Below are positions 1 through 64,000 of a stretch of 64,000 nt of DNA, one piece after another. Source of the DNA: Candidatus Omnitrophota bacterium (lineage in GTDB: Bacteria; Omnitrophota; Gorgyraeia; Gygaellales; Profunditerraquicolaceae); NCBI GenBank assembly GCA_011620275.1, contig WOZK01000031.1, positions 23,479 through 87,478 on the forward strand, given 5' to 3'. The notes beneath the pieces are model-generated. The model ran no database searches. It had not been told where the DNA came from and saw only the letters and a list, made by a program, of their open reading frames with translations. A program made the position numbers and the translations under genes. The number at the start of each line of letters is the position of its first letter. The first letter of the stretch is position 1.

Positions 1-452
1 ACCGGCCCGAACTCGACCGCCGCGGAATCGGAATAATCGCCTTTTATCCCTCCCACTACGAACTTCTGGATGATCTCGCCGCCTTTGGCGCCTCGCGCCC
101 AAAAAGTCAGCTTGGTCATGCCGGTAAGATCGAATCCTCCCTTTTTGCTTCCCCAGTTGTTGGCGGGATTCTGCCAATAAACCCCGGCCCATCCCTGGCC
201 CTGCGATTTCTTGGCGGAATAAGAGAACTCTATACTGGTGGACCCGGAATGAGGATTCTCCAAAGCCTGATCGTTCATCTTGATATCGCCGAAATCCCCC
301 ATCCAGCCGGAAGCCGCGTAATGATTATCGGGAGATTTGCTGTCGGTGTAAACGCTGAACGACTTCAGGTTATCCGCCTGCGCGCGTTCAAGTGTAGTTG
401 TGAATGCCGAAGCGAATACGGCAATTAAGGTAACCATTAGTAATTTTCTCAT
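1..452 (-). CDS. Secreted hypothetical protein, 3' partial (runs off the left edge); possible carbohydrate-binding beta-sandwich
   Basis: The reverse complement of 450-452 is ATG. It begins MRKLLMVTLIAVFASAFTTTLERAQA, which reads as a signal peptide, and the frame stays open to position 1. It lies immediately downstream of, and on the same strand as, the glycoside hydrolase. It is absent from the ORF track because it is truncated by the window edge. Confidence 0.5.
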   Translation of the reverse strand, partial: MRKLLMVTLIAVFASAFTTTLERAQADNLKSFSVYTDSKSPDNHYAASGWMGDFGDIKMNDQALENPHSGSTSIEFSYSAKKSQGQGWAGVYWQNPANNWGSKKGGFDLTGMTKLTFWARGAKGGEIIQKFVVGGIKGDYSDSAAVEFGP

Positions 453-660
453 TTAAAAACCCCTCCCTGATGGAGCGCGGCCGATTTGTATGCCGCGTTC
501 CTTCCCTCTCCGTTGCCGCGAACATCAAGACCGAGCGGCAGCGTGAAAGTGAACGTTTCCTTAAAAATATATCTTTACCTGATTCGATTCAACTGCGCTT
601 GTTGCCTGTATTCCTCCTTTCTACCTCCCAGCAATATGAAATAGCGAACGTGCGAACCGT

Positions 661-2967
661 TCACCTGTTCCATTTCTTTTTATACATGAAATAAGCCGGC
701 CTTAATTCCCGCAGGAACGGGCTGTTTTTGCCGTCGCCCTGCCCGCAGATACCCAGCCATTCTTCGTGCATGAATCCGTCCGGGAAAGGCCCGGTAAACA
801 AACCTTTGGTGTCGTGCATGGAGGGTTCATAGGCCTTCCACCATTCGTCCAGCCATTCGAAGATCACCCCTCCTATTGCGTTACCCTCTCCTTCATGAAA
901 AGCCATATTCTCCTCTATATCCTCCCAGGTCCCGCGATGGTATTCAGCCTGCGCCTTTTCCTCTTCCTCCACGCTAAAACCCAGGGAAAAAGCCGGACAT
1001 CCGTATTCCGTAATGAACGCCGGTTTGCCCGTTTCTTCCTTGACCTGGCGCCAGAGGGATCCGAAACCGTAGTCTCCGCGGTAGGCGTTGGTGCCGAAAA
1101 TATCCACGTCCGGAGCGTTCTTACCGTATTTATCCAGAAAAAGTACGTCTCCGCTGCATATGGCCACCGGATGTTCCGGATCGATTTCTTTGATCCTCCC
1201 GGCCACTTCGTTGGCAAACTTAAAGAAAGCCTCCGGCTCCTTGTCGGCATTGCAGGCGAATCCATAAACATTCTCGTTGCCCAACAGCCAGAACAGAACG
1301 TACGGCTCGTCCTTGAATTCCTTAACCATGCCGAGCACGGATTCCATCATTTTCTTCTTATGCTCTTCGTCGTTATAATCCGTTCCCGGGTACCAAGATG
1401 CGCCGGAACCTATGGCGTATTTACCGAGAAAATCCCCAACTATCACCCTGATGCCGTAGTCCCTGTACATCGCGCGCATCAGTTCCTTATTGATTTTCTT
1501 GGGATGATGATAAAGCCTGATCGTGTTTATGCCCATATCCTTCATCAGCTTGAAGTCCCCTACCGCCGGCTCATTGGCGTCCCGGATGTTGTTCCTGTTT
1601 TTGTCCACGAAAGCATCGTAAGGACCGTCTATCTTGCCGTTGGCATTAAAATCTTCCTCCATCCAGTTCCCGAGAGTCCCTTCATCGGGAGACTGTCCGA
1701 CTTTGGTGGGGGCGTAAGTAACGGCCCTGATCACGTACGGTTTGTCTTCGACGATCAACTGCCAGCCGTCGTCGTCGTATTGAACCAGATGCACCTTCCC
1801 GCAGCCCAACCGCTTTTTCACCGCAGGAGTTCTTCCGTCGGACATACGCCCCTTGATCTTGTCCGGAGAAGATGTTTTTACGAATTTTCCCGGCGTCGTC
1901 ACCGCCATATCGTTGGATACGTCGTTATCGAAACCATTCAATATCTTTATATCCGCCCCGACCAGTTTATATCCGAGCGAAGGATTGTTGCGCAATATGT
2001 GTTTTATCTTGGCGATGGCGGCCTGCCCCACATACCATGGCGTGTGCCAGTAGGTCCAGCCGTAAGTCCCCGGGAAATGCACGACTATCGCGTAATAACA
2101 CTTCAGAGCGTGCTTATAAAGCCCGGACTTCTCCAGTATCAATCCGAGATAGAAAAGTTTGACGCCCTGCGGTTCCGGAGCCGTGGCCCATTTTAGAAAA
2201 GCCGCTTCCAGGTCCGGGGAATGCACGTAATCCCAATGCGATCCCTCCAGCCTTTTTTCCTTTTGCGCTTTTTTGTAGGCCGGGTCCCAGCGGATGGAAG
2301 TGGTATTGGGGTAGATACCCTCGCCCACCGCCGCGCTCAAGCCTTCCTGGTCCTTGACGATGTATTTATACTCGGCGGTGCCGGTCTTGGTGAATTCTCC
2401 GTATTTTTCATAATCAACCACATCCTCTTTCCCCGGATCATGCAGTTCTATTACCGTCGGCAGCTGGCTAACCTTCTTCTTTTCCTCTATCTCTATAGAA
2501 CCGGTCTCTATCTTTTTGACGCTCTGCTCGGAGGCCTGAGCTATCTTCCAAAACCACCCGCGTTGGTCCCAGGCCTGGGCAAAAGGATATTTCTCTATGA
2601 TGGTCTTGAACAGCTTTTTAGCCTCGTCGTTCTTGCCCTGCCTCATATAACTCTCCGCCTGGATGAAATAAGCGGTAGCGACGTCGTTCAAGACGGCGAC
2701 CGCTTGTATCTCGTCCTTATTGGAGGGCATCCCCTTCAGCGATTCCTGCTGCTTCAACGCCTCGGCCGAATACAACTCGATGCATCTGCCGGTGTATTTG
2801 AACGTGGCTTCCACATCGCCGCTGCCGTGCGCCTGCCAGGACTTGGTGATCAACGTCGAGGAAGATTCGGCCGAATTCTTCGCGGCCGGAGTGCCGTCCC
2901 CGGCCCGGGCAGAGCTGCCTGAAAACAACAAAAACGCCAAACATAAGGAAATAACAGGTATCTTCAT
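661..2967 (-). CDS. Secreted glycoside hydrolase, clan GH-A TIM barrel (GH2-like) with an N-terminal TPR-like region
   Basis: It has the signal peptide MKIPVISLCLAFLLFSGSSARA. The segment DFKLMKDMGINTIRLYHHP resembles the conserved GH2 TIM-barrel segment. GNENVYGF is a candidate acid/base site and ITEYGCP a candidate nucleophile (TEYG as in beta-glucuronidase). It is the last full gene of the sugar ABC operon. Confidence 0.6.
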   Translation of the reverse strand: MKIPVISLCLAFLLFSGSSARAGDGTPAAKNSAESSSTLITKSWQAHGSGDVEATFKYTGRCIELYSAEALKQQESLKGMPSNKDEIQAVAVLNDVATAYFIQAESYMRQGKNDEAKKLFKTIIEKYPFAQAWDQRGWFWKIAQASEQSVKKIETGSIEIEEKKKVSQLPTVIELHDPGKEDVVDYEKYGEFTKTGTAEYKYIVKDQEGLSAAVGEGIYPNTTSIRWDPAYKKAQKEKRLEGSHWDYVHSPDLEAAFLKWATAPEPQGVKLFYLGLILEKSGLYKHALKCYYAIVVHFPGTYGWTYWHTPWYVGQAAIAKIKHILRNNPSLGYKLVGADIKILNGFDNDVSNDMAVTTPGKFVKTSSPDKIKGRMSDGRTPAVKKRLGCGKVHLVQYDDDGWQLIVEDKPYVIRAVTYAPTKVGQSPDEGTLGNWMEEDFNANGKIDGPYDAFVDKNRNNIRDANEPAVGDFKLMKDMGINTIRLYHHPKKINKELMRAMYRDYGIRVIVGDFLGKYAIGSGASWYPGTDYNDEEHKKKMMESVLGMVKEFKDEPYVLFWLLGNENVYGFACNADKEPEAFFKFANEVAGRIKEIDPEHPVAICSGDVLFLDKYGKNAPDVDIFGTNAYRGDYGFGSLWRQVKEETGKPAFITEYGCPAFSLGFSVEEEEKAQAEYHRGTWEDIEENMAFHEGEGNAIGGVIFEWLDEWWKAYEPSMHDTKGLFTGPFPDGFMHEEWLGICGQGDGKNSPFLRELRPAYFMYKKKWNR

Positions 2968-2969
2968 AT

Positions 2970-3830
2970 TTACCCCACTAATGCTCCCTGAGTTACGCCT
3001 TTGACTATGTATTTCTGCATAAGAATATAAACCAGTATTATAGGCAATGCGGTGATGGTTAACCCGGCCATGAGTAGCGGATAACGCGTAATGAATTCCC
3101 CCTGGAACGTCATTAACGCCACCTGCAGCGGCATCAAAGGTTTGGAATCGAATATGATCAGCGCCAGCACGTACTCATTCCAAACATTAAGCGCGTTCAA
3201 AACTACCACGACGGCCAGAACGGGCTTCGCCAGCGGCAGGGCGACGTGACGCCAGATGCCGAGTTTGGAGCAGCCGTCTATCCTTGCCGCGTCTTCGAGT
3301 TCCTTGGGCATCTTGTCGAAAAAAGTCTTCAGAAGAAAGATGCTGGTAGACAATCCCACGTTGATCATGCAAAGTATATAGCCTATGGCGGTATTTCGCA
3401 GATGCAACTTGTTCAACAGAACATAAAGCGGGACGAAACTGCCGGGAATGGGGATCATCATCGCCGCCATGAATATATAGAAAATAAGGTTTCTGCCCGG
3501 GAAGGTGAACCTGGAAAAGGCGTAAGCGGCCAGGGAGGAAACTATCACTATGCCGAGCACGACAACCGAGGTATAAACGATGCTGTTGAAAAAGTTCCGT
3601 CCGAACCCGCCCTGCTTCCAGGCCAGGACGTAATTCTCGAAATGGAACTCTCTGGGAATAAGCGACATGTCCCTAAAAATGGTCTCCTGCGTCTTCAGGC
3701 TGGAAGAGAACATCCAGAGCAGCGGAAAAATGCAGGTCAACGCCACCGCTATAAGAAAAGCATAGACTATCACATTCACTGCCACTTTCTTACCAAAGTA
3801 ATATTTATCGCTTTTCATATACGGCGGCAC
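2970..3830 (-). CDS. Carbohydrate ABC transporter permease (MalG-like, CUT1 family)
   Basis: It has multiple TM helices and the EAA-loop motif LEDAARIDGCSKLGIWRHVALPLAKP. It sits 3 bp from the flanking genes, consistent with an operon. Confidence 0.8.
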   Translation of the reverse strand: MPPYMKSDKYYFGKKVAVNVIVYAFLIAVALTCIFPLLWMFSSSLKTQETIFRDMSLIPREFHFENYVLAWKQGGFGRNFFNSIVYTSVVVLGIVIVSSLAAYAFSRFTFPGRNLIFYIFMAAMMIPIPGSFVPLYVLLNKLHLRNTAIGYILCMINVGLSTSIFLLKTFFDKMPKELEDAARIDGCSKLGIWRHVALPLAKPVLAVVVVLNALNVWNEYVLALIIFDSKPLMPLQVALMTFQGEFITRYPLLMAGLTITALPIILVYILMQKYIVKGVTQGALVG

Positions 3831-3842
3831 TCCTTCGGCGCG

Positions 3843-4721
3843 TTAATATTGCCTTGATCTCTTGGAAAAACGGTATTGCACGAACGAAATTATTATCAAC
3901 ACCACCCCGAAAACAATGCCTTGCGCGCAGGCGTAGCCGAAACGCGACGATCCGCGCATGGAAGCCAATATGCGCAGCACCGGCACCTGCGTGTGGTAAG
4001 CCGGGCCGCCGCCGGTCATGGCTATAATCAAAACGAACGCCTGCATAGTGCCCAGAACGGTAAGAATAGCTACCAGTATGGCTACCGGAATCATCAACGG
4101 CAGAGTTATGTTCTTAAAACTCGCCCAGGCGTTGGCCCCGTCCACGCGCGCGGCTTCATACAACTCCCGCGGGATCGTCTGCAGTCCGGCCAGGAAAATC
4201 AGAAAGCCCCAGCCGAAGCCTTTCCAGCAGTGCACCACGGCCACGGTAGTAAGCGCGGTCTGCGGATCCGAAAGCCAATTCTTGACCAGATGAGGCAGTC
4301 CCATTTTGAGCAGCCAGGCGTTAAGAAGCCCGTAATTGCCGTCGAGTATCCACTGCCATACAAGACCGACTACCACCTCGGAAAGTACCGGCGGGAGGAA
4401 GAAGACGAGCCGGAAGAAATTTTTCATCTTTATTTCCCTGTCGCAGGCCATGGCCAGCATAAAAGCCATCGCGTTCTGAAAGATAAGGGCGATCAGGGTA
4501 ATATACCCGGCGTTCCACATGGAAAGCCACCAGATGTTGTCCTGGGTAAGGACTTCTTTAAAATTAGACAGGCCGACAAAAGTCTTGGTGGGAAGAATAC
4601 CGTCCCATTCATACATACCGAGCTGGAAGACCCAAATGAACGGGATAAGATAGAAAATAAGAAAAATCACGACCGCGGGCAAAACAAAAAGATAATTTTC
4701 CAGTGTCGATTTAATACGCAT
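3843..4721 (-). CDS. Carbohydrate ABC transporter permease (MalF-like, CUT1 family)
   Basis: The EAA motif is YEAARVDGANAWASFKNITLPLMIP, and there are six predicted TM segments. Confidence 0.8.
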   Translation of the reverse strand: MRIKSTLENYLFVLPAVVIFLIFYLIPFIWVFQLGMYEWDGILPTKTFVGLSNFKEVLTQDNIWWLSMWNAGYITLIALIFQNAMAFMLAMACDREIKMKNFFRLVFFLPPVLSEVVVGLVWQWILDGNYGLLNAWLLKMGLPHLVKNWLSDPQTALTTVAVVHCWKGFGWGFLIFLAGLQTIPRELYEAARVDGANAWASFKNITLPLMIPVAILVAILTVLGTMQAFVLIIAMTGGGPAYHTQVPVLRILASMRGSSRFGYACAQGIVFGVVLIIISFVQYRFSKRSRQY

Positions 4722-4763
4722 ATGAGACGTTTGACCACCCGGGCGCAGGCCGCGCGGCGGATG

Positions 4764-6083
4764 TTACTTGTTGTTTTTCTTCGACAATTCCCTTTGCTTT
4801 ATCTTCTGCACCTCTTCCGCCACCTGCACGGAGGTTTTTTCCCCGATAACTATGGACTGAATCCCCTTGTCAAAGGCTTCGACCACGGCGGGGAATTCGG
4901 AAACCCCCCACACGTTGGGATGTGTGGAGGTCTCTATATCGTCCGCGAATTGCGCCAGCACGTCGGATATTTTCTTCAGGCTATCTTTGTTCGCCGGCAG
5001 GTTAAGCGTCATCTCCGCCAAAAAGACCTGCTGTTCACGGTCGGTAAGCCAGCGCAGGAACTTGACCGCCTCTTCTTTCCTCGGCGATCTGGCGTTAACC
5101 ATGAAAGAAGATCCCGCTCCGCCCCAGATTACCATGGGATACTTAGAACTCACCGCCGGCGGCAGCATGGTGCCGAACTCCAAGCCGGGATTCATACCCT
5201 TGTAAACATTCACGCACCAGGAGCCGTTGAACGCGAAGACGGCTTTCTCGTTGGCAAAAAGCTGCTCGGCGTTCTTGTTCACCATGGTCACAAGTCCGTT
5301 CGCCAGCACCCCGGAGTCCTGCATTTGATTGAATATCTCGAAAACCTTGATCCAGTCCGGATCTGTATAAGGGACGTCGCCTCTTATTGTAGCCAATACC
5401 TTGTCTTTCCCCATCACGTTAAAGGCGTAGTTATTTGCCATACAGTCGACCATCCATACTTCTCCCCATCCGGAAACGAGCCCCTGGATACCGGAAGCCT
5501 TAATCTTCGGTCCTAAAGCGAGGAATTCCTCCAGAGTGGCCGGAGGTCTGTTGGGATTTCCGCCTATCTGCTTCAGCAGTTTCTTATTATAGACCATCTG
5601 AATGGTTGTTATGTCGATGGGAACTCCGTATATGCCGGGGGTAACACCGTAAGTATTATCAGGAGAGAACTCGTTGACGGCCAGGGCTTCGGAAAAGAAC
5701 ACGTTCTTCCATTTACCGCTGTCTGCCGACATATAAGGAGTTATATTAAGTATATGGCCCGCCTTGACGAAAGAGGAGAAATCGCGTTTTTCTCCCAGTA
5801 TACCGAAGATATCGGGCAGACTCACGCTCTGCGCGGCAGCCCTGATCTTCTGGGAATAGGCGTCGGAAGGGGCGTAGAGCTCGAAAGTAACTTTCACGCC
5901 GGTCAATTCTTCATACCGGCGGCTCAATTCCTCGAACGCGGGCTGACGGTCGGTCATCCAGTGCCAGACAACCACGGAATTCTTATTCTCCAGAGTCGTA
6001 GGCGCGCACCCGCACAGGCAAAACAGACTTAGAATGGAGAGAGCCGATACACCTCTCAGACAGCCGGAGAATTTTACCGCCAT
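4764..6083 (-). CDS. Extracellular solute-binding lipoprotein of a sugar ABC transporter
   Basis: The start was moved to the internal ATG at 6083, which is preceded by a GAGGAGG Shine-Dalgarno (SD) sequence. The N-terminus MAVKFSGCLRGVSALSILSLFCLCGC carries a lipobox. The protein has the SBP_bac_1-like composition typical of CUT1 binding proteins. Confidence 0.75.
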   Translation of the reverse strand: MAVKFSGCLRGVSALSILSLFCLCGCAPTTLENKNSVVVWHWMTDRQPAFEELSRRYEELTGVKVTFELYAPSDAYSQKIRAAAQSVSLPDIFGILGEKRDFSSFVKAGHILNITPYMSADSGKWKNVFFSEALAVNEFSPDNTYGVTPGIYGVPIDITTIQMVYNKKLLKQIGGNPNRPPATLEEFLALGPKIKASGIQGLVSGWGEVWMVDCMANNYAFNVMGKDKVLATIRGDVPYTDPDWIKVFEIFNQMQDSGVLANGLVTMVNKNAEQLFANEKAVFAFNGSWCVNVYKGMNPGLEFGTMLPPAVSSKYPMVIWGGAGSSFMVNARSPRKEEAVKFLRWLTDREQQVFLAEMTLNLPANKDSLKKISDVLAQFADDIETSTHPNVWGVSEFPAVVEAFDKGIQSIVIGEKTSVQVAEEVQKIKQRELSKKNNK

Positions 6084-6236
6084 TGAGCCTCCTCTCGAGC
6101 CGGAAATCTTATGCTGTAACGGGATTTGCCGACAGTTAGTTGTATTGCGGATAAAATAAGATGTGCTTAACTCTAACACATGTTTATTATACGGTCAAGA
6201 TTTTTATATCGGCACGGGTTAGCGCCGCCGGGTATA

Positions 6237-6581
6237 TCAATGCAGCCGCATGACCCTGGAAAACCTCATTAGTTCGGCATTCTCCAGACGGATACCCGTG
6301 CGATAGCTATTCACGCCTTCCGGCCTGCACCAAACTACCCTGCCCCTGGCGTAAAGCGGCTGACCCTGGTCGGGAACGTTCATCCATATTTCGAGATCCG
6401 CCGAAGACTGCAGCTCAGTTCCGGAGGTCATGCCGAGGCCGTAAGCGCTGATATCGCTTGAAACCGCTTCTCCGGAGATATGCGAATACAGGTCAGTGTA
6501 TTTTACGGGAAATTGAGCTTGAATACGCTCGAACAATCTCTGGTCTTCCGGACTCCCGTCTGGTTGTTCTATATATTCCAT
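6237..6581 (-). CDS. Single-domain PilZ (c-di-GMP binding) protein
   Basis: The RxxxR motif appears as QRLFER. The D-x-S-x-x-G motif appears as DISAYGLG. The C-terminal GRVVWCRPEGVNSYRTGIRLEN fits a PilZ beta-barrel. Confidence 0.6.
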   Translation of the reverse strand: MEYIEQPDGSPEDQRLFERIQAQFPVKYTDLYSHISGEAVSSDISAYGLGMTSGTELQSSADLEIWMNVPDQGQPLYARGRVVWCRPEGVNSYRTGIRLENAELMRFSRVMRLH

Positions 6582-6764
6582 CTATCCCGGATCTCCCCGC
6601 CGCAGATCCGCCTTTAATCAAACCGCAGACAATGTCCGGCAAGGCCCGAACTCCCCCATAGAATCGCGGCCTGAAATCTAAACTATTATACCGGGGCTTT
6701 ATTCCGGCCCGATAAATTATAGCTTATCGAAACGGGAACTGTCAACGTAAAACGGATTTATCAA

Positions 6765-6792
6765 ACCGCATTCATCCCCGGCTTGAACACAG
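6765..6792. repeat. Left terminal inverted repeat of the IS element (ACCGCATTCATCCCCGGCTTGAACACAG)
   Basis: Read directly from the sequence. The matching partner is the reverse complement of 7942-7969. Confidence 0.6.
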
Positions 6793-6897
6793 ATTGGATC
6801 AAATCAATCTGTTAAGGGATATCCGTTCTTTAAGAATATAGTATAAACAGCGGCGTCTATCCATGGTAAAGTATTTTTACAAAGGAGGGATCTTACC

Positions 6898-7860
6898 ATG
6901 TCATATATTAAAGGTAACCGTAATCAGATAATACTTTTACCGCAAGCCGTAGAAGACTACATCGCTAAGGACGATCCACTGCGCGCCTATGACGCCTTTG
7001 TTGAAGCCTTTGATTGTAATGTTTTAGGGCTGAAGATAGAGTAAAACCAGCCTGAGGTTAATACGTATTGACCCAAAGCGATGTTAAACCTTCTTATCTA
7101 CGTTTACGTCTACGGGATACGCAGTTCGCGTAAATTAAAAAGAGCGTGTTATCACAATCTATCGTTTATATGGCTGACGGAAGATATAAAACCTGATTAC
7201 CGGACTATCGCCAGATTCCGAATAGCCAATAAAGATATTATAAAGAACATATCAGGGCAATGCGCGCGCGCGTATGTGTTTAAAACTATGGTTGATAGAA
7301 GGTAACACCTTATTTATAGACGGCACTAAAATCAAAGCCAATGCTTCTTTAAAGAATACATGGTCAAAAGAACGGCTGCAAAAATCGGAGCAGCAATAGA
7401 AGATAATATAAAGCGCATCTTAACGGAATGCGAAACAACCGACGCCGCCGAGGCGAACACGGAATCTTTAATAAAATTCGAGAAAGAACTGGCTGATCAA
7501 AAAACCTGGAAAGCTGAAATGGCCGAAATTGCCAAAGAACTGAAAGAATCCGGTAAACAAAAGCTCAATACTTCAGTAAATGGCCGCAAAATCATACGTC
7601 AGAAGAATGAGACATTAATGCGGCGGCTCGATCAGCTATATGACAGCGATACCGGACAACAGATATACAAACTGCGAAAAGAAAAGATTGAGTTGCCGTT
7701 TGCCCATTTTAAGCACAATATGAACATACGCCAGTTGTTATTACGCGGGATAGATAAAGCGGGTATAGAGTTAAACTTGTGTACTATCAGGTATAACCTG
7801 GTTCGTATGATAACCTTATTGGGCGTGAGCGGATTTGAAGAAACGTTTCTTACCGTTTAA
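6898..7860 (+). pseudogene. IS1182-family transposase pseudogene, frameshifted with an internal deletion of the DDE core
   Basis: Piece 1 (6898-7043) begins MSYIKGNRNQIILLPQAVEDYIAKDDPLRAYDAFVEAFD, a typical IS1182 N-terminus, and is preceded by an AAGGAGGG SD sequence. Piece 2 (7081-7305) reads LLIYVYVYGIRSSRKLKRACYHNLSFIWL. A +3-frame stretch ending FIDGTKIKANAS carries the first catalytic Asp region. Piece 3 (7360-7860) jumps straight to the C-terminal LLRGIDKAGIELNLCTIRYNLVRM. Confidence 0.65.
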
Positions 7861-7941
7861 AACCCGGTATTTTACGTTTTAAAACAGCTTGTGATTTATG
7901 ACTATACTTTTTTCAAAGAGCAAATATTAATATAACCCGGC

Positions 7942-7969
7942 CTGTGTAAAACCCGGGGATGAATGCGGC
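7942..7969. repeat. Right terminal inverted repeat of the IS element (reverse complement GCCGCATTCATCCCCGGGTTTTACACAG)
   Basis: Read directly from the sequence. It pairs with 6765-6792. Confidence 0.6.
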
Positions 7970-7973
7970 TGGA

Positions 7974-8300
7974 TTAACTGTTTTGCCTAAGAACGTGCGC
8001 CACGCCTGTTGTGACCGAATTGGAAAGGCTGATACCGGCGCGAAGAGTTTTTCCCCCTTCCTGCATAGTCCAGATCACTTCGCCTTTCGTGTAGAACGGC
8101 CGGTTTTTGTCGGAAAGAAGAAGCCAGCAATCCAGAGAAGCGCCTCGCGACAACGAAACTTCTGTAAATATCCCCAGCCCGCGTATGCTTACGTCGCTGA
8201 CCGTTCCCATACACTGCAAGGAGGAACCGGTCAAAGAAAACTTTAATGGAAAGCTGACCGGAATCCTGACAAAAAATCTTCTCTCGTCTTGGTTTACCAT
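7974..8300 (-). CDS. Single-domain PilZ protein, paralog of the gene at 6237-6581
   Basis: The RxxxR motif appears as ERRFFVR and the DxSxxG motif as DVSIRGLG. The C-terminal GEVIWTMQEGGKTLRAGISLSN aligns with the other PilZ. Its stop codon directly abuts the right end of the IS element. Confidence 0.6.
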   Translation of the reverse strand: MVNQDERRFFVRIPVSFPLKFSLTGSSLQCMGTVSDVSIRGLGIFTEVSLSRGASLDCWLLLSDKNRPFYTKGEVIWTMQEGGKTLRAGISLSNSVTTGVAHVLRQNS

Positions 8301-8355
8301 ATATTCTGCGTGGAGAAATAGAACATGTTTCAGTCCCCCTGAGAAGGCCCCTTTC

Positions 8356-8391
8356 CCAAAATAAAAACCGGAAGAATCACTTTCCTTCCGG
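8356..8391 (-). terminator. Rho-independent terminator-like hairpin on the minus strand (CCGGAAG / CTTCCGG stem followed by a T-run)
   Basis: The reverse complement reads CCGGAAGGAAAGTGATTCTTCCGGTTTTTATTTTGGG. No annotated minus-strand gene lies upstream of it; see the corresponding finding. Confidence 0.35.
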
Positions 8392-8593
8392 CTTGAGTCC
8401 GTGGCTATCCCCGCTTTTTAAAGTCGGGATTAGCCGGCTTAGAAAAGAGTTTTATTATCTCTTTGTAAATATAGTATAACTCGTGAGGATTTTTTTGTCA
8501 AGCACAAATCTTAACTGAAATAGTTTGACTTTAGTATCTAAATATGTTATTTGTAAAGAGTATTTGTCCATAAAATAATTCTGGAGGATAACC

Positions 8594-10276
8594 ATGAACC
8601 TGAAAAAAGTCTCCGTTTATGTAAAGTTAAACTGGATAAAGCTGCTGCTGGTCCTGCTGGCAGTAACCGTGCTAACTCTAACCGTGTTCGCCCTGATAGT
8701 CGGAATGAAGGCGATGACAGGGCTGGAATCGTTCTATAAACAAATGCAGCTTTCCATGATCCCGCTGCAGTTATTCATAGCCGTAGTCACCGCTTTCGTC
8801 TTCGCCTCCATCTATACGGTATTTCACTACTGGTTCTTTTTTGCCGGGGGGATGACTAAACTCGGGCAGAAAAAGATAAAAAGCGTGGAAGTGAACGTGA
8901 AATGGGTTGAAGTCATCGGCATGGATGAAGTAAAACGGGAGGCCTGGGAAGTAGTGCAGTTATTAAAAGACCGCACTAAACTGCAGCGCGTGGGTGGGCA
9001 GATCGTAAAGGGGATACTGCTTTCCGGGCCGCCGGGATGCGGAAAAACCTATCTGGCCAAAGCAATAGCCACGGAAGTGCAGATGCCGTTCCTTTCAGTG
9101 GTAGGCAGCGAGCTTGAAGGCATCATCGTCGGTCTGGGGGCGGCAAAAATTCGTTCGCTGTTCAAAGAAGCCCGCGCCCTGGCGGAATTGCACGGCGGAT
9201 GCATAATATTCATCGACGAAATAGATTCGGTAGCCAGGCCGAGGAGAGATGATGCCGGCTTCGGCGGACAGATGAGCGCGAACGCTGCGGTCAACCAGCT
9301 GCTCACGGAGCTGGACGGGCTGCGCAAGAAAGAAAACAACCTTGTAGTGATCGGGGCCACCAATGTGGATGAAAAAGACCTCGACCAGGCGCTGATGCGC
9401 GCCGGACGTTTCGACAGAAAAATATACATAGGACTGCCCGGGCTCAAAGACAGAGAACAGCTTTTCGAATTCTATCTTAAAAAGGTGCGCTGCGGAAGCG
9501 ACATAAGTATAGGACAGCTGGCGCGCAAGGCGGTTTACAAAAGCCCCGCCGACATAAACAACATCGTGCGGGAGGCCGGGATAATCGCCATCCGCAAACA
9601 CAAGGACAGCATAGGCATGGCCGAGATAAACGAAGCTATGGAAAGAATAGACATGGGCTTGAGAAAATCGCTGGAGCTCAGCCCGGCGGAGAAAGAACAA
9701 GTCGCCTATCATGAAGCCGGGCATGCCATCACCGCGTACCTGCTCCATCCCACCGACGACGTATTCAAAGCCACCATCATCCCGCGCACCGTCGGCTTCC
9801 TCGGCTACGTCTATCACCGTTCGAAGGAAGAAATGCACATACACAACAAGGAATATTACCTGGCCAATATAAAGGTGGCGCTGGGTTCTTACGCCGCGGA
9901 GATGCTGAAATTCCGCACGACCACTTCGGGGGTCGGAGAAGACATGCTTCAGGCGGCTTTCTGGGCCTATAATATGGTCTGGTGCTGGGGTATGGGTTCT
10001 TCCGGAATGAAAGGCAATTTCAAGGAATTGAGCAAAAACTTTTCTTCTTCCGCGTGGCCGCAGATAAGCTTTATTTCGGAGAAGACCAAGGAAAGGCTGG
10101 ACGACGACGTACAAAGCATACTTTTCCAGTGCCTGCAGGAAGTGGAAGAGCTGTTAAAGAAAGAGTCCGCCCTGCTTGACCGCTTCGCCGGGGAACTGGT
10201 CGCCAAAGAAGAACTGGATTTCGACCAGATAGAAGCGATATTCAAGGAATGCGGGAAAGAACGGACAAGAAAATGA
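8594..10276 (+). CDS. ftsH: FtsH-like ATP-dependent zinc metalloprotease (AAA+ plus M41) with a very short periplasmic loop
   Basis: Walker A is GPPGCGKT and Walker B is IIFIDEIDS. The second region of homology is GATNVDEKDLDQALMRAGRFDRKIYIGLP. The zinc-binding site is HEAGHAITAY. There are two N-terminal TM helices separated by only about 15 residues. A GGAGGA SD sequence precedes the ATG. Confidence 0.75.
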   Translation: MNLKKVSVYVKLNWIKLLLVLLAVTVLTLTVFALIVGMKAMTGLESFYKQMQLSMIPLQLFIAVVTAFVFASIYTVFHYWFFFAGGMTKLGQKKIKSVEVNVKWVEVIGMDEVKREAWEVVQLLKDRTKLQRVGGQIVKGILLSGPPGCGKTYLAKAIATEVQMPFLSVVGSELEGIIVGLGAAKIRSLFKEARALAELHGGCIIFIDEIDSVARPRRDDAGFGGQMSANAAVNQLLTELDGLRKKENNLVVIGATNVDEKDLDQALMRAGRFDRKIYIGLPGLKDREQLFEFYLKKVRCGSDISIGQLARKAVYKSPADINNIVREAGIIAIRKHKDSIGMAEINEAMERIDMGLRKSLELSPAEKEQVAYHEAGHAITAYLLHPTDDVFKATIIPRTVGFLGYVYHRSKEEMHIHNKEYYLANIKVALGSYAAEMLKFRTTTSGVGEDMLQAAFWAYNMVWCWGMGSSGMKGNFKELSKNFSSSAWPQISFISEKTKERLDDDVQSILFQCLQEVEELLKKESALLDRFAGELVAKEELDFDQIEAIFKECGKERTRK

Positions 10277-11100
10277 AACGCCTTCCCGCGGCACTCCTGT
10301 CTTTCTTGGTTGCCTCTGTTCTATGCGGATGCTTTTCTCTGCAGCCTACTTATACGAAAGAAAAAGCCGCCGAAGCGGTGATCGCCCTCTGCCGCAACGA
10401 ATACGGCCTGAAAGTAAACGCCTGGCTATCCGGAGACACCCTCTACGTTTACCTGCCGGTGGCATCGCTGACGACCACGGATAAGGAATTGGCCGGCGTA
10501 ATACAAAAGAATATTAACCGCCTCGTGGTCTCCGCCACCAGAGTCTGCCTGAGCATGAACCCGCGGGTGGAATTCTTGGTAATCGCCGTTACCGACACCG
10601 GACAGCACGGGATAGAATACAGGAACGTAAATTACGTCACGGACCTGGTCAAACTGCAGTGTAACGCGATTTCCAGGAATGATTTCGCCGCGCGCAGTAT
10701 AATTTCGATAACGCAGAACCCGCTGGGCGTGGGAGACGAGGAAGGTAAATACATCCTGAAGGAGCCTGTCAGGAAAGAGGACTTTATCTGCTCCCTCATA
10801 GCGCAAAAGATAAGCTACTCTGCGGCACAACAGCATCCGAACGCGGCGGCCGGACCGCCTAAAGCGGCGGAAGTAAGCCTAAAGGACCGCTATCTGGAGA
10901 TCAATCTGTTGCAACCTGCCTCAGGAACGGCGGCCGGGCTCAAAGAAACGGCATTGGCCGCCGCGGCCTGGGTGGTCAATGAATACGATTTTCACGATTT
11001 CGACACGCTGAAACTATCTGGCCCGCCGCCGGATAACGCCGAATCGGAATTCAGCCGCAAAGCCCTACTCTCACATCCGCAAGAAGTAAACCGCAAATGA
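10273..11100 (+). CDS. Hypothetical lipoprotein
   Basis: Its start overlaps the ftsH stop in an ATGA arrangement. The N-terminus MKRLPAALLSFLVASVLCGCFS carries a lipobox. There are no recognisable domains. Confidence 0.5.
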   Translation: MKRLPAALLSFLVASVLCGCFSLQPTYTKEKAAEAVIALCRNEYGLKVNAWLSGDTLYVYLPVASLTTTDKELAGVIQKNINRLVVSATRVCLSMNPRVEFLVIAVTDTGQHGIEYRNVNYVTDLVKLQCNAISRNDFAARSIISITQNPLGVGDEEGKYILKEPVRKEDFICSLIAQKISYSAAQQHPNAAAGPPKAAEVSLKDRYLEINLLQPASGTAAGLKETALAAAAWVVNEYDFHDFDTLKLSGPPPDNAESEFSRKALLSHPQEVNRK

Positions 11101-11110
11101 AATCCGCGAA

Positions 11111-11719
11111 TCAATAAGATATCTTTCTGCCTTTTACGCGCAAGCGTCCGCGCAGTAAAAGATCTATCGCCAGCGGATAAATGCGGTGCTCTGCCTTATG
11201 TATTCTTTTCTCAAGTCCGGCCAAGGTATCATTCCTGCCGATCTTAACTTCTTCCTGCATTATTATCGGGCCGTGGTCGGTCTTCTCATCTACGAAATGC
11301 ACGGTCACTCCGGTAACCTTGGCACCGTATTCGAAGGCGTCGCGTATCGCGTGAGCCCCTTTAAAAGAAGGAAGCAGAGAAGGGTGGATATTGATTATCC
11401 GGTTACGGTAACGTCTGACGAACGAAGGACTGAGTATGCGCATGAACCCGGCCAGAACTACCAGGTCTACGCGGCCGCGGCGCAGAGCGTAAAGGACCTC
11501 TGCCTCGAACAACTCACGGGAAGAAAAATCTCCGCGGGAGACAATCAAAGTCCTTATCCCGGCCCGGGCCGCCTTTTCGATGACCGGCGCCGCCGGATTG
11601 TCGCAAAGCAAAAACGCGATCTCCGCTTTAATCAACCCGCTCTTTACCGCTTTCACTATGGCGAGGGAATTGCTCCCCGTGCCGGAAGCGAATACGGCAA
11701 TCCTGGCTTTCCTTTTCAT
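11111..11719 (-). CDS. purN: Phosphoribosylglycinamide formyltransferase
   Basis: The N-terminus is IAVFASGTGSNSLAIV. The motifs NIHPSLLPSFKG and a formyltransferase-type Asp are present. Length is about 200 aa. Confidence 0.8.
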   Translation of the reverse strand: MKRKARIAVFASGTGSNSLAIVKAVKSGLIKAEIAFLLCDNPAAPVIEKAARAGIRTLIVSRGDFSSRELFEAEVLYALRRGRVDLVVLAGFMRILSPSFVRRYRNRIINIHPSLLPSFKGAHAIRDAFEYGAKVTGVTVHFVDEKTDHGPIIMQEEVKIGRNDTLAGLEKRIHKAEHRIYPLAIDLLLRGRLRVKGRKISY

Positions 11720-11739
11720 AAACCGCTCCTCAAACCCGC

Positions 11740-12528
11740 TTACAAAACGGCTATCGCTTTAACCGGACAGACCTCGACGCACTCCATGCACGAAATACAT
11801 TTAGCGCAGTCTATGACCGCCAGATTATTTTCCACTTTTATCGCCCCGTATTTGCAGGTTTTCTCGCAGCGTCTGCAGGCAATGCAGGCAGACTGACAGT
11901 ATCCGCGCTTAACCGCGGCGGTATCGAGAGAACGACACGCCACGAAGACCTTTTGTTCTTGCGTCCGGAGCGAAAACAGGTGTTTGGGACAAACGCTGAC
12001 GCACTTACCGCAGGCGCGGCATTTATTCTTATCCACGCACGGCAGGCCGTCTTTTCCCATGCTGATCGCGCTGAAAGGACAAACCGTCACGCATGTCCCC
12101 AGGCCTATGCAACCGTAGGGACATTCTTTCGGCCCGCCGAGTAGGGCGACCGCGGCCCGGCAATCCTTTAAACCGGAGTAAATGTATCTTTCCGCTACTT
12201 TCGCTCCGCCGCGGCAATGCAGCACCACGGTCCTCTTGAGGGATTTATCCAGCTTTTTGCCGAGGATGGCCGCTATCTCCCGCTTAACGCTTTCGTCGCC
12301 GGCCCGGCAGGCATCCGGGGAAAGCTCGCCCTTAAGAACGGCCTCGGCGAAACCGAAGCAACCGGCGGCGCCGCAGGCCCCGCAATTAGCCCCCGGCAGC
12401 AGCCCCATTATTTTTTCCAGGCGCAGGTCGGTATTATGCACGGCCAGCTTGCGCGAGGCGAAAGCCAGACCCGCCCCGAACAGCGCTCCGAGCGCCCCCA
12501 GTGTTAAAACCGCCACCAGTATAGACAT
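11740..12528 (-). CDS. rnfB: Rnf electron transport complex subunit B
   Basis: It has an N-terminal TM helix. The RnfB signature is GANCGACGAAGCFGFAEAV. Four CxxCxxCxxxCP ferredoxin motifs are present. Confidence 0.8.
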   Translation of the reverse strand: MSILVAVLTLGALGALFGAGLAFASRKLAVHNTDLRLEKIMGLLPGANCGACGAAGCFGFAEAVLKGELSPDACRAGDESVKREIAAILGKKLDKSLKRTVVLHCRGGAKVAERYIYSGLKDCRAAVALLGGPKECPYGCIGLGTCVTVCPFSAISMGKDGLPCVDKNKCRACGKCVSVCPKHLFSLRTQEQKVFVACRSLDTAAVKRGYCQSACIACRRCEKTCKYGAIKVENNLAVIDCAKCISCMECVEVCPVKAIAVL

Positions 12529-12546
12529 AACTCTATTCCCTCCGGG

Positions 12547-13155
12547 TCAGAACCTGAACCCGTTAAAACCCATGAACGAAAGGCTCATCAGCGAAGCTGT
12601 GACGAAAGCAATGGGGAATTCCCGCACCGCCTCCGGCACGCGCGAATATTCCAGTCTCTCCCTTATGGCGGACATCAAAAGCATCGCCAGCGTATAGCCG
12701 ATGCCGACGCATACGCCCTGAAAGATGGAGAAAATGAAACTACCCGGTAGGGGTTTTCCCTTACTGAAGAACATGTCGGTGTTAAGCACGGCTACGCCCA
12801 GAACGGCGCAATTTACGGTGATCAACGGCAGGTAAATTCCAAACATGCGGTAAAGCGCGGGCATGAATTTGCGGACTACCATCTCCACCAGCTGAACGCA
12901 GGAGGCTATAACCAGTATGAAAGAAATTGTTCGCAGATAAGCAAGATCGAAAGGTATCAAAAGGTAATTATAGACCACCCAGGTGATCGCCGAAGACATG
13001 ACGATGACGAAAAACACCGCTGAACTCATTGCCAGAGCCGGACGGGTCTCCTTGGAAATGGCGATGAAGGAGCACAATCCCAGGAAACGCGAGAGGATGA
13101 CGTTGGAAACGAAAATGCTGGAAATAAATATCGCCAGAAAATGTCCCGCGTTCAT
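12547..13155 (-). CDS. rnfA: Rnf complex subunit A
   Basis: The N-terminus VSNVILSRFLGLCSF is present, with YLRTISFILVIA and LPLITVNCAVLGVAVLN; it matches RsxA along its full length. Confidence 0.85.
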   Translation of the reverse strand: MNAGHFLAIFISSIFVSNVILSRFLGLCSFIAISKETRPALAMSSAVFFVIVMSSAITWVVYNYLLIPFDLAYLRTISFILVIASCVQLVEMVVRKFMPALYRMFGIYLPLITVNCAVLGVAVLNTDMFFSKGKPLPGSFIFSIFQGVCVGIGYTLAMLLMSAIRERLEYSRVPEAVREFPIAFVTASLMSLSFMGFNGFRF

Positions 13156-13742
13156 TCCCTCCTCCCCTTCAACAGATTAAAGAACCCCAACATCCCGCCT
13201 ATGACCAGAAGCGCTCCCGGAGGCAACGCCATCATCAGCGCCGGTTGAAAACCGGGCAAGATTGTATACCCAAGCAGCTGTCCAGAACCGAGCAATTCCC
13301 TGACCGCGGATATAAGCGCCAGTCCCAGAGTGAACCCGACGCCCATCCCGAGAGCGTCTACGAGCGAAGCGGGCAGCGTCCGGTGTGAAGCGAAGGCCTC
13401 GGCTCTGCCGAGCACCACGCAGTTTACCACTATCAACGAGACATATATACCCAGGGCCCTGTTCAACGCGGGGCTGTAGGCCTTCATCACCAATTCGGCG
13501 ATGGTCACGAAAGTGGCGATGACGATAATGAAACACGGTATGCGTATCTTGTCCGGCACGGCCTTCTTTATTAAAGATACGATGCAATTGGAGCCAACCA
13601 GCACGAAGGTGGCTGCCGCACCCATACCCAGCGCGTTCTTTACCGAAGTGGATACGGCCAGCACCGGGCAGAGGCCTAGTGCGAGGACAAAAATAGGGTT
13701 CTGTTTTATTATCCCTTTCAGGAACTCCGGTAACAGCTTCAT
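13152..13742 (-). CDS. rnfE: Rnf complex subunit E
   Basis: The start was moved to the internal ATG at 13742, which overlaps the rnfD stop as ATGA. The N-terminus is MKLLPEFLKGIIKQNPIFVLALGLCPVLAVSTSVKNALGMG. Confidence 0.8.
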   Translation of the reverse strand: MKLLPEFLKGIIKQNPIFVLALGLCPVLAVSTSVKNALGMGAAATFVLVGSNCIVSLIKKAVPDKIRIPCFIIVIATFVTIAELVMKAYSPALNRALGIYVSLIVVNCVVLGRAEAFASHRTLPASLVDALGMGVGFTLGLALISAVRELLGSGQLLGYTILPGFQPALMMALPPGALLVIGGMLGFFNLLKGRRE

Positions 13743-14686
13743 CTCATCTTCCCCGTGCCGTAAATACGCCCGCGGGTGTACCTGTCGATAAATGGAGAAA
13801 CCGCGTTCATCATCAAGATGGCGTAACATGTCCCTTCCGGATATCCTCCCCACAGCCGGATAACCGCCGTTAACAGACCGCATCCCGTACCATAGATCAA
13901 CTGTCCTTGGGCGGTCAAAGGCGATGTCACGTAATCAGTCGCCATGTAAAAGGCACCCAGCACCAGCCCGCCGGAAAGCAGATAAAACAACCAATCCCCG
14001 CTGAACAGCCCGGAAGGTCCGAAAACATAATGAAGTATCCCTGTGGTAAAGAGATAGGAAACCGGAATATGCCAGGTTATATATCCTTTCAAAAAAAGGA
14101 AAACCGCACCTGCCAGCAGCCCTACCACGCACACCTCACCTATACACCCCCCTTTGTTCCCCAGGAAAAGATCCAGATAAGAATACACCTGCCGGAGATG
14201 CCCCTCCTTCAACGCCGACAACGGGGTGGCGGAAGCAACGGCGTCGAAACCCGGAGCCCGAAAAGAAGTCATGTAAGCCGGCCAGGACGCCATAAGGAAG
14301 GCCCTTGCCGCGAGGGCCGGATTGAATATGTTCTGTCCCAACCCTCCGAAAATCTGTTTGCCTACGGCGATTGCGAAAAAGGAACCTACTGCCGGCATCC
14401 ACAGCGGCACGCCGGACGGCAGGTTATACGCCAGAAGCAGTCCGGTAAGAAAAGCGCTGCCGTCTAACAAGGTAACCTGTCTGCGCGTCATTTTTTGCAA
14501 CAGCCATTCCGTGGCCAGCGCTGCCGCGACCGCTGTCCCTATTACTGCCAGGGCCGCATATCCGAAAAGATAGACCCCGGCCGCTCCGGCTGGAAGAAGC
14601 GCCAAACTGACGCCCCACATTATGCGCGCCGTGGATTGATGCGCATGCATATGCGGCGCCGCGGTTACTATAAGCTTATTTCCCAT
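13739..14686 (-). CDS. rnfD: Rnf complex subunit D
   Basis: The N-terminus is VTAAPHMHAHQSTARIMWGVSLALLP. It is a polytopic membrane protein of the NQR2/RnfD family. Confidence 0.85.
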   Translation of the reverse strand: MGNKLIVTAAPHMHAHQSTARIMWGVSLALLPAGAAGVYLFGYAALAVIGTAVAAALATEWLLQKMTRRQVTLLDGSAFLTGLLLAYNLPSGVPLWMPAVGSFFAIAVGKQIFGGLGQNIFNPALAARAFLMASWPAYMTSFRAPGFDAVASATPLSALKEGHLRQVYSYLDLFLGNKGGCIGEVCVVGLLAGAVFLFLKGYITWHIPVSYLFTTGILHYVFGPSGLFSGDWLFYLLSGGLVLGAFYMATDYVTSPLTAQGQLIYGTGCGLLTAVIRLWGGYPEGTCYAILMMNAVSPFIDRYTRGRIYGTGKMR

Positions 14687-15200
14687 TACGTAAAGCCTCC
14701 CTTACTTCGGCCGCTTTCAGGTCTATGGAAGAGCTGACCGCCCGCGAAGAAATAGTGGCCCCGGTTATCGCCTGCACCCCGGAAACCCGGGCCGCATCCA
14801 CGCCGCTGAACCTGCCTGTGAAAGATCCTTCCGCAACCTTGCTTCCCAATCCGGGGGTCTCGTTCTGGTTGAGGACTTTTATCGCTTTTATCTTCGCCTG
14901 GGCGTCCATACAAACCATAGTCTCTATCATGCCGGAATACCCCTTACCCACGGCTTTGAACAACACGCTTAGTAACTTGCCGTTTTTATCATAAGCCCTG
15001 TAGAAGAAGACCGTATCCCCTTTAAGCACCGGTGTGAAAACCGCGGCTTCAGGTTGCAGTCCCTTCAATGCCGCTTCCTCCTCCAGACCAGCCTGCGCCG
15101 CGATACGCGAAGCGGTGACGGCGTTGACCGCCGCAAGCAGACCTCCGGCCGATAATGCTATAAAGCCCAAAATGAACGCGGACCTTAAGATATCTTTCAT
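14676..15200 (-). CDS. rnfG: Rnf complex subunit G (FMN-binding)
   Basis: The start was moved to the ATG at 15200, which overlaps the rnfC stop as ATGA. It has an N-terminal TM anchor. The FMN-attachment motif is ITGATISSRAV. Confidence 0.8.
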   Translation of the reverse strand: MKDILRSAFILGFIALSAGGLLAAVNAVTASRIAAQAGLEEEAALKGLQPEAAVFTPVLKGDTVFFYRAYDKNGKLLSVLFKAVGKGYSGMIETMVCMDAQAKIKAIKVLNQNETPGLGSKVAEGSFTGRFSGVDAARVSGVQAITGATISSRAVSSSIDLKAAEVREALRNGK

Positions 15201-16468
15201 CTGGCGGCCTCCGCTTTGGCTTTCTTTATATATTGTACCAGCCTGCGGTTCGCCGGACATACATATGCGCACGCCCCGCATTCCAAACAATCGGCCAACC
15301 CGTGCCGTTTAGCTTCTTCCAACATCCCTTTTTCGGCCGCCGCCCCCAGCATACAAGGAAGCAACCCGGTGGAACAGACGCGCACGCATCTGCCGCAGCG
15401 TATACAGGCGCTCTCTTCCAGGATACGGCCGCTTTTCTCCCCCAGCACCAACACCCCGCTGGTGGTTTTGATCACCGGGACATCGATCCCGGCCTGGGTT
15501 ATGCCCATCATCGGCCCACCTATGATTATCCTACGCGGTTCTTCTTTAAGCGGACCGCAGAAGGAAATCAGCGCGGATATCGGCGTGCCTGTCCGGACCA
15601 GTAAGTTTGCCGGATTCGACAGGCAATCCCCGGTGACGGTAACCACTCTTTCATAAAGCGGCTTACCGAGAAAAACCGCTTCATAAGCGGCGAACACTGT
15701 GGCCACGTTCTGCACGACGGCGCCGGCTTCAAACGGCAGTTTGCCGCGCGGAACCTCTCTGCCCAGCACGCTTTTAATCAACTGTTTTTCCCCACCCTGG
15801 GGATAAAAAGACCTTAATTTCTTAACCCTCAGCGGACCGGAGGCTTTGGCCAGTAAAAGTTCAACCGCCCTGGGCTTATTGTCCTCAACGGCTATGCATA
15901 TATCCTCGGCCCCCAGTATGCGACCCAACAGCAACGCCCCTTTAATGATCTCGTCGCTTTTCTCCAGCATCAAGCGGTAATCGGAAGTCAGATACGGTTC
16001 GCACTCGGCGCCGTTAACGATCAAAGTCCTCACACGGACCGGAGGTTTAAGCTTGAGGAAAGAAGGAAAACCCGCGCCTCCCATACCTACCAGGCCGGCG
16101 TCGCGTATTATATCGAGAAGTTCCTCCGGTTGCAAAGAGTCCACGTCACGCGCTTCGCGCGCCCGGAAAGCGTAAGAATCAGGCAGCCGCGTCTCTATTA
16201 CCGCCGCGCTGCACCTGCCGAGCACGGGGTGCGCGCAGGTTTCGATTGAAGAAACCGTGCCGGTCACGGAAGAATGAACTGCCGCCGACGGCATGGCCCC
16301 GGCGGAGGCTATCCGCTGTCCGGTAATGACTTTATCGCCCGGCTTAACCTCAAGCAGGCCAAGCTTGCCTAAATGCTGGCAGAACGGGATGAACATCTTT
16401 TCCGGCGGGGGCAGGACCGTTATTTTCTTATCTTCGGTGGCTTCTTTGCGATGCTCTAATTTAACCAT
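15197..16468 (-). CDS. rnfC: Rnf complex subunit C (NADH-binding, two [4Fe-4S] clusters)
   Basis: The motif GMGGAGFPSFLK is present. Two ferredoxin motifs are present: CIRCGRCVRVCSTGLLP and CLECGACAYVCPANRRL. Confidence 0.85.
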   Translation of the reverse strand: MVKLEHRKEATEDKKITVLPPPEKMFIPFCQHLGKLGLLEVKPGDKVITGQRIASAGAMPSAAVHSSVTGTVSSIETCAHPVLGRCSAAVIETRLPDSYAFRAREARDVDSLQPEELLDIIRDAGLVGMGGAGFPSFLKLKPPVRVRTLIVNGAECEPYLTSDYRLMLEKSDEIIKGALLLGRILGAEDICIAVEDNKPRAVELLLAKASGPLRVKKLRSFYPQGGEKQLIKSVLGREVPRGKLPFEAGAVVQNVATVFAAYEAVFLGKPLYERVVTVTGDCLSNPANLLVRTGTPISALISFCGPLKEEPRRIIIGGPMMGITQAGIDVPVIKTTSGVLVLGEKSGRILEESACIRCGRCVRVCSTGLLPCMLGAAAEKGMLEEAKRHGLADCLECGACAYVCPANRRLVQYIKKAKAEAAR

Positions 16469-17718
16469 GCGGCCATTCTTTTGTAAAAGATATTCGCCAG
16501 CCCGGTCAGCGCGAAGGCGCAGCCGACAACGGAAATGATGAATACCTCCGGAAGCCTTTCGGCTATCTTACTGCTTAAAAGCATGAAAATAAGGAACCCC
16601 GCGTGCATGATTATTTCCATCGCGCTGAATACCTTGCCGCGCATCTGGCTGTCGCTGACTCTGTGTATTATAGTGTTGGAGGCGATCATGATAGGGGAGA
16701 TGCACAAACCCAGAAGCAGCGCCAGACTTGCCGCCACATTGAAAAAAGGATACCTCTGCAGCGTGAAGGCGAAAATTATCAATACGATCCCGACCGAAGC
16801 AAGGGAAATAAAGATCATTCTGTAATGCGATATTCTGGATCCGAAACGGCCATAGACCACCGAACCGAGAAAAAGACCCGCGCCCAGGAATACGATGAGG
16901 AAACCGATATCTTTGGTCGCAGAATGCAGAGTCTTCTGCACAAAGACTATCATCACCACGTAAAGAGCGCCCAGGGCCGCGGAAAGCGAAAAGATAAGCC
17001 CCACGGTGAAGCGTATATGCTTGTTTTTCAGGACGTATTTCCAGCTCTCTTTCAGTTCCTGCAGCACCGTCTTCTTAAAAATCTCCTCCATTTCCCTGAC
17101 GGGATGAGAAACCGCCTGCTCCCGCATTCTACTGCGGACCCCGGTGTAGATAAAGAAAATCAGGCCGGCGGAAAAAGCGAAACTAAGCGAATCTAGGAAA
17201 AAACCGCTCTCGGGACCGAGCCACTCCACCAAAAGCCCGCTTACGCCAAACCCGGCCACCGCGGCTATCATTCCTGTCATATTGGCGAGGGTATTGGCTA
17301 TCAGCAGCTGTTTTTTCTCCACGAGTTCAGGCAGTATCGCCATCTTGGCCGGGACAAAAAACCTGCCGATGCCGAAAATAACAAATATGACCGCATACAA
17401 GGGAAGTAAGTTGCTGTTGTGAAAGAAGAAAAGAGGGATTGTTAACACGAGGACCGCCCGCAGAAAATCGCATACGTACATCGTGCGGCGTTTGTCCCAG
17501 CGGTCAACGTAAACGCCTGCCAACGGCCCAACCACAAAAACCGGGAGGATCGTAAAGGACATTATTTTGGCGATCTGCATCGGGGAACCGGGGGCCTTGA
17601 GATATATCAACCCCAGTAAAGCCATCTGGTCCAGCCTATCTCCCAACTGTGAAACGATCTGGCCGAGCCAAAGCAGGAAGAAATTACGGTTTTTCAACAC
17701 CTGGGCGTATTCAGACAT
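16456..17718 (-). CDS. MFS transporter
   Basis: It has twelve predicted TM helices. The start was moved to the internal ATG at 17718 (MSEYAQVLKNRNFFLLWLGQIVSQLGDR) so that the gene does not overlap the tRNA. Confidence 0.65.
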   Translation of the reverse strand: MSEYAQVLKNRNFFLLWLGQIVSQLGDRLDQMALLGLIYLKAPGSPMQIAKIMSFTILPVFVVGPLAGVYVDRWDKRRTMYVCDFLRAVLVLTIPLFFFHNSNLLPLYAVIFVIFGIGRFFVPAKMAILPELVEKKQLLIANTLANMTGMIAAVAGFGVSGLLVEWLGPESGFFLDSLSFAFSAGLIFFIYTGVRSRMREQAVSHPVREMEEIFKKTVLQELKESWKYVLKNKHIRFTVGLIFSLSAALGALYVVMIVFVQKTLHSATKDIGFLIVFLGAGLFLGSVVYGRFGSRISHYRMIFISLASVGIVLIIFAFTLQRYPFFNVAASLALLLGLCISPIMIASNTIIHRVSDSQMRGKVFSAMEIIMHAGFLIFMLLSSKIAERLPEVFIISVVGCAFALTGLANIFYKRMAAWLN

Positions 17719-17811
17719 ATCCCGCTGTATAATATTATATATCCCCGGCGGCACCTCGGGTAAAGCCGGGAATCCTATTTGGGCTTTAACTTCCGCTTTC
17801 AGGGTTAAATA

Positions 17812-17887
17812 TGGAGCCGATGAGTGGATTTGAACCACCGGCCCGCGCTTTACGAAAGCGCTGCTCTACCAACTGAGCTACATCGGC
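17812..17887 (-). tRNA. tRNA-Thr (anticodon CGU) with encoded CCA
   Basis: The reverse complement is GCCGATGTAGCTCAGTTGGTAGAGCAGCGCTTTCGTAAAGCGCGGGCCGGTGGTTCAAATCCACTCATCGGCTCCA. The cloverleaf is recognisable: a 7-bp acceptor stem, a GCTC/GAGC D-stem, an anticodon loop TTCGTAA, and a GGTTCAAATCC T-loop. Confidence 0.8.
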
Positions 17888-18034
17888 GTAAAACGGCAAG
17901 TACCTATGCCCCTAAAGGGCGACAAGCTGCAAACCGGTATGATTATAACAGCTTTATCGGAATAGTCAACAGCGTGATATATGGATCGGGGAACGCGGGA
18001 AAAAATATGAGCATCCCTCTCTTATCACTCATAT

Positions 18035-18484
18035 TTATGAAGCCGTCAGCCGGGTCTTGACCATCTCGCTGACCTGGCGGGCGTCTGCCGAAGCGCCGGT
18101 CCTGGAGGTCACTTCTTTCATTACCCGGCCCATATCTTTAAGCCCGGAGGCGCCTAGAGAAGTTATGCTCTCTTCTATTATACGCGAGAGGTCGGCAGCG
18201 GACAACTGCGGCGGCAGATAATCTTTCAATATTAAACTCTCTTTTTCTTCCTTGTCGGCGAGGTCCGGGCGGTTCCCCTGCCTGAACTGCTGTATGGAAT
18301 CCTCCCGCCGCTTTATCTGTTTCTTTATCACCGCTATGCAGTCCGCATCGTCCAGCAAGTCCCTGCTCTTGCTCATCGCCACATTCTTGAGTTCAGCCCT
18401 GAGGAAACTCAAAACCGAGGATCTAAGACTATCCTTGCTTTTAAGGGCTTCTTTATAGTCGCTGAAAATCTTTTCTTCAAGCAT
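18035..18484 (-). CDS. GatB/YqeY domain protein
   Basis: It is 149 aa. The LSxxDLxxII-type C-terminal helix and an overall match to the YqeY family are present. Confidence 0.7.
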   Translation of the reverse strand: MLEEKIFSDYKEALKSKDSLRSSVLSFLRAELKNVAMSKSRDLLDDADCIAVIKKQIKRREDSIQQFRQGNRPDLADKEEKESLILKDYLPPQLSAADLSRIIEESITSLGASGLKDMGRVMKEVTSRTGASADARQVSEMVKTRLTAS

Positions 18485-18500
18485 GATTGACGCTCTCCTT

Positions 18501-19400
18501 TCAAAAAGCGCTTATTTCCTTGAAACATTTCATCCTGCCGCGGATATCCGCCAGGGTAAGCCTGCCGCTACGTTCCAGTCCGAACCCTTCCACGTTGAAA
18601 GAAGCACAGACCGTGCCGTAAACAACCGCTCTTTTAAACGCCTTCCTGTCCGTGCGCCCGCAGCCGGCGAGATACCCCATAAACCCTCCCGCGAAAGTGT
18701 CGCCCGCTCCGGTCGGGTCCACGACCTTATCCACCGGATAAGCCGGCAGGGAGAAAAAAAGATCCGGTCCGTAAAGCATGACCCCGTGCTCTCCCTTCTT
18801 TATGAGCACTATGCGCGGGCCCATGCGTTGCAGCCGCCTGGCCGCGCTGACAAGGTGCTCCTCCCCGGAAAGGTCGCGCGCTTCGCGGTCATTAGCCACG
18901 TAAATATCCACTTTCTTAAGCAGTCTTAACAGCGAGGCCCGCTTATTATGTATCCAGTAATTCATGCTGTCAAGGCCGACCAGCCGCGCCGAATGCATAC
19001 TCCCAAGTAGCTGTTTCTGGATATCCGGATCGACATTGGCGAGAAAGATGTTGCGGATGCCGCGCTGGCCGGCTCTTACCTTCGGGCTGAAGGCAGAGAG
19101 CACTCCCAGCTCGGTTTTGATGGTAAGCGCGGTGTTCATATCGCCTTTGTATTCTCCGCTCCACTTGAAGGTAACGCCGGCCGTCTTAATCAGGGAATCC
19201 AGGTTTATGCCTTTGCCGGAGAGAAAATCCAGATGCTGGGAAGGAAAGTCCTCGCCCACGGTAGCCACCAGATTGACGTGCGTGAAAAGCCTGGCGGACA
19301 TGGAAAAATGAACGGCGGAACCTCCCAGCATATAATGACGCCGGCCGTGCGGCGTTTTGACTGTATCTAAAGCCACTGTTCCCAGGACAAGTATGCTCAT
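18501..19400 (-). CDS. PfkB-family carbohydrate or nucleoside kinase
   Basis: The start was moved to the ATG at 19400, which overlaps the uppP stop as ATGA. The C-terminal DPTGAGDTFAGGFMGYLA is the PfkB signature 2. Confidence 0.7.
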   Translation of the reverse strand: MSILVLGTVALDTVKTPHGRRHYMLGGSAVHFSMSARLFTHVNLVATVGEDFPSQHLDFLSGKGINLDSLIKTAGVTFKWSGEYKGDMNTALTIKTELGVLSAFSPKVRAGQRGIRNIFLANVDPDIQKQLLGSMHSARLVGLDSMNYWIHNKRASLLRLLKKVDIYVANDREARDLSGEEHLVSAARRLQRMGPRIVLIKKGEHGVMLYGPDLFFSLPAYPVDKVVDPTGAGDTFAGGFMGYLAGCGRTDRKAFKRAVVYGTVCASFNVEGFGLERSGRLTLADIRGRMKCFKEISAF

Positions 19401-20149
19401 CTTAGAAAAATAAGAATTACCGCCGCCGCCAGCAGACAATAATACCCGAAATACGGCAATTTGGACCTTAAGATCAAACGTCTCAACAACGCAAGCGCGG
19501 CCAGACCGAAAATAAAACTGGCGAGAAATCCCGCCAGAGGCTCGCTCCATGATTCCACGCAAACCGCGGTAATCTCACGGGCGTCCAGCAGGGCTGCGCC
19601 GGCCACGGCCGGTATCCCGGAGATGAACGAGAATTTAAAACACGTCTCGCGTTCAATACCCCTGAAAAGAAGCGCGGAGATGGTGACGCCGGAACGGGAT
19701 ATCCCGGGCAGCACCGCTATCCCCTGCGCCGCTCCCATTAAAGCCGCGTCACCCAAAGAAATATCCTTCTTACCGGAAACGCGCAGCCTCCCCGTCAGGA
19801 TAAGCGCCGTTCCTGTGGCCAGCAGGGCCAAAGCCGCCGGCACGGTAGAGGAAAAGATTTTTTCAACAAAACCTTTGAGCAGGAAAGCGATGACGCCGGT
19901 GATCAGCGTGACCGCCACCACCAACAGGAATTGTCTCCTGTCCGAAAGCATCCGCAGGATATCACGGCGGAAATACAACACGGTCGCCAAAAGCGTCCCC
20001 AGATGCAAGACGATGGGGAAAACCAGTCCTCGCCCGTCTATGCCGAGAAGTTTTTGAAATATGACGAGGTGCGCGGAGCTGCTTACAGGAAAGAACTCAG
20101 TCATACCCTGCACCGCGCCGAGAAGAATATATTTTATCATGCCAGTCAT
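19397..20149 (-). CDS. uppP: Undecaprenyl-diphosphate phosphatase
   Basis: The N-terminus reads LGAVQGMTEFFPVSSSAHL. It has the multi-TM BacA/UppP architecture. Confidence 0.8.
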   Translation of the reverse strand: MTGMIKYILLGAVQGMTEFFPVSSSAHLVIFQKLLGIDGRGLVFPIVLHLGTLLATVLYFRRDILRMLSDRRQFLLVVAVTLITGVIAFLLKGFVEKIFSSTVPAALALLATGTALILTGRLRVSGKKDISLGDAALMGAAQGIAVLPGISRSGVTISALLFRGIERETCFKFSFISGIPAVAGAALLDAREITAVCVESWSEPLAGFLASFIFGLAALALLRRLILRSKLPYFGYYCLLAAAVILIFLR

Positions 20150-20178
20150 TATATTAGAACGGAGGTATAAATCAATAT

Positions 20179-20850
20179 TTAGATCGACGCGCCGCTCGGC
20201 GGCGTGAATTGCCCCGGATCCACGCCGTGCTTCAGCAAAAAATTACACATATCGACAGGCAACGGGGCGGACAAAACGATGCCTCTTCCGGAATAAGGGT
20301 GCCTGAATTCCAACTGCCAGGCATGCAGCATCACTCTCTTTGCCCTCAGGATAAAATCTCTTCTGAAGACAAACCTGGCCTCGCCAACGATCGGATGACC
20401 GATTCCGGTAAAATGTATGCGCAACTGATTGGTCCGTCCGGTTTCCGGGGTCGCGCAGACCACGGAGAAAGCCGAACGCCGCAGCAGCACTACATAAGAA
20501 GTCGAAGCCGGTTTACCTTCTATCGGACTGCGGATAGTCCTTTTCCCTTCCGCCGGGCTGCCGTGCAACACGGCCAGATACGTCTTCCCCACCGTCCTGC
20601 CGCGGAAAATATCCATCATTTTCTTTTGGGCAGACTTGCCCTTGGCATAAACTATCAAACCTGAGGTTTCGCGGTCGAGGCGGTGGCAAGGATGAAAACG
20701 CGGCAAACCGTCCTGATCCCGATTACGGGAGTTTAGAAGGAAAGTAAAATCTTTCTCCCTGTCTCCGGGAGCCGGTATGGTGAGTAGTCCGGGCGGTTTA
20801 TTGAAAACGGCCAGATGATCGTCCTCGTAGATCGCCGGGATATTATTCAT
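20179..20850 (-). CDS. RluA-family pseudouridine synthase
   Basis: The catalytic motif HRLDRETSGLIVYAKG is present. It has no N-terminal S4 domain. Confidence 0.75.
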   Translation of the reverse strand: MNNIPAIYEDDHLAVFNKPPGLLTIPAPGDREKDFTFLLNSRNRDQDGLPRFHPCHRLDRETSGLIVYAKGKSAQKKMMDIFRGRTVGKTYLAVLHGSPAEGKRTIRSPIEGKPASTSYVVLLRRSAFSVVCATPETGRTNQLRIHFTGIGHPIVGEARFVFRRDFILRAKRVMLHAWQLEFRHPYSGRGIVLSAPLPVDMCNFLLKHGVDPGQFTPPSGASI

Positions 20851-20857
20851 TTCCGGT

Positions 20858-21802
20858 TCAAAAGGTCTCCAGCATCCGTTCTATGGCCCTGCGGGCGCGG
20901 CTGCGTATCTCCTGCGGGACTTTCACCTCTCCGCGCAGGGTCTCCAGCGCCCAAAGCACTTTTTCCTGCGTAGTGCGTTTCATGTTGGGACACACCGCCG
21001 CCTCGGCCGCCGGATAGAATTCCTTGCCCGGATTGTCTTTCTTCAACCTGTAGATTATGCCGACTTCCGTCCCGACGATGAACTCGCGCGTGGAAGAAGA
21101 ACGAGCGTATTTGGACATCCCGCTGGTGGAAAGGGCGGCATCGGCGAGAGAAATAACGGAAGGCAGACATTCCGGATGCGCCAGGACGCGCGCTTCGGGA
21201 TGAAATTTTTTCTCTTTTTTTATGTCCTCCGGTCTTATCTTTATATGGGTCGGACAGAACCCGTCCCAGGCGATCAGCTTTATCCCGGTTTGGACGCTCA
21301 CGTAGGAAGCCAGATATTTATCGGGGACGAAGATTATTTGCGGCCGGCGGCCCTCTTTTTCCATCTTTTCCGCCACGGCCTTCACCACTCCGACGGCATT
21401 GGTAGAGGTACAGCAGATATCCAGCTCGGCCTTCACCGCGGCCGATGTATTGACGTATCCGACGCTGACAGCGCCGGGATGTTTCTCCTTCAATCCGCGC
21501 AATTCCTCCTTGGTGATCATCCCGGCCATCGGACAAGAGGCGGTTATGTCCGGCATTATCACCTTCTTCTCCGGAGACAGTACGGCGGCAGTTTCAGCCA
21601 TAAAATGCACGCCGCAGAAAATGATCACGTCGGCTTTCGTCCCGGAGGCGATACGGCTTAATTCCAGGGAATCTCCGGTGAAATCCGCTATATCCTGCAC
21701 CTCGGGGAGCTGGTAATTATGAGCCAGAATTACCGCGTTCCTTTTTTTCTTCAACTCCTGTATTTTTTTGCCGATGTTGTCCGCATTCCTTGCCGGTGAC
21801 AT
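20858..21802 (-). CDS. nadA: Quinolinate synthase A
   Basis: It is 314 aa with a full-length match to NadA, including the segment FCGVHFMAETAAVLSP. Conserved Cys ligands are present. Confidence 0.85.
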   Translation of the reverse strand: MSPARNADNIGKKIQELKKKRNAVILAHNYQLPEVQDIADFTGDSLELSRIASGTKADVIIFCGVHFMAETAAVLSPEKKVIMPDITASCPMAGMITKEELRGLKEKHPGAVSVGYVNTSAAVKAELDICCTSTNAVGVVKAVAEKMEKEGRRPQIIFVPDKYLASYVSVQTGIKLIAWDGFCPTHIKIRPEDIKKEKKFHPEARVLAHPECLPSVISLADAALSTSGMSKYARSSSTREFIVGTEVGIIYRLKKDNPGKEFYPAAEAAVCPNMKRTTQEKVLWALETLRGEVKVPQEIRSRARRAIERMLETF

Positions 21803-21803
21803 A

Positions 21804-22823
21804 TCAATCCAATACCTTTCTTATTATGCCTCCCCCGACAACTACATCTCCTCTGTAAATCACCGCCGATTGTCCTGGAGTAACCGCGAATTGGGGGAGA
21901 CGGAAAACAATTTTTAGCGTGTTGCCGGATGGCGTTATTTCGGCTGGCTGTTCCGTATGATTATACCGTATCTTCACGTTAAGGACAACCTTCTTTTTCA
22001 ACGGCTCGCGTGGAAAGCTCAGGTTGTTTACGATGAAAGCCGACGCCGAAACCTCCTGCCTCCCGCCCAGCACCACCCTGTTGCGCCGCGCGTCCACCTC
22101 TTTAACGTATAAAGGACGGCCGGAAGAAATACCCAGGCCCTGCCTTTGCCCGACGGTATAAAACGGCACTCCTTTATGACGCCCGAGAACTTTTCCCCCC
22201 GTATCGACGAATTCTCCGGGCAGGCAACCGAATCCCGGAACGGAGGCGAGGAAAGAACGGTAATCGCCGCCCGGGACAAAACATACGTCCTGGCTCTCCT
22301 TGCCGGAAGAAACGCTCAACCCCGCGGAGGAGACAAGCCGGCGCACTCCCTCCTTGGTATAACCGCCGAGCGGGAAAAGCGTGTTCTTGAGCGAATCCGG
22401 AGCAAGACTGTAGAGAAAATAACTCTGGTCTTTTTCTGAGTCGGCCGCTTTTTTTAGGCGGCCGTTTTCTATTTTCGCGTAATGCCCGGTGACGAAATAA
22501 TCCGGCCCAAGGGAAAGGGCCTTGACGCGCAGCAGTCCGAATTTGATGTAGCGGTTGCATCGCACGCAGGGATTGGGGGTCCGGCCCCTGGCGTATTCCG
22601 CGCAGAAGTTATCGATAACCTTGCGCTCGAACTCTTTTCCCAGACGGAATATCCGATGCTCTATGCCGATCTCTTCCGCCGCGCGCCTCGCCGCGCAGAT
22701 ATCCTCGTTCCCCGACAAAAGAGCGGTAATCCCAATTACCCGGAAACCGCGCGATTTAAGTAATAAAGCCGCTGCCGCGGAATCCACTCCCCCGCTTAAA
22801 GCGACCGCAGCCGTTTTTGACAT
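21804..22823 (-). CDS. mnmA: tRNA-specific 2-thiouridylase
   Basis: The PP-loop is ALSGGVDSAAAA. The catalytic Cys motif NPCVRCNRYIKFG is present. It is 339 aa. Confidence 0.85.
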   Translation of the reverse strand: MSKTAAVALSGGVDSAAAALLLKSRGFRVIGITALLSGNEDICAARRAAEEIGIEHRIFRLGKEFERKVIDNFCAEYARGRTPNPCVRCNRYIKFGLLRVKALSLGPDYFVTGHYAKIENGRLKKAADSEKDQSYFLYSLAPDSLKNTLFPLGGYTKEGVRRLVSSAGLSVSSGKESQDVCFVPGGDYRSFLASVPGFGCLPGEFVDTGGKVLGRHKGVPFYTVGQRQGLGISSGRPLYVKEVDARRNRVVLGGRQEVSASAFIVNNLSFPREPLKKKVVLNVKIRYNHTEQPAEITPSGNTLKIVFRLPQFAVTPGQSAVIYRGDVVVGGGIIRKVLD

Positions 22824-22837
22824 ATCGATAATAATGA

Positions 22838-22942
22838 AATCCCCCGGGCTTAAAACCCGTGGTAACCCTTAGATAAACCCGGGGCAAGCCCGCTCCGCAG
22901 CTATCCTCGGATTGAACAACCGGGGATTTCTACGGTTTAAGT
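22838..22942. repeat. Intergenic repeat family, copy A (CCCGGG-core motifs upstream of mnmA)
   Basis: The proximal part reads AAACCCGTGGTAACCCTTAGATAAACCCGGGG. The distal part reads AACAACCGGGGATTTCTACGGTTTAAG. See the findings. Confidence 0.5.
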
Positions 22943-22960
22943 AAACAGCGCGTTTGCCCA

Positions 22961-23722
22961 TTATATGCTGTAGCCGGTAAGTAAAAGGGTGTACCCGGCA
23001 GAAGACGTCCCTTTCAACTTTAAAGGTATCCTTTTTTCGTCCGCGGAGATCCATATCTCGAATTTCCGCGGTTCGCTCGTAAAATGGTAAGCCTTGAAAG
23101 TGCCGGCCGGGACCTTTACTTCTTCTATGGAATCCAGAGAAACGATGAAACTCTGCGTCGGGAGCTGAACGCGCATCCTCCATCCTTCTTTAAGACCGGG
23201 GATTGTCCTGACATAATAAGGCAGCAATACGGCGTTATGTATAGCCCTATCTTTCTTGATGACCTGTACGCTTCTGCTTTTCCCCTCTTCCCTTGTTATC
23301 TTAATAGAAAAGGCCGTCTGGTCATACTCTTCGGTTATCCTCTCTTTCTTCGGCCAGAAATCTATTATCCTTTCCACGCGCACCGGCAACAGGCTGCCGG
23401 GGAGACAATAAATAAGCTCATTATCCCTGAAACGGGCCAGTACAGTGCGGAAATTCACGACATGAACGGCGGTGCCGTTCAGTTCGGTAATATCCCTGTG
23501 CTCAAATTCAGCAGTCCCCACCGATAGTATGCCGAGTTTTACCTGATACAGGACCTTCTCCCCCACGTATTTTTTTATCGGGTCTTCCTGCGCAGGAGAA
23601 AATGCGGCGGTCTTTCCACCGCGGCCCGAGGGCCGGAAAACAACGGTTTTAAAAAACCAGCCCGCCGCCGCGGCGGCGAGAATTAAGCATAATATAATCC
23701 TGTATCGTGGCACCCGTATCAT
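22961..23722 (-). CDS. Hypothetical membrane-anchored or secreted protein (DUF3108-like)
   Basis: It has an N-terminal signal/anchor, IILCLILAAAAAGWFF. It is beta-rich and has no catalytic motifs. Confidence 0.4.
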   Translation of the reverse strand: MIRVPRYRIILCLILAAAAAGWFFKTVVFRPSGRGGKTAAFSPAQEDPIKKYVGEKVLYQVKLGILSVGTAEFEHRDITELNGTAVHVVNFRTVLARFRDNELIYCLPGSLLPVRVERIIDFWPKKERITEEYDQTAFSIKITREEGKSRSVQVIKKDRAIHNAVLLPYYVRTIPGLKEGWRMRVQLPTQSFIVSLDSIEEVKVPAGTFKAYHFTSEPRKFEIWISADEKRIPLKLKGTSSAGYTLLLTGYSI

Positions 23723-23768
23723 TTATCGTCTCGTTATCCCGGGAGGCCGAATAGGGCCCACCCAAGCT

Positions 23769-23866
23769 TTAAACCCGGGGTAATCCTTAGATAAAATAAG
23801 GACAAAACCACTCCGCGTATCCAAGGTTAATCCGGATTGAAAACCGGGGATTCCTGCGGTTTGATT
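23769..23866. repeat. Intergenic repeat family, copy B
   Basis: The proximal part reads TTTAAACCCGGGGTAATCCTTAGATAAAA. The distal part, GAAAACCGGGGATTCCTGCGGTTTGATT, is identical to copy D. Confidence 0.5.
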
Positions 23867-24839
23867 AACCGCGCTGCGGGAGTCCGCAATGTATCACATC
23901 CCCTGCCATTACTTTTTCCGTCAAGCCGGAATCATTCCTGACCAGCAGACCGCCGTCATCTTCTATATCTACCGCCTCGCCCTCGATACCCCCCCTGGGC
24001 AGGATTACTTTGACTCTTTTTCCCAGTGTGGAATTAAGCCCGCGCCATTTACCGATTATCAAAGCGTACTCACCGCGGCAGAATTCTTTATAATAGTTTT
24101 CCAGCCTGAAAAAGATCTCCTGAAGCAGGGCAACGCGGTCCACCTTCATCCTCGCCGCTTCAGCTATCGAGGCCGTGCCCGGAAGTAACTCGGCAGTTTC
24201 GTTGTTCACGTTCAAACCCACGCCGACCACCACGTAAGGCGCGCCGCCGGCACCGCTGCCGGCCTCGGTAAGAATACCCCCCGCCTTCCGGGCGTCCAGC
24301 AGGATATCGTTGGGCCATTTTATCCCGGTAACGACACCGGAAATGCTATGCACGGCTTCCGCAACGGCTACCGCCGCCAGCAAAGTAAGAAGGGAAAAAC
24401 GCCCCGTTGAAGAGGGGGGACGAAGCAGCAGGGAAAAATATATACCTTTCCCTGCAGGAGAGAACCAGTTCCTGCCGGCCCTGCCGCGGCCTGCGGACTG
24501 ACTCTCGGCGACGACCGCCGTCCCTTCCTGCGCGCCTTCGGCAGCCAGGCGTGCCGCGTCGTCCATGGTCGAAACGGTCTTGTCTAAATAAACTATGCGC
24601 CTGCCGATCTTGACCGTCGCGAGGTTCTTCTCTATCTCAGCCGGCATCAGACAATCCGGAATAAAAGTCATCTTATAGCCCAGATGCGGCACGGTTTCTA
24701 TCACGTAACCGTTGTCGCGCAGTCTACGCATCTCTTCCCACAACTTCTCCGCGCTGATTCCGAGCGCGAAGGTTAACTCCTCCTCCTGCATGAATCGCTC
24801 GCTCTCTTTAAGCAATGTGATTATCTTATCTCGGGGCAT
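23865..24839 (-). CDS. birA: Bifunctional biotin-protein ligase and biotin operon repressor (class II BirA)
   Basis: The start was moved to the internal ATG at 24839, giving the N-terminal wHTH MPRDKIITLLKESERFMQEEELTFALGIS. The ligase signature GRGRAGRNWFSP is present. The ORF-track extension begins with TTG. Confidence 0.75.
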   Translation of the reverse strand: MPRDKIITLLKESERFMQEEELTFALGISAEKLWEEMRRLRDNGYVIETVPHLGYKMTFIPDCLMPAEIEKNLATVKIGRRIVYLDKTVSTMDDAARLAAEGAQEGTAVVAESQSAGRGRAGRNWFSPAGKGIYFSLLLRPPSSTGRFSLLTLLAAVAVAEAVHSISGVVTGIKWPNDILLDARKAGGILTEAGSGAGGAPYVVVGVGLNVNNETAELLPGTASIAEAARMKVDRVALLQEIFFRLENYYKEFCRGEYALIIGKWRGLNSTLGKRVKVILPRGGIEGEAVDIEDDGGLLVRNDSGLTEKVMAGDVIHCGLPQRG

Positions 24840-24865
24840 TGTTTTGTTTCCGCAGGTTATAAAAC

Positions 24866-24952
24866 TCCCCGGGCAATCCTGAGATAAACCCTGGTAGTGA
24901 GCTGTCCAACTACTCAAAACAGGCGGCCCGGGGTAATCCTTGGCTATTCGGC
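24866..24952. repeat. Intergenic repeat family, copy C (two proximal-type units)
   Basis: It contains two proximal-type units: AATCCTGAGATAAACCCTGG and GGCCCGGGGTAATCCTTGG. Confidence 0.45.
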
Positions 24953-25046
24953 TGTCCGATCCTGTTGAAGGGACATTCAGTAATGCAAATCAGAGTCTGA
25001 AACCGGTCAATAATATCCGCCCGGCATTCAGGATCATGCGCCGCCG

Positions 25047-25454
25047 TTAAAAACGCACTTCCATCGCCTTGAACGGACAAATGCGCACACAGACCCCGCA
25101 GGCGATACATTTATCTTCGGAGAAAACGATCTCCCTGCTCTCCTTGTCCGGCAGTAAAGCCCCCGCCGGACAAAGAGGCACGCAGACACCGCAATCGGTG
25201 CATTTTTTCTCGTTTCTTACCACGTCCTGGCTCAAAGGCTGTATCTTCACCCCGCAGGACTTCAGATAATGCAACCCCTTCTCGAAAGCCGGCTCTTCAC
25301 CGCTCAACTCCAGCACCATCAGCCCTTCCTCATCCGGGGTCACGTAAGCCTTCAAGATGTTGAAATTAAGTTCGTAATCCTTGACCAGCTTGAAAACTAT
25401 CGGCTGTTCGACCAGTTTACGGGGGAAATGTAAAACCACTTTTCTGGAGATCAT
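25047..25454 (-). CDS. NIL-domain ferredoxin with 2x[4Fe-4S] (MA1822-type)
   Basis: The N-terminal NIL domain is LVKDYELNFNILKAYVTPDEEGLMVLEL. Two ferredoxin motifs follow: CTDCGVCVPLCP and CIACGVCVRICP. Confidence 0.75.
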   Translation of the reverse strand: MISRKVVLHFPRKLVEQPIVFKLVKDYELNFNILKAYVTPDEEGLMVLELSGEEPAFEKGLHYLKSCGVKIQPLSQDVVRNEKKCTDCGVCVPLCPAGALLPDKESREIVFSEDKCIACGVCVRICPFKAMEVRF

Positions 25455-25470
25455 CTTTCCGCTCCTTGCC

Positions 25471-26679
25471 TTACTCCTTTTTGTAAAGCCTCTCGTTGAG
25501 AGGTTTCACCTTGTAGCCGCTCTCGGCCCCCGGCAGCGCCGCAGAAGGCTCGGTGAGAAAGAATTCTCCTTCCTCGATCCTGGTCTTCAACAGCACGGCT
25601 ATCTTGCGCGCGCGCGCATAGCTGGAAAGGCTGCCTGTGGGAACGGTCTTACCGCGTAGTTTGATGTTCCCGGAACGCAACTCCGCGTAACTTACTTCAG
25701 CGATGATGCGGGATGACCTTTGCGGATAATCGCGGCCGTAATCTACCACCGGAGCGTATATCTCGGCATCGGTAACCGCCGCCCGCCTAACCACTTCCTC
25801 ATCAAAAACGGGGATGGGCACGCCGATGCCTATGGAAAGCGTCACCCCGTAACCCGCCATACTCGTGCCGACCAGCCATTCCGGGCTCATCTGTTTCAGG
25901 TCGCCGATAACCGCAAGCGTACCCGCGCCTCCCAGAGGGATCCCGTTCCTGCCGCGTTCGACGCAGGGGTTGTGCTGCGTCCCGTGCCAGGCTATGTAAC
26001 CGATCCCGCCTCCGAGAAAAATACGGGTGCCTATGCCTATGGTTCGGTAATAGGGGTCTTTCAGCAGAGGCGAAAGCTGCCCGGCGGAAGAATAATTGGC
26101 GTTGCCGAGCCGCGGTTTAAGCATCCCCATATAGGTAAAAACGGTCTTGCCGGAGAGGTTGACTGCAACATTATAATTCTGATAACAATTGCGCATATTG
26201 AAGAGAACCGCCTCGTTTAAATCCCTGATGTTAAGCAGTGTCTCCAATTTTCTCCGGGGATAGCAGTCGGTACCGTAAGCGCTGCATTCCAGACGGACGT
26301 CTTTGCCCGCTGCCAATTCCTGTATCACGTGCCCGCCGCCGTATTTGAATTCCCCGGGAAAAATCTTATTGCGGGGATCATCGTCCGGCACGGCGGTAGC
26401 CCCGAGGAAAACGTCCACGGCGCCAAAAGCGGCATAAACCGGCACGTCATTGACCGTGCAGCTGCCGCCCCCCAGCTTGATCCTCGGCTTGGAGTGACCG
26501 ATATTGAAATAAACCCCGCTGGAACACATGGGTCCGAAAGTGGCGGTGGTGACCACGTCCACCTCCCTGGCGACCTTCCTGACGCCTTTCTTAGCCACCA
26601 GGTCTATTATCTCCTCGGCAGTGACCACCACGGCGTCTCCCCTGCCGATCTTAGCGTTGATCTCTTTGATAGTCTTCAT
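25471..26679 (-). CDS. COG1900/DUF39 sulfur-incorporating homocysteine biosynthesis protein (MA1821-type)
   Basis: It is 402 aa and begins MKTIKEINAKIGRGDAVVVTAEEI, as in archaeal COG1900 proteins. It is followed 16 bp later by the NIL-ferredoxin, a known gene pairing. Confidence 0.65.
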   Translation of the reverse strand: MKTIKEINAKIGRGDAVVVTAEEIIDLVAKKGVRKVAREVDVVTTATFGPMCSSGVYFNIGHSKPRIKLGGGSCTVNDVPVYAAFGAVDVFLGATAVPDDDPRNKIFPGEFKYGGGHVIQELAAGKDVRLECSAYGTDCYPRRKLETLLNIRDLNEAVLFNMRNCYQNYNVAVNLSGKTVFTYMGMLKPRLGNANYSSAGQLSPLLKDPYYRTIGIGTRIFLGGGIGYIAWHGTQHNPCVERGRNGIPLGGAGTLAVIGDLKQMSPEWLVGTSMAGYGVTLSIGIGVPIPVFDEEVVRRAAVTDAEIYAPVVDYGRDYPQRSSRIIAEVSYAELRSGNIKLRGKTVPTGSLSSYARARKIAVLLKTRIEEGEFFLTEPSAALPGAESGYKVKPLNERLYKKE

Positions 26680-26699
26680 TTCCCCTCACTTTGGCCCGT

Positions 26700-26921
26700 T
26701 CAAACCGAGACCACCTCTTTTACTTCCGGTACTTCCTTTTTCAGGATGCGCTCTATGCCCATTTTAAGTGTAAACTGGCTCATAGCGCAGCATCCGCAGC
26801 TGCCGGTGAGTTTCACTTTCACCACTCCGTCTTCTCCGACATCCACCAGATCCACGCTCCCGCCGTCTGCCGCCAGCATCGGCCTGATCTTTTCCAGCAC
26901 TGCCTCAACCTTTTCTCTCAT
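26700..26921 (-). CDS. NifU-like (Nfu C-terminal domain) Fe-S cluster carrier
   Basis: It is 73 aa. The motif LTGSCGCCAMSQFTL matches the Nfu CxxC scaffold motif. Confidence 0.7.
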   Translation of the reverse strand: MREKVEAVLEKIRPMLAADGGSVDLVDVGEDGVVKVKLTGSCGCCAMSQFTLKMGIERILKKEVPEVKEVVSV

Positions 26922-26997
26922 CTAATCCTCCCGTCTGCCGTACTCCATTGACGTGCGATCTTGTTTTGAACGGCCTTGCCCGGTCCGCGAAGATGCG

Positions 26998-27897
26998 TCA
27001 GGACAAATATCTCTCCCCCGTATCCGGAAGGACCGTAACTACCGTCTTTCCCCTGCCGAGCTTCTCAGCCGCCCTCAACGCGGCCCATACCGCGGCCCCC
27101 GCGGAAATCCCGGCAAAGATGCCTTCGCGCGCAGACAATTCAAGACGGCAGGACAAAGCGGCCTCGTCGGTAACCGTAATTACTTCGTCTATCAAAGAGA
27201 CATCCAGCACAGGAGGAATAAACCCCGCTCCTATACCCTGTATCTTATGCGCCCCGGCTTTACCTCCGGAAAGAACCGGGCTGGCCGCGGGTTCGACCGC
27301 GATAACCTTCACGCGGGGGTTCTTCGCCTTCAACGCCGCGCCGACGCCTGTCAACGTCCCGCCTGTGCCGACCCCGCAGACAAAGGCGTCGATCCTTCCT
27401 GGGGTATCGCGCAATATCTCCACCGCCGTTGTCCTGCGGTGGGCTTCGGGATTGGCCGGGTTGCTGAACTGCCTGATGGAATAACCTTTCTTGACGGAAC
27501 GGCCTATTTCCCCGGCTTTATCGATCGCGGCGCGCATGCCGCCGGCGACGGGCGTGAGCACGACTTCCGCCCCGTAACTGCCCAGTATTTCGCAACGCTG
27601 ACGGCTCATATTTTCCGGCATGACTATAATACATTTGTAGCCGCGCAAGGCGGAAAGCATAGCGAGACCTATCCCGGTATTGCCGCTGGTAGGCTCGATT
27701 ATGGTATAGCCCGGTTTCAGCTGCCCGCTGCGCTCCGCTTCATTGACAATATTGAGGCAAATGCGGTCTTTTATACTGCCTCCGGGGTTTCCCCCTTCTA
27801 TCTTTACGAAGACGTTCGCGCCGCGCCGCTCGGGTAGCGAATTCAATTTTACCAGGGGAGTATTCCCAATCAGGGCAGAAACATCTTTAGTGAACAT
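26998..27897 (-). CDS. cysK: Cysteine synthase (O-acetylserine sulfhydrylase), PLP-dependent
   Basis: The motifs GNTPLVKLN, the PLP-Lys region, IEPTSGNTGIGLAM and GVGTGGTLTG are present. It is 299 aa. Confidence 0.8.
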   Translation of the reverse strand: MFTKDVSALIGNTPLVKLNSLPERRGANVFVKIEGGNPGGSIKDRICLNIVNEAERSGQLKPGYTIIEPTSGNTGIGLAMLSALRGYKCIIVMPENMSRQRCEILGSYGAEVVLTPVAGGMRAAIDKAGEIGRSVKKGYSIRQFSNPANPEAHRRTTAVEILRDTPGRIDAFVCGVGTGGTLTGVGAALKAKNPRVKVIAVEPAASPVLSGGKAGAHKIQGIGAGFIPPVLDVSLIDEVITVTDEAALSCRLELSAREGIFAGISAGAAVWAALRAAEKLGRGKTVVTVLPDTGERYLS

Positions 27898-27906
27898 CGG
27901 CGTATT

Positions 27907-28356
27907 TTATATCTGATAGACCATCTGTTCTTTATCTTTACGGTTGAGACTCTCCAGCAGGTCGGAAAAGGTGACGCCGTCGATTATGCGCATAGTGGCG
28001 GCGGAGACCCTCTGCCAGACGTCCCGGAAAACGCACTTATATATATCCCGGCACCCTTTATATCCGTCCTCAACGCAGGCGATCGGCTCAACCGGAGAAG
28101 CGATGAAACGCACAACCTGCCCCAGGGATATCTTCGACGGCGGCCTTGCGAGGAGATAACCTCCTACTTTGCCCCGGCGGCTCTCGACAAAACCGCCTTT
28201 TTTCAATTCCAGCAGCACTTGCTCAAGAAACTTGATGGGAATATCCAGCCGGCCGGCCATGTGCTGGATCCTCACCGGAACCGGCTTGTCATAATAGTGG
28301 ATCGCCAGATCAAGTATGGCTTTAAGCGCGTAATCGCCTTTATATGTTATTCTCAT
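27907..28356 (-). CDS. Rrf2-family transcriptional regulator (IscR/CymR-like, three Cys)
   Basis: The start was moved to the ATG at 28356. The N-terminal HTH begins MRITYKGDYALKAILDLA. The conserved motifs GYLLARPP and CxxxxxC...C (CVEDGYKGC...C) are present. Confidence 0.75.
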   Translation of the reverse strand: MRITYKGDYALKAILDLAIHYYDKPVPVRIQHMAGRLDIPIKFLEQVLLELKKGGFVESRRGKVGGYLLARPPSKISLGQVVRFIASPVEPIACVEDGYKGCRDIYKCVFRDVWQRVSAATMRIIDGVTFSDLLESLNRKDKEQMVYQI

Positions 28357-28359
28357 GGC

Positions 28360-28376
28360 TATAATCCTGATTATAA
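28360..28376. promoter_or_regulatory. AT-rich palindrome TATAATCCTGATTATA between the -10 element and the Rrf2 start codon (candidate Rrf2 operator)
   Basis: It has 6-bp inverted arms. Its position over the transcription start and RBS region is typical of autoregulatory Rrf2 sites. Confidence 0.35.
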
Positions 28377-28382
28377 TAGTAG

Positions 28383-28411
28383 AGTATACCAAAATAATGC
28401 CTTTTTGTCAA
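28383..28411 (-). promoter_or_regulatory. Sigma70-type promoter of the Rrf2-sulfur operon (TTGACA, 17-nt spacer, TATACT)
   Basis: The minus-strand sense reads TTGACAaaaaggcattattttggTATACT. The -35 element lies inside an 8-bp inverted repeat, AATGCCTT / AAGGCATT (28395-28426). Confidence 0.45.
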
Positions 28412-28441
28412 CCTTATTAAGGCATTAGCCTGAAACGAAAC

Positions 28442-29347
28442 TTACAAAGAAAGCAGATATCTGGCGGCGGAAAGCGCGGCTTTTGCCCCGTCTCCGGCGG
28501 CAATAATGATTTGTTTTTCCGGGACATCGGTAACGTCGCCGGCGGCGAACAGTCCTGGGACGTCGGTTCCGTTGGAACAATCGACCTTAATCTCCCCTTT
28601 TCCGTTCCTGGAGGCGATGGCGGCGAATTCGGAATTAGGGACAAGCCCTATCTCCACGAAAACCCCGCTGACCGGCAGTATCGATTCTTTACCCTGCGCC
28701 GAGAACCGTATATCTTCCACGAAACGGCCGCCTCTAACCTCTATTACCGAGGCATTCTTATAAACCTCCACATTGCCGGCGGCCGAAAGCCTGTCTATCA
28801 GGATCGTGTCGGCCGTGAAGCTCCCGGAAGATTCCAGCACATATACCCTGGAGGCTATGCGCGACATCTGTAGAGCCGCGTCCAGCGCCGAGTTGCCGCC
28901 GCCGATGACCGCGACGTTCCGGCCGGCGAACAAAGGCCCGTCGCAGACCGCGCAATAGGTAAGCCCCCTGCCGAGAAATTCCTTTTCCCCCTTAACTCCC
29001 AGCAGGCGCGAACGTTTCCCCGTCGCAACGATCACCGCCGAGGCGCTATATGTATCTCTTTCTCCGGAGACCCTGAACCGCCTGCCGTCCCGCGTAAGGG
29101 ATAAAGCGGTCTCGGGCTGCACCAGTTTGATACTGAATATCTTCAGATGCTCTTCGAATCTTGCGGTCAACTCCGGCCCGCTAACCACCTGACATCCGGT
29201 GTAATTCTCGATGCGTCCGCTCCAAGCCGCCTGTCCGCCGATGTCGCGGCTGATCATCATGAAATCCAGTCCCTTCCTAGCGGCATAGATGGCGGCCGTA
29301 ACTCCCGCCGGCCCTCCTCCTATTATCAAAAGATCCGCCTGTTGCAT
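28442..29347 (-). CDS. trxB: Thioredoxin-disulfide reductase
   Basis: The FAD motif is LLIIGGGPAGVTAAIYAARKG. The redox-active centre is CAVCDG. The NADPH motif is GGGNSALDAAL. It is 301 aa. Confidence 0.75.
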   Translation of the reverse strand: MQQADLLIIGGGPAGVTAAIYAARKGLDFMMISRDIGGQAAWSGRIENYTGCQVVSGPELTARFEEHLKIFSIKLVQPETALSLTRDGRRFRVSGERDTYSASAVIVATGKRSRLLGVKGEKEFLGRGLTYCAVCDGPLFAGRNVAVIGGGNSALDAALQMSRIASRVYVLESSGSFTADTILIDRLSAAGNVEVYKNASVIEVRGGRFVEDIRFSAQGKESILPVSGVFVEIGLVPNSEFAAIASRNGKGEIKVDCSNGTDVPGLFAAGDVTDVPEKQIIIAAGDGAKAALSAARYLLSL

Positions 29348-29367
29348 CTCGCTTCCCCCGCGTCCTT

Positions 29368-29604
29368 TTAAACCAGCCCCAGCGCCTGTTTTACGCGTTC
29401 GCGGTCGAATCCTACAATAAGCTCTCCTTCGATGTCGACGACCGGCACGCCCATCTGGCCGGTCCTGTCGACGATTTCATCCGCCGCAGCGCGGTCAACG
29501 GAAACGTCGATATCCTCGAAGACAACGTTGCTTTCCTTAAGGAACTGTTTCAGGCGGATACAGTAAGGACATGTGGGAGTGCTGTAAACCTTTACATTCT
29601 TCAT
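29368..29604 (-). CDS. Glutaredoxin-like protein (CPYC)
   Basis: It is 78 aa. The motif YSTPTCPYCIRLKQFL is present on a thioredoxin fold. Confidence 0.65.
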   Translation of the reverse strand: MKNVKVYSTPTCPYCIRLKQFLKESNVVFEDIDVSVDRAAADEIVDRTGQMGVPVVDIEGELIVGFDRERVKQALGLV

Positions 29605-29641
29605 ATACGCCTCCTTTACCGGGACCGGGCGGCCTCGCCTG

Positions 29642-30106
29642 TCAAGTCTTAAGAACGTCCGGTGTCAAATCCATAATACTTGCAACGTTCAGCTTAATCA
29701 TATATTCGGGTTCCGGGAGCAGGGCTTCGGGATGAAAAGGATGCCCTTTGCGGCCGCCGAGGTTGGTTATCAATCTTTGCGCCAGCCTGGCGGTTATTCT
29801 GTTCTCCCATAATCTCAAGACCTCTGCCGGCAGCCGTTCTTTCAGAATTATCTCCGCCTCCCCTTTTAGGCAATACCCCTTGAATCCGTGTTCTTCGACG
29901 GCAGTTACGCTGAACCTGCCACTGCGCAGTATATTGCCGTAAGTGCGTTTCTTATAAAGATCCAGCAGGTATATCTCCCCCGCGGGAGCGACTATATCCA
30001 CCACGCCTTTACAAGAGGAATGCGGATAACCGTCCGCGTCTATGGAACAGGCTACGACAAAACTCTGCGCGAGCAAAAAAGAAGAAACTTTTTCCGGGAT
30101 AATCAT
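29642..30106 (-). CDS. PNPOx-like FMN-binding split-barrel protein
   Basis: The start was set to the ATG at 30106 (MIIPEKVSSFLLAQSFVVACSIDADGYPHSS). The upstream part of the ORF-track frame overlaps the rubredoxin gene and is regarded as non-coding. Confidence 0.5.
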   Translation of the reverse strand: MIIPEKVSSFLLAQSFVVACSIDADGYPHSSCKGVVDIVAPAGEIYLLDLYKKRTYGNILRSGRFSVTAVEEHGFKGYCLKGEAEIILKERLPAEVLRLWENRITARLAQRLITNLGGRKGHPFHPEALLPEPEYMIKLNVASIMDLTPDVLKT

Positions 30107-30113
30107 AAGCGGG

Positions 30114-30272
30114 CTAAATTTTCTCGAACATATCTTTCCCGACACCGCATTCTGGGCAAACCCAGGCATCCGACAAAGCCTCAAACGCCGTCCCCGGAGC
30201 GATCCCGGCTGAAGGATCCCCCTGCTGAGGATCATATATATATCCGCAAACTGTACAACGGTATTTCTGCAT
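30114..30272 (-). CDS. rub: Rubredoxin (52 aa), absent from the ORF track
   Basis: Hand translation of the minus strand gives [52 protein letters not shown]. Both CxxCG knuckles are present, along with the conserved YIYDP and DxWxCPxCG segments. It lies directly upstream of the PNPOx-like gene and downstream of the flavodiiron protein gene. Confidence 0.8.
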
Positions 30273-30414
30273 AATAACCTCCTTTGCGCCGCAAATAATT
30301 CGGCGTTCCGCGGTCTGCTCATGATTTCAAAACTGAGCGGTATTTGTATTATCCGCGCGCCAAGGGCGGCGGTCCAGTTTCGGCTCGTGATTTTACCTTA
30401 GCCTAAAGGAGAGG

Positions 30415-30446
30415 CGTGTGTTCACCTGTGTGAAAGTATTCACTAC
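30415..30446. promoter_or_regulatory. Composite palindromic operator candidate (TTCAC-N4-GTGAA-N4-TTCAC; includes TGTGA-N6-TCAC)
   Basis: The sequence is gtgTGTTCACctgTGTGAAagtaTTCACtac. It lies between the flavodiiron protein stop and the rubredoxin start. It resembles Crp/Fnr (HcpR) or Rex half-site architecture. Confidence 0.3.
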
Positions 30447-31643
30447 TCACTTGTGCGCTTCGATAAGTCTGCGCCCGAAATCACGGCCGAATTCGCGGCA
30501 GGCCTCTAAATCAACCGGAGAAGGGCAATATTGAACGGAGATTCCGCGGCAAACCGGAGGTATACCGGCTCCGGACAACACCGCTTCCATCTCATTCACC
30601 GCCCCGCCAGCCCAGCCGAAAGAGCCGAAAACCGCACTAAGACGGTTCCGCGGTTTTAATCCTTTGAGCAAATGAAGGAATCCGGCGAGATCCGGCAGCA
30701 TGCCGTTGTCATGGGTGGATGAACCAAAAAGATATCCTCCGGCCTCAAGCATCCTGCCTATTATTTCCGTGCGGTCGGCCCGGTTTATGTCGAACACCTC
30801 GGCCTCTACCCCCGCCTCCAACAACCCGGAGTAAATCGCGCCCGCCATCTTTTCAGTGCCTCCCCACATGCTTTCATAGACGATCACGGCCCTGGGGACT
30901 GAAGAATTCAGCGCCCAACGGGAGTAGCTCTCGATTATCGCGCCGGGATCGTTACGCCATATCATACCGTGGCTGGGAGCGATCATGGAGACCGACAGGC
31001 CGCTTTCCCGCAGTTCCGCGATCTTTCCGGATACAAGCCGGCTCAAAGGCCAGAGGATATTGGCGTAGTATTTGGCCGCCTCTCGCATAAGCGTCCCCTG
31101 CTCGGCCTCGTCGGCGAACCTTCTGCAGTGGGCGAGGTGCTGCCCGAAAGCGTCGTTGGAAAATAGTATTTCCTTCCCTTCCAGATAAGTGAACATACTG
31201 TCCGGCCAATGCAGCATGGGGGCTTCAATAAAAACGAGCGATCTCTTCCCCAGGGCAAGTCTGTCGCCGGTCTTTACGGTCTGAAAAGGCCAATCCGCGT
31301 AATAATGCCTCGATAGACCCTCGCGGCATTTTGCCGTCCCTAACAGCTTTGCCCGTGGGGCCGCGCGCATCACTTCCGGCAAGGCTCCCGAATGGTCTGT
31401 TTCCACGTGGTTCGCCACGACATAATCTATCTTCTCCGGTGGTACGATCGCGGAGATATTCTCCAGCAAATCCCGTGAAAAAGGTCCGAATACGGTATCT
31501 ATAAGAGTGATCTTGTCATCTATTATAAGGTAGGCATTATACGTAGTTCCCGAGGAAGTATTGAAAGTGTGACCGTGAAAATTCCTGATGTTCCAGTCCA
31601 CGGCACCGACCCAGAATATATCTTTGCTTATTTCACAAAACAC
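30447..31643 (-). CDS. fprA: Flavodiiron protein (rubredoxin:oxygen/NO oxidoreductase; metallo-beta-lactamase plus flavodoxin domains)
   Basis: It has a GTG start preceded by an AGGAGGAG SD sequence. The di-iron ligand motif reads ANHVETDHSGALP (HxExDH). The C-terminal flavodoxin-like domain includes AVIVYESMWGGTEKMA. Confidence 0.8.
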   Translation of the reverse strand: MFCEISKDIFWVGAVDWNIRNFHGHTFNTSSGTTYNAYLIIDDKITLIDTVFGPFSRDLLENISAIVPPEKIDYVVANHVETDHSGALPEVMRAAPRAKLLGTAKCREGLSRHYYADWPFQTVKTGDRLALGKRSLVFIEAPMLHWPDSMFTYLEGKEILFSNDAFGQHLAHCRRFADEAEQGTLMREAAKYYANILWPLSRLVSGKIAELRESGLSVSMIAPSHGMIWRNDPGAIIESYSRWALNSSVPRAVIVYESMWGGTEKMAGAIYSGLLEAGVEAEVFDINRADRTEIIGRMLEAGGYLFGSSTHDNGMLPDLAGFLHLLKGLKPRNRLSAVFGSFGWAGGAVNEMEAVLSGAGIPPVCRGISVQYCPSPVDLEACREFGRDFGRRLIEAHK

Positions 31644-31660
31644 CGGCTCCTCCTTTAGGC

Positions 31661-31688
31661 TTGAAAACCGGGGATTCCTGCGGTTTGA
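31661..31688. repeat. Intergenic repeat family, copy D (distal-type unit immediately upstream of the fprA RBS)
   Basis: GAAAACCGGGGATTCCTGCGGTTTGATT is identical to the 28 nt at 23838-23866. Confidence 0.5.
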
Positions 31689-31704
31689 TTGAAGCTCCCC
31701 GCCA

Positions 31705-32748
31705 TCATTCGCTCACGATATCCTTGCCGGTCTCCTGCCCCCGCCAGAATACCAACCGCCGCCTGGCGTACGCGATATTCTGTTCCTGTTGAACGTCCTT
31801 TCCCGCCCTGGCGAGGAAATCGGAATACGCCGCCGCGGCTTCCCTGCCCTTAAAAAGTTTGTCGAACACAAGCGCCTTGTTGAAATAAGCGGCGGTGAAT
31901 CCGGGATCTATCTTCAAGGCCATGTTGAAATCGTTAAGGGCGTCCATGTATTTCTCCTGCCGGCGGAAGACGACGCCCCGGTTATTGTAGGCCTTGACGC
32001 AGGCGGGGTCCAGCTCTATGGCCCTGGAATAATCGGCGATAGCCTTGGCGTACTGTTTAAGACGCAGGAAAACGTTGCCGCGGTCGTTGTACGCCTGCAC
32101 ATAAAAAGGGTCTATGCGTAGGGCTTCGTTAAAATCGGCCAGGGCGGAATCAAAAACTCCGAGTTTGAAATAAGCGTTACCCCGGTTATCGTAAGCCTCG
32201 CTGTAATCCTCATCCAGCTCTATTGCAGTGCCGAAATCCCGCACGGCCTTCTCGTACATCCCGGTCTCGAGATTAACCCTCCCCCTGGCGTTGTATCCCG
32301 GAGCGTAAGAAGAATCCATCCCTACCATCTTTTCCCCGTCGGCCCCGGCAGACCTATAATCTGTCTTATCGAGAAAAATATTGCAGCGTATAAGATACGC
32401 TTTTATGTAACCGGGGCTGGCTTCTATGGCGGCGTCCAGCTCTTCCAACGCCGGATTATGATATTTTTTACGGAAATAATCCACGCCTTTGAATATATTC
32501 ACAGCCGTAGAGGAAGGCACCAGACCCTGCCGGATATCCTCGATTATCTGCAGGTAAAAAACCGCCTCCGGATCTAACCTGTTGAGCTGGTATGCCTGCC
32601 GGAATTCCGCGGATGCCGAAGGGAAATCGGCTTTCATGGCGTAAACCACCCCGCGGTAAATGAATTCGCCTCTTTCCCCGGCGGCAAAAGCCGCGCCGGA
32701 CGACAACAATACCGCCCCCAGGATAAACCCGGATATCTTAGTCAGCAT
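31705..32748 (-). CDS. Secreted TPR-repeat protein
   Basis: The start was moved to the ATG at 32748, which is preceded by a GGAGGGAAG SD sequence. The signal peptide is MLTKISGFILGAVLLSSGAAFAA. There are at least six TPR units, for example AYNDRGNVFLRLKQYAKAIADYSRAIELDP. Confidence 0.6.
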   Translation of the reverse strand: MLTKISGFILGAVLLSSGAAFAAGERGEFIYRGVVYAMKADFPSASAEFRQAYQLNRLDPEAVFYLQIIEDIRQGLVPSSTAVNIFKGVDYFRKKYHNPALEELDAAIEASPGYIKAYLIRCNIFLDKTDYRSAGADGEKMVGMDSSYAPGYNARGRVNLETGMYEKAVRDFGTAIELDEDYSEAYDNRGNAYFKLGVFDSALADFNEALRIDPFYVQAYNDRGNVFLRLKQYAKAIADYSRAIELDPACVKAYNNRGVVFRRQEKYMDALNDFNMALKIDPGFTAAYFNKALVFDKLFKGREAAAAYSDFLARAGKDVQQEQNIAYARRRLVFWRGQETGKDIVSE

Positions 32749-32987
32749 GATTCTTCCCTCCGGAGAGGAATACCTCGTACTAAAACCAGCAGTTCCTCTG
32801 TTTTTCCGGCGAAGCGGATGCGTCGCCGGTACACAGCGCATATTCGGCTGCAGATTTACTGCTATTCTTTTTCCGACAGTAATCGATTCGGAGCAAATCC
32901 CTCTTTTTGATTCTCGATCGCTCCTGCAGCATCCCTGAAACTTACAACCAATCATCCCGTTTTGATCAATCGGCCGGCACGAAAGTC

Positions 32988-33389
32988 TCAGCCAATAGTC
33001 AATACAGCCGAATTCTCCCAGAGCCCGTGGATATTACAATAAGCGCAGGCGACCACCGTGCCCGGCTTCTCTGTTTTTATCTTCACTGTTACCCCGGGGA
33101 GAGAATATACGCCGCTGGTATCCGACCCCTGGGTAGACGCTCCATGCGCGGGAAATTCGCACCTGGCGACCTGATAAGGGAATTTCTCGCCCTGCGGAAG
33201 AAAATACACCTCTATATAAGCGATATGATGAGCTGAGGTGTTTGGATGCGGAATCTGCCTGCCAACCGTCACGATTATCTCGAATGTCCCGTCTTTAGAC
33301 GCCTGAAGAGGCAAATCTATAGCCGGAACGTGTTTTTCCGTTTTCCAATCGGCATTCTGGAACAGGTCTTTCATCAAAGTCATTTTCAC
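32988..33389 (-). CDS. sor: Superoxide reductase (1Fe neelaredoxin/desulfoferrodoxin centre II type)
   Basis: The motif EKHVPAI is present. The His ligands are in HPNTSAHHIAYIE. The Cys-His ligands are in CNIHGLW. It is 133 aa. Confidence 0.8.
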   Translation of the reverse strand: MKMTLMKDLFQNADWKTEKHVPAIDLPLQASKDGTFEIIVTVGRQIPHPNTSAHHIAYIEVYFLPQGEKFPYQVARCEFPAHGASTQGSDTSGVYSLPGVTVKIKTEKPGTVVACAYCNIHGLWENSAVLTIG

Positions 33390-33399
33390 GACTCCTTCT

Positions 33400-33780
33400 T
33401 CAATAGCCGGTGAAACCTTCGTTTTTAATGTTGCTTCCGAGGCACCTGATCTGCGAACAAACCCCTCTCATTTCCGTTACCATGGCGGGAGACCCGAAAA
33501 TGAATACCGTTCTATCCTTGAATAACGGATCGCGCCCTTCTATGAAAGCGCGGTCTATCCGCCCGTAAAAACAGCCATCCTCCGGCGGCCGGCTCTCGGT
33601 AACCACATAGTGCACCTTAAACCGGCCGTTATCCGGAGCCGCCTCATCGAAAATAAGTTTCAGGAACTGCCCGGGAAGGAAATCAATTTTCTCCGCGCAG
33701 TCGAAACGAAAACTCCTGATACAGGAAGTCCTTTCCGTGCCGCCGGCAAAGGAAACATCGAATATCCTCATAAGCCGCAC
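33400..33780 (-). CDS. Hypothetical protein; possible degenerate fragment of an FNR-like FAD/NAD oxidoreductase
   Basis: FAD-domain-like segments are present, CIRSFRF and DFLPGQFLKL, and a C-terminal VFIFGSPAMV. The Gly-rich NAD motif is missing and the spacing between segments is too short. It overlaps the ldh stop by 13 bp. Confidence 0.3.
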   Translation of the reverse strand: MRLMRIFDVSFAGGTERTSCIRSFRFDCAEKIDFLPGQFLKLIFDEAAPDNGRFKVHYVVTESRPPEDGCFYGRIDRAFIEGRDPLFKDRTVFIFGSPAMVTEMRGVCSQIRCLGSNIKNEGFTGY

Positions 33781-34712
33781 TCGTCCAGCACGTTTCTTAT
33801 CTCCACGGCCGACTTCTTCAACAATCCAATCTCTACTTCGTTAAGCCTGGGCCTGAGGATCTGCCGCACTCCGGAACGGTTCACCACCGCCGGGAGGCTC
33901 ATATAGACGTCGTTCATGCCGTAATAATCCGCAACAAGGCAGCCGACCGGCAACACGGAATTCTGATCGTGCAGGACGGCATGAGTGATACGCACCAGGG
34001 CGAGCCCGATACCATAGGAAGTCTCCCCTTTGCGCTCGATGACCTTGTAAGCGAAAGTGCGCACTTCCTCCGATATTTTTTCCAGCAGGTCCCCACGGTC
34101 GCATTTACCGCAGACCGGACAGTATTCATCCAGCAGTATCCCGCCGATCATAGCGCGGCTCCAGACAGGGAACTCGCTGTCCCCGTGCTCCCCCAGCATG
34201 TAAGCGTGAATGTTGCGCGCGTCGACACCGCAATGGCATGAGAGTAACCAGCGCAACCTGCCGGAATCCAGCACCGTGCCGGAACCTATCACCTTCCCGG
34301 AAGGCCTGCCGGAGAATTTATACGCGGCGTAAGACAGCACGTCTACCGGATTGGAAACTATAAGGAGTACCGCGTCCGGAGCGTGTTTTACTATCTCGGG
34401 GACGATCCGGCGAAAGAGGTCCACGTTGTCCTTTGCCAGCGCCATGCGCGTCTGGCCCGGGTTTTGCTTGCGCCCGGCGGTAATCACCACCAGGTCCGAT
34501 CCTGCGATATCCGAGTATGTCCCGGAAGAGACTTCTACCGGAGAAACGATATACGGCATGCCGCTGGAAAGATCGAGGACCTCTCCTTCCGCGCGCTCTG
34601 TGTCGACGTCAACTATCACGATCGATCTGGCCGCTCCTCCGATCATAAGACTGTAGGTGTAGCGCATGCCGACGTTGCCGCAGCCGATGACCGCAACTTT
34701 TGGTTTAAGCAT
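33768..34712 (-). CDS. ldh: L-lactate dehydrogenase (LDH/MDH family; Gln at the substrate-specificity position)
   Basis: The Rossmann motif is KVAVIGCGNVGM. The motif ITAGRKQNPGQTRMAL aligns its Q with LDH Gln102 and its TR with Arg109. The catalytic His region is MLGEHGDSE. Confidence 0.75.
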   Translation of the reverse strand: MLKPKVAVIGCGNVGMRYTYSLMIGGAARSIVIVDVDTERAEGEVLDLSSGMPYIVSPVEVSSGTYSDIAGSDLVVITAGRKQNPGQTRMALAKDNVDLFRRIVPEIVKHAPDAVLLIVSNPVDVLSYAAYKFSGRPSGKVIGSGTVLDSGRLRWLLSCHCGVDARNIHAYMLGEHGDSEFPVWSRAMIGGILLDEYCPVCGKCDRGDLLEKISEEVRTFAYKVIERKGETSYGIGLALVRITHAVLHDQNSVLPVGCLVADYYGMNDVYMSLPAVVNRSGVRQILRPRLNEVEIGLLKKSAVEIRNVLDECGL

Positions 34713-34725
34713 CCATTCCCCCGCT

Positions 34726-35829
34726 CTACAGTCCCGCTTTCAGTGTGCTGTTCTCCAGCTCTTCTATCTCCGCCTTCAGCTTATCCGGCAAACCCAGCAC
34801 CCCGCCATCCATGAATCCACGCACGATCAGCGACTGCGCCTCCCGAGGGGAGAACCCGCGGCAGCGCAGGTATTCGATTTCATCCTTGTTGATCCTGCCG
34901 ATGGCGGCTTCATGCGAAAGGTCCACGTCGCGGTAATCGGTCTCCATCTCCGGTATCGCGTAAATGCTGCCCTGTTCCGGCAGTATCAGGCCCCGGCATT
35001 CCAGGTGACCTTTGACGTTGCGGGCGGAGGCCTTGATATGCCCGCGGGCCACCACCTTTCCGCCCAGACTGACCGCTCTCGAGATGATCTCCGCCTGCGT
35101 CTCCTCGGCCTGCAGCGCGACGCGGGATCCGACGTCCTGCAGGGAACCGGGATGCGAAAGTATTATGGAATTAAAACTCGCCCGCGCTTTTCTGCCGTGC
35201 AAAAGAGCCGTGGGATACATAGTGATGTCGCGCACCGGTTTCAGACAGACGTAATTCGAGATAAACACCGCCTCTTCCCCGACGGAAGTGATGCTCACCG
35301 GTTTCACGCTGACGCTTTCCTGCCAGGAATGGATCATGGTAAAATTAAGATATGCCCCGTTGTGCACGAAAAATTCCGATATACCCAGATGCATGCCTTC
35401 GGACGCGGAGTGGGAGGCGGAACACCCCGTTATTATGTAGGCCTTGGCACCCTCTTCCACTACGATCAGGTTGTGCACCTTCTGCCTGAACCCCTGCTGT
35501 TTCAGAAAAAGGCAGGCCTGCACCGGGAATTCTATTTTATGACCGCGCTTGACCCGGATGAAATATCCGCCTTCAGTCTCTCTGTCGAAATCCCTGCCCG
35601 TGGAACGGAAATTAGCGCCGAAATAACCGGCGGCCTCCGGATATGTTTCCAAGGCTTCCTTGATCTCCATTATCTCCAGGCCGTCTGAAAGGGACCGGGC
35701 AAACATCAGCCCGGAGTCCTGCTGCAGGAAGCTTCCCGAGCGGTCCTTCTCGGAGAAATCCATCCCCGTGGAGACGATGGTATCACGGTCGCGACCCTCC
35801 AGATTATCTTGCCGATTGTGCTCTGTCAT
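34726..35829 (-). CDS. sufB: SufB/SufD-family Fe-S cluster assembly protein
   Basis: A C-terminal beta-helix match to SufB/D is present, GKVVARGHIKASARNVKGHLECRGLIL. The start is uncertain; the ATG at 35829 overlaps sufC by 26 bp. Confidence 0.65.
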   Translation of the reverse strand: MTEHNRQDNLEGRDRDTIVSTGMDFSEKDRSGSFLQQDSGLMFARSLSDGLEIMEIKEALETYPEAAGYFGANFRSTGRDFDRETEGGYFIRVKRGHKIEFPVQACLFLKQQGFRQKVHNLIVVEEGAKAYIITGCSASHSASEGMHLGISEFFVHNGAYLNFTMIHSWQESVSVKPVSITSVGEEAVFISNYVCLKPVRDITMYPTALLHGRKARASFNSIILSHPGSLQDVGSRVALQAEETQAEIISRAVSLGGKVVARGHIKASARNVKGHLECRGLILPEQGSIYAIPEMETDYRDVDLSHEAAIGRINKDEIEYLRCRGFSPREAQSLIVRGFMDGGVLGLPDKLKAEIEELENSTLKAGL

Positions 35830-36535
35830 CGCATTCCATACATTTGTCGTATCCGCGTTCCCTGATGTTTTCGAATATCTCTTTCGGCCTGCCCACGCAC
35901 CACATCTTCCCATCTATCATCACGCAGCCTTTCCCGGCGTTTATATAATCCAGGATATAACCGGTATGGGTTATGATCAGGGCCGACTTGCCTTCTTCTT
36001 TGAGATATCCATCCAGTACTTTTCCCATGACCGAAATGTTCTCCAGATCCACGCCCGACTCCGGCTCGTCGAGGAGGAGCAGATCGGGATCCTGCAGGAT
36101 CAGTTGAAAAAGTTCCGAACGTTTCATCTCTCCTCCGGAAAACCCCATATTTATGTCCCTGGATAGATGCGAAGAAAGAGAAAGCCTTTCCGACATCTCC
36201 TTTATCAACCCGGCATTGCCGTTCAGACGGCCGGCGACCTGGGCAAGCTTGACGCCCCTGACCTGCGGAGGGTGCTGATACATTAACCCGAGACCGAGCT
36301 TCACTCTTTCTTCCACGGGAAGCCCGTCTATCCTGGTCTCTCCCAGAAAGATTTCGCCGGAGATCACTTTGTACCCCTCGAATCCCATTATCGCCTTAAG
36401 CAGCGTGCTCTTGCCGCTGCCGTTCGGCCCAAACAGCACAACCACTTCCCCCTTGCGTATATGCATATTCACGCCCTGAAGGATGAGATGCCCGGACACT
36501 TCCACGCTTATATCTTTGACTTCAAGCATCATCAT
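35804..36535 (-). CDS. sufC: Fe-S cluster assembly ATPase SufC
   Basis: The start is at the ATGATGATG at 36535. Walker A is GPNGSGKST. The ABC signature is FSGGEMKRSEL. Walker B is LLLLDEPESGVD. Confidence 0.8.
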   Translation of the reverse strand: MMMLEVKDISVEVSGHLILQGVNMHIRKGEVVVLFGPNGSGKSTLLKAIMGFEGYKVISGEIFLGETRIDGLPVEERVKLGLGLMYQHPPQVRGVKLAQVAGRLNGNAGLIKEMSERLSLSSHLSRDINMGFSGGEMKRSELFQLILQDPDLLLLDEPESGVDLENISVMGKVLDGYLKEEGKSALIITHTGYILDYINAGKGCVMIDGKMWCVGRPKEIFENIRERGYDKCMECDDRAQSAR

Positions 36536-36671
36536 GATTTCCCTTTGTATGACCGGCTCGCCGGCCCGTTCTATTCTACCAGTAAAGGAACTCCTTAGTA
36601 AACTATTTTCTTGAGAGAAACCTCCCGGTAGAAGCTGCATTCCTGGGCGGCAGCCGAAGGTGCGCTCCCGG

Positions 36672-39377
36672 CTACTGCCGGCCGCGCACCTTTTTCACCA
36701 ATTCCACGCACCATAACGGTAAGGAAGAAAGGGCCACCATAACGACCCAGTCCAAAAGATCCGGCGAAGAAACGCTGAAGATGTCGGAGAAGAACGGCAT
36801 GTATACCGCCGCCAGCAAAAGCAGGAAAGAAACCAGCACCGCCGCCGCCAGCTTGGCGTTGGAGAATATACCGAGCGAAAAGATCGAGCGCTCCATGCTG
36901 CGGCAGTTGAAAGCATGAAAGAGCTGACTGCAGGAAAGCACGATGAAGGCAGCGGTCCGGGCCTCCATTAAATCCTGTTTGCGGACGAACAACTCGAAGA
37001 CAAAAGCGGCGAGACTGCAAAAAGCTATAAGCGCTCCCTGAAAAAGCATCAGCTTAAGACGCCCGCCGTCGATTATCTTTTCCTGCGGATCGCGCGGAGG
37101 TCTGGACATAACGTCCCGCTCTACGGGCTCCACTCCCAGTGCCAGGGCAGGCAGGCTGTCCGTTACCAGGTTAACCCAGAGTATGTGTATCGGCAAAAGC
37201 GGCACCGGCAGACCGAAGAGGGAAGCCGCGAACATAACCATAATCTCCCCCGTATTGCAGGAAAGCAGATAATGTATGAACTTACGAATGTTGCCGTATA
37301 TGCCGCGCCCTTCTTCCACCGCGGCGACTATAGAAGAGAAATTGTCGTCGGTAACGACCATATCGGAGACCTCTTTGGTAACATCCGTGCCGGTAATTCC
37401 CATGGCCACCCCGATGTCGGCTTCCTTCACCGCCGGGGCGTCATTGACTCCGTCTCCGGTCATGGCGACAATCTCGCCGCGGCCGCGCCAGGCCCGCACA
37501 ATCCTCAGTTTATGCTCCGGAGAAACCCTGGCATATACCGCGATATTCCCCACGCGGGCGGCGAACTCCTTTTCGGAAAGAAGGTCCAGGTCTTCTCCGC
37601 TCAAAGCGCCGGATCCGGAATCGAAAAATCCGAGGATGCGCGCCACCGCCACGGCGGTATTCTTATGATCACCGGTGATCATAACGGTGCGTATGCCGGC
37701 CCTTCTGCATCTGGACACAGCCTCCGCTGCCTCCGGACGGGGAGGATCCATCATGGCGATCAGCCCGCAAAAAACAAGATAACGTTCTATGAAATCCGGG
37801 TTATAATCCTCCGGCCGTCCGTCTAAAGGGCGGTAGGCGACGGCCAGGACGCGCATCGCGCCGTCAGCCAGGCTGTCGTTCAGCTCCAGTATCCGTTTTT
37901 TCTCTTCCGGAGAAAGCCTGCGCCTGGCCCCGTTCTCCTCAATCTCCGAGCAGTCCCCGAGAAGCACATCCGGGGCCCCCTTGACGAAGACGGTAAATCC
38001 GTCCCCCTCTCTACGCACTATACTCATTTTTTTGCGTTTCGGGTCAAAAGGGATCTCTTCCACGAACGGGAACTCTTTTTCCAGCGCCGATTTATCAATC
38101 CCCATTTTAGCCGCCGCGACCAATATCGCTCCCTCGGTAGGGTCTCCGACAACACTGGTCCTGCCGGAAGAGAACACCAGTTCGGCGCCGTTGCAAAGAA
38201 CGCCGCACAGCAGCGCCTTTTTCAACTCCGGATAATCGAGAGGATTTATCTTACTGCCGCCCAGGAGAAAATCCCCCTCGGGGGAATACCCGCTGCCCTC
38301 CACAGAGAATACGCGGCCTGGAAAAGCTACACGCTGCACGGTCATTTCATTTTTGGTCAAGGTCCCGGTTTTATCTGTGCAGATAACCGTGGCGCAGCCC
38401 AGAGTCTCCACCGAAGGAAGCTTCCTGATCAAAGCATTGCGTTTGACCATACGCTGCACACCGAGGGCCAAAGCCACCGTGACCACCGCCGGCAGTCCTT
38501 CCGGAATGGCCGCCACTGCGAGGCTGACCGCGGTAAGAAAAACATCCAGCATCCTTCCGCCGCGCAGCATTTCCAGGACAAAAACGATACCCACCAACGC
38601 GAAACAAATATATACTATCCATCTGCCGAACTCTTCCAGCTTGCGTTGCAGAGGCGTCTGTTCCGAGGCTTGCTGCTGTATCATGCCGGCTATCCTACCG
38701 AGCTCAGTGCTCATCCCGGTGTTGACTACCAGTGCTCTGGCTTTACCCGTCACCACGGATGTCCCCATGTAGATCATATTTGCCCTGTCGGCCAGGCCGG
38801 CATCGGCTATATTTAAAGGAAGTTCGGTCTTGTTTACCGGTATCGACTCCCCGGTAAGACTGGCTTCCTGGACCGCGAAATTACGCGTAACCCAGCAAAC
38901 ACGGCAGTCCGCCTGGAGATTATCCCCCGCCTCTATTTCAATCAGGTCTCCCGGGACCAGTTCGCGGGAAGGAAGCATTCCACGCACGCCGCTGCGTATT
39001 ATGCGGGATACCGGGCTGGACATTTTCTTCAACGCCGCCAGAGACTTCTCCGCGCGATACTCCTGCAGGAATCCGAGAAAAGCGTTCAGTACCACCACAG
39101 CCAGAATCGCCAGCGCGTCGCCCCACTCGTTCAAAAAACCGGATATGACCGCGGCCGCGATCAGCACCCAGATGATGAAACTCTTGAACTGGGCAATGAA
39201 AATCTCAAACGCCGAATCGTGCGCGGCCTCCTTCAATTCGTTGGGTCCGTATTCGCGCAAACGGTCGCCGGCTGCCTGCAGGGAAAGCCCTTTATTCAGG
39301 TCCGTCCCGAGTTCCCTGGCCGCATCGACGGCGTCTTTCTGCCACCATTTAATCATAGCGTCACGTTCAGTGGTCAC
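36672..39377 (-). CDS. P-type ATPase, type IIA (Ca2+/cation transporting)
   Basis: The phosphorylation site is ICTDKTGTLT. The motifs MITGDHKNTAVAVAR and MTGDGVNDAPAVKEADIGVAMG are present. There are ten TM helices. It is 901 aa. Confidence 0.85.
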   Translation of the reverse strand: MTTERDAMIKWWQKDAVDAARELGTDLNKGLSLQAAGDRLREYGPNELKEAAHDSAFEIFIAQFKSFIIWVLIAAAVISGFLNEWGDALAILAVVVLNAFLGFLQEYRAEKSLAALKKMSSPVSRIIRSGVRGMLPSRELVPGDLIEIEAGDNLQADCRVCWVTRNFAVQEASLTGESIPVNKTELPLNIADAGLADRANMIYMGTSVVTGKARALVVNTGMSTELGRIAGMIQQQASEQTPLQRKLEEFGRWIVYICFALVGIVFVLEMLRGGRMLDVFLTAVSLAVAAIPEGLPAVVTVALALGVQRMVKRNALIRKLPSVETLGCATVICTDKTGTLTKNEMTVQRVAFPGRVFSVEGSGYSPEGDFLLGGSKINPLDYPELKKALLCGVLCNGAELVFSSGRTSVVGDPTEGAILVAAAKMGIDKSALEKEFPFVEEIPFDPKRKKMSIVRREGDGFTVFVKGAPDVLLGDCSEIEENGARRRLSPEEKKRILELNDSLADGAMRVLAVAYRPLDGRPEDYNPDFIERYLVFCGLIAMMDPPRPEAAEAVSRCRRAGIRTVMITGDHKNTAVAVARILGFFDSGSGALSGEDLDLLSEKEFAARVGNIAVYARVSPEHKLRIVRAWRGRGEIVAMTGDGVNDAPAVKEADIGVAMGITGTDVTKEVSDMVVTDDNFSSIVAAVEEGRGIYGNIRKFIHYLLSCNTGEIMVMFAASLFGLPVPLLPIHILWVNLVTDSLPALALGVEPVERDVMSRPPRDPQEKIIDGGRLKLMLFQGALIAFCSLAAFVFELFVRKQDLMEARTAAFIVLSCSQLFHAFNCRSMERSIFSLGIFSNAKLAAAVLVSFLLLLAAVYMPFFSDIFSVSSPDLLDWVVMVALSSLPLWCVELVKKVRGRQ

Positions 39378-39542
39378 TCCGCAGCCTTTCTATCGTATAT
39401 CCAGTTCACTACTACGCTGTTAAATAAATTCTTTAAACAGCGCACGGAATCCGCCAACGCTTCAGTGGCGGACGGTCAACTTTCTACTTTCGATTCTCAA
39501 ATATTAAGAACTCGTTTTACAATGAACTTATGTAACAATACA

Positions 39543-40565
39543 CTACCATCCTCCGGGAAATACCCCCGGGATCTTCTCCCCGCAAAAACGGCATTTTCCG
39601 TTATGCATCCCGCAATTCCGGATATGGAATACTTCCCTTTTTATCAAAAGCTCCCGGCACTTATGACAATGCGTATCTGCGCCCCAGCCCGAAACGTTGC
39701 CGGCGTAAACATAAGGAAGCCCGGCCCGCTTGCCGGTCTCCACCGCCTCCCTCACAAGCAGCTCAGGGGTGGATTGAAATGCGCCGAATTTATAATCCGG
39801 GTGGAACCGCGAGATATGCCAGGGTATATTGCGGTCGAGAGAAGCGATAAACCCCGCCAGCCCTTCGAGCTCCTCCCTGGAGTCGTTCAAGCCCGGTATC
39901 AACAGCGTGGTAAGTTCCACCCAAATGCCGAGCTTTTTCATCAAGCGCACCGATTCCAGGACCGGCCTCAACGCCGCCCCGCAGTGTTTGCGGTATGAGT
40001 CATCCCTGAAAAATTTTATATCCACGTTGGCCGCGTCCAGCCAGGGAGCGACGGCCTCCAAAGCCCGGCGGCTCATATAACCGTTGGTAACGAAAACGTT
40101 TTTCAGCCCTTGCTCCCGCGCCGCTTTGCAAGTATCAAGAGCGTATTCCATAAATACCGTCGGTTCGGTATAAGTATATGAAACGCCGGCGCACCCGTTC
40201 TCCACCGCCGATTCCACTATTTTCTCCGGTGGGAATTCTTCTGCCGGCGGCGCTCCGTCATAAAAAGAAACGTCCTGTGATATCTGCCAGTTCTGGCAGA
40301 ACCCGCACTTGAAATTGCACCCGGGAAAGGCAATAGACATGCTCAAGGAACCGGGAAGAAAATGATACAGCGGCTTTTTCTCCACCGGGTCGGCGTTCCT
40401 GCAAACGGGATTGCCGTAGGCGTGCGTCATCAATATGCCGTCCTTGTTGAAACGGACCCCGCAGATACCGCTGCCGCCGGGCAATATACGGCAGGAATGA
40501 CGGCAAAGCAGACAGCGCACCGCGCCGCCGGACTGCTTCACGTACAATATGGCTTCTTTGTCCAT
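39543..40565 (-). CDS. Radical SAM enzyme, AmmeMemoRadiSam-system type (PFL-activase-like)
   Basis: The radical SAM motif is GCNFKCGFCQNWQIS. An N-terminal Cys cluster CLLCRHSC and a C-terminal cluster CHKCRE...CGMHNGKCRFCG are present. The segment DPVEKKPLYHF is conserved. Confidence 0.7.
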   Translation of the reverse strand: MDKEAILYVKQSGGAVRCLLCRHSCRILPGGSGICGVRFNKDGILMTHAYGNPVCRNADPVEKKPLYHFLPGSLSMSIAFPGCNFKCGFCQNWQISQDVSFYDGAPPAEEFPPEKIVESAVENGCAGVSYTYTEPTVFMEYALDTCKAAREQGLKNVFVTNGYMSRRALEAVAPWLDAANVDIKFFRDDSYRKHCGAALRPVLESVRLMKKLGIWVELTTLLIPGLNDSREELEGLAGFIASLDRNIPWHISRFHPDYKFGAFQSTPELLVREAVETGKRAGLPYVYAGNVSGWGADTHCHKCRELLIKREVFHIRNCGMHNGKCRFCGEKIPGVFPGGW

Positions 40566-40580
40566 GGTCAGCGACGGACC

Positions 40581-41288
40581 TCAGCGTATCAATGCCACCT
40601 CGTCTATATACAACACTACCTCTATCTGCTCCGTCTTCAGGTCTACCGGCCGCTCCGTGACGATACCGAGGACCTCGAACTGATAGGACTTCACCCCGTT
40701 ATCAACCCTGCTCAAAGAGGTTTTGTCGTCTCCGGTACCCGTCCATTTCACGCTGTTCCAGTCGCGCTGATAGTCATAGCGTGTGGTCAATTCCTTGAAA
40801 TACACCCGCTCCTCAAGCCACTCCCCGGTATGCACGATCCTGGAGGCACGCAGTATCTCTCCATCCCCATCTATGATATCGGTGGCGATCTTGACCATCA
40901 CAGGTCTCTGCTCCGTACCTTTGACGGGTTCGACAAATATTTTGTAAGAGATCCCGGATATTTCATCCCAATCCAATCTTGCCGGCCGATTCTCCCACTC
41001 GCATCTTTTTTCGATAAGGCCCTGCCCGCAGGCCAGAAAATTATAACTTCCCGGGATGAGCTTCAGGCTCAATTTAAGAGACCTGCCGAACGGAGACGCG
41101 CTCCTGGAGGAACTTCCCACCGCGAGATTAAAATCGCGGCTGCCGTATTCCACTCTTTTTACCGCGTCCCTGGAATCGAACCTGCTTATCACTACCCGGC
41201 GCGGATTAGCCGGGCGCAGAAGTGTGCCGGCGATAACGACCGCCGCCGATACGATCAACAAAACAGCTGTTTTTCTCAACCTGGTCAT
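40581..41288 (-). CDS. Hypothetical secreted protein
   Basis: It has a signal peptide or anchor, MTRLRKTAVLLIVSAAVVIAGTLL. No recognisable domain was found. Confidence 0.4.
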   Translation of the reverse strand: MTRLRKTAVLLIVSAAVVIAGTLLRPANPRRVVISRFDSRDAVKRVEYGSRDFNLAVGSSSRSASPFGRSLKLSLKLIPGSYNFLACGQGLIEKRCEWENRPARLDWDEISGISYKIFVEPVKGTEQRPVMVKIATDIIDGDGEILRASRIVHTGEWLEERVYFKELTTRYDYQRDWNSVKWTGTGDDKTSLSRVDNGVKSYQFEVLGIVTERPVDLKTEQIEVVLYIDEVALIR

Positions 41289-41330
41289 TTTTCCTCCTTG
41301 AAGTTTTTATCCCGGCGGCGAAACACAGAA

Positions 41331-42356
41331 TTATTTACCTATGCGGAATGCCTCCAGAGCCTTTTCGTCAGCCGGTAAACAATACGAAATTGTCTCCGCG
41401 CCTCCCGCCTGCACCCTGTGGGATATCTTTACTCCGCAGCCCGGAGCCGGACGGCAGTAATAAGCCAGAAGCGAACCAGACAATGCTATAAGGCCGACAT
41501 CAAACTCCCCTCTGGCCAGGGCGACCGGGCCGGACACATCTATGGTATAAAAAAGGACATCGCCCGGTCCGGCAAAGGATTCCAGTAACCCGTTTTCTTC
41601 CTCATCTCTTCCCACTATGAGCTTTGTTTTTTCGGAAAGCCTGAAATGCCTGCCGAACTTGAGCAGTTCAAATCCTCTCCTCTCCAGTCCTTCGTGGCAG
41701 CAAAGGTCGCGCAGACGCCCGGAAAAGATCGGATCAGTAAGCAAGCATCCTCCGGCGGCATTCACCGGTTCTTTTATCCCCACAGACTCCGCCAGGCGCA
41801 ATTGCGCCTGCCTGGACCGCCCGCTTAGACTGAGCAATTTTGCGCGCTCCACCCATCCTTGTTTTTCAGGTATGGTCTCCGGTAGTATCCGGCCGGAAAG
41901 AGGCCTCAAGATCAAACCGGGAATACCGCTTTCGCGGTCGGCGATCTCCAAAGATTGTCTGCGCTGGGACATGCCGCGCTGCCCCAGGACTTCCCCGGTA
42001 ACTACAAAATCGGCTCCCGCCCGCCGCATGAACTCCGCGCCTTTCTTCAGCATCAGTATCCGGCAGTCCAGACACGGATTCATATTGGAACCGAAGCCGT
42101 ATTCGGGAGACTTCAAGAGAGCGACGGCCTCCCCGGAAGCGTCAACCCCGGCAAGGGGCACTCCCGCCCATTCTTCCAGACGGGAAATCAACCTGCTTTT
42201 TGCTCCCGTTCTATCGCGCTCGCGCGGCAGATAAGGCAGCAGGACCTTCAGAGGCAAGACTGTTATCCCCTGATCGATCATCAGTCTGGCGGCGAGTATA
42301 CTGTCCAGGCCGCCTGAAATAAGCGCTACGGCTTTTATCGGTTTTTTTCGGGACAT
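41331..42356 (-). CDS. PP-loop ATP pyrophosphatase, MnmA/ThiI-like (probable thiolation or adenylation enzyme)
   Basis: The PP-loop is ALISGGLDSILAA. The MnmA-like catalytic Cys motif is NMNPCLDCR. The ThiI-like motif VVTGEVLGQRGMSQRRQSL is present. Confidence 0.55.
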   Translation of the reverse strand: MSRKKPIKAVALISGGLDSILAARLMIDQGITVLPLKVLLPYLPRERDRTGAKSRLISRLEEWAGVPLAGVDASGEAVALLKSPEYGFGSNMNPCLDCRILMLKKGAEFMRRAGADFVVTGEVLGQRGMSQRRQSLEIADRESGIPGLILRPLSGRILPETIPEKQGWVERAKLLSLSGRSRQAQLRLAESVGIKEPVNAAGGCLLTDPIFSGRLRDLCCHEGLERRGFELLKFGRHFRLSEKTKLIVGRDEEENGLLESFAGPGDVLFYTIDVSGPVALARGEFDVGLIALSGSLLAYYCRPAPGCGVKISHRVQAGGAETISYCLPADEKALEAFRIGK

Positions 42357-42438
42357 TTCCTACGGCCCTCTTTGCAAAACACGCACAAATAATACCCCAT
42401 TTTCTGAAATAAGTTCGGTAACGGGCCCGCCGAAACGG

Positions 42439-43797
42439 TTATTCCGTAAGGCGGACTGCAGGCAGGTTTTTCAAAGAACGTCTGATTTCGGCGGCAGGAT
42501 GGGAAAAATTTTTCAGCTCTCCGCCGAGAAACTTGTCATAAGACGCGAGGTCGAGGAAACCGTGCCCGCTGAAGTTAAAAAGAATGCACGCGCCTTTGGG
42601 CGCCCTTTTTGCCGCGTCGATGACAGCCTTAACGGCGTGCGCGGTCTCCGGGGCAGGAACGATGCCCTCGGTCCGGGCAAAAGCCAGAGCGGCCTTAAAA
42701 ACTTCCAGCTGCGGATAAGACCGGGCCTCGACTATCTTCTTTCTGCAAAGCAGGCTTACCAGAGGAGAACATCCGTGATATCTTAAACCTCCGGCGTGTA
42801 TGGAAGGCGGCATAAATTTGTGTCCGAGAGTGAACATCTTTAACAGCGGCGTGAGAGAAGCGGTGTCTCCAAAATCGTACTCATACAAGCCCCTGGTCAG
42901 GGTGGGGCAGGCGGAAGGTTCGACCGCTATTATGCGCATCTCCGGACGCCTGCGCAATTTGTCCGCCACGAAGGGAAAAGCCAATCCGCCGAAATTACTG
43001 CCGCCGCCTACGCATCCGATCACAAAATCCGGCGTCTCTCCGATAAGTTTAAGCTGCTCCTTGGCCTCCTGCCCGATGACAGTCTGGTGTAGAAGAACGT
43101 GGTTCAACACGCTGCCAAGGGCGTAATTGGTATCCTTTCTGCCGGCGGCATCCTCCACCGCTTCAGAAATAGCCACCCCGAGACTCCCGCGGCATCCAGG
43201 ATCTTCCTTGAGTATGGCTCGCCCGCAAACAGTGGTCTTTGAAGGGGAAGCGACGACATCCGCGCCCCAGATTTTCATCAATGAACGCCGAAAAGGTTTC
43301 TGGTTGTAACTTACCTTTACCATATAAATCATACACTTCAAGGAGAAGACGTTGCAGGCGAAACTCAACGCCGCGCCCCACTGGCCGGCCCCGGTCTCGG
43401 TAGTCAAACGGCGTATACCTTCTTTTTTGTTGAAATATGCCTGCGCTATGGAAGTATTGATCTTGTGGCTGCCGGTGGGCGAAACACTTTCGTCTTTATA
43501 GTAAATGCGCGTTTTAGTTCCAAGATACTTCTCCAGCCGCAAAGCCCTCTTCAAAGGGGTGGGCCTCCAAAGCCTGTAAATATCCCTTACCGCGGCCGGG
43601 ATAGCGAACTCTTTCTGCCGGCCCATCTCCTGCCGGATTAATGAAAGAGGGAATATTGTATGCAGGTTCTTCGCCGACAACGGCCGGCCGGTGGCAGGGT
43701 TCAGTGCCGGAGGAGCGGGAAAAGGCAGATCGGCAAGCAGATTATACCAGACTGTCGGTATATGCTTCTCCGACAGAATGACTTTACTTTCATCCAT
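42439..43797 (-). CDS. TrpB2-type tryptophan synthase beta-like PLP enzyme
   Basis: It is 452 aa. The PLP-Lys motif is PTGSHKINT. The Gly-rich loop is [15 protein letters not shown]. The TrpB2 length class is longer than canonical TrpB. Confidence 0.75.
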
Positions 43798-43951
43798 AAT
43801 ACACCTATCCCTGGCAGGGCTTTCTCCCTTTATTCGCCTTCTTGGAACGCCAGTTCAATTTACCTCTGCGTTTTCTTTTCCCCATTTTTACCTTCCTTTC
43901 AATCGTCTCCGCACGGCCGGCAGAAGCGGACCGTGAGGTACGGACGTATAT

Positions 43952-44701
43952 TTACTCCCGATATTTGTAATAATTGGCGGGTACCGCCTGTACGATATAT
44001 CTTACGGCCTCTACCATGCAGCTCCTTATGGCATTCTCCATCGGGGCTCCCGAATAACGCGAAAGCCCCCCCCCCAATATCCATCCTTCCGGAGTCCCCG
44101 CAGAAGATTTAATGGATACATCGGAATCGGAAGCCTGCCCTTGCACTTTATTGGAAGCGACCACCTCGGAATTGGCGGCATTCACTATCCTTATTTCCAG
44201 GGCGACATGCGCTTTATTTACCGAAGCCCCGAGCAACCCTCCCAAAACACCGCTGGACACGCCGCCGCCGCCGCCCAGCCCTTCTCTGCCGCCGGATGCC
44301 TGCGGTTCGAACTCATTGACACTGACGGTTATTATCAAATCCGCGGAGGGGAGCTGCTTGTCTTTCAGTCCGGCGGGGAGAGCGCCGTTGACGCCGCCCG
44401 TCGGGGTCTCCTGAACGGCAGGCAAATCAAGCACTGCGAAACGCCCGCTGTTGACAATTCCGCTCAACAGCAGATCCCGTAAAGCGGCACCGGTCTCCGC
44501 GTCGTTTTCTTCCGACTTTACCTCGAATGCAGCAACGGCAATCCTCGCTTTCGGCCCGGAATAAGCCGGCAAAGGAATCACTCCCGCTTTACTTTCGGAT
44601 CTGCCGCCCTTTACGGCGATCCCCAGTCTCTGGCATCCGCCGAACAGCAGTACCAGGCTTGAAAAAAGAAAAACCTGAACAAGTAATCTTCTCAAAATCA
44701 C
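43952..44701 (-). CDS. CsgG/HfaB-like lipoprotein
   Basis: The lipobox is LVLLFGGC. The segments IAVAAFEVKSE...LRDLLLSGIVNSGRFAVLD resemble CsgG. Confidence 0.45.
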   Translation of the reverse strand: MILRRLLVQVFLFSSLVLLFGGCQRLGIAVKGGRSESKAGVIPLPAYSGPKARIAVAAFEVKSEENDAETGAALRDLLLSGIVNSGRFAVLDLPAVQETPTGGVNGALPAGLKDKQLPSADLIITVSVNEFEPQASGGREGLGGGGGVSSGVLGGLLGASVNKAHVALEIRIVNAANSEVVASNKVQGQASDSDVSIKSSAGTPEGWILGGGLSRYSGAPMENAIRSCMVEAVRYIVQAVPANYYKYRE

Positions 44702-44767
44702 CTCTGCGGGAACAATTCTTTCACGCGGGCCCCGCCTCGAAACCGGGCCACAATGGGTTATTCTATA

Positions 44768-45421
44768 TTATAACACCAGACGGGTCAAGATTTTTCGGAG
44801 ATCACCGAGGCTGCGCACTATCTTCCAGGGCGAGAACGGTTTTATCTCTTCCTTCTTTCCGGAACCGGTCAGCACGATCGCGGTCCTCACCCCGGCGCGT
44901 AGGCCGGTCAAGGCATCGATCCCCATATCGCCTACATACAAAGCGCCGGTGCGTTTTATACCGAGTTTGCTCAAGATCAAACGCAGGATCAGCGGATTCG
45001 GTTTGCCTTTCTTCAATTTATCCGCGCAAAGCACGTAAACGAAATATTTATCGAGGGCGAAATTACCAATCAATATCCTGGAGAAACGTGTGGGGCGGTT
45101 GCTGGCCACGGCCATTAGTACGCCTTTTTTCTTCAGATATGCCATCAGCTTCGCCGCGCCGGGGAGCAGCCGCGATTTTCTGCGCAAGGCCCCGGCGTGG
45201 TGTTTTCTGTATATGCCCAGCGCCTTCTTTAGGGATTTCTTGGGAACGAACGGACGCAGCAATCCGGCATCCCCCCATCCAACGGCCCTGCGGACCACCG
45301 CCGCCGGTGCCGGCGGCAAACCCAAGCACCGCATAACATGATTAAAACTTTCCGTTATGGCCGGATAAGCATCTACCAGCGTCCCATCCAGATCGAATAT
45401 TACAAGCTTTATCTTTTCCAT
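44768..45421 (-). CDS. HAD-IA family hydrolase (phosphoglycolate phosphatase-like)
   Basis: Motif I is VIFDLDGTLVD. Motif II is VASN. Motif III/IV is K...GDMGIDA. Confidence 0.7.
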   Translation of the reverse strand: MEKIKLVIFDLDGTLVDAYPAITESFNHVMRCLGLPPAPAAVVRRAVGWGDAGLLRPFVPKKSLKKALGIYRKHHAGALRRKSRLLPGAAKLMAYLKKKGVLMAVASNRPTRFSRILIGNFALDKYFVYVLCADKLKKGKPNPLILRLILSKLGIKRTGALYVGDMGIDALTGLRAGVRTAIVLTGSGKKEEIKPFSPWKIVRSLGDLRKILTRLVL

Positions 45422-45544
45422 CTTTTGAGCGAGCCGGAAAAACCGAACAGCGGACGCAGTGTTAATCCCAGGAAAAAGGCAGGCTTAAAGCCTGCCTTTT
45501 TCAATGTAACGCCGGATCTCTTTGTTTCGGTTCCTGAACTCTGA

Positions 45545-45997
45545 TTAATCGCCGCTCTGCGCGTCGGAAGCGGGCGGCGGCTCCTGGAGGTACTCCTCCG
45601 GAGAATTCTGGGCGTCTTCCATTTTTTCCACGCTGATATTTACTGCCGCATTATTTCCGCCCGTGTCCGAAACGTAATCAACACTCACTATATCCTGCGC
45701 CTTAAGTTCGGAAATATCTTTTATATTCTCGTAAGAGGTTTTGTTGTCTACAGACAGGCTTATCTCTTTCTCGTTGTCTGTTTCATAATCAAGGTATCTC
45801 ACGATGACCTGTTTCTTGGCGGCATCTACCAGAACGACCTCTCCCCAAAGCCACTGCACCTCTTTTATCCCGCTGTCGGCGATGGCCTGATTCTCCACCG
45901 CTTTATTGTCCCGGCTTAATTCCTCGGCCAGGCACGTTCCACCGGCGAAAAAGAACGCCGCAGCAACCGCCGTGAATAGCACTTTGCATATCTTCAT
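45545..45997 (-). CDS. Hypothetical small secreted protein
   Basis: The internal start gives MKICKVLFTAVAAAFFFAGGTCLA, which reads as a signal peptide. The C-terminal tail is acidic and low-complexity. Confidence 0.4.
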   Translation of the reverse strand: MKICKVLFTAVAAAFFFAGGTCLAEELSRDNKAVENQAIADSGIKEVQWLWGEVVLVDAAKKQVIVRYLDYETDNEKEISLSVDNKTSYENIKDISELKAQDIVSVDYVSDTGGNNAAVNISVEKMEDAQNSPEEYLQEPPPASDAQSGD

Positions 45998-46101
45998 TCC
46001 GACTCCTCCTTTGCCGCCGGACGGCTCATCCGGAAACGCCTCCGCCACGCCACAATTTAGCATACGCCTTGCTCTTTGTCAAGACGGGTAAAAACCGCGC
46101 G

Positions 46102-46677
46102 TCAACGCGTAATTTCTTTTATCCGCGGAGCTGCGGCGATATAGATACCGGCCGCAAGCACGGCTTTCAGGATATCGCCCGGCACGAAGACCCAAAAGCC
46201 GCAAAGCATCGCCTGCTTCCCGCTGTAACCGCATGCCGTCTTCAGCCAGAGTGTGCCGCAGGCAAGTAAGACAAAATCCGCCAGCAGAAAAACCGCGGCC
46301 GCGCGGAGAACGCTTTTGTCGATCGCAATGGAACGGGAAAGAGAAGGGACAACTAACTGCGCCGCCATAAAACCCACTAAATATCCGCCGGTGACGCCCT
46401 GGAAGTAAGACAGACCCGCGCCGCTGCCGGTAAAAACCCCTAACCCGGCGGCCCCGGCGCATACATACAGGACCTGCGCGGCCATCCCCATCCGTGCCCC
46501 CAGAAGCGCTGCCGACAAAAGAACAAAGAAAGTCTGCAGGGTCAGCGGAACGGGAGTAAAAGGCAGCGGGATGCGCACGTGCGCTCCCAGGGTAATGGCT
46601 GCCGCAAAAGAAACAATAAGAATTATTCTCGATAATACCTTACCTAAAACAATCTCCCTTTTCAATATAGCTTCCAT
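46102..46677 (-). CDS. bioY: Biotin transporter (ECF S-component family)
   Basis: It is 191 aa with six TM segments and a full-length match to BioY, including HVRIPLPFTPVPLTLQTF. Confidence 0.75.
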   Translation of the reverse strand: MEAILKREIVLGKVLSRIILIVSFAAAITLGAHVRIPLPFTPVPLTLQTFFVLLSAALLGARMGMAAQVLYVCAGAAGLGVFTGSGAGLSYFQGVTGGYLVGFMAAQLVVPSLSRSIAIDKSVLRAAAVFLLADFVLLACGTLWLKTACGYSGKQAMLCGFWVFVPGDILKAVLAAGIYIAAAPRIKEITR

Positions 46678-46781
46678 TCCGTCATCTCCCTGTCCCTTAA
46701 CATTGTTACTGAAAACATCGCCTTGTCGGACGTCATCCGCGCCTTATATTTTTTATACCGGATATAGCGAAAATTTACCGC

Positions 46782-46821
46782 GCATAAGCCGGGAACCCGT
46801 TATGCGGCTCCCGGCTTATGC
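46782..46821. promoter_or_regulatory. Perfect 13-bp inverted repeat with a 14-nt spacer (GCATAAGCCGGGA-N14-TCCCGGCTTATGC), 40 bp overall
   Basis: Read directly from the sequence. It lies about 105 bp upstream of bioY and directly downstream of the 75-aa membrane protein gene. It could be a bioO-like BirA operator or a terminator hairpin. Confidence 0.4.
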
Positions 46822-46830
46822 CTGAATCGA

Positions 46831-47058
46831 TTACTCTCTTGCGATGGCAAGCGTGATAATACCTGCAAGAATGAGAAACAAGCCTATGCACCCCATGAAC
46901 ACTATCTTGAGGCTATCAAACCAGCCGATCACAGCCCAGGCTCCCAGGCCGAGAAAAACCAGGCCGAGAATGAATTTAAACGCCGTGCCGAGCGTCTTCT
47001 TGCAACCGCAACCCTTTACGTCTTTCTTTGTATCTTCCGCCATAACTCCCCCTTTCAC
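46831..47058 (-). CDS. Hypothetical small membrane protein
   Basis: It is 75 aa with two predicted TM helices. No homology was recognised. Confidence 0.4.
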   Translation of the reverse strand: MKGGVMAEDTKKDVKGCGCKKTLGTAFKFILGLVFLGLGAWAVIGWFDSLKIVFMGCIGLFLILAGIITLAIARE

Positions 47059-47138
47059 TGTAGATTGTTCTTCTCCGCCGTACGGACGGAGAATCGTTTT
47101 CTATCGTTCTCTAATGAAGAACTGCCGGCGCGCAAAAC

Positions 47139-48056
47139 TTATACCGCCATTTCTTCCTCCGGACGCGCCTTCCAGCGTTTATGCATCCAGCCCCATTCGG
47201 GAGGATATCTTCTGATATAAGCCTCTATAACCGCCGTGATATTCTGGACGCTTTCGGTTATACAATCCGGACCTTCCGGCAGCGCCACCTGCGGTTCGAA
47301 GATTATCCGGTGCGTATTATCCGGCTGACGGACGATAAAACAGGGGACGATGGTGGATCCGGTGCGCTGCGCCAGCACCACCGGCCCGGTGGCGGTTGCG
47401 GCTTTTCTGCCGAAGAAATCGACGAACACGCCGGCCGTGCCGAAATTCTGGTCCATTGGGATAAACACCATCTCATTGCTGCGCAGGGCGCGCAGGGTCT
47501 CCCTGACGCATGCCTGGCGGGGCTGGCTATAGATAACCCTCATCCCGAACTTGCTGCGTTTGCGGATAAGGAACCTCTCCATACGGATATCCCTCATCCT
47601 GCGCATGATGACCCCTATCCTGTAACCGTCAATGTCCAACTTTGCGATCAAAAGAGGAAAATTGCCGAAATGCGCGCTGACTAATATCACCCCTCTACCG
47701 GCGGCAAGGGCTCTTTCCAGGTGTTCTCTGCCTTCTATCTCCACCCACCCCGCCATATACGTGTAGTCCACAGTCAGCTTGAGAATTTCGACCCCGGATT
47801 TGGCTATGGAAATAAAACAATCCCGGCAAATCTTCTTGAGCTCACCGTTGTCTTTCTCTTTTCCGAAAGCTATACGCAGGCTGTCCATTACGACCCTGCG
47901 GTGTTTCACGGCTATAATATGAAAAACGCGGCCGAGAACGGTGGAAAACCCGTATAAAAAACGGCCGGGCAGCACTTTTATTATTAAAGAACACGTCATA
48001 AGCGCCGCCCAGGCGAAGAAACGCGTGGCCTCTTTGGATATTTTTTTAAATTGCAT
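47139..48056 (-). CDS. Lipid A biosynthesis (Kdo2-lipid IVA) acyltransferase family protein (LpxL/HtrB-like)
   Basis: An N-terminal TM anchor is present. The HX4D-type active site is in VSAHFGNFP. It is about 305 aa. Confidence 0.65.
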   Translation of the reverse strand: MQFKKISKEATRFFAWAALMTCSLIIKVLPGRFLYGFSTVLGRVFHIIAVKHRRVVMDSLRIAFGKEKDNGELKKICRDCFISIAKSGVEILKLTVDYTYMAGWVEIEGREHLERALAAGRGVILVSAHFGNFPLLIAKLDIDGYRIGVIMRRMRDIRMERFLIRKRSKFGMRVIYSQPRQACVRETLRALRSNEMVFIPMDQNFGTAGVFVDFFGRKAATATGPVVLAQRTGSTIVPCFIVRQPDNTHRIIFEPQVALPEGPDCITESVQNITAVIEAYIRRYPPEWGWMHKRWKARPEEEMAV

Positions 48057-48160
48057 CTTCTACCTTGGATTACGGGCGGAACCCGTCACAGCACCGTATC
48101 CGCCGTATTATAGCAAAAAAAAACACCAATTCAAGAGCAAAAGCCGGACCGGGTGGGCGG

Positions 48161-48646
48161 TTATAGTTTATAGCCTATCTTTCGCAACAGTCCGCGCCTC
48201 CAGGCAATGTCTTCCGCCGACTCCGCTCCTTTCGGCTTGGCGCCGTCTATCACTCCCATAATACCGCATCCAGCCGCGGTCTCAGCCACTATGACCTCCA
48301 CGGAATTTGCGGTTGCGCAATATATACAGCAGACCTCCTGGACGGCCTTGACGGCGTTCAACACGTTGATAGGAAAAGCGTCGCGCATGCAGATTATGAA
48401 AAAGTGGCCCGCTCCTATGGAAGCTGCGTTTTCCGCCGCCGTCATCTTTAACTCCGAATCGTTGCCTTCGACGCGTATCCTGCATGCCCCTGAAGACTCC
48501 ACAAAAGCCAGGCCGAATTTTATGCCGGGAACCGAACCGGCCATCACCTCGTAAAGATCCTCCACGGTTTTTATGAAATGGCTCTGACCGAGGATGACAT
48601 TGACATCGTCCGGTTTTGCGACTTTAACGCTCCTGAATTCCAGCAT
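48161..48646 (-). CDS. Conserved hypothetical protein (possibly the adenosine-specific kinase-like family)
   Basis: It is 161 aa and family membership is uncertain. Confidence 0.35.
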   Translation of the reverse strand: MLEFRSVKVAKPDDVNVILGQSHFIKTVEDLYEVMAGSVPGIKFGLAFVESSGACRIRVEGNDSELKMTAAENAASIGAGHFFIICMRDAFPINVLNAVKAVQEVCCIYCATANSVEVIVAETAAGCGIMGVIDGAKPKGAESAEDIAWRRGLLRKIGYKL

Positions 48647-48659
48647 CGTTCCCCCCTTT

Positions 48660-50048
48660 TTATTTATTCAACCTGATCCGGCGGAACCCCGCCGCCCCCC
48701 GCGGCTGCATTCTGTCGTAAGTCCTGATGGAGACCAACATCCGGTCAGGGTCGCCCAGAAGATGCAGGGGTATCCCCACGGTTACCCGCTCCTTGCTTAA
48801 TTGCACGGAAACACCCCCGGAAGAAACGGGCCTCCCTTTGTCGAACATCTTGAAGACGTTGTAGCGGCTGATGAACATGATCTTCGGCATAGCGGCGAAC
48901 TCCACTCCATTCTTATAGCCGAAAATGTAAGCGGTGAACACGAACCTCTTCTCCAATTCCCAGTTCTTCCCGACGGTTATATAAAAAACCCCTCCGGAGA
49001 CGGAATAACTTGCCTCCCCGGCCTCGTTCGGTCCGGAAGGATCGTATTCCTCGTCCGGGATCTCCCTGGAAAATGGGAATAACCTCCCTTTACCGACGCT
49101 GCCCAGCGTTATCTCCGGATAATCACCAAAAAGCTCGTTGCCGCGGACAAAGGATAAAAGATAAAAAGCGCTGGACCTGGTCTGACTTCTGTAACAAAGT
49201 ATGGCGTCGTGTTTTTTCCCTATATCGGCCCCGTTAAGCCGATGAACCCTCCAATCCAGGGCGAGGCCGGAGAACTGCCCGGGAGGCAGAAGCGGAAGAT
49301 CCGGGTGATAATGTCTCGGCAGAGGCCAGCCCGGGCAATGCACCAGATAAGGAAACACCTGCGGCCTGCCGATCTCCTTTTCCAGATCAGCAAGCGCGAT
49401 ACAGAGAAATAGGTAATACGCCTTGTGATCCACGTTCACGTCTCCCAGATGGGAAACGAAAATCTTCGTCGGTCTGTAATCCAGCAGTATTTTTTTAAGA
49501 TCGGAGAGGATGTTCTCTCCGTTATAGGCGGAAGCATAACTGAAGTTGTCTTTGTAAGGGACCGCCGATATCCTTGTAAGGATGCTCTTATAAGGTTTTC
49601 TGCTCTTCCAGTATTTGCAGAATATCGAGAAAGTGCCGAAATCCGGATAGCCGAGGAACACGAGGTCTTCTACCGGGACGCCCAGCGATCTCATGGCCTG
49701 GACAGCCTCGCGCCTGCGCACTTCTCCCATCTGGATGAACTCTCCGGTGCGCAGCACCGGCCTTTTCTTGTAGACAAGGAACGCCAGCTGGTTGTGGTCT
49801 CCGTTTGTCAGGTAAGCCACTTTTAGAAACGCCCCGCGGCGTAAAGCTTCCTGTATAACACCCGCGCACGCGATAGCCTCGTCGTCTGGATGAGGGGCAA
49901 GGATAAGCACCTTGTCCGAAGCGGAAAATGCCGGAAGCCTCATAAAGATCCCGCTGGCGGCTTCCTCCGCAGCTGCCGTCCGGGCGGTAAAGAAACAGAA
50001 CAGGAATAATGCTGCGGGAAATAAATACCGGCCTGTTCTATAACTCAT
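48660..50048 (-). CDS. PIG-L/LmbE-family N-acetylglucosaminyl deacetylase domain protein with a signal peptide
   Basis: The LmbE zinc-site motif is ILAPHPDDEAIACAG. The N-terminal signal peptide is MSYRTGRYLFPAALFLFCFFTARTAAA. Confidence 0.6.
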   Translation of the reverse strand: MSYRTGRYLFPAALFLFCFFTARTAAAEEAASGIFMRLPAFSASDKVLILAPHPDDEAIACAGVIQEALRRGAFLKVAYLTNGDHNQLAFLVYKKRPVLRTGEFIQMGEVRRREAVQAMRSLGVPVEDLVFLGYPDFGTFSIFCKYWKSRKPYKSILTRISAVPYKDNFSYASAYNGENILSDLKKILLDYRPTKIFVSHLGDVNVDHKAYYLFLCIALADLEKEIGRPQVFPYLVHCPGWPLPRHYHPDLPLLPPGQFSGLALDWRVHRLNGADIGKKHDAILCYRSQTRSSAFYLLSFVRGNELFGDYPEITLGSVGKGRLFPFSREIPDEEYDPSGPNEAGEASYSVSGGVFYITVGKNWELEKRFVFTAYIFGYKNGVEFAAMPKIMFISRYNVFKMFDKGRPVSSGGVSVQLSKERVTVGIPLHLLGDPDRMLVSIRTYDRMQPRGAAGFRRIRLNK

Positions 50049-50210
50049 ATCCCCCCATACCGCGCTGTTGCTTTAATCGCCTTCTTTATACTAACAACGC
50101 ACGAAGCAATCGAGAAGTAAAAGTAGATAAAGGAACATCCCGTTTGCGCTCAACATTCTATTGTCGATTTTCTATCGTTCTTCAAATGTAAAGGTAGGCG
50201 CCGGCCGTCT

Positions 50211-51782
50211 TTATTTCAACCGGCGGCGTGTAAGCGCATGCAGAAAACCCGCCCAGAGACCTCCGGCAAAAACAAACATGAAACAAAAATACACCAGCAG
50301 ATCACCGTTAGCGGTGTAAAAAGAACCTCCCTCTCCGGCCCCGCCTACCGGAACGGAAAGGTATCCTTCGGTAAAAAGGGGATCTCCCCGTTTGTTCTTT
50401 ACAATGTCTCTTATTTTCCCCTTACTGTCGATCACGGCGGTAATCCCCGTATTGGCCGCCCTGGCGACCCAGACGCGGTTCTCCACCGCCCTGAACACTG
50501 AAGACTGCAGGTGCTGGGAAGGCGCCCCGCTCCTGCCGAACCAGGCATCATTAGTCATATTGACCAGCAGTCCGGCGCCTGCCCGCACAAAACGACGGCT
50601 GAGCCAAGGAAAGGCGTCTTCGAAACAGATCAAGACGGCAAATTTATGCTCTTTTCCCGCGTTCTCCAAGCCTTTGCCTTCCGCGGTAAAAATCTTGAAT
50701 TCTCTCCCCGGATAGAAGTCGCCTATGGGAACGACCGTCTCAAGGAAACTCAGCGTCTTTCTGAAAGGGATGAATTCACCGAACGGAACGAGATGTATCT
50801 TGCGGTACTCTCCGGTGATTTCTCCTCCGGGAGAAAGAAGAAAAGCGCCGTTGTAATAACCTTCTCCTTCCCGCAGCACCGCTCCGAACAAAAGAGGCGT
50901 ATTCCATTCCCGCACGGTATCGCGCAGCCTTGAATAGAGTTCCGTTTCCTCTCCCATCAATTCCGGGAATGAAGCCTCCGGCCAGATGACCATATCCGGC
51001 TTATCTTTTATGACCGCCTCGGAAGAGATACCCAGAAACTTATCGACTATAAAATTCCTGCTGGAAACCGCCCATTTAAGCTTCTGCGGTATGTTCCCCT
51101 GGACCAGAGCGATCCTGAAATCGCCGGCTGCCGGCGGGGTAAAAAGACGGAACAGGCCGTAGGTAAGAACGGCCATCACGCAGATAATTGCCGGGGCCAC
51201 TCTTTTCGCGGCGGTATCCAAAGGCTGCCTGCCGGAAAAGACAGGGTAGAAAGCGGCATTGAAAAACATAATAAGAAACGACACTCCCCATACCCCGGTA
51301 ATATCGGATATCTGTATGGCGGGAAGATTAAGATACTGCGTGTGCCCGAGCAGCGCCCAGGGGAAACCGGTCAACATCCTGCCGCGCAGATATTCCAGCG
51401 CCGTCCAGGCCGCGGCCAGGAATACCGGAGCTAAAGCCTGCGGCATATTACGGGATAAGGGGAAAACAAGCCCGAAACAGGCAAAATACAACGCCAGATA
51501 CCCGCAAAGCAACAGCATCCCGGGAAAGGTAACCGCCGAAATCCAAGATATGGCGCCAAGCCAGAAGAAAAACCCGCAGAGAAAGAATAGCGTAACAGTT
51601 TGTTTTACGCTCCTGCCTTCCGCGGCGTTAAAGAGGGGCAAAAACGCGATCCAGGCCGCCGGCCAGAGTCCGGCGGGAGGAAAAGACAAAAACAACAGCA
51701 GCGATGAGGATAAAACACTGACGTTCGTTCTGTTAAAAATCATCTTCCGCAGCATTTCTTGAACTTCTTGCCGGAGCCGCAC
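50211..51782 (-). CDS. lnt: Apolipoprotein N-acyltransferase
   Basis: It has N-terminal multi-TM helices and a CN-hydrolase domain with ICFEDAFP (the catalytic Cys region). The exact start is uncertain because it overlaps the secA 3' end. Confidence 0.8.
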
Positions 51783-54664
51783 GGACAGGGATCATTCCTT
51801 CCGACTTTTACCGCGGAATCGCCATGAGCCTTGCCGCCGGCAGACCCGGCCGCCGGAGCGATCGTGTCTTCACTGTCTTCGCGGCCGCCGGAGCCGGCAA
51901 AAGAACCGGCCTCCGGATGGCTTAATTCCTGCGACGTGGTGCTGAATACTCCCCTGGCCTCTCTCCGCGGTTCCGGACGGAGCTTGAAAAGGATCTCCAG
52001 GGATTCCTCTTCCACGGCGGAGATCATATTGTTGAACATCTCGAACGCCTCGCGTTTATACTCGACAAGGGGATCGCGCTGGCCGTAAGCGCGCAGCCCT
52101 ATGCCCTCGCGCAGATTATCCATCGCGTAAAGATGATCCTTCCACCTGGAATCTATAATTTGCAGGAAAACCATCCGTTCTATTAAACGCATGTTCTCTT
52201 CCCCCGCCTCTTTCTCTTTGTCTAAATATGCCTCCGAGACCATAGTATAGATGATATCGGACAACGTCCCGCCCTCTTTGGCCAGCAACTCCTCCCGGGA
52301 GAACTCCAGGCCGAATTTCAGTTTCAGGGTGCCCAGTAGTCCGTCGTAATCGGACTGCGCGGGATCCTCGCCGGAATACATACCGGCCAATCCGGAGACG
52401 CTCCTCTCCATGATGGCAAAAATATTATCCTTCAGCGAGATGCCGTCGAGTATCTGCCTGCGCTGGCTGTAAACCACCTCGCGCTGCTTGTTCATCACGT
52501 TATCGTATTCCAGTAGCTGCTTGCGTATCTCGAAATTATGCTGTTCCACCCGGCGCTGCGCCACCTCTATGGATTTGTTAATCCAGGGATGCTCGATTAC
52601 CTGACCTTCCTCGAGTCCCAACCGGTCCATTATCCCGACCAGCCGGTCGGAACCGAACAAACGCATCAGGTTGTCCCCGAGAGACACATAGAAACGCGAA
52701 GAACCCGGGTCCCCCTGCCTGCCGGAACGCCCGCGCAACTGATTGTCAATCCTGCGCGCTTCGTGCCTTTCCGTTCCTATTATATGCAACCCTCCGGCTT
52801 CCACCACCCTGCGGTGTTCTTCTTCCGTTTCTCTTCTGTATTTTTCCAGCAGGCGGGTATATTCGGCAAGACGCTGTTCCTCCCCGACAAACTCTTTTTG
52901 GTTAAGCACGCTCCTGGCGATGAAACCGGGATTGCCACCCAGAAGTATATCGGTGCCGCGGCCGGCCATGTTGGTGGCTATGGTCACCGCTTTATATCTT
53001 CCGGCTTGCGCCACGATCTGCGCTTCCATCTCGTGGTATTTGGCGTTCAGCACCTGGTGTTCTATACCTCTTTTCTTAAGCATGCCCGACAGCAATTCCG
53101 ATTTCTCTATGGAAACCGTGCCGACCAGCACCGGTCTGCCGGAAGAATGCATCCGGGTTATCTCTTCGACCACGGCGTTGAATTTCTCCGCCTCGGTCTT
53201 ATATATACGGTCCGGATAATTTATGCGGATCAGCGGCCTGTTAGTGGGGACCACCACCACGTCCAGTTTATAGATCGCTTTGAATTCGTTGGCCTCGGTA
53301 TAAGCGGTACCGGTCATGCCGGAGAGTTTTTCGTACATACGGAAAAAATTCTGGAAAGTGATCGTGGCCAGGGTCTGATTCTCCCTCTCTATCTTCATCC
53401 TTTCCTTGGCCTCCACCGCCTGGTGCAGTCCGTCCGACCAGCGCCTTCCTGGCATCAACCTGCCGGTGAACTCGTCTACTATAATTACCTGCCCGTCTTT
53501 AACCACGTAATCCACGTCCCTTTTATACAGGTTGTGGGCCCTCAACGCCTGGATAACATGATGTCTCCATTCCATAGTCTCCATGTCGTGCAGACTGGGG
53601 ATGTTCAACAATGAGCAGACCTTCGCCTCTCCCTGTTCGGTCAGATAGGCATTCCGCGCCTTTTCATCCACGACATAATCGTAGCCTTTGGAGAGGTCCA
53701 CTCCTTTGTATTTGGCCTCGATCTGCTCCTTTTCCATGATCAGTTTCCCTTTCAGCCGAGGGATGATCCTGTCTATGGTATAATACTTGTCCGTGGACTC
53801 CTCTGCGGGACCGGAAATTATCAGGGGGGTGCGGGCCTCGTCCACAAGTATGGAATCCACCTCGTCTACGATGGCGTAATAGAAAGGCCTCTGCACAAGT
53901 TCGGAGGAGTTGTATTTCATGTTGTCGCGCAGGTAGTCGAACCCGAACTCGTTGTTCGTGCCGTAAGTGATGTCGCAGGCATAGGCTGATTTGCGGGCTT
54001 CATCGGACATGTCGTGCTGTATGACGCCCACGCTCAATCCGAGAAACTCGAAAACCGGCCCCATCCATTCCCTGTCGCGCCTGGCCAGGTAATCATTGAC
54101 CGTCACGATGTGCACCCCGCGGCCCAAGAGAGCGTTAAGATAAGCGGGAAGAGTAGCCACCAGGGTTTTGCCTTCCCCGGTGGACATCTCGGCGATCTTC
54201 CCCTGGTGCAGGATCAGTCCGCCGATTATCTGCGAGTCGAAATGCCTGAGCCCGATGGTGCGCCTGGATGCTTCCCGGACCACCGCGAAGGCCTCGGCGA
54301 GAATCCCGTCGAAGACGCGGTTACGCGCCAGCTTCAGCTTCTCTTTCAGCCTCTCTTTTTCCTCGGCAATGGCGGCGTTCTCCACGGCCAAAGCGATCTC
54401 CGCGAGCCGATCCGCGCACGCCTTTTCCTTTTCCCGCAGGTATTCTCTGAACTGCTCGCTTTTACCGCGCAGTTCTGCGTCGGAGAGCCGGCCGACCTCC
54501 TCCTCCCGAGCATTCACGACGGCGACGGCGCCGGCCAGCGAAACCACCGCATCCAGCGAAGGCATCGGCATATCCGGATGCAACGTTATATTGATCCCCT
54601 TGTATTTGCGGTCAATCGTCTTCTGTTTACCGGCGAGCACCGCCTTCTTGAAAAAGCCGAACAT
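51740..54664 (-). CDS. secA: Preprotein translocase ATPase SecA
   Basis: It is 974 aa. The DEAD-like motif is [19 protein letters not shown]. The C-terminal zinc finger is [14 protein letters not shown]. Confidence 0.9.
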
Positions 54665-54669
54665 CGCGT

Positions 54670-55781
54670 TTATCCTTCCGCTTTTTTTCTCAAATAGGCC
54701 TCGATGAAACCGTCGAGGTCCCCATCCATCACTCCGCCGGCGTCTCCGGTTTCCAGCCCGGTGCGATGGTCCTTAACCATGGTATACGGATGCATGACAT
54801 AAGAACGGATTTGGCTGCCCCACTCTATTTTCTTCTTCGAGGAGTCGCATTGCCTGCTTAATTCCTCCTCTTTTCTACGCTGTTCTATCTCGTAAATCCT
54901 GGACTTCAGCATCTTCATCGCAGTCTGCTTATTCTGAAACTGGGACCTTTCATTCTGGCACTGCACGACGGTCCCTGTGGGGAGATGCGTAATGCGCACC
55001 GCCGAATCCGTAGTATTGACGCTCTGCCCGCCGGGGCCCGAAGAACGAAAAACGTCTATGCGCAGGTCTTTCTCTTCTATCTTGAAATCGACTTCGTCCT
55101 CTATTTCCGGGACGACGTCCACGGAGGCGAAAGAAGTATGTCTGCGTTTATTGGCGTCGAAGGGCGAGATGCGCACCAGGCGGTGGACGCCGCGCTCAGA
55201 CCTCAAATAGCCGTAGGCGTGTTCTCCGCCCACGTACAACGTAGCGTTCTTAACACCGGCCTCTTCCCCGTAAAGGATATCTACCATTCTGGCTTCATAC
55301 CCTTTATCTTCGGCCCAACGCGCGTACATCCTGAGCAGCATCTGCGCCCAGTCGCATGATTCGGTCCCGCCGGCCCCGGCGTTTACGCTCAAGAAAGCGC
55401 TGTTGGCGTCGAACCTTCCGCTTAAAAGAGTCTTCAGCTCCAGTTTCTCCACGCTGCGGGACAACGCTTCTACTCCGAAGCTTATCTCGGCTGCCAACTC
55501 CCCGTCATCTTCCTTAAGCAGCTCTGCCAGTTCCCGCAATTCCCTGTGTCTGTCTACCGTTTCCTGCCAGGGAGCGGTAACCGCCTTCAGAGATTTCAGG
55601 CGTTTCACCACGGAATTGGCCTTTTCCTGATTGTCCCAAAAGCCCGGCTCCGCCATCTCCGAAGAAAATCGCTCGACCTGTTCCAGCTTTTCTTCTATGT
55701 CAAAGATAACCTCTAAGCTGCTCGAGCTTCGCGTGAATACGCTCCAGGCCGGTCTTGATATTGTCTATCATCTCGTTCTCT
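54670..55781 (-). CDS. prfB: Peptide chain release factor 2 (with a programmed +1 frameshift)
   Basis: The 0-frame N-terminus is [23 protein letters not shown], then TGA. The +1 frame continues DIEEKLEQ...MAEPGFWDN. The GGQ motif is [15 protein letters not shown]. The SPF-type motif is present. Confidence 0.85.
55699..55717 (-). promoter_or_regulatory. RF2 programmed +1 frameshift site (CTT AGA GGT TAT CTT TGA C)
   Basis: The canonical slippery CTT TGA C, with the internal SD-like AGAGG three nt upstream, is read directly on the minus strand. Confidence 0.8.
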
Positions 55782-55810
55782 CCTTGTAAAACGGCGTTGC
55801 CAGCCGCTTC

Positions 55811-56887
55811 TCAGCCCCGGCAGATGCCTCTCAGGGCGAGCATGAATTCGTCTTTGTTATCGCAGTAAATCAGGGCTGTCTCTTCCGTTATCTTGCCTTC
55901 TCTAACGAGTTTTACCAGCGCCTGGCTGAAAGACTGCATACCGTATACGGCGCCGTCGTCTACGAACTGGGGAATCTCCCATGTCTTTCCTTCCCTGAGC
56001 AGACGGCTGATGGTAGGGGTCTGCAACATGGTCTCGTAAGCAGGGATCCTTCCTTTCCCCTCCTTGGACGGGAGAAGTCGCAGAGAAATTACACCTTTAA
56101 GCAGATAGGACAGTTGGGTCCTTACCTCGGCATGCTGATGCGGAGGAAAGAAATTAACTATGCGTTCCAGCGTTTGCGGGGCATTAATGGTATGCAGAGT
56201 GCTCAATACCAGCACGCCGGTCTCGGCGGCGGTGAGCGCGGCGGACATGGTCTCGTAATCCCTGATGTTGCCTATGAAAATCACGTCCGGGCTCTGCAGT
56301 GTGAACGCGCGCAGCGCCACCGCATATGAAGACACGTCTATCCCCAACTCCCTCTGATTTATGATGGAGCGCTTGTCCTTGAAGGTGAACTCGATCGGTT
56401 CTTCCACGGTCAGGATGTGCTTGTTGGCGTTATTGTTCACGTATTCAATCATACTGGCTATCGTGGTGGATTTGCCGCTACCCACGCTGCCCGTCAGAAG
56501 AATCAACCCTCTTTTCTCCATGGAAAGCCTGGAGAGGATATCGGAAGGCAGATGTAATTCCTCGAAAGTCTGTATGGCAGACCGGATACTCCTGACCACC
56601 AGCGCCGGCCAATTCCTCTGCATGAAGATGCTGATACGGAAACGGTTATCCAGTTCCGGGACATACACGCCGAAGTCCACGTCCAGCGTGCGCTGAAAGA
56701 AATCCTTTAACTCGTTTGAGGTCAATTCCTTAACCGCTTCGTTTACCTCGTCAAGGGTGATTATCCTTTCGTCAACGGAGATGACCTCTCCGTCTATGCG
56801 CAGGCGCACGTTTGACCCGGCGCGGAAGAACATGTCCGAAGCGTTCCTGTCCAGCATCATCTTGAGATAGTTCTTGATATTGGTCAT
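55811..56887 (-). CDS. pilT: Type IV pilus retraction ATPase (PilT/PilU family)
   Basis: Walker A is GSVGSGKST. The PilT-family His box and the Asp box LVLSTLHT are present. It is 358 aa. Confidence 0.8.
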   Translation of the reverse strand: MTNIKNYLKMMLDRNASDMFFRAGSNVRLRIDGEVISVDERIITLDEVNEAVKELTSNELKDFFQRTLDVDFGVYVPELDNRFRISIFMQRNWPALVVRSIRSAIQTFEELHLPSDILSRLSMEKRGLILLTGSVGSGKSTTIASMIEYVNNNANKHILTVEEPIEFTFKDKRSIINQRELGIDVSSYAVALRAFTLQSPDVIFIGNIRDYETMSAALTAAETGVLVLSTLHTINAPQTLERIVNFFPPHQHAEVRTQLSYLLKGVISLRLLPSKEGKGRIPAYETMLQTPTISRLLREGKTWEIPQFVDDGAVYGMQSFSQALVKLVREGKITEETALIYCDNKDEFMLALRGICRG

Positions 56888-56968
56888 AATGGCACCTCCG
56901 CTGCTGCCTACGGAAAAATCATCTTCCCGCCGCCACTTATCCGAAGAAAATCTTGAATCTTGATTATA

Positions 56969-57253
56969 TCATATCTTTGCCGTTTTTCGCTCAAATTCTA
57001 TCAAAAACTTCTTCATCTTCCTGCCGTAAACATATTCCCCGGCATCGCCTCCGCTTTTCACCACACGGTGGCAGGGGATGAGTATCGGCCAAGGGTTATT
57101 CTTCAGGGCGGTCCCCACGGCGCGGCAGGACAGCTCATTCCCCGTCTTAGCCGCCACCCATTTATAAGTGCGCACTTGACCGTAGGGAATGGAGGCGACG
57201 GCGAGATACACTTCAAGCGCGAATGGGCTCAAACCGGTTCTCTTGCTTTTCAT
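56969..57253 (-). CDS. Methylated-DNA-protein-cysteine methyltransferase, stand-alone C-terminal DNA-binding/active-site domain
   Basis: The motifs IPYGQVRTYKWVA and the active site IPCHRVV are present. It is only 94 aa and has no N-terminal domain. Confidence 0.65.
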   Translation of the reverse strand: MKSKRTGLSPFALEVYLAVASIPYGQVRTYKWVAAKTGNELSCRAVGTALKNNPWPILIPCHRVVKSGGDAGEYVYGRKMKKFLIEFERKTAKI

Positions 57254-58530
57254 TTTCCCAGCATTCTTTTATTGCGCAGAAGGCGATGATAAGAAACCGC
57301 AAACCTGTGCGCTTCGTCTCGGATCCTGCGCAGTAGATTAAGACCGGCGCTTTCCCCGGAAAAGACCATTTCCCTTCCGTCGGCGAAACATACCTTCTCC
57401 ATACTCCTTGCGGGATGTCCTCTGCGGGCGGCGCCCCGTTCCGGTTTCGCTATACCTATCAGCGGGATACCGAAGACCCCGGCCTCGGACAGCCCGGAAA
57501 GAGCGGAGGAAACCTGGCCTTTGCCTCCGTCTATGATTATCAGGTCGGGCAGCGGCAGTCCCTCCCTGAGCAGCCGGGAATAACGACGGAAAACTACTTC
57601 TTTCATCATGGCGAAATCGTTCATCCCCTGTTCCTGCCTTATGCGGAAACGGCGATAATTATGCTTGTCCGGACTGCCGCCGCCGAAAGAAACAAGAGAA
57701 CCGCACGATTCCCTTCCCTGAATGCAGGAGATGTCGAAAGCCTCTATGCGTTCCGGGACGTTCTTCAGGCGCAGCCTGCGCTTCAGATCATCCAATTCCC
57801 TGCGGCTGCCTCCGGCCCTCATCGCGGACAAGGCGGAGATCTGATCCCGCAGCCCGGCAGCCGCCTCAAAATCCTTTTCGCCGGCGGCCTGTTCCATTCT
57901 GGCCGACAGGTCGGCGATGAGGATCTCATAACTCCCTTCCAGGAAGAGCTTGACGCGCCTGATGACGGCGGCGTAAGCCTCCGGAGAGATGCGGCCTACG
58001 CAGGGAGCGGGGCAAAGTCCGAGCCTGGAATAAAGACAGGGCCCTTTCGGCAATTTTGCACAAGAACGGAACCCGAAAAGCCTGCGCACGATCTTCAAAG
58101 CGGACCTGGCGGAAGCCGCGTCGGTATAAGGCCCGTAATACCCCGCCCCGGCTTCCGGTTCCCCCCGCCTGCGCACCAGCATTACGACGGGAAAATCGCC
58201 GCCGCCGATACTTATGAACGGGAATGTTTTGTCGTCTTTCCTGGATACGTTATAATGCGGCTGTTTTTCTTTTATAATTGAGGCTTCCAGCAGATCGGCT
58301 TCCCGTTCGCTGCCGGTGGTAATGAAATCTATCCGCTCTGTTTTTCCCACCAAAGCGGCTGTCCTGGCCGGATGCGGACCGGAAAAGTAGGAAGAGACCC
58401 TTTTCCTTAAGGACTTCGCTTTCCCGACGTAAAGAAGCGTTCCACCCGCGTTTTTAAAAAAATACACCCCGGGACCATCCGGTAATGCCGCGGCCCTGTT
58501 TCGTAAAATCAGGTTTTTTTCTTCATCCAT
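57250..58530 (-). CDS. uvrC: Excinuclease ABC subunit C (short form without the C-terminal HhH2 domain)
   Basis: The start was set to the ATG at 58530 (MDEEKNLILRNRAAALPDGPGVYFF). The GIY-YIG motif is VYFFKN...LYVGKAKSLRKRVSSYF. The UVR motif is EAAAGLRDQISAL. The RNaseH-like motifs are FDISCIQG...IIIDGGKGQ. Confidence 0.75.
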   Translation of the reverse strand: MDEEKNLILRNRAAALPDGPGVYFFKNAGGTLLYVGKAKSLRKRVSSYFSGPHPARTAALVGKTERIDFITTGSEREADLLEASIIKEKQPHYNVSRKDDKTFPFISIGGGDFPVVMLVRRRGEPEAGAGYYGPYTDAASARSALKIVRRLFGFRSCAKLPKGPCLYSRLGLCPAPCVGRISPEAYAAVIRRVKLFLEGSYEILIADLSARMEQAAGEKDFEAAAGLRDQISALSAMRAGGSRRELDDLKRRLRLKNVPERIEAFDISCIQGRESCGSLVSFGGGSPDKHNYRRFRIRQEQGMNDFAMMKEVVFRRYSRLLREGLPLPDLIIIDGGKGQVSSALSGLSEAGVFGIPLIGIAKPERGAARRGHPARSMEKVCFADGREMVFSGESAGLNLLRRIRDEAHRFAVSYHRLLRNKRMLGK

Positions 58531-60056
58531 CCCAGCAACTCTCCAGGCTCCGGACATTTCAACATCTTGCACACGGCGAGATATACGGCGCAGCAGCAGA
58601 CAAAGTACACGGCCAGCCATGCCGCGTGAAAAAAGAAACCGCCGTCCCGGTAGTGGCCGGGCAGTCTCGACGAAATAAAAAAACAGGCGTATCCGGCGGT
58701 AGCGCCGGCGACGAGTATCTTCGCCAGAGAGACCGCTATCGCCCTAAGATCAAGCCCCCCGGTCTTTTTGTCGAGTATCCGGATAAGCATAAGGAAAGAA
58801 ACGATTCCCGACACGGAACTTGCCAGGGCCAGTCCCTTTATTTTTAAAGGAAACATCAATAAAGCGTTAAGTATGACGTTGACCGTCAGGGCCGCCGCGG
58901 ATACCTTCACCGGAGAGGCGGTATCATGCATGGCGAAAAAGCAGGAATTCAGCACTTTACTGCCGGCATAAGCGAATAGTCCTATACTGTAACAAGAGAG
59001 CGCATCCGCCGTGACGGACGAAGCGTAGGCGTCGAACCTGCCCCCGCTAAAAATCCCTTCTATGAGCCGGCCGGAAAGGGAAATAAAAAATGCCGATGCC
59101 GGTACCATCAGAAAGAACACCTGACGCAGACTGGTCACAAGAGTGGCCTTGAGATCGCCGGTCCTGTCAGCGTCTGCGGCCTGTGCGGACATCAGCGGCA
59201 AGGCCGCCTGCGCCACGGCGTTGCCGAATATCCCCACAGGAAATTGCACCAGCCTGTAGGCGAAATAAAGCACGGCCACTCCGCCTTCTCCCACGGCGAA
59301 AGCCAGCGAGCCGAAAACCGAATCGACGAAATTATTGAGTTGATAAATACACGTGCCGAATAATCGCGGCACGAGAAGCCGGACGACCTCGGCTGCGCCA
59401 GGATGGCTGAATTTAGTCAAGAACCCCTTTACGCGGAATCCGTAGGCGTAGACCACCGGAATCTGCACCGCCAACTGCAGAACCCCGCCTATCAGGATGC
59501 CGGAGGCCAGGCCGGTTATCCCTTCCCCGAAGAAAAGGGCGCAGACGATAATTGAAATATTCAACAGGCACGGCGCGAATGCCGGGGCCTTAAAATGGCC
59601 CAAAGAATTCAGCATGGCCATGGTATATGCCGCCAGGCTTATCAGCAGCAGATAAGGAAAAACCAGCCTGTTAAGCAGCACGGTCGTCTGGAACTTGACG
59701 GGGTCTGCGGTGAATCCCGGAGCGAAAACCCTGATTATGAAGGGAGAAAAGACCACTCCGGCCAGGACTATCGCCGCAAGCACGACCAGAAGGACGTTAA
59801 GCAGAACATTGGCCAGTTCCCAGAACTCGGTCCTGTCGCGCCTGAGGGCGTAGCGGCTGAACACCGGCACAAAAGCCGAATTCACCGCGCCTTCTCCGAC
59901 TATATCACGGAAGAGATTCGGGATGCGAAAGGCCACGACGAAAGCCTGGGCGTAAACGTATACGCCGAACATACGGGCTATGACTATGTCCCGGCAGAAG
60001 CCGAGAATGCGGGAACACAGGGTCGCCGCACCGATCAACCCGGCGGAACGCATCAT
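58509..60056 (-). CDS. murJ: Lipid II flippase MurJ
   Basis: The start is at the ATGATG at 60056, preceded by a GCAGGGGG SD sequence. The N-terminus is MMRSAGLIGAATLCSRILGFCRD. It has a 14-TM MviN architecture. Confidence 0.8.
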   Translation of the reverse strand: MMRSAGLIGAATLCSRILGFCRDIVIARMFGVYVYAQAFVVAFRIPNLFRDIVGEGAVNSAFVPVFSRYALRRDRTEFWELANVLLNVLLVVLAAIVLAGVVFSPFIIRVFAPGFTADPVKFQTTVLLNRLVFPYLLLISLAAYTMAMLNSLGHFKAPAFAPCLLNISIIVCALFFGEGITGLASGILIGGVLQLAVQIPVVYAYGFRVKGFLTKFSHPGAAEVVRLLVPRLFGTCIYQLNNFVDSVFGSLAFAVGEGGVAVLYFAYRLVQFPVGIFGNAVAQAALPLMSAQAADADRTGDLKATLVTSLRQVFFLMVPASAFFISLSGRLIEGIFSGGRFDAYASSVTADALSCYSIGLFAYAGSKVLNSCFFAMHDTASPVKVSAAALTVNVILNALLMFPLKIKGLALASSVSGIVSFLMLIRILDKKTGGLDLRAIAVSLAKILVAGATAGYACFFISSRLPGHYRDGGFFFHAAWLAVYFVCCCAVYLAVCKMLKCPEPGELLGWMKKKT

Positions 60057-60416
60057 CCCCCTGCATTGGTTATTATGTAACTCTCTTGTCACCAGCATTC
60101 CTTCACACGCAAATAAAATATTTGATTAATTACTGACGCCGTTGTATAATTGGACTTCTGGTCAATCCGCCGTCTAACCGTCTGATGACCAGACTTTTAC
60201 GTATATAATAAACAGTACTTTGTTAAAAAACGGCTCAATTTAATGGTTTTATCGTCGAGAAGTTACGTTGAACTAACATGAAATCAAAGATAATCAACGC
60301 ATTGAAATACGCGCAACGTTTCCAATGACAATGTATTACAATAAGATGGCTTTTGGAAAGTAAGCACAAAGAAATAAATTTTAACAAGGTACTGATAAAT
60401 TCACAAGGAGAAAGTT

Positions 60417-60680
60417 ATGCCAAGAAGACGCAGTTCCATATTAATGAACAAATTAAGCAAGAAAAGACACCTGCGTAATTTCAAGATCAAGAAAGAACTC
60501 AAGAAAAAGATCAAGGAATTACAGGTGCTTGTCGCGTCCAAAAACACCCAGGAAGCGCAAAAAGCCCTTAAAGAGGTTTTTTCCAAACTGGACAAGGCCG
60601 CCAAGAAAAGGATTATTCACCCTGCCACGGCCGACCGCCGCAAATCTCGTCTAAACAAAAAAGTAATGAAGACAACCTGA
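60417..60680 (+). CDS. rpsT: 30S ribosomal protein S20
   Basis: It is 87 aa and basic. The segment KKRIIHPATADRRKSRLNKKV matches the S20 C-terminus. A GGAGAAAG SD sequence precedes the ATG. Confidence 0.8.
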   Translation: MPRRRSSILMNKLSKKRHLRNFKIKKELKKKIKELQVLVASKNTQEAQKALKEVFSKLDKAAKKRIIHPATADRRKSRLNKKVMKTT

Positions 60681-60695
60681 AGCGCGTCTCTATAG

Positions 60696-61409
60696 TCAAT
60701 ACCTGGAAGCCGCCGGTGAGTTCTTACCGGCGGTTTCTTTATCCGGATCCGGCGGCAAGGGCTCTTGCCGGGCGAGAGCCGCAATAAGACGCTCCAGGGC
60801 AAAAAGCGGTTTCAGCCGGCCGGTCTTTATCTGCAGATCGCAGCGCAATATCTCTTTGAAAGCCGCCGCCGAACGTTCCTTTTCCCATTTAGCGCAGGAA
60901 TAACGCAGTCCTCCGAGAATGCGTTCCGGTTTCTCGCCGGCTTCTATAAGGCTGTGCAAGACCCTAAGCGCGTCTGCCGCCCTTCTGGAGCGCAACTGCC
61001 CGGCAAGAACAAAGGCGTCAGCATACGAAGTTTCCCCGAAGCGGACGAGGCGGCCGGCCCTGCATAAAGATGACTGAAAAGGGTCTTTGGGATCGAGCCG
61101 TTCGAAATCCACTACAAGCAATATAGATTTGTTGGCGGCCGCGGCGTAAGCCGAGATGAATTTCTTCGCGGCCGACGACAATGTGCCGGCGTTCTTCAGG
61201 ACTATCATCCGCCGGGAAGCGCTCACCGGAATGCTCAAAATCCTTTCCTGCAAAGAACGCAGGTCCATATCGTTGCCGTAGAAAACGTCGAAGTTGAATT
61301 CCCGGGTATCGGAAGGCAGGAAGGTCTCTTTAAGCTGGTTCAAACGGAGGTTTTTTGCCGCGGAATCTTCGCCGGCAAAAACATAGACAAGGATATCGCC
61401 GGCTACCAT
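60696..61409 (-). CDS. holA: DNA polymerase III delta subunit (compact form)
   Basis: The N-terminus is LVYVFAGEDSAAKN. Domain I/II conservation and the C-terminal DLQIKTGRLKPLFALERLI are present. The lptE-holA//rpsT synteny matches that of many Gram-negative bacteria. Confidence 0.65.
   Translation of the reverse strand: MVAGDILVYVFAGEDSAAKNLRLNQLKETFLPSDTREFNFDVFYGNDMDLRSLQERILSIPVSASRRMIVLKNAGTLSSAAKKFISAYAAAANKSILLVVDFERLDPKDPFQSSLCRAGRLVRFGETSYADAFVLAGQLRSRRAADALRVLHSLIEAGEKPERILGGLRYSCAKWEKERSAAAFKEILRCDLQIKTGRLKPLFALERLIAALARQEPLPPDPDKETAGKNSPAASRY
60710..60740 (+). terminator. Rho-independent terminator of rpsT
   Basis: It has a CCGCCGGT gagttctt ACCGGCGG stem-loop followed by TTTCTTT. 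It overlaps the 3' end of the convergent holA. Confidence 0.6.
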
Positions 61410-61957
61410 TGTTCAACAGTGCGCTCCACTATTCTGCGGGCGAGATCAAGCAGCGCGTCGTTGACGGCGGCATCCTCCGACTTAGCGGCAGCCCCCTTGA
61501 CGAAATAAGTGGTGTCTCCGGTGAAATTTCTCTCTTCCCAGAGCGATTTGTCTGCGCCGGGTTCCCACAGGCTTATGTTCACCAGCAGGTTCATCCGGTA
61601 CTCGTCCACTTCGTTATCTGTGTTGTAACGCAGGGGATCCCTGCGGAATTCCACCAGTTCGCCTTTCAGTATCAGATCCGCATTCTCTATGCCGACCGGC
61701 TTAAGATTACCGTCCATAAGGAAACGGCGCGTAAGAATACGGGTAATATCGCTCTCCAGCATCGGACGGTAGACTTTATAACCCTGTCTGGAGTCGGACT
61801 CGCCGGTAATGTCGACTTTATTGACGAAAGGAGCGATATAAACCGTTTTGTAACTGCCGGTTATCATCGAGCGGGTGGTATAGCCGCAGGAGGAAAGCAG
61901 GAAACCTGCCGCAGCCGAAATAACGGCTGGTATGAACAAAAACCGAAGACGCTTCAT
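61403..61957 (-). CDS. lptE: LPS-assembly lipoprotein LptE-like
   Basis: The start is at the ATG at 61957, preceded by a GAGAGGAAGAAG SD sequence. The lipobox is MKRLRFLFIPAVISAAAGFLLSSCG. Its position upstream of holA is as in E. coli lptE-holA. Confidence 0.55.
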   Translation of the reverse strand: MKRLRFLFIPAVISAAAGFLLSSCGYTTRSMITGSYKTVYIAPFVNKVDITGESDSRQGYKVYRPMLESDITRILTRRFLMDGNLKPVGIENADLILKGELVEFRRDPLRYNTDNEVDEYRMNLLVNISLWEPGADKSLWEERNFTGDTTYFVKGAAAKSEDAAVNDALLDLARRIVERTVEQW

Positions 61958-62934
61958 TTCTTCTTCCTCTCGAGAATCTGTAGTCTTTCCAGCGATTTCG
62001 CAGCCCACATGGTGCCCGGATAATTTTTTACCACGTCTTCGTAATATATCCTGGCCGACTCATAAATCCTTTGTTTCTCGTAAAACCTGCCGGAATTGAA
62101 GATGCTGCATGCTTCCTTGTCCTTCAACGCGTCTATGTTCTTCTGCGCATCTGGCGAAAGAACGGCGTCCGGATGGGTGTTGACGAAAGCCTGAAACCTC
62201 TCCTTTGCCTCTTTTGTCGCGCCCTGGTCGTAATCCGGCCCCTGGGAAACGGCGGCGCGGCAGGCGGCTATCTGAAACTGAGCCGCAGGCACCCATTCGC
62301 TGTCCGGATAGGTCTTGATGAGCTTGAAAAAGGCTTCTTCCGCCTCATAGTAACGCGAAAGGCCCTTCAGCACTATGCCCAGCTTGTACTGAGCCTTGTC
62401 CGCCAGCGGTCCGTAATTGGAATTCTCCACCACCTTGGAGAATATCTCCACCCCCGGATTCTCCGGAGCGAATACCGCCGATACGCCTTTTCTCTTGCCG
62501 GAAACAAACTCTTCTCCTATACCGTACTGTCTTTCGATAGCCTCCTGGATTTTGTCGGAGAAAGGGTACTTATCTATCAACAGTTGGTAAGCCTTAAAAG
62601 CCTCGTAAGGCTTGCCGGCGGCTTCGTTTATTCTCCCAAGATAATACTGGCTGACAGCTGCTTCCGCCGACTTAGGGTAAGCCTTGATCAATTTCCGGAA
62701 TTCTTTCCCGGCTTCCTCGTAATGCTTGCCTTCGAACAGGAAGATCGCCGCCTCGGCCTGTTCTTTCGGGGTGGGTTTCACGGCGGTCTTGGGATTGACC
62801 CATTTCCCGCTTTTAGGAGTCCATATCCAATAGGCGAACGCGGACTGATCCGTCAGCAGAATGAGAGAGAAGATAACAAGGAATACCCTGGTAAACATAG
62901 TGTTTACGGTAGCACAACCGCTATCTTTTGTCAA
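61954..62934 (-). CDS. TPR-repeat outer-membrane assembly lipoprotein-like protein (BamD/YfiO-like)
   Basis: It has a signal peptide and several TPR units, for example YEEAGKEFRKLIKAYPKSAEAAVSQYYLG. Its stop overlaps the lptE start as ATGA. Confidence 0.5.
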   Translation of the reverse strand: MTKDSGCATVNTMFTRVFLVIFSLILLTDQSAFAYWIWTPKSGKWVNPKTAVKPTPKEQAEAAIFLFEGKHYEEAGKEFRKLIKAYPKSAEAAVSQYYLGRINEAAGKPYEAFKAYQLLIDKYPFSDKIQEAIERQYGIGEEFVSGKRKGVSAVFAPENPGVEIFSKVVENSNYGPLADKAQYKLGIVLKGLSRYYEAEEAFFKLIKTYPDSEWVPAAQFQIAACRAAVSQGPDYDQGATKEAKERFQAFVNTHPDAVLSPDAQKNIDALKDKEACSIFNSGRFYEKQRIYESARIYYEDVVKNYPGTMWAAKSLERLQILERKKK

Positions 62935-62987
62935 CTGTGTCTTGACGGTGGGACTTAACGATGGGTGTGCAATGGGAAAAATTTTCT

Positions 62988-63899
62988 CTACCAGAACACC
63001 GGCCTCGTATCCTGTCTTAATTTATCCACGGCCAGGGAAAAATCCTCAGCCGTGCCGTAGAGTATAATACGGCAGGAGAGGACCGTAAAGCGGCCCGGTC
63101 CAAGTGGAATCGTTTCTCCGGCATTGGCGATAATGCCGATGTTCCCCGGTTCCGTTCTGTATTCATCCGATCTATGCAAGTTGGTCAATAACCCGGAATC
63201 GTAGATCATTATCATCCCGGGTAGGCCGGCATCGGGCGCTATCCCGAAATACATACTCCCCCGCAAACCTGGTTCTCCGGTAAATATCCCTCTTGCCGGA
63301 AATTTTTGTTCATAGAGACCTTCTATCCCGTGTAGCAACAGAGATAATTCGTGTGTCTCGTAGTGCCGCCCCAGCAAAGACGCAATGAAAAGGATGCGGG
63401 AAGGCGTTTTCTTATTAAGAGACAAAGAGGGGCTGTTCGCTGCGGATTCGTATTCAAAGAAGCGCCGCTTGAGCCCGCCGAGAACGATATCACGGGAATA
63501 GCGGATGTTACGGGAGTTGCCCCCGCAGCTCCAAGCGGGACCGTCCGCTCTTCTCAAGAACCGGACAAGGGGTGACTGTAACTGCAGACATAACTGATCC
63601 CTGGTATCTATCTCCAATTTTAAATCGAGCATATCTCCTTCCAGGCGGATCGTCCAAACCTGTTCAACATGGCCGCCTTCGTCATTACCGTCCTCACACC
63701 TTTTTGAGACTATCAGTTCTCCCTTTTTTGTCTCTACGCAGAAGTTTAGGGCGATGAAGCCCGGCGTATTATAGTCTTCCATGTCCGTGAACGATAAAAG
63801 TTCGCGGCCTTTCCAGAAAACGGTATTCCTGCCTCCGGAAGAAACGACCTTTATTCTTTGATTCATGATTTGCCCTTTGCTGAGCGGCCGCCGGATCAA
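62988..63899 (-). CDS. Hypothetical protein (reading frame open to the right window edge; the true start is unknown)
   Basis: The ORF-track start is a TTG. The frame continues without a stop to position 64000. An internal ATG gives MNQRIKVVSSGG. No domain was recognised. Confidence 0.35.
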   Translation of the reverse strand: MIRRPLSKGQIMNQRIKVVSSGGRNTVFWKGRELLSFTDMEDYNTPGFIALNFCVETKKGELIVSKRCEDGNDEGGHVEQVWTIRLEGDMLDLKLEIDTRDQLCLQLQSPLVRFLRRADGPAWSCGGNSRNIRYSRDIVLGGLKRRFFEYESAANSPSLSLNKKTPSRILFIASLLGRHYETHELSLLLHGIEGLYEQKFPARGIFTGEPGLRGSMYFGIAPDAGLPGMIMIYDSGLLTNLHRSDEYRTEPGNIGIIANAGETIPLGPGRFTVLSCRIILYGTAEDFSLAVDKLRQDTRPVFW

Positions 63900-64000
63900 G
63901 GAATTTATCTCTTGTCTGCTGAAGGCACAGATATCCCTGCCGGTTTTAGCGATGAACGCCTTCCGAGCCTCCCGGCTGATCCAGAAGTCAATCTTATCCT

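Follow-up and report, generated by a model that had tools for sequence, protein, structure and literature searches.

The motifs shared by four intergenic regions of the window (the 64-kb stretch of Omnitrophota DNA that was analysed) belong to an undescribed small mosaic repeat that is inserted between genes in uncultured Omnitrophota and resembles selfish DNA rather than a shared regulatory site. It represents a new REP/BIME/BOX/PATE-like repeat family, and very probably a mobile one composed of mosaic hairpins.

Repeat elements in the window

All four intergenic regions named in a preliminary description carry related motifs, with a chance expectation of zero as estimated from shuffled sequence. 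Exact matches to the distal 26-mer occur at 23837-23862 and 31661-31686 on the minus strand of the 64-kb window; 100 shuffles produced none. The proximal 20-mer, searched with up to three mismatches, was found at 22856-22875, 23774-23793, 24867-24886 and 24927-24946, in all cases on the minus strand, and gave no match in shuffled sequence. The distal units of copies B and D had been reported as identical over 28 nt; the match is indeed exact, but its length is 30 nt (AATCAAACCGCAGGAATCCCCGGTTTTCAA). Similarly, the sequences of the two proposed sub-types are real, but they are not separate types: a better reading is that they form opposite ends of a single oriented element, the distal type being its 5' head and the proximal type its 3' tail. 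Every listed copy falls between ORFs, as had been stated, and these assignments hold because the true starts of mnmA and birA lie at 22823 and 24839, respectively. The four listed sites were retained, whereas the extents of C and D were corrected and three further head-like copies, at 6614-6639 (+), 6761-6787 (+) and 7947-7973, were added. The features are listed below.

22833..22940, minus strand: element A, full 108-nt copy in the DUF3108/mnmA spacer
22920-22940, minus strand: head of element A, TTAAACCGTAGAAATCCCCGG
22833-22870, minus strand: tail of element A, AAGGGTTACCACGGGTTTTAAGCCCGGGGGATTTCATT
23750..23864, minus strand: element B, full 115-nt copy in the birA/DUF3108 spacer
23844-23864 and 23750-23788, minus strand: head and degenerate tail of element B, respectively
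23865..23868, minus strand: TTAA directly 5' of element B, including the birA stop codon TAA
24859..25046, minus strand: element C, older diverged copy in the NIL/4Fe-4S gene/birA spacer, larger than first stated
31658..31703, minus strand: element D, two-part fusion in the TPR gene/flavodiiron gene spacer
6614..6639, plus strand: partial head copy, TTAATCAAACCGCAGACAATGTCCGG (head model, 19.4 bits, E 4e-4)
6761..6787, plus strand: 5' arm of a long-hairpin head variant, TCAAACCGCATTCATCCCCGGCTTGAA
6788..7946, plus strand: decayed insertion sequence of IS1182/IS5-like type, situated in the loop of the hairpin
7947..7973, plus strand: 3' arm of the long hairpin, TAAAACCCGGGGATGAATGCGGCTGGA on the plus strand

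In the predicted fold of element A, GAAAUCCCCGG of the head pairs with CCGGGGGAUUUC of the tail (MFE -45.4 kcal/mol, z -2.6). The TTAA at 23865..23868 is the presumed insertion target of element B. Element C has a decayed head just 3' of a stop codon and tail-stem arms at 24925-24941 and 24859-24881. In element D, the remnant of an old tail (31690-31703, GGCGGGGAGCTTCA) directly abuts a fragment of 32 nt that consists of head only (31658-31689). The long-hairpin element at 6761..6787 is oriented opposite to the adjacent genes; its 3' arm shows perfect 16-nt complementarity to the 5' arm and abuts the stop codon of a PilZ gene (7974-8300).

Architecture and distribution of the family

The head comprises TCAAACCGCAGAAAT and a CCCCGG hairpin, the tail GATTA-CCCCGGGCTTCAGCCCGGGG-AGCTTCATT. 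Read from 5' to 3', the host TTAA is followed by a nearly invariant single-stranded stretch (TCAAACCGCAG) and a first hairpin, (G)AAATCC(CC)GGCTT-TCA-AAGCCGGATTT. The interior is a variable mosaic of hairpin modules, some of them arranged in tandem (including 40-nt and 85-nt units), and modules are common to the window and unrelated contigs. The tail hairpin is preceded by ...TGCGG-AGTAGATTA, in which TGCGG is able to pair with CCGCA of the head; CCCCGGGCTTCAGCCCGGGG constitutes the G+C-rich second hairpin and AGCTTCATT the terminus. The head and tail ends share at most AAT(C/G)AA(A/G)C. In short forms, the left arm of the first hairpin is fused to the right arm of the second, and the members of this non-coding, oriented family range in size from about 45 to >350 nt. 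Tandem copies of the repeat are arranged head-to-tail. The single-stranded ends are very strongly conserved across hosts differing in G+C content, although that of the head is in part a consequence of the exact 18-base pattern with which the metagenome copies were collected.

The metagenome scan yielded 45 loci, about 35 of which contain an extended head, modules and a tail; the contigs with the further copies have a GC content of 39-54%. The matches derive from Omnitrophota MAGs, and the named homologues are all from Omnitrophota. A head-only model gave 60 matches in 415 kb, and 39 distinct tail-like matches were obtained, a few of them probably by chance. About six head-like copies are found in the 64-kb window and about ten extra copies in ~350 kb of loci; in loci and contigs, as opposed to complete genomes, the sampling gave a density of roughly one copy per 10-35 kb.

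Insertion site and orientation

The sequence TTAA occupies positions -4 to -1 in most copies (T in 46, T in 43, A in 45 and A in 40 of 48, respectively), and the bases 3' of ...TTCATT vary between copies. It often corresponds to the TAA stop codon of the upstream gene with a preceding T: the upstream ORF ends exactly at this TAA in 11 copies and ≤30 nt away in seven more. Each element takes up the short spacer separating two genes of the same direction, beginning at or near the upstream stop codon, with both neighbours in the orientation of the element at 26 sites and in the opposite one at two. Even when crude ORF calls were used, under which 88% of the sequence was called coding, 37 of the 48 heads lay outside ORFs. 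Elements A-D are located on the G-rich strand; on contigs, the directions of replication and transcription are inseparable.

At site B, the locus L054 reads gcgcggTTAA/ACGGC..., compared with gcgcggTTAA/TCAAACC...CCCTAT/TCGGCC in the window (slashes denote junctions). The TTAA is thus already present in the empty site, and there is no target duplication, as determined from this one clean filled/empty pair (81% protein identity), the other sites being too diverged for junctions. In this compact genome, new copies are inserted into short intergenic gaps, immediately 3' of TTAA.

Presence and absence in relatives

Sites A-D were compared with those of syntenic relatives (64-81% protein identity). 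At site A, L054 has a 50-nt spacer without the element. Site B is empty in L054, L055, L056 and L057, with 25-70 nt as opposed to 142 nt in the window. Related decayed copies are found at site C in L055, L056 and L057, and only 16 nt in L054. Site D is empty in L056 (11 nt) and L057 (42 nt), and is occupied in L054 by a tail-bearing family member of 239 nt; L054 harbours another copy, also missing from the window, 3' of a tRNA. Because the element is missing from A, B and D in relatives that harbour family members elsewhere, it is or was mobile. A relative that is ~93-95% identical in DNA keeps the elements at A, B and D, which is neutral with regard to function. Decay and collapse of copies are evident in C, D and the tail of B.

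The genes adjoining the elements have no common function, and copies elsewhere flank unrelated genes (tRNA, ammonium transporter, purine genes, ligase). The large number of copies in such contexts and their presence or absence at orthologous sites support both the earlier rejection of a single regulon and the earlier suggestion of a REP/MITE-like repeat family. They also bear on the idea that the motifs are transcription-factor operators defining a local regulon, with BirA or an Rrf2-family regulator from the same cluster as candidates. The head displays partial dyad symmetry when read from the sequence (TnAAAnC...GGA-A-TCC...GnTTTnA), its AAACC...GGTTT half-sites are reminiscent of BirA operators, and a birA gene with an HTH domain as well as an Rrf2 gene are located nearby. 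However, relatives keep the genes and both regulators but have no sites in the respective intergenic regions, copies elsewhere adjoin the unrelated genes listed above, biotin genes are absent downstream, and the element starts at the upstream stop codon and runs for 100-350 nt with variable modules. A role as operator is considered extremely unlikely.

Folding and transcription

Folding supports the head and tail hairpins; covariation evidence for them is thin, with one compensated pair (CCGCGGG/CCCGCGG in L054 and L009); in the MAFFT alignment given to RNAalifold, the hairpin arms were out of register. The sense strand folds better than the antisense strand for A (-45.4 vs -38.6 kcal/mol) and C (-36.7 vs -33.3 kcal/mol) but no better for B, and the fold z-scores are modest. 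At the gathering threshold, the sole Rfam match in the window was a tRNA, and relaxing the E value to as much as 1-5 gave none for the window elements or for those of five loci, so that a known Rfam family can be discounted as an explanation. On the gene strand inside elements A-D, neither a sigma-70 -35/-10 pair (16-18 nt spacing) nor an intrinsic terminator (G+C hairpin followed by a T run) was detected. Read-through transcription is likely because the copies contain no promoter or terminator pattern, and the element may possibly be a transcribed structured RNA.

It could be argued on this basis that the element is primarily a functional RNA module in operons, involved in the formation of mRNA 3' ends, the protection of upstream cistrons from exonucleases or processing, and that its spread and orientation are kept by selection. 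Roles of this kind have been shown for some REP/BIME, ERIC and Correia copies. Consistent with this proposal, the element is strongly co-oriented with its flanking genes, copies occupy the gap from a stop codon to the following ribosome-binding site, folding of A and C is slightly more favourable in sense than in antisense, and hosts differing in G+C show very strong conservation of the single-stranded ends. We nevertheless regard it as unlikely, given that close relatives have the orthologous operons without the element at A, B and D, that the neighbouring genes share no function, that the interior is highly variable with decay and collapse in C, D and the B tail, and that z-scores are modest and the sense fold of B is not superior. 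An RNA function would be compatible with a mobile origin of the element.

The preliminary description had also considered a very general promoter-associated site, and the motifs could accordingly be recognised by a general or alternative sigma factor as the promoter of many transcription units. Copies are indeed positioned upstream of start codons in gene orientation, with T/A-rich stretches 3' of the CCCCGG core. This suggestion was abandoned as highly improbable: canonical TTGACA-N17-TATAAT promoters occur elsewhere in the window and no such pattern is found inside the elements, only ~5 nt separates some tails from the Shine-Dalgarno sequence, the same genes are without the element in relatives, and some copies are reversed or located 3' of a tRNA.

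Relation to the IS1182-like insertion sequence

The ORF fragments of the insertion sequence (IS) at 6788-7946 match Pfam DUF772 and DDE_Tnp_1_6, and its own ends are CACAGATTGG... and ...CCGGCCTGTG. In the window, a head-like arm lies on either side of these fragments, the two arms being perfectly complementary; L007, an independent copy of the IS, likewise adjoins a similar arm, and 25 nt of the left IS end are present between head and tail in L027b. The heads might therefore be terminal inverted repeats of this IS, and A-D MITE or solo-end derivatives moved by its DDE transposase. In L047 and L039, however, the two arms are adjacent and form a single, uninterrupted long hairpin, which represents the empty site for the IS. 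L035 carries the long-hairpin head variant within an ordinary head-to-tail element, making the second arm the 3' half of a head hairpin and not an inverted head. Moreover, the IS ends, CACAG(A/G)(T/C)(T/C)GG (conserved in L007), are distinct from the head, typical elements have unlike heads and tails without a long terminal inverted repeat or target duplication, and only three homologues of the IS1182-like transposase were found as against dozens of elements. A derivation of the heads from this IS is thus judged very doubtful; the hairpin loop of the element would instead have been the landing site of the IS.

A classical MITE is at odds with the lack of terminal inverted repeats, the filled/empty comparison at site B without duplication and the variable flanks after ...TTCATT. 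Nor was a parent IS with the same ends found, the sole associated IS (6788-7946) having different ends and disrupting an element whose uninterrupted form occurs in relatives.

Proposed mobilisation

For the mobile mosaic repeat, we tentatively propose, with somewhat less than even confidence, that a hairpin-recognising single-strand DNA enzyme of the HUH/Y1 type acts in trans, in the manner of IS200/IS605 derivatives and REPs. The orientation bias would arise from strand-specific insertion or from selection against reversed copies. The resident element would most likely be co-transcribed with its neighbours and subsequently decay or collapse by deletion. No transposase was detected between head and tail in any copy sampled, and the 555 kb of loci sampled yielded neither an autonomous copy nor a tnpA or tnpB partner sharing these ends. 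The single Y1/HUH gene that was detected belongs to a conserved secretin cluster and has no flanking repeat. REPs, BIMEs and REPINs are mobilised by RAYT (Y1 HUH) transposases; a repeat-flanked RAYT was not found either, the Omnitrophota Y1_Tnp homologues being located in a secretin/TPR/giant-protein cluster (64 kb of the window genome covered).

Comparison with known systems

Correia (NEMIS) and enterobacterial ERIC/IRU elements are of similar size (~100-150 nt) and co-transcribed with their neighbours, as is putatively the case here, and they share the long hairpins, which may influence mRNA processing, and the insertion polymorphism between strains. In contrast to the repeat described here, the Correia elements of Neisseria are bounded by 26-bp terminal inverted repeats with a TA duplication, and ERIC is an imperfect palindrome present in both orientations. 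Pneumococcal BOX elements (boxA-boxBn-boxC) are likewise modular and intergenic, with fixed end modules and a variable internal tandem count, hairpin-rich, without coding capacity and without a known mobilising enzyme. They differ in that their sequence and host phylum are unrelated and that they are not known to show a TTAA/stop-codon junction or a strict orientation.

IS200/IS605 elements and their non-autonomous derivatives of the PATE type similarly differ between their left and right ends, both of which bear a subterminal hairpin (a predicted one here), and have no inverted repeats or duplication; a strand-specific orientation is a possible further likeness. As in IS608, insertion occurs directly 3' of a fixed tetranucleotide, which is TTAA here and reportedly TTAC in IS608; the short conserved linkers from hairpin to element tip measure 15 nt on the left and 9 nt on the right, compared with a reported 19 and 10 nt. 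Unlike in IS200/IS605, the interior is a mosaic with tandem modules, and no tnpA/tnpB partner was found.

In comparison with REPs, the Omnitrophota repeat is longer, has distinct 5' and 3' ends and no sequence similarity to described REPs, and was sampled at roughly one copy per 10-35 kb of contig sequence rather than at hundreds per complete genome. Its units are direct and almost always co-oriented with the flanking genes, whereas those of BIMEs alternate. Like REP/BIME/REPIN sequences, it is extragenic, G+C-rich and mosaic, lies just 3' of genes inside operons, and has neither terminal inverted repeats nor a target duplication. REPs carry G(T/C)AG before an imperfect palindrome; as a possible counterpart, CCGCAG (CCGTAG in copy A) here precedes AAATCC(CC)GGCTT..AAGCCGGATTT, such that G(C/T)AG is immediately followed by the bulged head palindrome, the conserved stretch TCAAACCGCAG being longer than the REP tetranucleotide. 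Finally, in both cases hairpin loops act as landing sites for particular insertion sequences, with IS1397 and ISKpn1 using those of BIMEs.

Motifs and elements in the window

Related motifs had been reported in four intergenic regions of the minus strand, which was confirmed by pattern matches and gene maps. Pattern searches of the window recovered the distal 26-mer as two exact matches (23837-23862 and 31661-31686) and the proximal 20-mer, with up to three mismatches, at 22856-22875, 23774-23793, 24867-24886 and 24927-24946 (all minus strand); neither motif was matched in 100 dinucleotide-preserving shuffles. Both sub-types of the preliminary description are real, but they belong to one element, the distal motif forming its 5' end (head) and the proximal motif its 3' end (tail). 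The identity claimed for copies B and D is exact, with a shared stretch of 30 instead of 28 bases. Every copy lies between genes, as had been stated, according to ORF maps, Pfam matches and public gene calls. Three head-like copies that had been missed were detected by repeat finding and a head model. The copies are as follows:

22833-22940, minus strand: element A, between the DUF3108 gene and mnmA
23750-23864, minus strand: element B, between birA and the DUF3108 gene
24859-25046, minus strand: element C, between the NIL/4Fe-4S gene and birA
31658-31703, minus strand: element D, between the TPR and flavodiiron genes
6614-6639: head-like copy
6761-6787: head-like copy
7947-7973: head-like copy

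The starts of mnmA and birA were placed at 22823 and 24839, respectively, with the longer ORFs taking in a PP-loop and an HTH domain and beginning right beside elements A and C. Public gene calls (22719-22823 and 24792-24839 in the window; 11005 and 8932 in L001, a related locus from another contig, as are all L-numbers below) start both genes too late, leaving MnmA without its SGGVDS PP-loop and BirA without its HTH domain.

Extent of the family and structure of its members

A first scan of the genome collection returned only three true matches because its pattern (...CCCCGGTT) differed from the family consensus (CCCCGGCTT), and the very low copy number that it had suggested was rejected. Metagenomes were scanned with the pattern TCAAACCGCANNNATCCCCGG, which returned 45 loci. 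About 10 of these were chance matches in high-G+C coding DNA, and the remainder were alike well beyond the search pattern, in the left boundary, the variable interior and the right end. A sequence-only head model gave 60 matches in 415 kb (window and loci), about 10 of which were extra diverged copies outside the set with which the loci were fetched. Tail-like matches numbered 39 distinct sequences, a few probably due to chance, and several had no canonical head nearby. In the viral contigs scanned, the only match fell in coding sequence and was due to chance. Close and distant relatives were annotated as Candidatus Omnitrophota; a MAG with ~93-95% DNA identity, too close to inform on constraint, keeps A, B, C and D at orthologous places.

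The family has fixed, unlike ends and subterminal hairpins. Its members begin at (T)TTAA^TCAAACCGCAGAAATCCCCGGCTTTCAAGCCGGATTTA (with ^ marking the junction) and end in ...(A/G)GATTACCCCGGGCTTCAGCCCGGGGAGCTTCATT, with the layout TTAA-TCAAACCGCAGAAAT-hairpin at the left and hairpin-AGCTTCATT at the right. The interiors are mosaics of hairpin modules, with 40-nt and 85-nt units present two to three times. In short forms (L009, L014a and L020), the head hairpin contributes its left arm, which is joined to the right arm contributed by the tail hairpin. Modules of A, B and C were also found in unrelated contigs (e.g. GCGGAG..., TTGTCCTTA..TTTATCTAAGGrTTACCCC and GGACAGCTCACTAC). At about 3000-3160 (minus strand) in L009 and L050, a short form precedes a long-arm tRNA gene, judged by eye to be of Ser/Leu type, by ~10 nt, so that the repeats are not confined to spacers between protein genes.

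The fold analysis suggested earlier was performed. In the minimum-energy fold of copy A (-45.4 kcal/mol, z -2.6), head GAAAUCCCCGG pairs with tail CCGGGGGAUUUC and closes the element; z-scores were -1.5 for B, -2.1 for C and -2.1 to -5.4 for short forms, and tail hairpins ranged from -8 to -21 kcal/mol. The CCGCA of the head, itself fixed by the search pattern, is able to pair with a downstream TGCGG preceding AGTAGATTA. One compensated stem pair, which is limited evidence, was found in L054 and L009 (CCGCGGG/CCCGCGG versus CCCCGGG/CCCGGGG). The RNAalifold consensus fold was uninformative, with the MAFFT alignment of tails setting the hairpin arms out of register.

Insertion junctions and syntenic relatives

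Syntenic loci were found via homologues of the DUF3108 protein (L054, 81%; L055, 73%; L056, 67%; L057, 64% identity). The family displays insertion polymorphism among them.

Spacers at the four element sites in the window and its syntenic relatives
Site A (DUF3108 to next gene): window, 137 nt, element; L054, 50 nt, no element; L055, none recognisable; relatives lacking mnmA, 260 nt (L056) and 268 nt (L057)
Site B (birA to DUF3108): window, 142 nt, element; empty in L054 (25 nt), L055 (31 nt), L056 (48 nt) and L057 (70 nt)
Site C (NIL/4Fe-4S gene to birA): window, 207 nt, decayed element; L054, 16 nt; decayed elements in L055 (104 nt), L056 (231 nt) and L057 (308 nt)
Site D (TPR to flavodiiron gene): window, 61 nt, element remnant; L054, 239 nt, different family member with a clear tail; L055, not covered; empty in L056 (11 nt) and L057 (42 nt)

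In addition, L054 carries a family member of ~270 nt with a degenerate head (15900-16160) just 3' of a tRNA gene orthologous to that at 17815-17887 of the window; no family member was found at this position in the window (17800-17815) or in L056. Such presence and absence in otherwise collinear operons is the pattern expected of a mobile element that is gained and lost, and unlike that of a conserved regulatory site.

At site B, the empty sequence of L054 reads gcgcggTTAA^ACGGCTGCGG...atg and the filled sequence of the window gcgcggTTAA^TCAAACC...GGGCCCTAT^TCGGCCTCCCGGG...atg. The host thus supplies the TTAA, which includes the stop codon of birA; element B starts at TCAAACC, and there is no duplication at its other end. 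Of 48 head copies, 46 have T at position -4, 43 have T at -3, 45 have A at -2 and 40 have A at -1; the bases following ...TTCATT differ between copies. A TTAA left junction is shown for the family, without duplication in the filled/empty pair of site B. Tail-to-head joins of the form GAGCTTCA^ATCAAACCGCAG occur in window element D and L035, with similar ones in L021 and L014a.

Two differences in gene content were noted in these loci. An IS110-family transposase gene (L056 5602-6531) takes the place of a PALP (cysteine synthase-like) gene, and mnmA is missing between the DUF3108 gene and nadA in both L056 and L057, where a 260-270 nt spacer (10765-11034) with a TTGTCC...TATAAT promoter-like stretch is found instead.

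Gene context and orientation

The elements are non-coding in location and strongly biased in orientation. Heads lay outside ORFs in 37 of 48 cases, though 88% of the sequence was called coding by a crude longest-ORF caller. Both flanking genes were co-oriented with the element at 26 sites (3 of them orthologues of window copies) and opposed to it at 2. The exceptions include the copy L027b and the element at 6761-7973 of the window, which run against the genes beside them. In 11 copies the TAA of TTAA is itself the end of the upstream ORF, and in 7 others that ORF stops no more than 30 nt away. The strand of the window that bears A-D is the G-rich one, so the orientation bias could follow replication or transcription. 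Throughout the window (1-64000), the plus strand has a negative GC skew (-0.05 to -0.12), and the minus strand carries most of the genes and is probably the leading strand of a single replichore that contains the whole stretch.

Regulatory readings

The proposal of a general promoter-associated site was not supported: a scan for sigma-70-type promoters and intrinsic terminators returned none in A-D on the gene strand. Weak TTTATC-N17-TTTAAG hexamers could be aligned by hand, but the scan was empty in the elements, and the window has canonical promoters at other places. The head hairpin was also rejected as a terminator, with no T run following it and no scan match. Operators for BirA or Rrf2 were discarded because the sites are absent from syntenic relatives. 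The presence/absence data and the unrelated neighbouring genes contradict operator or regulon readings, in line with the earlier argument against a single regulon. No Rfam family corresponded to the elements, either in the window or in five loci. Since the elements are probably co-transcribed, they may have been co-opted for an RNA role, e.g. in stability or processing.

The following sites were recorded separately:

28383-28411, minus strand: best promoter-like site in a 10-kb region (TTGACA-17-TATACT, TG-extended -10), directly upstream of an Rrf2-family regulator gene
6237-6581 and 7974-8300, minus strand: PilZ-domain genes with canonical sigma-70 promoters (TTGACA-N17-TATAAT and TTGACA-N17-TATACT)
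6582-6740 and 8301-8500: leaders of the PilZ genes (130-170 nt), which had no Rfam match at the gathering threshold and could be an unrecognised cis-regulatory RNA

An insertion sequence within a hairpin

ORF fragments within 6788-7946 (plus strand) matched DUF772 and DDE_Tnp_1_6, indicating a decayed IS1182/IS5-like insertion sequence:

6899-7045, plus strand: ORF fragment
7081-7305, plus strand: ORF fragment, DUF772
7360-7860, plus strand: ORF fragment, DDE_Tnp_1_6

The fragments sit between two arms that resembled inverted heads. A role of the heads as terminal repeats of this insertion sequence was rejected in view of L047 and L039, where the flanks match those of the window, the arms adjoin as one hairpin and the insertion sequence is missing, and of L035, in which the same long-hairpin head variant is part of an ordinary head-to-tail element; the two arms are one hairpin. 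The insertion sequence has ends of its own (CACAGATTGG.../...CCGGCCTGTG), which are found again in L007, an independent copy likewise bordering on an arm of this kind, and the loop of L027b retains 25 nt of its left end. Its transposase had only three homologues in the protein collection. From these comparisons we conclude that the insertion sequence targets the hairpin loop of the element and does not supply the element ends, which adds a further example of insertion sequences targeting repeat hairpins.

Proposed mobilisation

By analogy with IS200/IS605 TnpA and RAYTs, we infer that a trans-acting enzyme reading single-stranded hairpins would mobilise the element. At the left end the tetranucleotide is followed by a 15-nt linker and then a hairpin, and at the right end a hairpin is followed by a 9-nt linker; this geometry fits such an enzyme, and we take it to parallel that of IS608. 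A hairpin-dependent mobilising enzyme is a concrete and testable prediction of the stop-codon/TTAA junction, the missing duplication and the near-absolute orientation.

Searches by tblastn with IS200, IS608 and RAYT proteins yielded only one Y1_Tnp gene, a weak match in L022 confirmed by Pfam. It was rejected as the mobiliser, its homologues being conserved, single-copy, located in a secretin/TPR/giant-protein cluster and not flanked by the repeat. The protein, which is conserved in Omnitrophota (~320 aa; L022 8884-9840, L058 911-1864, L059 10001-10981, L060 7518-8486), is annotated RayT by JGI and has a C-terminal transmembrane/coiled-coil tail; its gene always follows a MerR-AAA-T2SSC-secretin-TPR-TPR block and precedes that of a giant (~5000 aa) DUF2341/LamG protein. 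This protein appears to be domesticated and not mobile. Autonomous copies were sought as ORFs between heads and distant tails, judged by N-terminal sequences only; the ORFs appeared to be housekeeping genes, and none was transposase-like.

A more specific proposal, which we regard as speculative and rather improbable, is that the family is either a new type of hairpin-guided single-strand element homing, in a single orientation, to stop-codon TTAA sites, with its conserved ends read by a still hypothetical Omnitrophota enzyme, or a co-opted, phylum-wide intercistronic RNA module. The latter, if so, would explain the near-invariant single-stranded ends across hosts of 39-57% G+C.

Significance and comparison with known systems

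Omnitrophota is an uncultured phylum, and full-text literature searches returned no description of interspersed REP or MITE-type repeats in it. A defined repeat with clear ends aids the annotation of MAGs, as with the public calls here that mis-start mnmA and birA beside elements, flags likely assembly break points and provides markers of strain-level insertion polymorphism. It reveals neither a new regulon nor a new class of regulator.

In its working, the family resembles REP/BIME, BOX and IS200/IS605-derived hairpin elements. It falls outside classical MITEs, having no inverted repeats, duplication or parent insertion sequence, and outside RAYT-linked REPs, since no RAYT gene flanked by it was found among the loci searched and it is arranged in direct instead of alternating orientation. 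Although it has no known partner, it shares both the structure and the junctions of IS200/IS605-type elements.

Follow-up and report, generated by a model that had tools for sequence, protein, structure and literature searches.

Five closely spaced genes on the minus strand of an Omnitrophota metagenome-assembled genome near Ca. Undivivens industriae raise the question of what the operon that they form produces, and to which signals the Rrf2-family regulator at its head responds. The genes are Rrf2, cysK, nfu, COG1900/HcyBio, and NIL-2x[4Fe-4S] ferredoxin. Re-reading of the ORFs in the analysed 64-kb stretch of DNA (hereafter referred to as the window) yielded the same five genes and coordinates, with intergenic gaps of 9, 76, 20, and 16 bp, as an earlier note on this sequence. 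We assign a probability of about 60% to the reading that this Omnitrophota locus is a sulfide-assimilation operon under its own control, whose Rrf2 regulator has two inputs, namely an Fe-S site and a tail that docks into CysK.

Gene content and conservation of the operon

The operon makes cysteine and homocysteine from sulfide, and its enzymes are all of known kinds. The cysK gene (26998..27897, like all genes of the operon on the minus strand) codes for an O-acetylserine sulfhydrylase A (TIGR01139, 415.5 bits at a cut-off of 351), whose closest solved chains are the CysK proteins of Geobacillus, mycobacteria, and S. aureus, and which would form cysteine from O-acetylserine and sulfide. A serine acetyltransferase gene was not found in the window, and the source of O-acetylserine is not visible there. 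Homocysteine would be formed reductively from aspartate semialdehyde and sulfide by the products of the last two genes, which the earlier note had read as the sulfide-dependent route from aspartate semialdehyde to homocysteine; the pair matched the module of L-aspartate-semialdehyde sulfurtransferase (hereafter L-ASST) in every sequence feature tested. Profile searches identified the 402-aa protein encoded at 25471..26679 as the COG1900a/HcyBio subunit (PF01837 over its full length, 1-349 of 349 positions, 495 bits) and the product of 25047..25454 as the ferredoxin subunit, with a NIL domain (PF09383, residues 6-71) and two Fer4 motifs of the form CxxCxxCxxxCP. The COG1900 protein has neither CBS domains nor an inserted ferredoxin domain. 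Two of its residues, Cys52 and Cys139, do not vary in 121 sequences, and relatives sharing 73-98% identity bear the names homocysteine biosynthesis protein or L-ASST.

A coenzyme M synthase also belongs to the COG1900 family, and according to the literature the activities of L-ASST may overlap. The pair could thus thiolate another aldehyde, like the paralogous MMP16/ComF in coenzyme M synthesis, with methionine being made by a different route. A metY gene lies in the same locus as the COG1900/NIL-ferredoxin pair in three relatives, which would make a role in homocysteine synthesis redundant. The same co-occurrence shows that canonical sulfhydrylation genes, which the earlier note had taken as an argument against the proposed function, fail as such an argument. 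We regard this alternative as very improbable, since the HcyBio match is of full length whereas the MMP16 model reached only 110 bits (cut-off 364), the inserted ferredoxin domain is lacking, and the partner protein bears a methionine-binding NIL domain. Furthermore, no homologues of metA, metX, or metY were found in the window, and close homologues of the pair occur in the Dehalococcoidia, a group in which Dehalococcoides ethenogenes can grow in minimal medium and, as inferred from its genome, uses the DUF39 pathway (DET0921:DET0919; literature).

The third gene, nfu (26700..26921), codes for an Nfu-type Fe-S carrier of 73 aa, which consists of a NifU C-terminal domain with a CxxC motif (PF01106, 95.9 bits, 1-67 of 67 positions). 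Nfu probably supplies [4Fe-4S] clusters to the ferredoxin subunit and perhaps to the regulator, but it is absent from the COG1900 loci of Chloroflexota and thus not obligatory for L-ASST.

The gene order of the operon is kept across the Omnitrophota. Of 80 genome loci, 29 showed the arrangement Rrf2-cysK-(DUF169)-(nfu)-COG1900; these are without exception of the Omnitrophota type (some of the records bear other taxon labels), and the remainder were Chloroflexota loci or truncated contigs. In most Omnitrophota relatives larE and nifS are added to the operon (NifS matching TIGR03402 with 573 bits), whereas the window has neither. Upstream, domain searches identified conserved minus-strand neighbours coding for a glutaredoxin-like protein (29604..29368) and a thioredoxin-reductase-like flavoprotein (29347..28442). 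Their synteny with Rrf2 is seen in many Omnitrophota loci, and the two genes (28442..29604) are probably transcribed separately from the operon. The window also contains SufBD/SufC genes (34726-36640) and, a few genes downstream of the operon, mnmA/trmU (21804-22823).

Promoter and conserved operator candidate

The near-consensus promoter proposed upstream of Rrf2 was borne out. The sequence TTGACA-17-TATACT at 28411..28383, which includes a TGn extension, matches 11 of 12 sigma-70 positions and ranks first in 7 kb; about 25 orthologous promoters keep its -35 hexamer (28406..28411) as cTTGACAa, and its -10 hexamer with the TGn extension (28383..28388) is invariant in the orthologues. In the program-made ORF list, Rrf2 begins with a TTG (28392) located upstream of the -10 hexamer. 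Since all orthologues start at MRITYKGDYALK, the ATG at 28356 is taken as the start codon, which gives a protein of 149 aa (27907..28356).

Comparative footprinting of the orthologous promoters revealed a conserved element of 31 bp that overlaps the -10 hexamer and has the consensus TATACTCTACTA-N5-ATAGAGATTATAG. Its information content is near the level of coding sequence, its flanks cannot be aligned, and 10 of 14 pairs of the consensus show dyad symmetry. When a position weight matrix derived from 26 such sites in orthologous promoters was applied, each related locus had one match, always 6-47 bp upstream of Rrf2, and the site gTATACTCTACTA-N5-ATcAGgATTATAG at 28359..28389 (minus strand) was the sole match scoring at least 18 within the 64 kb of the window. 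With 34.8, it ranks among the lowest-scoring of the sites that precede Rrf2 orthologues (the others score 33.6-50.8, mostly 40-51); the right half reads ATcAGgATTATAG instead of the ATAGAGATTATAG of the relatives and differs from it at two positions of high conservation (TAGAG to TCAGG). The element cannot be an RNA hairpin, because its left arm is located within and upstream of the -10 hexamer, and neither an Rfam match nor a significant fold was found for the region. We propose that it is an autoregulatory Rrf2 binding site conserved throughout the phylum.

This candidate differs from both repeats that had previously been suggested as Rrf2 sites, although the suggested comparison of orthologous promoters did lead to a conserved site. 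The palindrome TATAATC-AG-GATTATA (28360..28375) falls within the operator's right half and thus overlaps the conserved element, but it is a lineage-specific variant of that half, found only in three near-identical Undivivens-type sequences (L001-L003); the AGGA within it is probably the ribosome-binding site. The second repeat, with 9-bp arms TAATGCCTT/AAGGCATTA (28395..28427; arms at 28427-28419 and 28403-28395) and the -35 hexamer in its loop, is restricted to the same three sequences and absent from about 25 other orthologous promoters, and is not the conserved operator. It is a weak candidate for a terminator hairpin of the upstream gene (fold z-score -0.6). When the 85-bp spacer was shuffled by mononucleotides, arms of at least 8 bp arose in 4% and of at least 7 bp in 14% of cases, and two separate repeats of at least 7 bp in 0.3%; the pair of repeats exceeds chance, but neither is compelling alone.

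Elsewhere, this promoter with its operator is also found in front of a cysH-PiT permease-cysK-siroheme gene cluster (L106) and, in L131 and others, of the genes DUF2292-DUF3034-metY-cysK-metX-metW. The operator therefore marks a sulfur-assimilation regulon. In the proposed mechanism, transcription would start from the strong sigma-70 promoter, the quasi-palindromic operator would cover the -10 hexamer and the first approximately 20 transcribed bases, and an Rrf2 dimer, as the first product of the operon, would bind there and block RNA polymerase.

Putative cluster ligands and C-terminal tail of the regulator

The Rrf2 protein (PF02082, E 9e-33) belongs to none of the characterised families by score, as it remains below the cut-offs of the CymR (85.0 versus 195 bits), IscR (93.8 versus 208 bits), and NsrR (44 versus 182 bits) models. 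Its closest solved relative is IscR of Thermincola potens (4CIC). The earlier description as a three-Cys regulator was confirmed and extended: Cys94, Cys102, and Cys108 align to the IscR ligands Cys92, Cys98, and Cys104, whereas the fourth ligand, His107, is replaced by Arg. None of the three cysteines varies among 25 diverse homologues with identities down to 35%, and their C-x7-C-x5-C spacing is typical of Rrf2 proteins that bind clusters. At least 95% of the orthologues keep Asp8; in NsrR, Asp8 and three cysteines hold a [4Fe-4S] cluster. The first input could thus be an Fe-S cluster on the three cysteines, possibly with Asp8 as further ligand.

The protein ends in Tyr-Gln-Ile (codons at 27910..27918), which by its likeness is a putative CymR-type motif for docking into the CysK active site. 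In S. aureus, the pentapeptide YMFYI of CymR binds in the active site of CysK, and CysE and CymR both have a conserved terminal Ile. Tyr147 and Ile149 are conserved in at least 95% of 27 orthologues behind an unconserved linker of 12 residues, and YxI is the C-terminal sequence in 48 of the 50 metagenomic orthologues that are complete. Among the nearest 150 cluster representatives, 92 end in [YFW]xI, and 52 of these also have the three-Cys motif. The CymR model extends to the last residues of tail-bearing proteins, whereas it ends 10 positions early in one tail-less protein. Tail-bearing distant relatives adjoin cysK (L086, L088), whereas tail-less ones lack this neighbour (L089/L090, located beside ThiF-JAB-ThiS, and L034, where cysK is absent); this association comprises few independent cases, and L034 may represent a single deletion. 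We infer from these patterns that the tail links Rrf2 to the neighbouring CysK by a mechanism like that of CymR. The earlier view of the locus as a sulfide- or Fe-S-sensing unit for cysteine and methionine synthesis was reasonable but incomplete and, regarding the operator, partly misplaced; the conserved Tyr-x-Ile tail had been overlooked.

If Rrf2 sensed Fe-S status alone through its cysteines, as in IscR-type control, the tail would have no regulatory role, and the locus would mainly serve Fe-S biogenesis and sulfur mobilisation (nfu, in relatives together with larE and nifS), with cysK and L-ASST as passengers. The closest solved structure, the aligned ligands, the slightly higher score of the IscR than of the CymR model, and the presence of NifS and LarE in most Omnitrophota loci would all fit, as would the reported induction of the Rrf2-iscS-iscU-trmU cluster of C. 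perfringens by cysteine limitation. This scenario nevertheless appears unlikely: the other operons preceded by the operator serve sulfur assimilation rather than Fe-S assembly, the window scan detected no operator copy at the SufBD/SufC genes, the tail is far better conserved than its linker and tracks with a neighbouring cysK, and both the exchange of His107 for Arg and the score below the IscR cut-off are at odds with it. The opposite case, a cluster-free repressor that acts only via its complex with CysK, with the cysteines being structural or thiol-redox sensors, would agree with the tail, the adjacent cysK, the operator in front of sulfur-assimilation operons, and the absence of Fe-S clusters from characterised CymR proteins (literature). 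It is less probable still, as it explains neither the invariance and cluster-type spacing of the cysteines nor the conserved Asp8, and the protein misses the CymR cut-off by a wide margin.

The repressor seems to unite two features, a site for iron-sulfur sensing and a tail able to plug into cysteine synthase. According to this two-input model, CysK would stabilise repression at low O-acetylserine by binding the Tyr-Gln-Ile tail in its active site. When sulfide is short, O-acetylserine would accumulate and compete the tail out of CysK, and the operon would be derepressed.

Comparison with known systems

The operon shares the full-length COG1900a/HcyBio protein and the adjacent NIL-2x[4Fe-4S] ferredoxin with the L-ASST systems of Methanosarcina acetivorans (MA1821/MA1822) and Desulfovibrio (Dde_3007, DvMF_1464/0262/0044). 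Two invariant cysteines occur in both the COG1900 protein and MA1821 (Cys52/Cys139 and Cys54/Cys131, respectively, as presumed counterparts), and CBS domains are absent here as in Dde_3007. The Desulfovibrio set comprises DUF39, NIL/ferredoxin, and COG2122, which D. vulgaris requires for this homocysteine pathway; COG2122/UPF0280 follows the pair in 21 Chloroflexota loci but was found neither at the locus nor elsewhere in the window. A further difference is the embedding of the pair in an Rrf2-cysK-nfu operon, to which most relatives add larE and nifS.

With NsrR, the regulator shares Asp8 and three cysteines in the same order, but its score is far lower than the family cut-off and the operon lacks NO-detoxification genes. 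With IscR of E. coli and T. potens it has the cysteines at ligand positions in common, and with the clostridial Rrf2-iscS-iscU-trmU cluster (Cpe1786) the proposed autoregulation by the first gene, Fe-S carrier or desulfurase genes (nfu; nifS in relatives), and a nearby mnmA/trmU. It differs from IscR in its putative CysK-docking tail, its sub-threshold score, and a regulon that, judged by operator copies, includes cysH, cysK, metY, and metX, but not isc/suf. The CymR-CysK system of Bacillus subtilis and S. aureus likewise has an aromatic-x-Ile tail (YMFYI in S. aureus, MVYQI in the window), a canonical CysK partner, and control of cysteine and sulfur-assimilation operons. The operator consensus derives from orthologous promoters. 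In contrast to characterised CymR proteins, the Rrf2 regulator keeps three invariant cluster-ligand cysteines and Asp8, scores well below the CymR cut-off, and is co-transcribed with cysK under its own proposed control.

A sulfur operon with a predicted DUF39-type homocysteine enzyme

Five tightly spaced open reading frames occupy positions 25047–28426 on the minus strand, with gaps of 9, 76, 20, and 16 bp in agreement with the earlier note. The first (28356..27907) codes for an Rrf2 regulator (PF02082, 113.7 bits, E 9e-33; TIGR00738, 107 bits versus a cut-off of 73); a TTG at 28392 was rejected as its start codon because it lies upstream of the -10 element and the orthologs begin at ATG. The second gene, cysK (27897..26998; TIGR01139, 415.5 bits versus a cut-off of 351), starts 9 bp past the Rrf2 stop codon. 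Its predicted product is a canonical CysK (O-acetylserine sulfhydrylase A), and alignment with solved chains revealed the motifs binding the substrate or tail carboxylate, namely the TSGNT loop and QFxNPANP (here QFSNPANP). The nfu gene (26921..26700) codes for a 73-amino-acid protein covered by the NifU-C/Nfu domain (PF01106, 95.9 bits, model positions 1–67 of 67) with the CxxC motif GSCGCC. Profile searches suggested by the earlier note bore out its assignment of the last two genes: the 402-amino-acid COG1900 protein (26679..25471) matched PF01837 (“homocysteine biosynthesis enzyme, sulfur incorporation”) over the full model (1–349 of 349; 495.4 bits, E 1e-148), and the 135-amino-acid protein encoded 16 bp downstream (25454..25047) matched the NIL (PF09383) and Fer4 models, as expected for a NIL-2x[4Fe-4S] ferredoxin. 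No convincing intrinsic terminator was found 3' of the ferredoxin gene. The operon described earlier is real and was correctly annotated; its enzymes are already known, and relatives carry the corresponding names in public databases.

The combination of COG1900a and a NIL-ferredoxin (MA1821/MA1822) constitutes L-aspartate-semialdehyde sulfurtransferase (hereafter L-ASST), in which Cys54 of MA1821 is essential and forms, together with Cys131, a pair of near-universal cysteines. Cys52 (TFGPMCSSG) and Cys139 of the window protein were invariant in 121 COG1900 sequences, all of them close homologs of at least approximately 70% identity. The NIL domain of L-ASST has been linked to methionine feedback, and CBS domains have been described for the methanogen enzymes; the Desulfovibrio DUF39 protein Dde_3007 lacks a CBS domain, and judged by its sequence the window protein fits this bacterial type. 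Homocysteine synthesis in Desulfovibrio depends on DUF39, NIL/ferredoxin, and COG2122 and does not pass through homoserine, and the sulfur-trafficking partner COG2122/UPF0280 is required in D. vulgaris. Assignment of the window protein to the coenzyme M synthase subtype MMP16/ComF (COG1900d) was rejected based on a score of 110 bits for TIGR03287 (cut-off 364) and the missing inserted ferredoxin domain, as Fer4 gave no match inside the 402-amino-acid protein. A sequence search for a solved COG1900 structure found none.

Canonical metA, metX, metY, and cysE were not detected within the 64-kb window. The earlier note had regarded canonical sulfhydrylation genes as evidence against the homocysteine assignment. 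However, metY and COG1900 occur together in three related loci (L032, L053, and L070), so that the presence of a canonical sulfhydrylase does not refute L-ASST; for the same reason, mutual exclusivity of the two genes was discarded as a sign of functional replacement.

Conserved neighborhood and two versions of the pathway

The COG1900 protein is 98% identical to its counterpart in the metagenome-assembled genome (MAG) of “Candidatus Undivivens industriae” and 68–75% identical to dozens of proteins from MAGs labeled Candidatus Omnitrophota, many of which are already named “homocysteine biosynthesis protein” or “L-aspartate semialdehyde sulfurtransferase.” Across the operon block, the proteins of the Undivivens locus (L002, JAAYZR01) are 92–98% identical to those of the window, whose contig is also present in a Logan assembly. 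When the window proteins were compared by tblastn with 80 genome loci, the arrangement Rrf2-cysK-(DUF169)-(nfu)-COG1900 was found in 29 of them, all of Omnitrophota type, and the exact five-gene order in 15. A DUF169 gene (COG2043) was located near cysK in six loci, usually between cysK and nfu. In the relatives, glutaredoxin-like and TrxR-like genes often lie upstream of the operon and birA often lies downstream. An O2/redox-stress cluster is also situated directly upstream of the operon in the window, consisting of rubredoxin, flavodiiron protein (31643..30447), PNPOx-like, glutaredoxin-like, and TrxR-like genes; the 52-amino-acid rubredoxin (30114–30272, minus strand; PF00301, 85 bits), overlapping the PNPOx-like reading frame at the latter's 5' end, is missing from the gene calls of the matching public contig.

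Most Omnitrophota loci carry genes for LarE (TIGR00268, 306–336 bits), which belongs to a family of ATP-dependent sacrificial sulfur transferases, and for NifS (TIGR03402, 573 bits) between the ferredoxin gene and birA (e.g., L016, 7593–9595; L010, 7576–8457). The window lineage has neither gene at the operon, and neither occurs anywhere in the 64-kb window. In the Chloroflexota loci, only COG1900 and the NIL-ferredoxin were present; the next gene in 21 of these loci codes for a PRK04334/UPF0280 protein that probably represents COG2122, the third component of the DUF39 pathway. A tblastn search with this protein detected no COG2122/UPF0280 homolog in the Omnitrophota loci or the window, where the best E was 0.63. 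Nfu accompanied COG1900 in 61 of 94 COG1900 loci and was not seen in the metY-only operons, which were few and short; the COG1900 and NIL-ferredoxin pair was kept in 63 of the 94, the remainder including many truncated loci. The role of Nfu would be to mature the ferredoxin subunit with its [4Fe-4S] clusters, and perhaps also the regulator. The survey shows that the bacterial DUF39 homocysteine pathway exists in at least two genomic versions, one with COG2122 (Chloroflexota, Desulfovibrio) and an Omnitrophota one with Nfu and, optionally, LarE and NifS, which bears on the still poorly understood delivery of sulfur and clusters to L-ASST.

Several other genes of the window were noted. A four-gene run (39543–43797, minus strand) codes for a TrpB-like PLP enzyme (PRK12391, 693 bits), a ThiI-like PP-loop protein that carries an NFACT-R_2 domain, a 235-amino-acid protein without family match, and an AmmeMemoRadiSam radical SAM enzyme, and may be another sulfur-transfer or modification cluster. 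A complete Rnf-type complex (11740–17838, minus strand; RnfB, A, E, G, D, and C-like genes) is consistent with an anaerobic, ferredoxin-based energy metabolism. A 166-amino-acid DDE transposase fragment (7360–7860, plus strand; PF13751) retains no more of the domain than its C-terminal part and probably stems from an insertion sequence in decay.

A conserved candidate operator and the operons it precedes

The promoter TTGACA-17-TATACT (28411..28383) reported in the earlier note agrees with the consensus at 11 of 12 positions and carries a TGn extension; no other match in 7 kb is better. Both inverted repeats described alongside it are present in the sequence; compared with shuffled sequences they were unremarkable singly (P ~0.04 and ~0.14) and unusual jointly (P ~0.003). 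Alignment of the 140 bp upstream of approximately 28 orthologous Rrf2 genes, whose proteins are 54–66% identical, revealed one conserved block amid unalignable flanks, cTTGACAa-N17-TATACTCTACTA-N5-ATAGAGATTATAG. A matrix built from 26 orthologous sites found exactly one match per locus, always just before Rrf2, and a single match in the 64-kb window (28359–28389). The consensus of this candidate operator forms an imperfect palindrome of 29 bp, in which 10 of 14 pairs match.

The repeat around the -35 element, which had been proposed as an operator, differs from this conserved element and is limited to the near-identical Undivivens-type loci of the window lineage (L001–L003); its lack of conservation in the orthologous promoters rules it out. 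The second proposed repeat, TATAATC-AG-GATTATA, overlaps the right half of the conserved operator, but the palindrome itself is a product of the window lineage, arising from TCAGG in L001–L003 in place of the TAGAG of the relatives. As the ATG follows only 3 nt past the operator in the window, the same change would also put an AGGA ribosome-binding site at the right distance. The right half-site resembles the CymR box, the consensus of which is reportedly ATMGGAATTW; this resemblance was not used as evidence.

As an alternative, an RNA leader or riboswitch was considered. This explanation is unlikely: the left arm sits within and upstream of the -10 element and is therefore not transcribed, one arm is altered in the window lineage without compensating change in the other, Rfam gave no match at E ≤1 in 23500–30500, and the intergenic regions folded no better than shuffled sequences (z -0.08, +1.35, and -0.6).

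Public metagenome contigs were scanned for CTCTACTA-N5-ATAGAGATTAT, and 80 loci were read. In approximately 53 of these an Rrf2 gene lay 6–47 bp downstream of the element, followed by cysK-nfu-COG1900 and further genes; in five cases metY took this place, sometimes together with cysK. Six loci kept the full promoter and operator and lacked Rrf2. The element precedes DUF2292-DUF3034-metY-cysK-metX-metW and, further on, cystathionine enzymes in L131, with similar arrangements in L133, L146, L095, and L107; in L106 it precedes cysH, a PiT-type permease, cysK, and siroheme genes. Its position before metY-cysK and cysH-cysK operons suggests that the element marks sulfur-assimilation operons in general, and this predicted set of targets argues for a CymR-like rather than an IscR-like role. 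The matrix scan of the 64-kb window found no operator copy near the SUF Fe-S assembly genes (SufB/D-like and a SufC-like ABC ATPase; 34726–36640, minus strand), upstream of which a P-type cation ATPase is encoded (36672–39377).

The first gene of the operator-preceded metY-cysK operons codes for a small DUF2292 protein whose OscA-like match is weak (L131, 3015–3206) and which in all five loci with translated reading frames (L131, L095, L107, L133, and L146) ends in E(E/Q)GGGI. Since this GGGI end resembles the GDGI tail of E. coli CysE, the protein may be another small CysK-docking protein. A second class of matches consisted of a more perfect AATCTCTA...TAGAGATT palindrome without promoter before unrelated genes in soil contigs. 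The palindrome AATCTCTACTAtgtcaATAGAGATTAT, lacking TTGACA/TATACT, was found in contigs from soil and other metagenomes (L097, L113, L148, and L168), 15–51 bp upstream of secreted proteins of roughly 839 amino acids and also before other genes. These more perfect, promoter-less palindromes probably are the operator of a different regulator or system.

A regulator between CymR and IscR

The closest solved relative of the regulator is Thermincola potens IscR. Cys94, Cys102, and Cys108 (C-x7-C-x5-C) align with the IscR ligands Cys92, Cys98, and Cys104 and are invariant in 25 homologs down to 35% identity, whereas Arg stands in place of the fourth IscR ligand, His107. The 27 Rrf2 orthologs also conserve, to at least 95%, Asp8, the counterpart of which serves as a cluster ligand in NsrR. 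The protein ends in QMVYQI, and Tyr147 and Ile149 are at least 95% conserved, whereas the preceding 12 residues are unconserved; the YxI ending recurred in 48 of 50 complete metagenomic orthologs. As neither the CymR model (NF047409, 85.0 bits versus a cut-off of 195) nor the IscR model (TIGR02010, 93.8 bits versus 207.6) was reached, the regulator was filed on sequence grounds as a CymR/IscR hybrid variant belonging to neither family.

In Staphylococcus aureus, crystallography and SPR reported in a preprint showed that the C-terminal pentapeptide YMFYI of CymR inserts into the CysK active site, with the carboxylate of the terminal Ile, a residue conserved in CysE and CymR, in the substrate site. 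The window Rrf2 carries a matching aromatic-x-Ile motif (MVYQI), known here from sequence, and we give its docking into CysK even odds. The gene context of distant Rrf2 relatives appears to agree with a link between tail and CysK: the tail-bearing P0141 and P0133 head Rrf2-cysK-metY-metA-cysE and Rrf2-metY-cysK, respectively, and the tail-less P0134 heads Rrf2-ThiF-JAB-x-ThiS, without cysK. L034 is the only Omnitrophota genome locus with no cysK in its operon, and it lacks the tail as well, a double loss that could be a single deletion.

We propose, with a probability of roughly 0.6, that autorepression, the CysK tail, and an Fe-S input jointly govern the operon. An Rrf2 dimer on the operator, which overlaps the -10 element and the transcription start predicted near 28376, would repress its own operon. 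At low O-acetylserine, tail-bound CysK would strengthen repression, and under limiting sulfide O-acetylserine would displace the tail. A putative Fe-S cluster would act as second input, signaling the status of clusters, oxygen, or sulfide. A more far-reaching reading, which we advance tentatively and consider rather doubtful, is that the regulator represents an uncharacterized two-input class (Fe-S status via Asp8 and three cysteines; O-acetylserine/sulfide via the CysK-docked tail) governing a phylum-wide sulfur-assimilation regulon in the Omnitrophota and relatives, with Nfu (plus LarE and NifS in most relatives) replacing COG2122 as cluster or sulfur supply of L-ASST in this lineage.

The new elements are an operon architecture shared across the phylum, a conserved operator with its regulon, and the CymR/IscR hybrid regulator. 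As the Omnitrophota are uncultivated, their regulation can only be deduced from sequence, and the locus offers an unusually clean, testable regulon with a single promoter, a single 31-bp operator, and a single regulator. Of the 150 nearest cluster representatives at 50% identity, 92 end in [YFW]xI, 93 have the three-Cys motif, and 52 have both, which suggests that the CysK-docking tail of Firmicutes CymR is widespread; its combination with cluster cysteines makes the textbook division of Rrf2 proteins into a cluster-sensing and a thiol/CysK type less sharp.

The gene for the tRNA 2-thiouridine synthase MnmA/TrmU (21804–22823, minus strand), the third gene downstream of the operon, behind birA and DUF3108, recalls the Firmicutes clusters Rrf2-iscS-iscU-trmU and cymR-nifS-mnmA. 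With CymR the regulator shares the Rrf2 winged-helix fold, and the placement of its candidate operator is comparable to that of the CymR operators before cysteine and sulfur-assimilation operons.

Follow-up and report, generated by a model that had tools for sequence, protein, structure and literature searches.

A high-molecular-weight rubredoxin (Hrb), in which a flavin-reductase split-barrel domain is fused to rubredoxin, is found in Moorella thermoacetica, and many class A flavodiiron proteins (FDPs) act on both O2 and NO. In Thermococcales, a cascade has been established in which NROR reduces rubredoxin (Rd), which in turn serves superoxide reductase (SOR), FDP and rubrerythrin (PMC13333549); an nror-fprA2-dsr operon of Clostridium acetobutylicum is cited in PMC3116461. 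The Desulfovibrio gigas rubredoxin:oxygen oxidoreductase (ROO) also provides protection against NO (PMC4287179). The Clostridium pasteurianum proteins Cp34, Cp9 and Cp20 are an NADH-dependent thioredoxin reductase (TrxR)-like protein, the glutaredoxin (Grx)-like YruB and a peroxiredoxin, whose genes adjoin a rubredoxin gene, and CP[YW]C is the prevailing motif in Cp9 homologues (PMC3720550). The region described here belongs to an uncultivated anaerobe, Candidatus Omnitrophota, and is likely a rubredoxin-centred defence cluster against oxidative (possibly also nitrosative) stress. All of its components are of known kinds, and the cluster is an ordinary one for oxygen and superoxide defence.

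Organization of the gene cluster

The window (the whole stretch of DNA that was analysed, 64 kb) contains the following features, listed in minus-strand order.

33768..34712, minus strand, L-lactate dehydrogenase gene, ldh (TIGR01771 360 bits, cut-off 303.55)
33400..33771, minus strand, remnant of an FNR-like FAD/NAD(P)-binding reductase, 123 aa from ATG or 126 aa from an upstream GTG at 33780
32988..33383, minus strand, 1Fe superoxide reductase, class II, neelaredoxin type, 131 aa (PF01880, TIGR00332)
31705..32748, minus strand, TPR-repeat protein, 347 aa (multiple TPR Pfam families)
30447..31643, minus strand, class A FDP, 398 aa (metallo-beta-lactamase-like diiron domain and flavodoxin domain)
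30348..30376, minus strand, promoter-like site TGGACC-17-GATAAT in the FDP-rubredoxin spacer
30114..30272, minus strand, rubredoxin, 52 aa (PF00301, NF045768, SD motif, dN/dS)
29642..30106, minus strand, PNPOx-like split-barrel protein, 154 aa from ATG at 30106 (PF01243)
29368..29604, minus strand, YruB/Cp9-type Grx-like protein, 78 aa, CPYC active site (TIGR02196, PF00462)
28442..29347, minus strand, low-Mr TrxR-like flavoprotein, 301 aa (Pyr_redox_2, E 9e-40)
27907..28356, minus strand, Rrf2-family regulator, 149 aa, Cys-x7-Cys-x5-Cys (PF02082 113 bits)

The seven ORFs from SOR to the TrxR-like flavoprotein had been described in an earlier note as a compact, co-directional oxidative-stress island. 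All seven are present on the minus strand at the coordinates given there, and each was assigned to the family proposed for it; the boundaries listed above for the PNPOx-like, TPR (31705-32748) and SOR genes are amended ones. Co-directionality by itself carries little weight, because nearly all large ORFs on record at ~13-39 kb lie on the minus strand. The spacers between sor and tpr (239 nt) and between fdp and rub (174 nt) are more in keeping with two or three transcription units than with a single operon. Promoter and terminator scans of the cluster gave no signal above chance; the site at 30348..30376 matches 9 of 12 consensus positions and is kept in the sister lineage, though the surrounding spacer has indels, and it is weak evidence for a promoter.

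The sister lineage (~94% nucleotide identity) has an identical gene order, and conservation is looser across Omnitrophota; the locus is the genuine oxidative-stress gene neighbourhood that the note had taken it for. Two further Omnitrophota loci (L002 and L025) encode FDP, Rd, FNR-like reductase, rubrerythrin, FMN_red, SOR, Grx and TrxR, with PNPOx in L002 only; a third, on a short contig (L003), encodes only FDP, Grx and TrxR. The conserved neighbour near Grx/TrxR in the relatives is a 158-aa rubrerythrin-like protein. Judged by gene content, the window cluster is a reduced form of a larger Omnitrophota cluster with rubrerythrin(s), an FMN reductase and this 158-aa protein. SOR, FDP, Rd, PNPOx, Grx, TrxR and the FNR-like reductase co-occur in many Omnitrophota lineages, and the recurrence of the same functional set in differing orders speaks for a functional link whether or not the genes are co-transcribed. 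A search for rubrerythrin or peroxiredoxin across the 64 kb found no such peroxide-removing enzyme, and so nothing encoded nearby explains what becomes of the H2O2 that SOR produces or what the Grx-like protein acts on. The window also encodes an Rnf complex, which is consistent with an anaerobic lifestyle.

The rubredoxin and PNPOx-like genes

The 52-aa translation of 30114-30272 scored 85.3 bits against PF00301 (cut-off 23) and 99.8 bits against NF045768 (cut-off 90), which confirms the family assignment proposed earlier. Its knuckles are CTVCG and CPECG, its aromatic residues are Y4, Y11, Y13, F30, W37 and F49, and a strong ribosome-binding site (AAGGAGG) lies 6 nt 5' of the ATG. Compared with the sister lineage, dN/dS is 0.057 (3 nonsynonymous and 11 synonymous changes). 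The gene calls of the contig contain a 197-aa PNPOx ORF spanning the rubredoxin gene and no rubredoxin call; a 15-billion-protein collection that includes neighbours from the same contig lacks the exact product. The prediction that automated annotation would likely miss the gene holds for this lineage and for another locus (L092), but not for the sister lineage, whose orthologue was called and named rubredoxin by both NCBI and JGI. The overlap with a long neighbouring ORF is likewise as described, except that this ORF starts at an ATG at 30322 and not at TTG. The rubredoxin gene is real and under purifying selection, and in this lineage gene callers passed over it.

The start of the PNPOx-like gene lies 7 nt past the rubredoxin stop; placing it at the ATG at 30106 gives a length that fits the homologues, which are 150-158 aa long and come chiefly from Omnitrophota (120 closest clusters). 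The protein scored 38.7 bits against PF01243. In the subfamily alignment C32 and K33 are invariant, H29, H73, C79, H122 and H125 are nearly so, and a GHPxHPEALLP motif is present. The best solved matches of the family profile were haem-binding HupZ (8e-6) and the COG3576 entry 2HTD. An AF2 model (pLDDT 87) predicts a split-barrel fold, with TM ~0.6 to Rv2074, HupZ, GS26 and the D. vulgaris FMN-binding protein. The family was found in a like gene neighbourhood in each context examined, and by its alignment the protein belongs to an uncharacterised subfamily.

Superoxide reductase, flavodiiron and TPR proteins

The SOR, most likely starting at the ATG at 33383 (131 aa), scored 99.5 bits against PF01880 and 90 bits against TIGR00332, and no desulforedoxin domain was found with Pfam or NCBIfam profiles. 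Its nearest solved relatives are the 1Fe-SOR entries 4BFF (E 2e-43), 2AMU and 1DO6; the ligand motifs EKHVP, HPNTxxHHI and CNIHG are kept in the alignment, and dN/dS is 0.07. The FDP matched ODP/Lactamase_B and Flavodoxin_1 in Pfam, and its ligand positions (HxExDH, H, D, H) are kept. Its top solved relative is 1YCF (425 bits), deposited as 'nitric oxide reductase' and which we take to be M. thermoacetica FprA; NorV and the rubredoxin:oxygen oxidoreductase 1E5D (309 bits) come next. The top NCBIfam models were those of NO-reductase flavorubredoxin, all under cut-off. The predicted substrate may be O2 and/or NO, a preference that cannot be read from sequence. The classical sor-rub-roo trio that had been seen here is an imprecise description of the locus: the SOR is of the 1Fe type, not a 2Fe desulfoferrodoxin, and the TPR and FDP genes and the two long spacers separate it from rubredoxin.

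The TPR protein matched only generic TPR models in NCBIfam, every score under cut-off. Its N-terminus resembles a Sec-type signal peptide (MLTKISGFILGAVLLSSGAAFA/AG), with a hydrophobic core and an AxA motif, both judged by a hydropathy heuristic; by the same heuristic the product looks exported and the remaining cluster products look cytoplasmic. The sister lineage has the gene (dN/dS 0.09) too, but the other Omnitrophota clusters examined lack it, and by this distribution the protein is lineage-specific.

The Grx-like/TrxR-like pair and the Rrf2 regulator

The Grx-like protein scored 91.4 bits against TIGR02196 (cut-off 88.55) and 68 bits against PF00462. In the TrxR-like flavoprotein the redox disulfide is CAVC and a GGGNSA motif is present, but VLESSGSFTA stands in place of the HRRxxxR NADPH motif. 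Its best NCBIfam matches, the C-terminal half of AhpF (312.6 bits) and TrxR (285 bits), were both under cut-off. The nearest solved relatives are 4ZN0 and AhpF; HRRDHLKA of 4ZN0 aligns with ESSGSFTA. HRR is also missing from the Omnitrophota orthologues, and the flavoprotein is probably not NADPH-specific. Although trxB and grx had been regarded as an expansion of the cluster, the pair is a component of known kind that resembles C. pasteurianum Cp34/Cp9; TIGR02196 establishes this likeness for the Grx-like protein, and the rest is by analogy.

The adjacent Rrf2-family regulator scored under the cut-off of each of the IscR, CymR and NsrR models. Its gene has a promoter-like TTGACA-17-TATACT at 28411-28383, beside which lies the palindrome TAATGCCTT-N15-AAGGCATTA (28395-28427), unique in the window. 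We regard the gene as a neighbour of the cluster, its control over which is at most putative.

Deletion in the FNR-like reductase gene

The FNR-like remnant lies directly 3' of ldh, and its start shares 4 nt with the ldh stop. The remnant matched no Pfam or NCBIfam profile, but the two ends of the 235-245-aa FNR-like proteins from L002 and L025 can both be aligned with it; ~113 residues are absent, GGIGxTP among them. The sister lineage has the same ldh/FNR-like arrangement, with an intact 236-aa gene in this position. The junction was mapped to an internal in-frame deletion of 339 nt with AACG microhomology. The dN/dS of the remnant is 0.57, compared with 0.06-0.20 in neighbouring genes (Fisher p = 2e-4), and CGPP has become FGSP. 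By these comparisons the FNR-like gene, found between ldh and sor in relatives, is inactivated here and its constraint relaxed; the loss is a recent, clean internal deletion. The fragment had been proposed as a relic of a missing NAD(P)H:rubredoxin oxidoreductase. It is indeed degenerate and FNR-like, but falls outside the classical NROR family, which is Pyr_redox_2; a rubredoxin-reductase role for the gene would be predicted from gene context only. The cluster has no intact dedicated rubredoxin reductase.

Proposed function and alternative explanations

From homology, the 52-aa rubredoxin would receive electrons from NAD(P)H by way of a reductase. It would pass them to the class A FDP, which would make water from O2 and/or N2O from NO, and to the 1Fe SOR, which would turn superoxide into H2O2. 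By analogy with Cp34/Cp9, the TrxR-like flavoprotein would reduce the CPYC Grx-like protein, which would hand the electrons on to a peroxidase, or to protein disulfides, encoded at other loci. Rubredoxin itself may be reduced by the PNPOx-like protein, whose gene is translationally linked to it, by the TrxR-like flavoprotein, or by an enzyme whose gene lies beyond the window. Other ways of reducing rubredoxin have been reported (PMC13333549). The label of 'obligate' electron donor that rubredoxin had been given is overstated.

Two alternatives concern single genes. The true gene could be the long PNPOx ORF of 197 or 226 aa, the rubredoxin frame being spurious. One automated gene-call set chose the 197-aa form, and the alternative frame is also open in the sister lineage. 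The rubredoxin frame, however, exceeds curated cut-offs and follows a strong SD motif, and its 3 nonsynonymous against 11 synonymous changes compare with about a dozen residue differences (~12 on reading the two translations) in the overlapping PNPOx extension. PNPOx homologues are nearly all ~150-160 aa, and in the sister lineage a rubredoxin is called 5' of a 154-aa PNPOx gene. The scores, SD motif, substitution pattern and homologue lengths effectively refute the long ORF, whose chance of being the true gene we put close to nil. It is also quite improbable, if less extremely so, that the 123-aa ORF is a functional small protein kept after the deletion. The start, the overlap with ldh and the open frame are all kept, and the allele occurs on 4 contigs in two sequence variants. 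Yet the deletion took the nucleotide-binding motif and the rest of the FAD-binding barrel, the relaxed dN/dS and the CGPP change speak against function, and at such low divergence a frame would be expected to stay open by chance. Among the best 120 clusters listed, the family is 219-256 aa long, almost always 236 aa, with no other truncated form.

The remaining alternatives concern the locus as a whole. A mainly nitrosative cluster, with the FDP as a rubredoxin-fed NO reductase and an NsrR-like Rrf2 protein in control, seems unlikely, though several observations point that way: the FDP is closer to 1YCF than to 1E5D, its top NCBIfam models are NO-reductase ones, hybrid-cluster protein (Prismane) and Rrf2 genes share the relatives' neighbourhoods, and D. 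gigas ROO protects against NO too (PMC4287179). Against this, the linkage of SOR, rubrerythrins and ferritin in the relatives points to oxygen species, and the Rrf2 palindrome occurs only at the promoter of Rrf2 itself. SOR is not known to take part in NO removal, and, as noted above, many class A FDPs act on both gases. A stronger contender, to which we give somewhat less than even chances, is that the seven genes are not one functional unit but belong to three adjacent transcription units, suf-ldh-fnr'-sor, tpr-fdp and rub-pnpox-grx-trxB, in a one-strand run, with the TPR protein unrelated to redox defence. The two spacers, the shorter with its conserved promoter-like site, the strand bias at ~13-39 kb, and the lineage restriction and exported look of the TPR protein would all fit; the recurrence of the SOR/FDP/Rd/PNPOx/Grx/TrxR/FNR-like set in varied order across many Omnitrophota lineages argues against it. 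A rubredoxin-centred defence cluster is the reading that we prefer.

Comparison with known systems

As in Pyrococcus/Thermococcus and C. acetobutylicum, rubredoxin, a class A FDP and SOR are encoded together, and electrons would flow from NAD(P)H by way of rubredoxin to terminal reductases. In contrast to the NROR cascade, the Omnitrophota cluster is without a Pyr_redox_2-type NROR, the FNR-like reductase of the relatives being deleted here; no rubrerythrin is encoded in the window, and the PNPOx-like protein, the TPR protein and the TrxR/Grx pair are added. With D. vulgaris rbo-rub-roo and D. gigas rd-roo the locus shares linked SOR, rubredoxin and FDP genes and a two-domain class A FDP. It differs in its SOR, which is 1Fe (class II) and not a 2Fe desulfoferrodoxin, in the order sor-tpr-fdp-rub, with long spacers and with sor and rub apart, and in an FDP nearer to 1YCF than to 1E5D.

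Like Cp34/Cp9/Cp20 of C. pasteurianum, the locus has a low-Mr TrxR-like protein lacking the NADPH-type HRRxxxR beside a 78-aa CPYC Grx-like protein that scores above the TIGR02196 cut-off, near a rubredoxin gene. The order here is grx then trxB, and neither the adjacent genes nor the rest of the 64 kb encode a peroxiredoxin; the conserved neighbour in the relatives is the 158-aa rubrerythrin-like protein. Compared with Moorella Hrb, the split-barrel protein belongs to PF01243 (PNPOx-like) and not PF01613 (Flavin_Reduct), its best profile match is HupZ, and no fusion to rubredoxin was found among the 120 closest clusters or 10 longer representatives checked with Pfam. An Hrb-like fusion adjoins an FDP at one other Omnitrophota locus (L090). 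As for likeness to Moorella FprA/Hrb, the nearest solved FDP is 1YCF and the split-barrel gene follows rubredoxin by 7 nt, and by analogy this gene pair may represent a 'split Hrb' arrangement.

A redox gene cluster on the minus strand

The earlier note had proposed an oxygen-detoxification cluster of seven genes at 28442-33389, with a hidden 52-aa rubredoxin gene and a degenerate FNR-like fragment at its upstream end. All listed ORFs were recovered at 28442-33780 on the minus strand, and Pfam and NCBIfam back every one of the seven family assignments, confirming the observation. The shared orientation of the genes carries little weight because the minus strand holds nearly all large ORFs between ~13 and 39 kb. 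The features are as follows.

Features of the redox cluster (window coordinates)
28442-29347, minus: low-Mr TrxR-like flavoprotein, 301 aa (Pfam and NCBIfam)
minus: glutaredoxin-like (Grx-like) protein, 78 aa (YruB-family model TIGR02196, 91.4 bits, cut-off 88.55)
start ATG 30106, minus: PNPOx-like protein, 154 aa (PF01243, 38.7 bits, cut-off 28.1)
30114-30272, minus: rubredoxin, 52 aa (PF00301, 85.3 bits, cut-off 23; NF045768, 99.8 bits, cut-off 90)
minus: two-domain flavodiiron protein (FDP), 398 aa (ODP/Lactamase_B, residues 35-226; Flavodoxin_1, residues 254-386)
start 32748, minus: TPR protein, start preceded by a GGAGGG motif
probable start ATG 33383, minus: superoxide reductase (SOR) (PF01880, 99.5 bits)
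33400-33780, minus: FNR-like ORF, 126 aa (no family match in Pfam or NCBIfam)

The rubredoxin gene and its annotation

Translation of the rubredoxin frame gave two knuckles (C6-T-V-C9-G and C39-P-E-C42-G) and an aromatic core (Y4, Y11, Y13, F30, W37, and F49), and an AAGGAGG motif is located 6 nt upstream of the ATG. Compared with the sister lineage (a relative with ~94% nucleotide identity and the same gene order), the frame has accumulated 3 nonsynonymous vs 11 synonymous differences (dN/dS 0.057); for the overlapping PNPOx extension frame, reading of the two translations gave ~12 residue differences over the rubredoxin stretch. We concluded that the rubredoxin is a real gene, as the earlier note had held: the PF00301 search and the curated thresholds were passed, knuckles, aromatic residues and AAGGAGG motif are in place, the frame is conserved, and its orthologue is annotated as rubredoxin. 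The longer PNPOx ORF (226 or 197 aa) was rejected as the true gene. The PNPOx-like start at ATG 30106 sits 7 nt past the rubredoxin stop, and the resulting 154 aa agrees with the homologue lengths of 150-158 aa.

The expectation that automated annotation would miss this gene holds for the window's lineage. No rubredoxin call was found on the identical contig in the public assembly, which carries instead a 197-aa PNPOx call starting at window position 30235; the exact rubredoxin sequence was not found in a collection of 15 billion proteins, though its neighbours are there, including the 123-aa form of the FNR remnant (NCBI source). A second uncalled rubredoxin gene, 75% identical, was found upstream of the PNPOx-like gene on another Omnitrophota contig (L092, 4830-4985), where it lies in the seemingly "empty" 535 nt that separate the FDP and PNPOx-like genes. 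The expectation is not general, however, since the 52-aa gene of the sister lineage is called and named rubredoxin by both NCBI and JGI. There the alternative frame is open over the entire rubredoxin gene, but is closed by a stop codon just upstream. The longer 226-aa open frame of the window results from a 15-nt indel in the FDP-rubredoxin spacer, and the real small redox gene was dropped by automated gene calling because a longer ORF overlaps it. In the sister-lineage spacer (locus L082, 6790-6810; window 30300-30330) the 15-nt insertion completes a perfect hairpin (GCGGCC-TTCA-GGCCGC), which the window does not have. With the rubredoxin missed at two Omnitrophota loci, this protein may be wrongly counted as missing when pathways of uncultivated anaerobes are reconstructed.

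An internally deleted FNR-like gene

Proteins of 235-245 aa that combine FAD_binding_6 with NAD_binding_1 are encoded in related Omnitrophota clusters. The window's FNR-like ORF aligns to the first ~65 and last ~55 residues of these relatives; ~113 middle residues are missing, including the nucleotide-binding motif GGIGxTP (GGIGITP). The ORF has neither a complete FAD-binding barrel nor the GGxGxxP nucleotide-binding domain, and Pfam gave no match. An intact 236-aa gene occupies the same position between ldh and sor in the sister lineage, and nucleotide alignment with it showed an in-frame deletion of 339 nt (113 codons) with a short AACG microhomology at the junction. The remnant codons carry 17 nonsynonymous and 8 synonymous differences from the sister lineage, a dN/dS of 0.57 vs 0.06-0.20 for 11 neighbouring genes (Fisher p = 2e-4). 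Among the best 120 clusters listed, the FNR-like family is almost uniformly 236 aa in length. The 123-aa form is limited to the window's lineage, where its occurrence on 4 contigs, as two variants, makes a one-off assembly error improbable. We infer that the ORF derives from the two-domain FNR-like family and is not a functional member of it.

The partial alignment, the mapped deletion, the elevated dN/dS and the intact sister gene thus bear out a degenerate FNR-like fragment, but its proposed identity as the lost NAD(P)H:rubredoxin oxidoreductase (NROR) was a guess from context that exceeds the evidence. The FAD_binding_6 and NAD_binding_1 domains of the intact relatives place the remnant in the FNR superfamily, and reductase modules similar to the intact protein are found in flavohaemoglobin, cytochrome b5 reductase and BenC. 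The classical NROR families (Pyr_redox_2) are not known to be of the FNR-like type. No classical NROR (a ~380-aa Pyr_redox_2 protein without CxxC) was found in the gene tables, which cover ~5-47 kb of the window; the sole Pyr_redox_2 protein in them is the 301-aa TrxR-like protein with its CAVC motif.

The genomes of Omnitrophota are regarded as reduced. The remnant represents recent gene decay, in which a reductase gene suffered an in-frame deletion within an otherwise conserved defence cluster. At locus L089 (4880-5690), from another Omnitrophota lineage, the flavodiiron gene is seemingly split into calls of 102, 60 and 100 aa, and no more than 148 residues align by tblastn. It seems that single genes decay repeatedly in such clusters.

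The PNPOx-like protein

The least understood part of the cluster is the PNPOx-like protein. Its family is small, with 514 matches among 1.84 billion cluster representatives at E <= 1e-3. Cys32 and Lys33 are invariant, His29, His73, Cys79, His122 and His125 nearly so, and a GHPxHPEALLP motif is found in the C-terminal part. The AF2 model (pLDDT 87) is a split barrel, matching split-barrel proteins with a Foldseek probability of 1.0 and a TM score of ~0.6; the structural neighbours bind F420, FMN or haem, a similarity that is generic only. Searched against PDB chains, the single sequence gave marginal matches only, and the family profile was closest to haem-binding HupZ, followed by COG3576, among solved structures. 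Family profile and fold search gave generic split-barrel matches only and no specific function.

PNPOx-rubredoxin fusions were sought as Rosetta-stone evidence, and none was found among the best 120 clusters listed or in the 10 longer representatives checked with Pfam. The longer relatives are fusions to GGDEF or PAS-GGDEF, or carry unrelated extensions; the GGDEF and PAS-GGDEF fusions suggest a cofactor-binding or sensing module. In two distant relatives, the proteins P0357 and P0393, the split-barrel domain forms the N-terminal part of a fusion with diguanylate cyclase modules (GGDEF or PAS-GGDEF), and there it apparently serves as a sensor.

Every gene context examined placed the family in the same kind of neighbourhood. 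The PNPOx-like gene directly follows rubredoxin in three lineages (window and sister lineage, L089, and L092), directly follows SOR at loci L091 and L002, and lies inside such clusters at L090, L093 and L094. That the protein acts as a rubredoxin reductase or a related redox partner is a plausible hypothesis. A more far-reaching reading, which we regard as rather unlikely, is that the family is a dedicated part of the rubredoxin/SOR pathway, as yet undescribed, among Omnitrophota and their PVC relatives; under this reading it might be a rubredoxin reductase with flavin or haem that works as a "split Hrb", i.e., a divided version of the high-molecular-weight rubredoxin in which a split-barrel domain is fused to rubredoxin. 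If the protein is a rubredoxin reductase, this could explain how the lineage tolerates the loss of the FNR-like reductase. Whether the PNPOx-like family and the 236-aa FNR-like protein take part in reducing rubredoxin is the sole question of some interest raised by the cluster, and both candidate reductases are cheap experimental targets.

Flavodiiron protein, superoxide reductase, and TPR protein

The FDP has a metallo-beta-lactamase-like domain followed by a flavodoxin domain and no further domains (class A). Its diiron ligands (HxExDH, H, D, H) are all kept, as NHVETDH, MLHWPD, NDAFGQH and APSHG align with the corresponding positions of 1YCF. The best relatives are from Omnitrophota MAGs (56-59% identity). 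The closest solved relative is 1YCF (425 bits), deposited as "nitric oxide reductase" and presumably Moorella thermoacetica FprA, followed by E. coli NorV and the rubredoxin:oxygen oxidoreductase 1E5D (309 bits), which we take to be D. gigas ROO. D. gigas ROO protects against NO too (PMC4287179), and the FDP sequence is compatible with a preference for either O2 or NO and does not decide between them.

PF01880 is the sole Pfam match of the SOR, which has centre II only and no desulforedoxin N-terminal domain; it scored 36 bits against the full desulfoferrodoxin model TIGR00320 (cut-off 146.9). EKHVP, PHPNTSAHHI and YCNIHG align with 4BFF, so both the EKHxP motif and the ligands of the Fe(His)4(Cys) centre are in place. 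The closest solved relatives are 4BFF, 2AMU and 1DO6, which we take to be the Archaeoglobus fulgidus, Thermotoga maritima and Pyrococcus furiosus enzymes, respectively. Under the class definitions of PMC3116461, the protein belongs to the 1Fe, class II SORs (neelaredoxin type).

The TPR protein has a signal-peptide-like N-terminus (hydropathy and AxA heuristic), and its gene is under purifying selection (dN/dS 0.09). Nothing ties its function to the redox genes.

Transcription and flanking genes

Starting from the FNR-like remnant (fnr'), the intergenic gaps are 16 nt (fnr'-sor), 239 nt (sor-tpr), 61 nt (tpr-fdp), 174 nt (fdp-rub), 7, 37 and 20 nt (rub-pnpox-grx-trxB), and 85 nt (trxB-rrf2). 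These distances suggest up to three transcription units. One conserved promoter-like site is present upstream of rub. Promoter and terminator scans did not exceed the shuffled expectation (10 vs 6.5 +/- 2.9 and 12 vs 9.6 +/- 3.3, respectively), and therefore no operon structure can be claimed. An Rfam scan of the window detected one tRNA only, with no riboswitch or leader near the cluster.

The promoter region (28383-28427) of the Rrf2 gene (27907-28356, minus strand) has a near-consensus promoter-like site, TTGACA-17-TATACT, including a TG extension. A perfect palindrome, TAATGCCTT-N15-AAGGCATTA, flanks this site and occurs nowhere else in the window. The palindrome is probably the Rrf2 auto-operator and the gene is likely autoregulated; a Cys-x7-Cys-x5-Cys motif suggests that the protein may carry an Fe-S cluster. 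No further copies of the palindrome were found in the window, which therefore offers no evidence for Rrf2 control of the detoxification genes. Rrf2 heads a cysK-nifU-homocysteine gene set downstream of the cluster.

This downstream flank (25471-27897) encodes Rrf2, CysK, NifU, a homocysteine-biosynthesis protein and a NIL/ferredoxin protein, and the upstream flank (34726-36640) encodes SufC and SufBD for Fe-S assembly. Synteny with the sister lineage extends over the whole 12-kb stretch, the genes of which concern iron-sulfur, thiol and redox homeostasis. Further away on the minus strand (~11740-16468), the domains RnfC, G, D, E, A and B make up a complete Rnf-type complex, in keeping with an anaerobic energy metabolism based on ferredoxin. 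A low-GC stretch at 6001-8000 (GC 0.44 vs ~0.53) holds a 166-aa fragment of a DDE transposase (DDE_Tnp_1_6, ~7359-7859), which may be the remnant of a mobile element.

Comparison with other Omnitrophota and with known systems

The window stems from an uncultivated Candidatus Omnitrophota bacterium, and NCBI lists the sister-lineage proteins under the same name. Clusters of other Omnitrophota are larger: they encode SOR, FDP, rubredoxin, the FNR-like protein, rubrerythrin, FMN reductase, Grx, TrxR and a rubrerythrin-like protein of 158 aa, and genes for ferritin, VIT1 or hybrid-cluster protein often lie close by. Searches by tblastn of the 64-kb window for rubrerythrin, FMN reductase, peroxiredoxin (query taken from a relative), VIT1, ferritin and DUF3786 detected none of them. 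The window's cluster is a reduced form without rubrerythrins and FMN reductase, in which the FNR-like gene is internally deleted and a lineage-specific TPR gene is inserted. No specific description of such a cluster in Omnitrophota was found in the literature.

A module of the PNPOx-like protein, the 158-aa rubrerythrin-like protein (without a rubredoxin domain) and the 78-aa Grx is found repeatedly, both in Omnitrophota and in Aureabacteria. Its genes are contiguous at L002 (11614-14073) and L092 (5001-7117), whereas one to three extra genes are present at L093 (5001-7353) and L094 (395-2496); a 301-306-aa TrxR follows the module only at L002 and L092. The window has no such rubrerythrin-like gene, and 37 nt separate its PNPOx and Grx genes. 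The usual partner of the Grx/TrxR pair may be the 158-aa rubrerythrin-like protein.

The best models for the TrxR-like protein, the C-terminal half of AhpF and TrxR, both scored under the cut-off. The protein has CAVC (CAVCDG) and GGGNSA, and the HRRxxxR NADPH motif is replaced by ESSGSFTA, which suggests that the enzyme may not be NADPH-specific; its electron donor is uncertain because orthologues have N or I at this position. The gene starts 20 nt downstream of grx, whose product has the active site CPYC, within the CP[YW]C motif of the YruB/Cp9 family. An adjacent low-Mr TrxR-like flavoprotein with CxxC and a YruB-type CPYC redoxin resemble Cp34/Cp9 of Clostridium pasteurianum, the genes of which reportedly adjoin a rubredoxin gene in that organism. 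The Cp34/Cp9 pair reduces the peroxiredoxin Cp20 (PMC3720550); unlike that system with its cognate peroxiredoxin, the window is without one.

The earlier note had also described the SOR, rubredoxin and FDP genes as the classical trio of anaerobes, and this wording goes beyond the evidence, as the SOR is of the 1Fe type and is not adjacent to rubredoxin. The Desulfovibrio rbo-rub-roo arrangement has a 2Fe desulfoferrodoxin gene directly followed by rubredoxin, whereas in the window the SOR is of the 1Fe type and its gene is parted from rub by tpr, fdp and two long spacers. Naming the rubredoxin an obligate donor likewise goes beyond the evidence; by homology it would pass electrons to the FDP and SOR, as in the standard scheme of rubredoxin-dependent defence in anaerobes. 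The cluster fits this known oxygen defence and leaves the current understanding of it unchanged.
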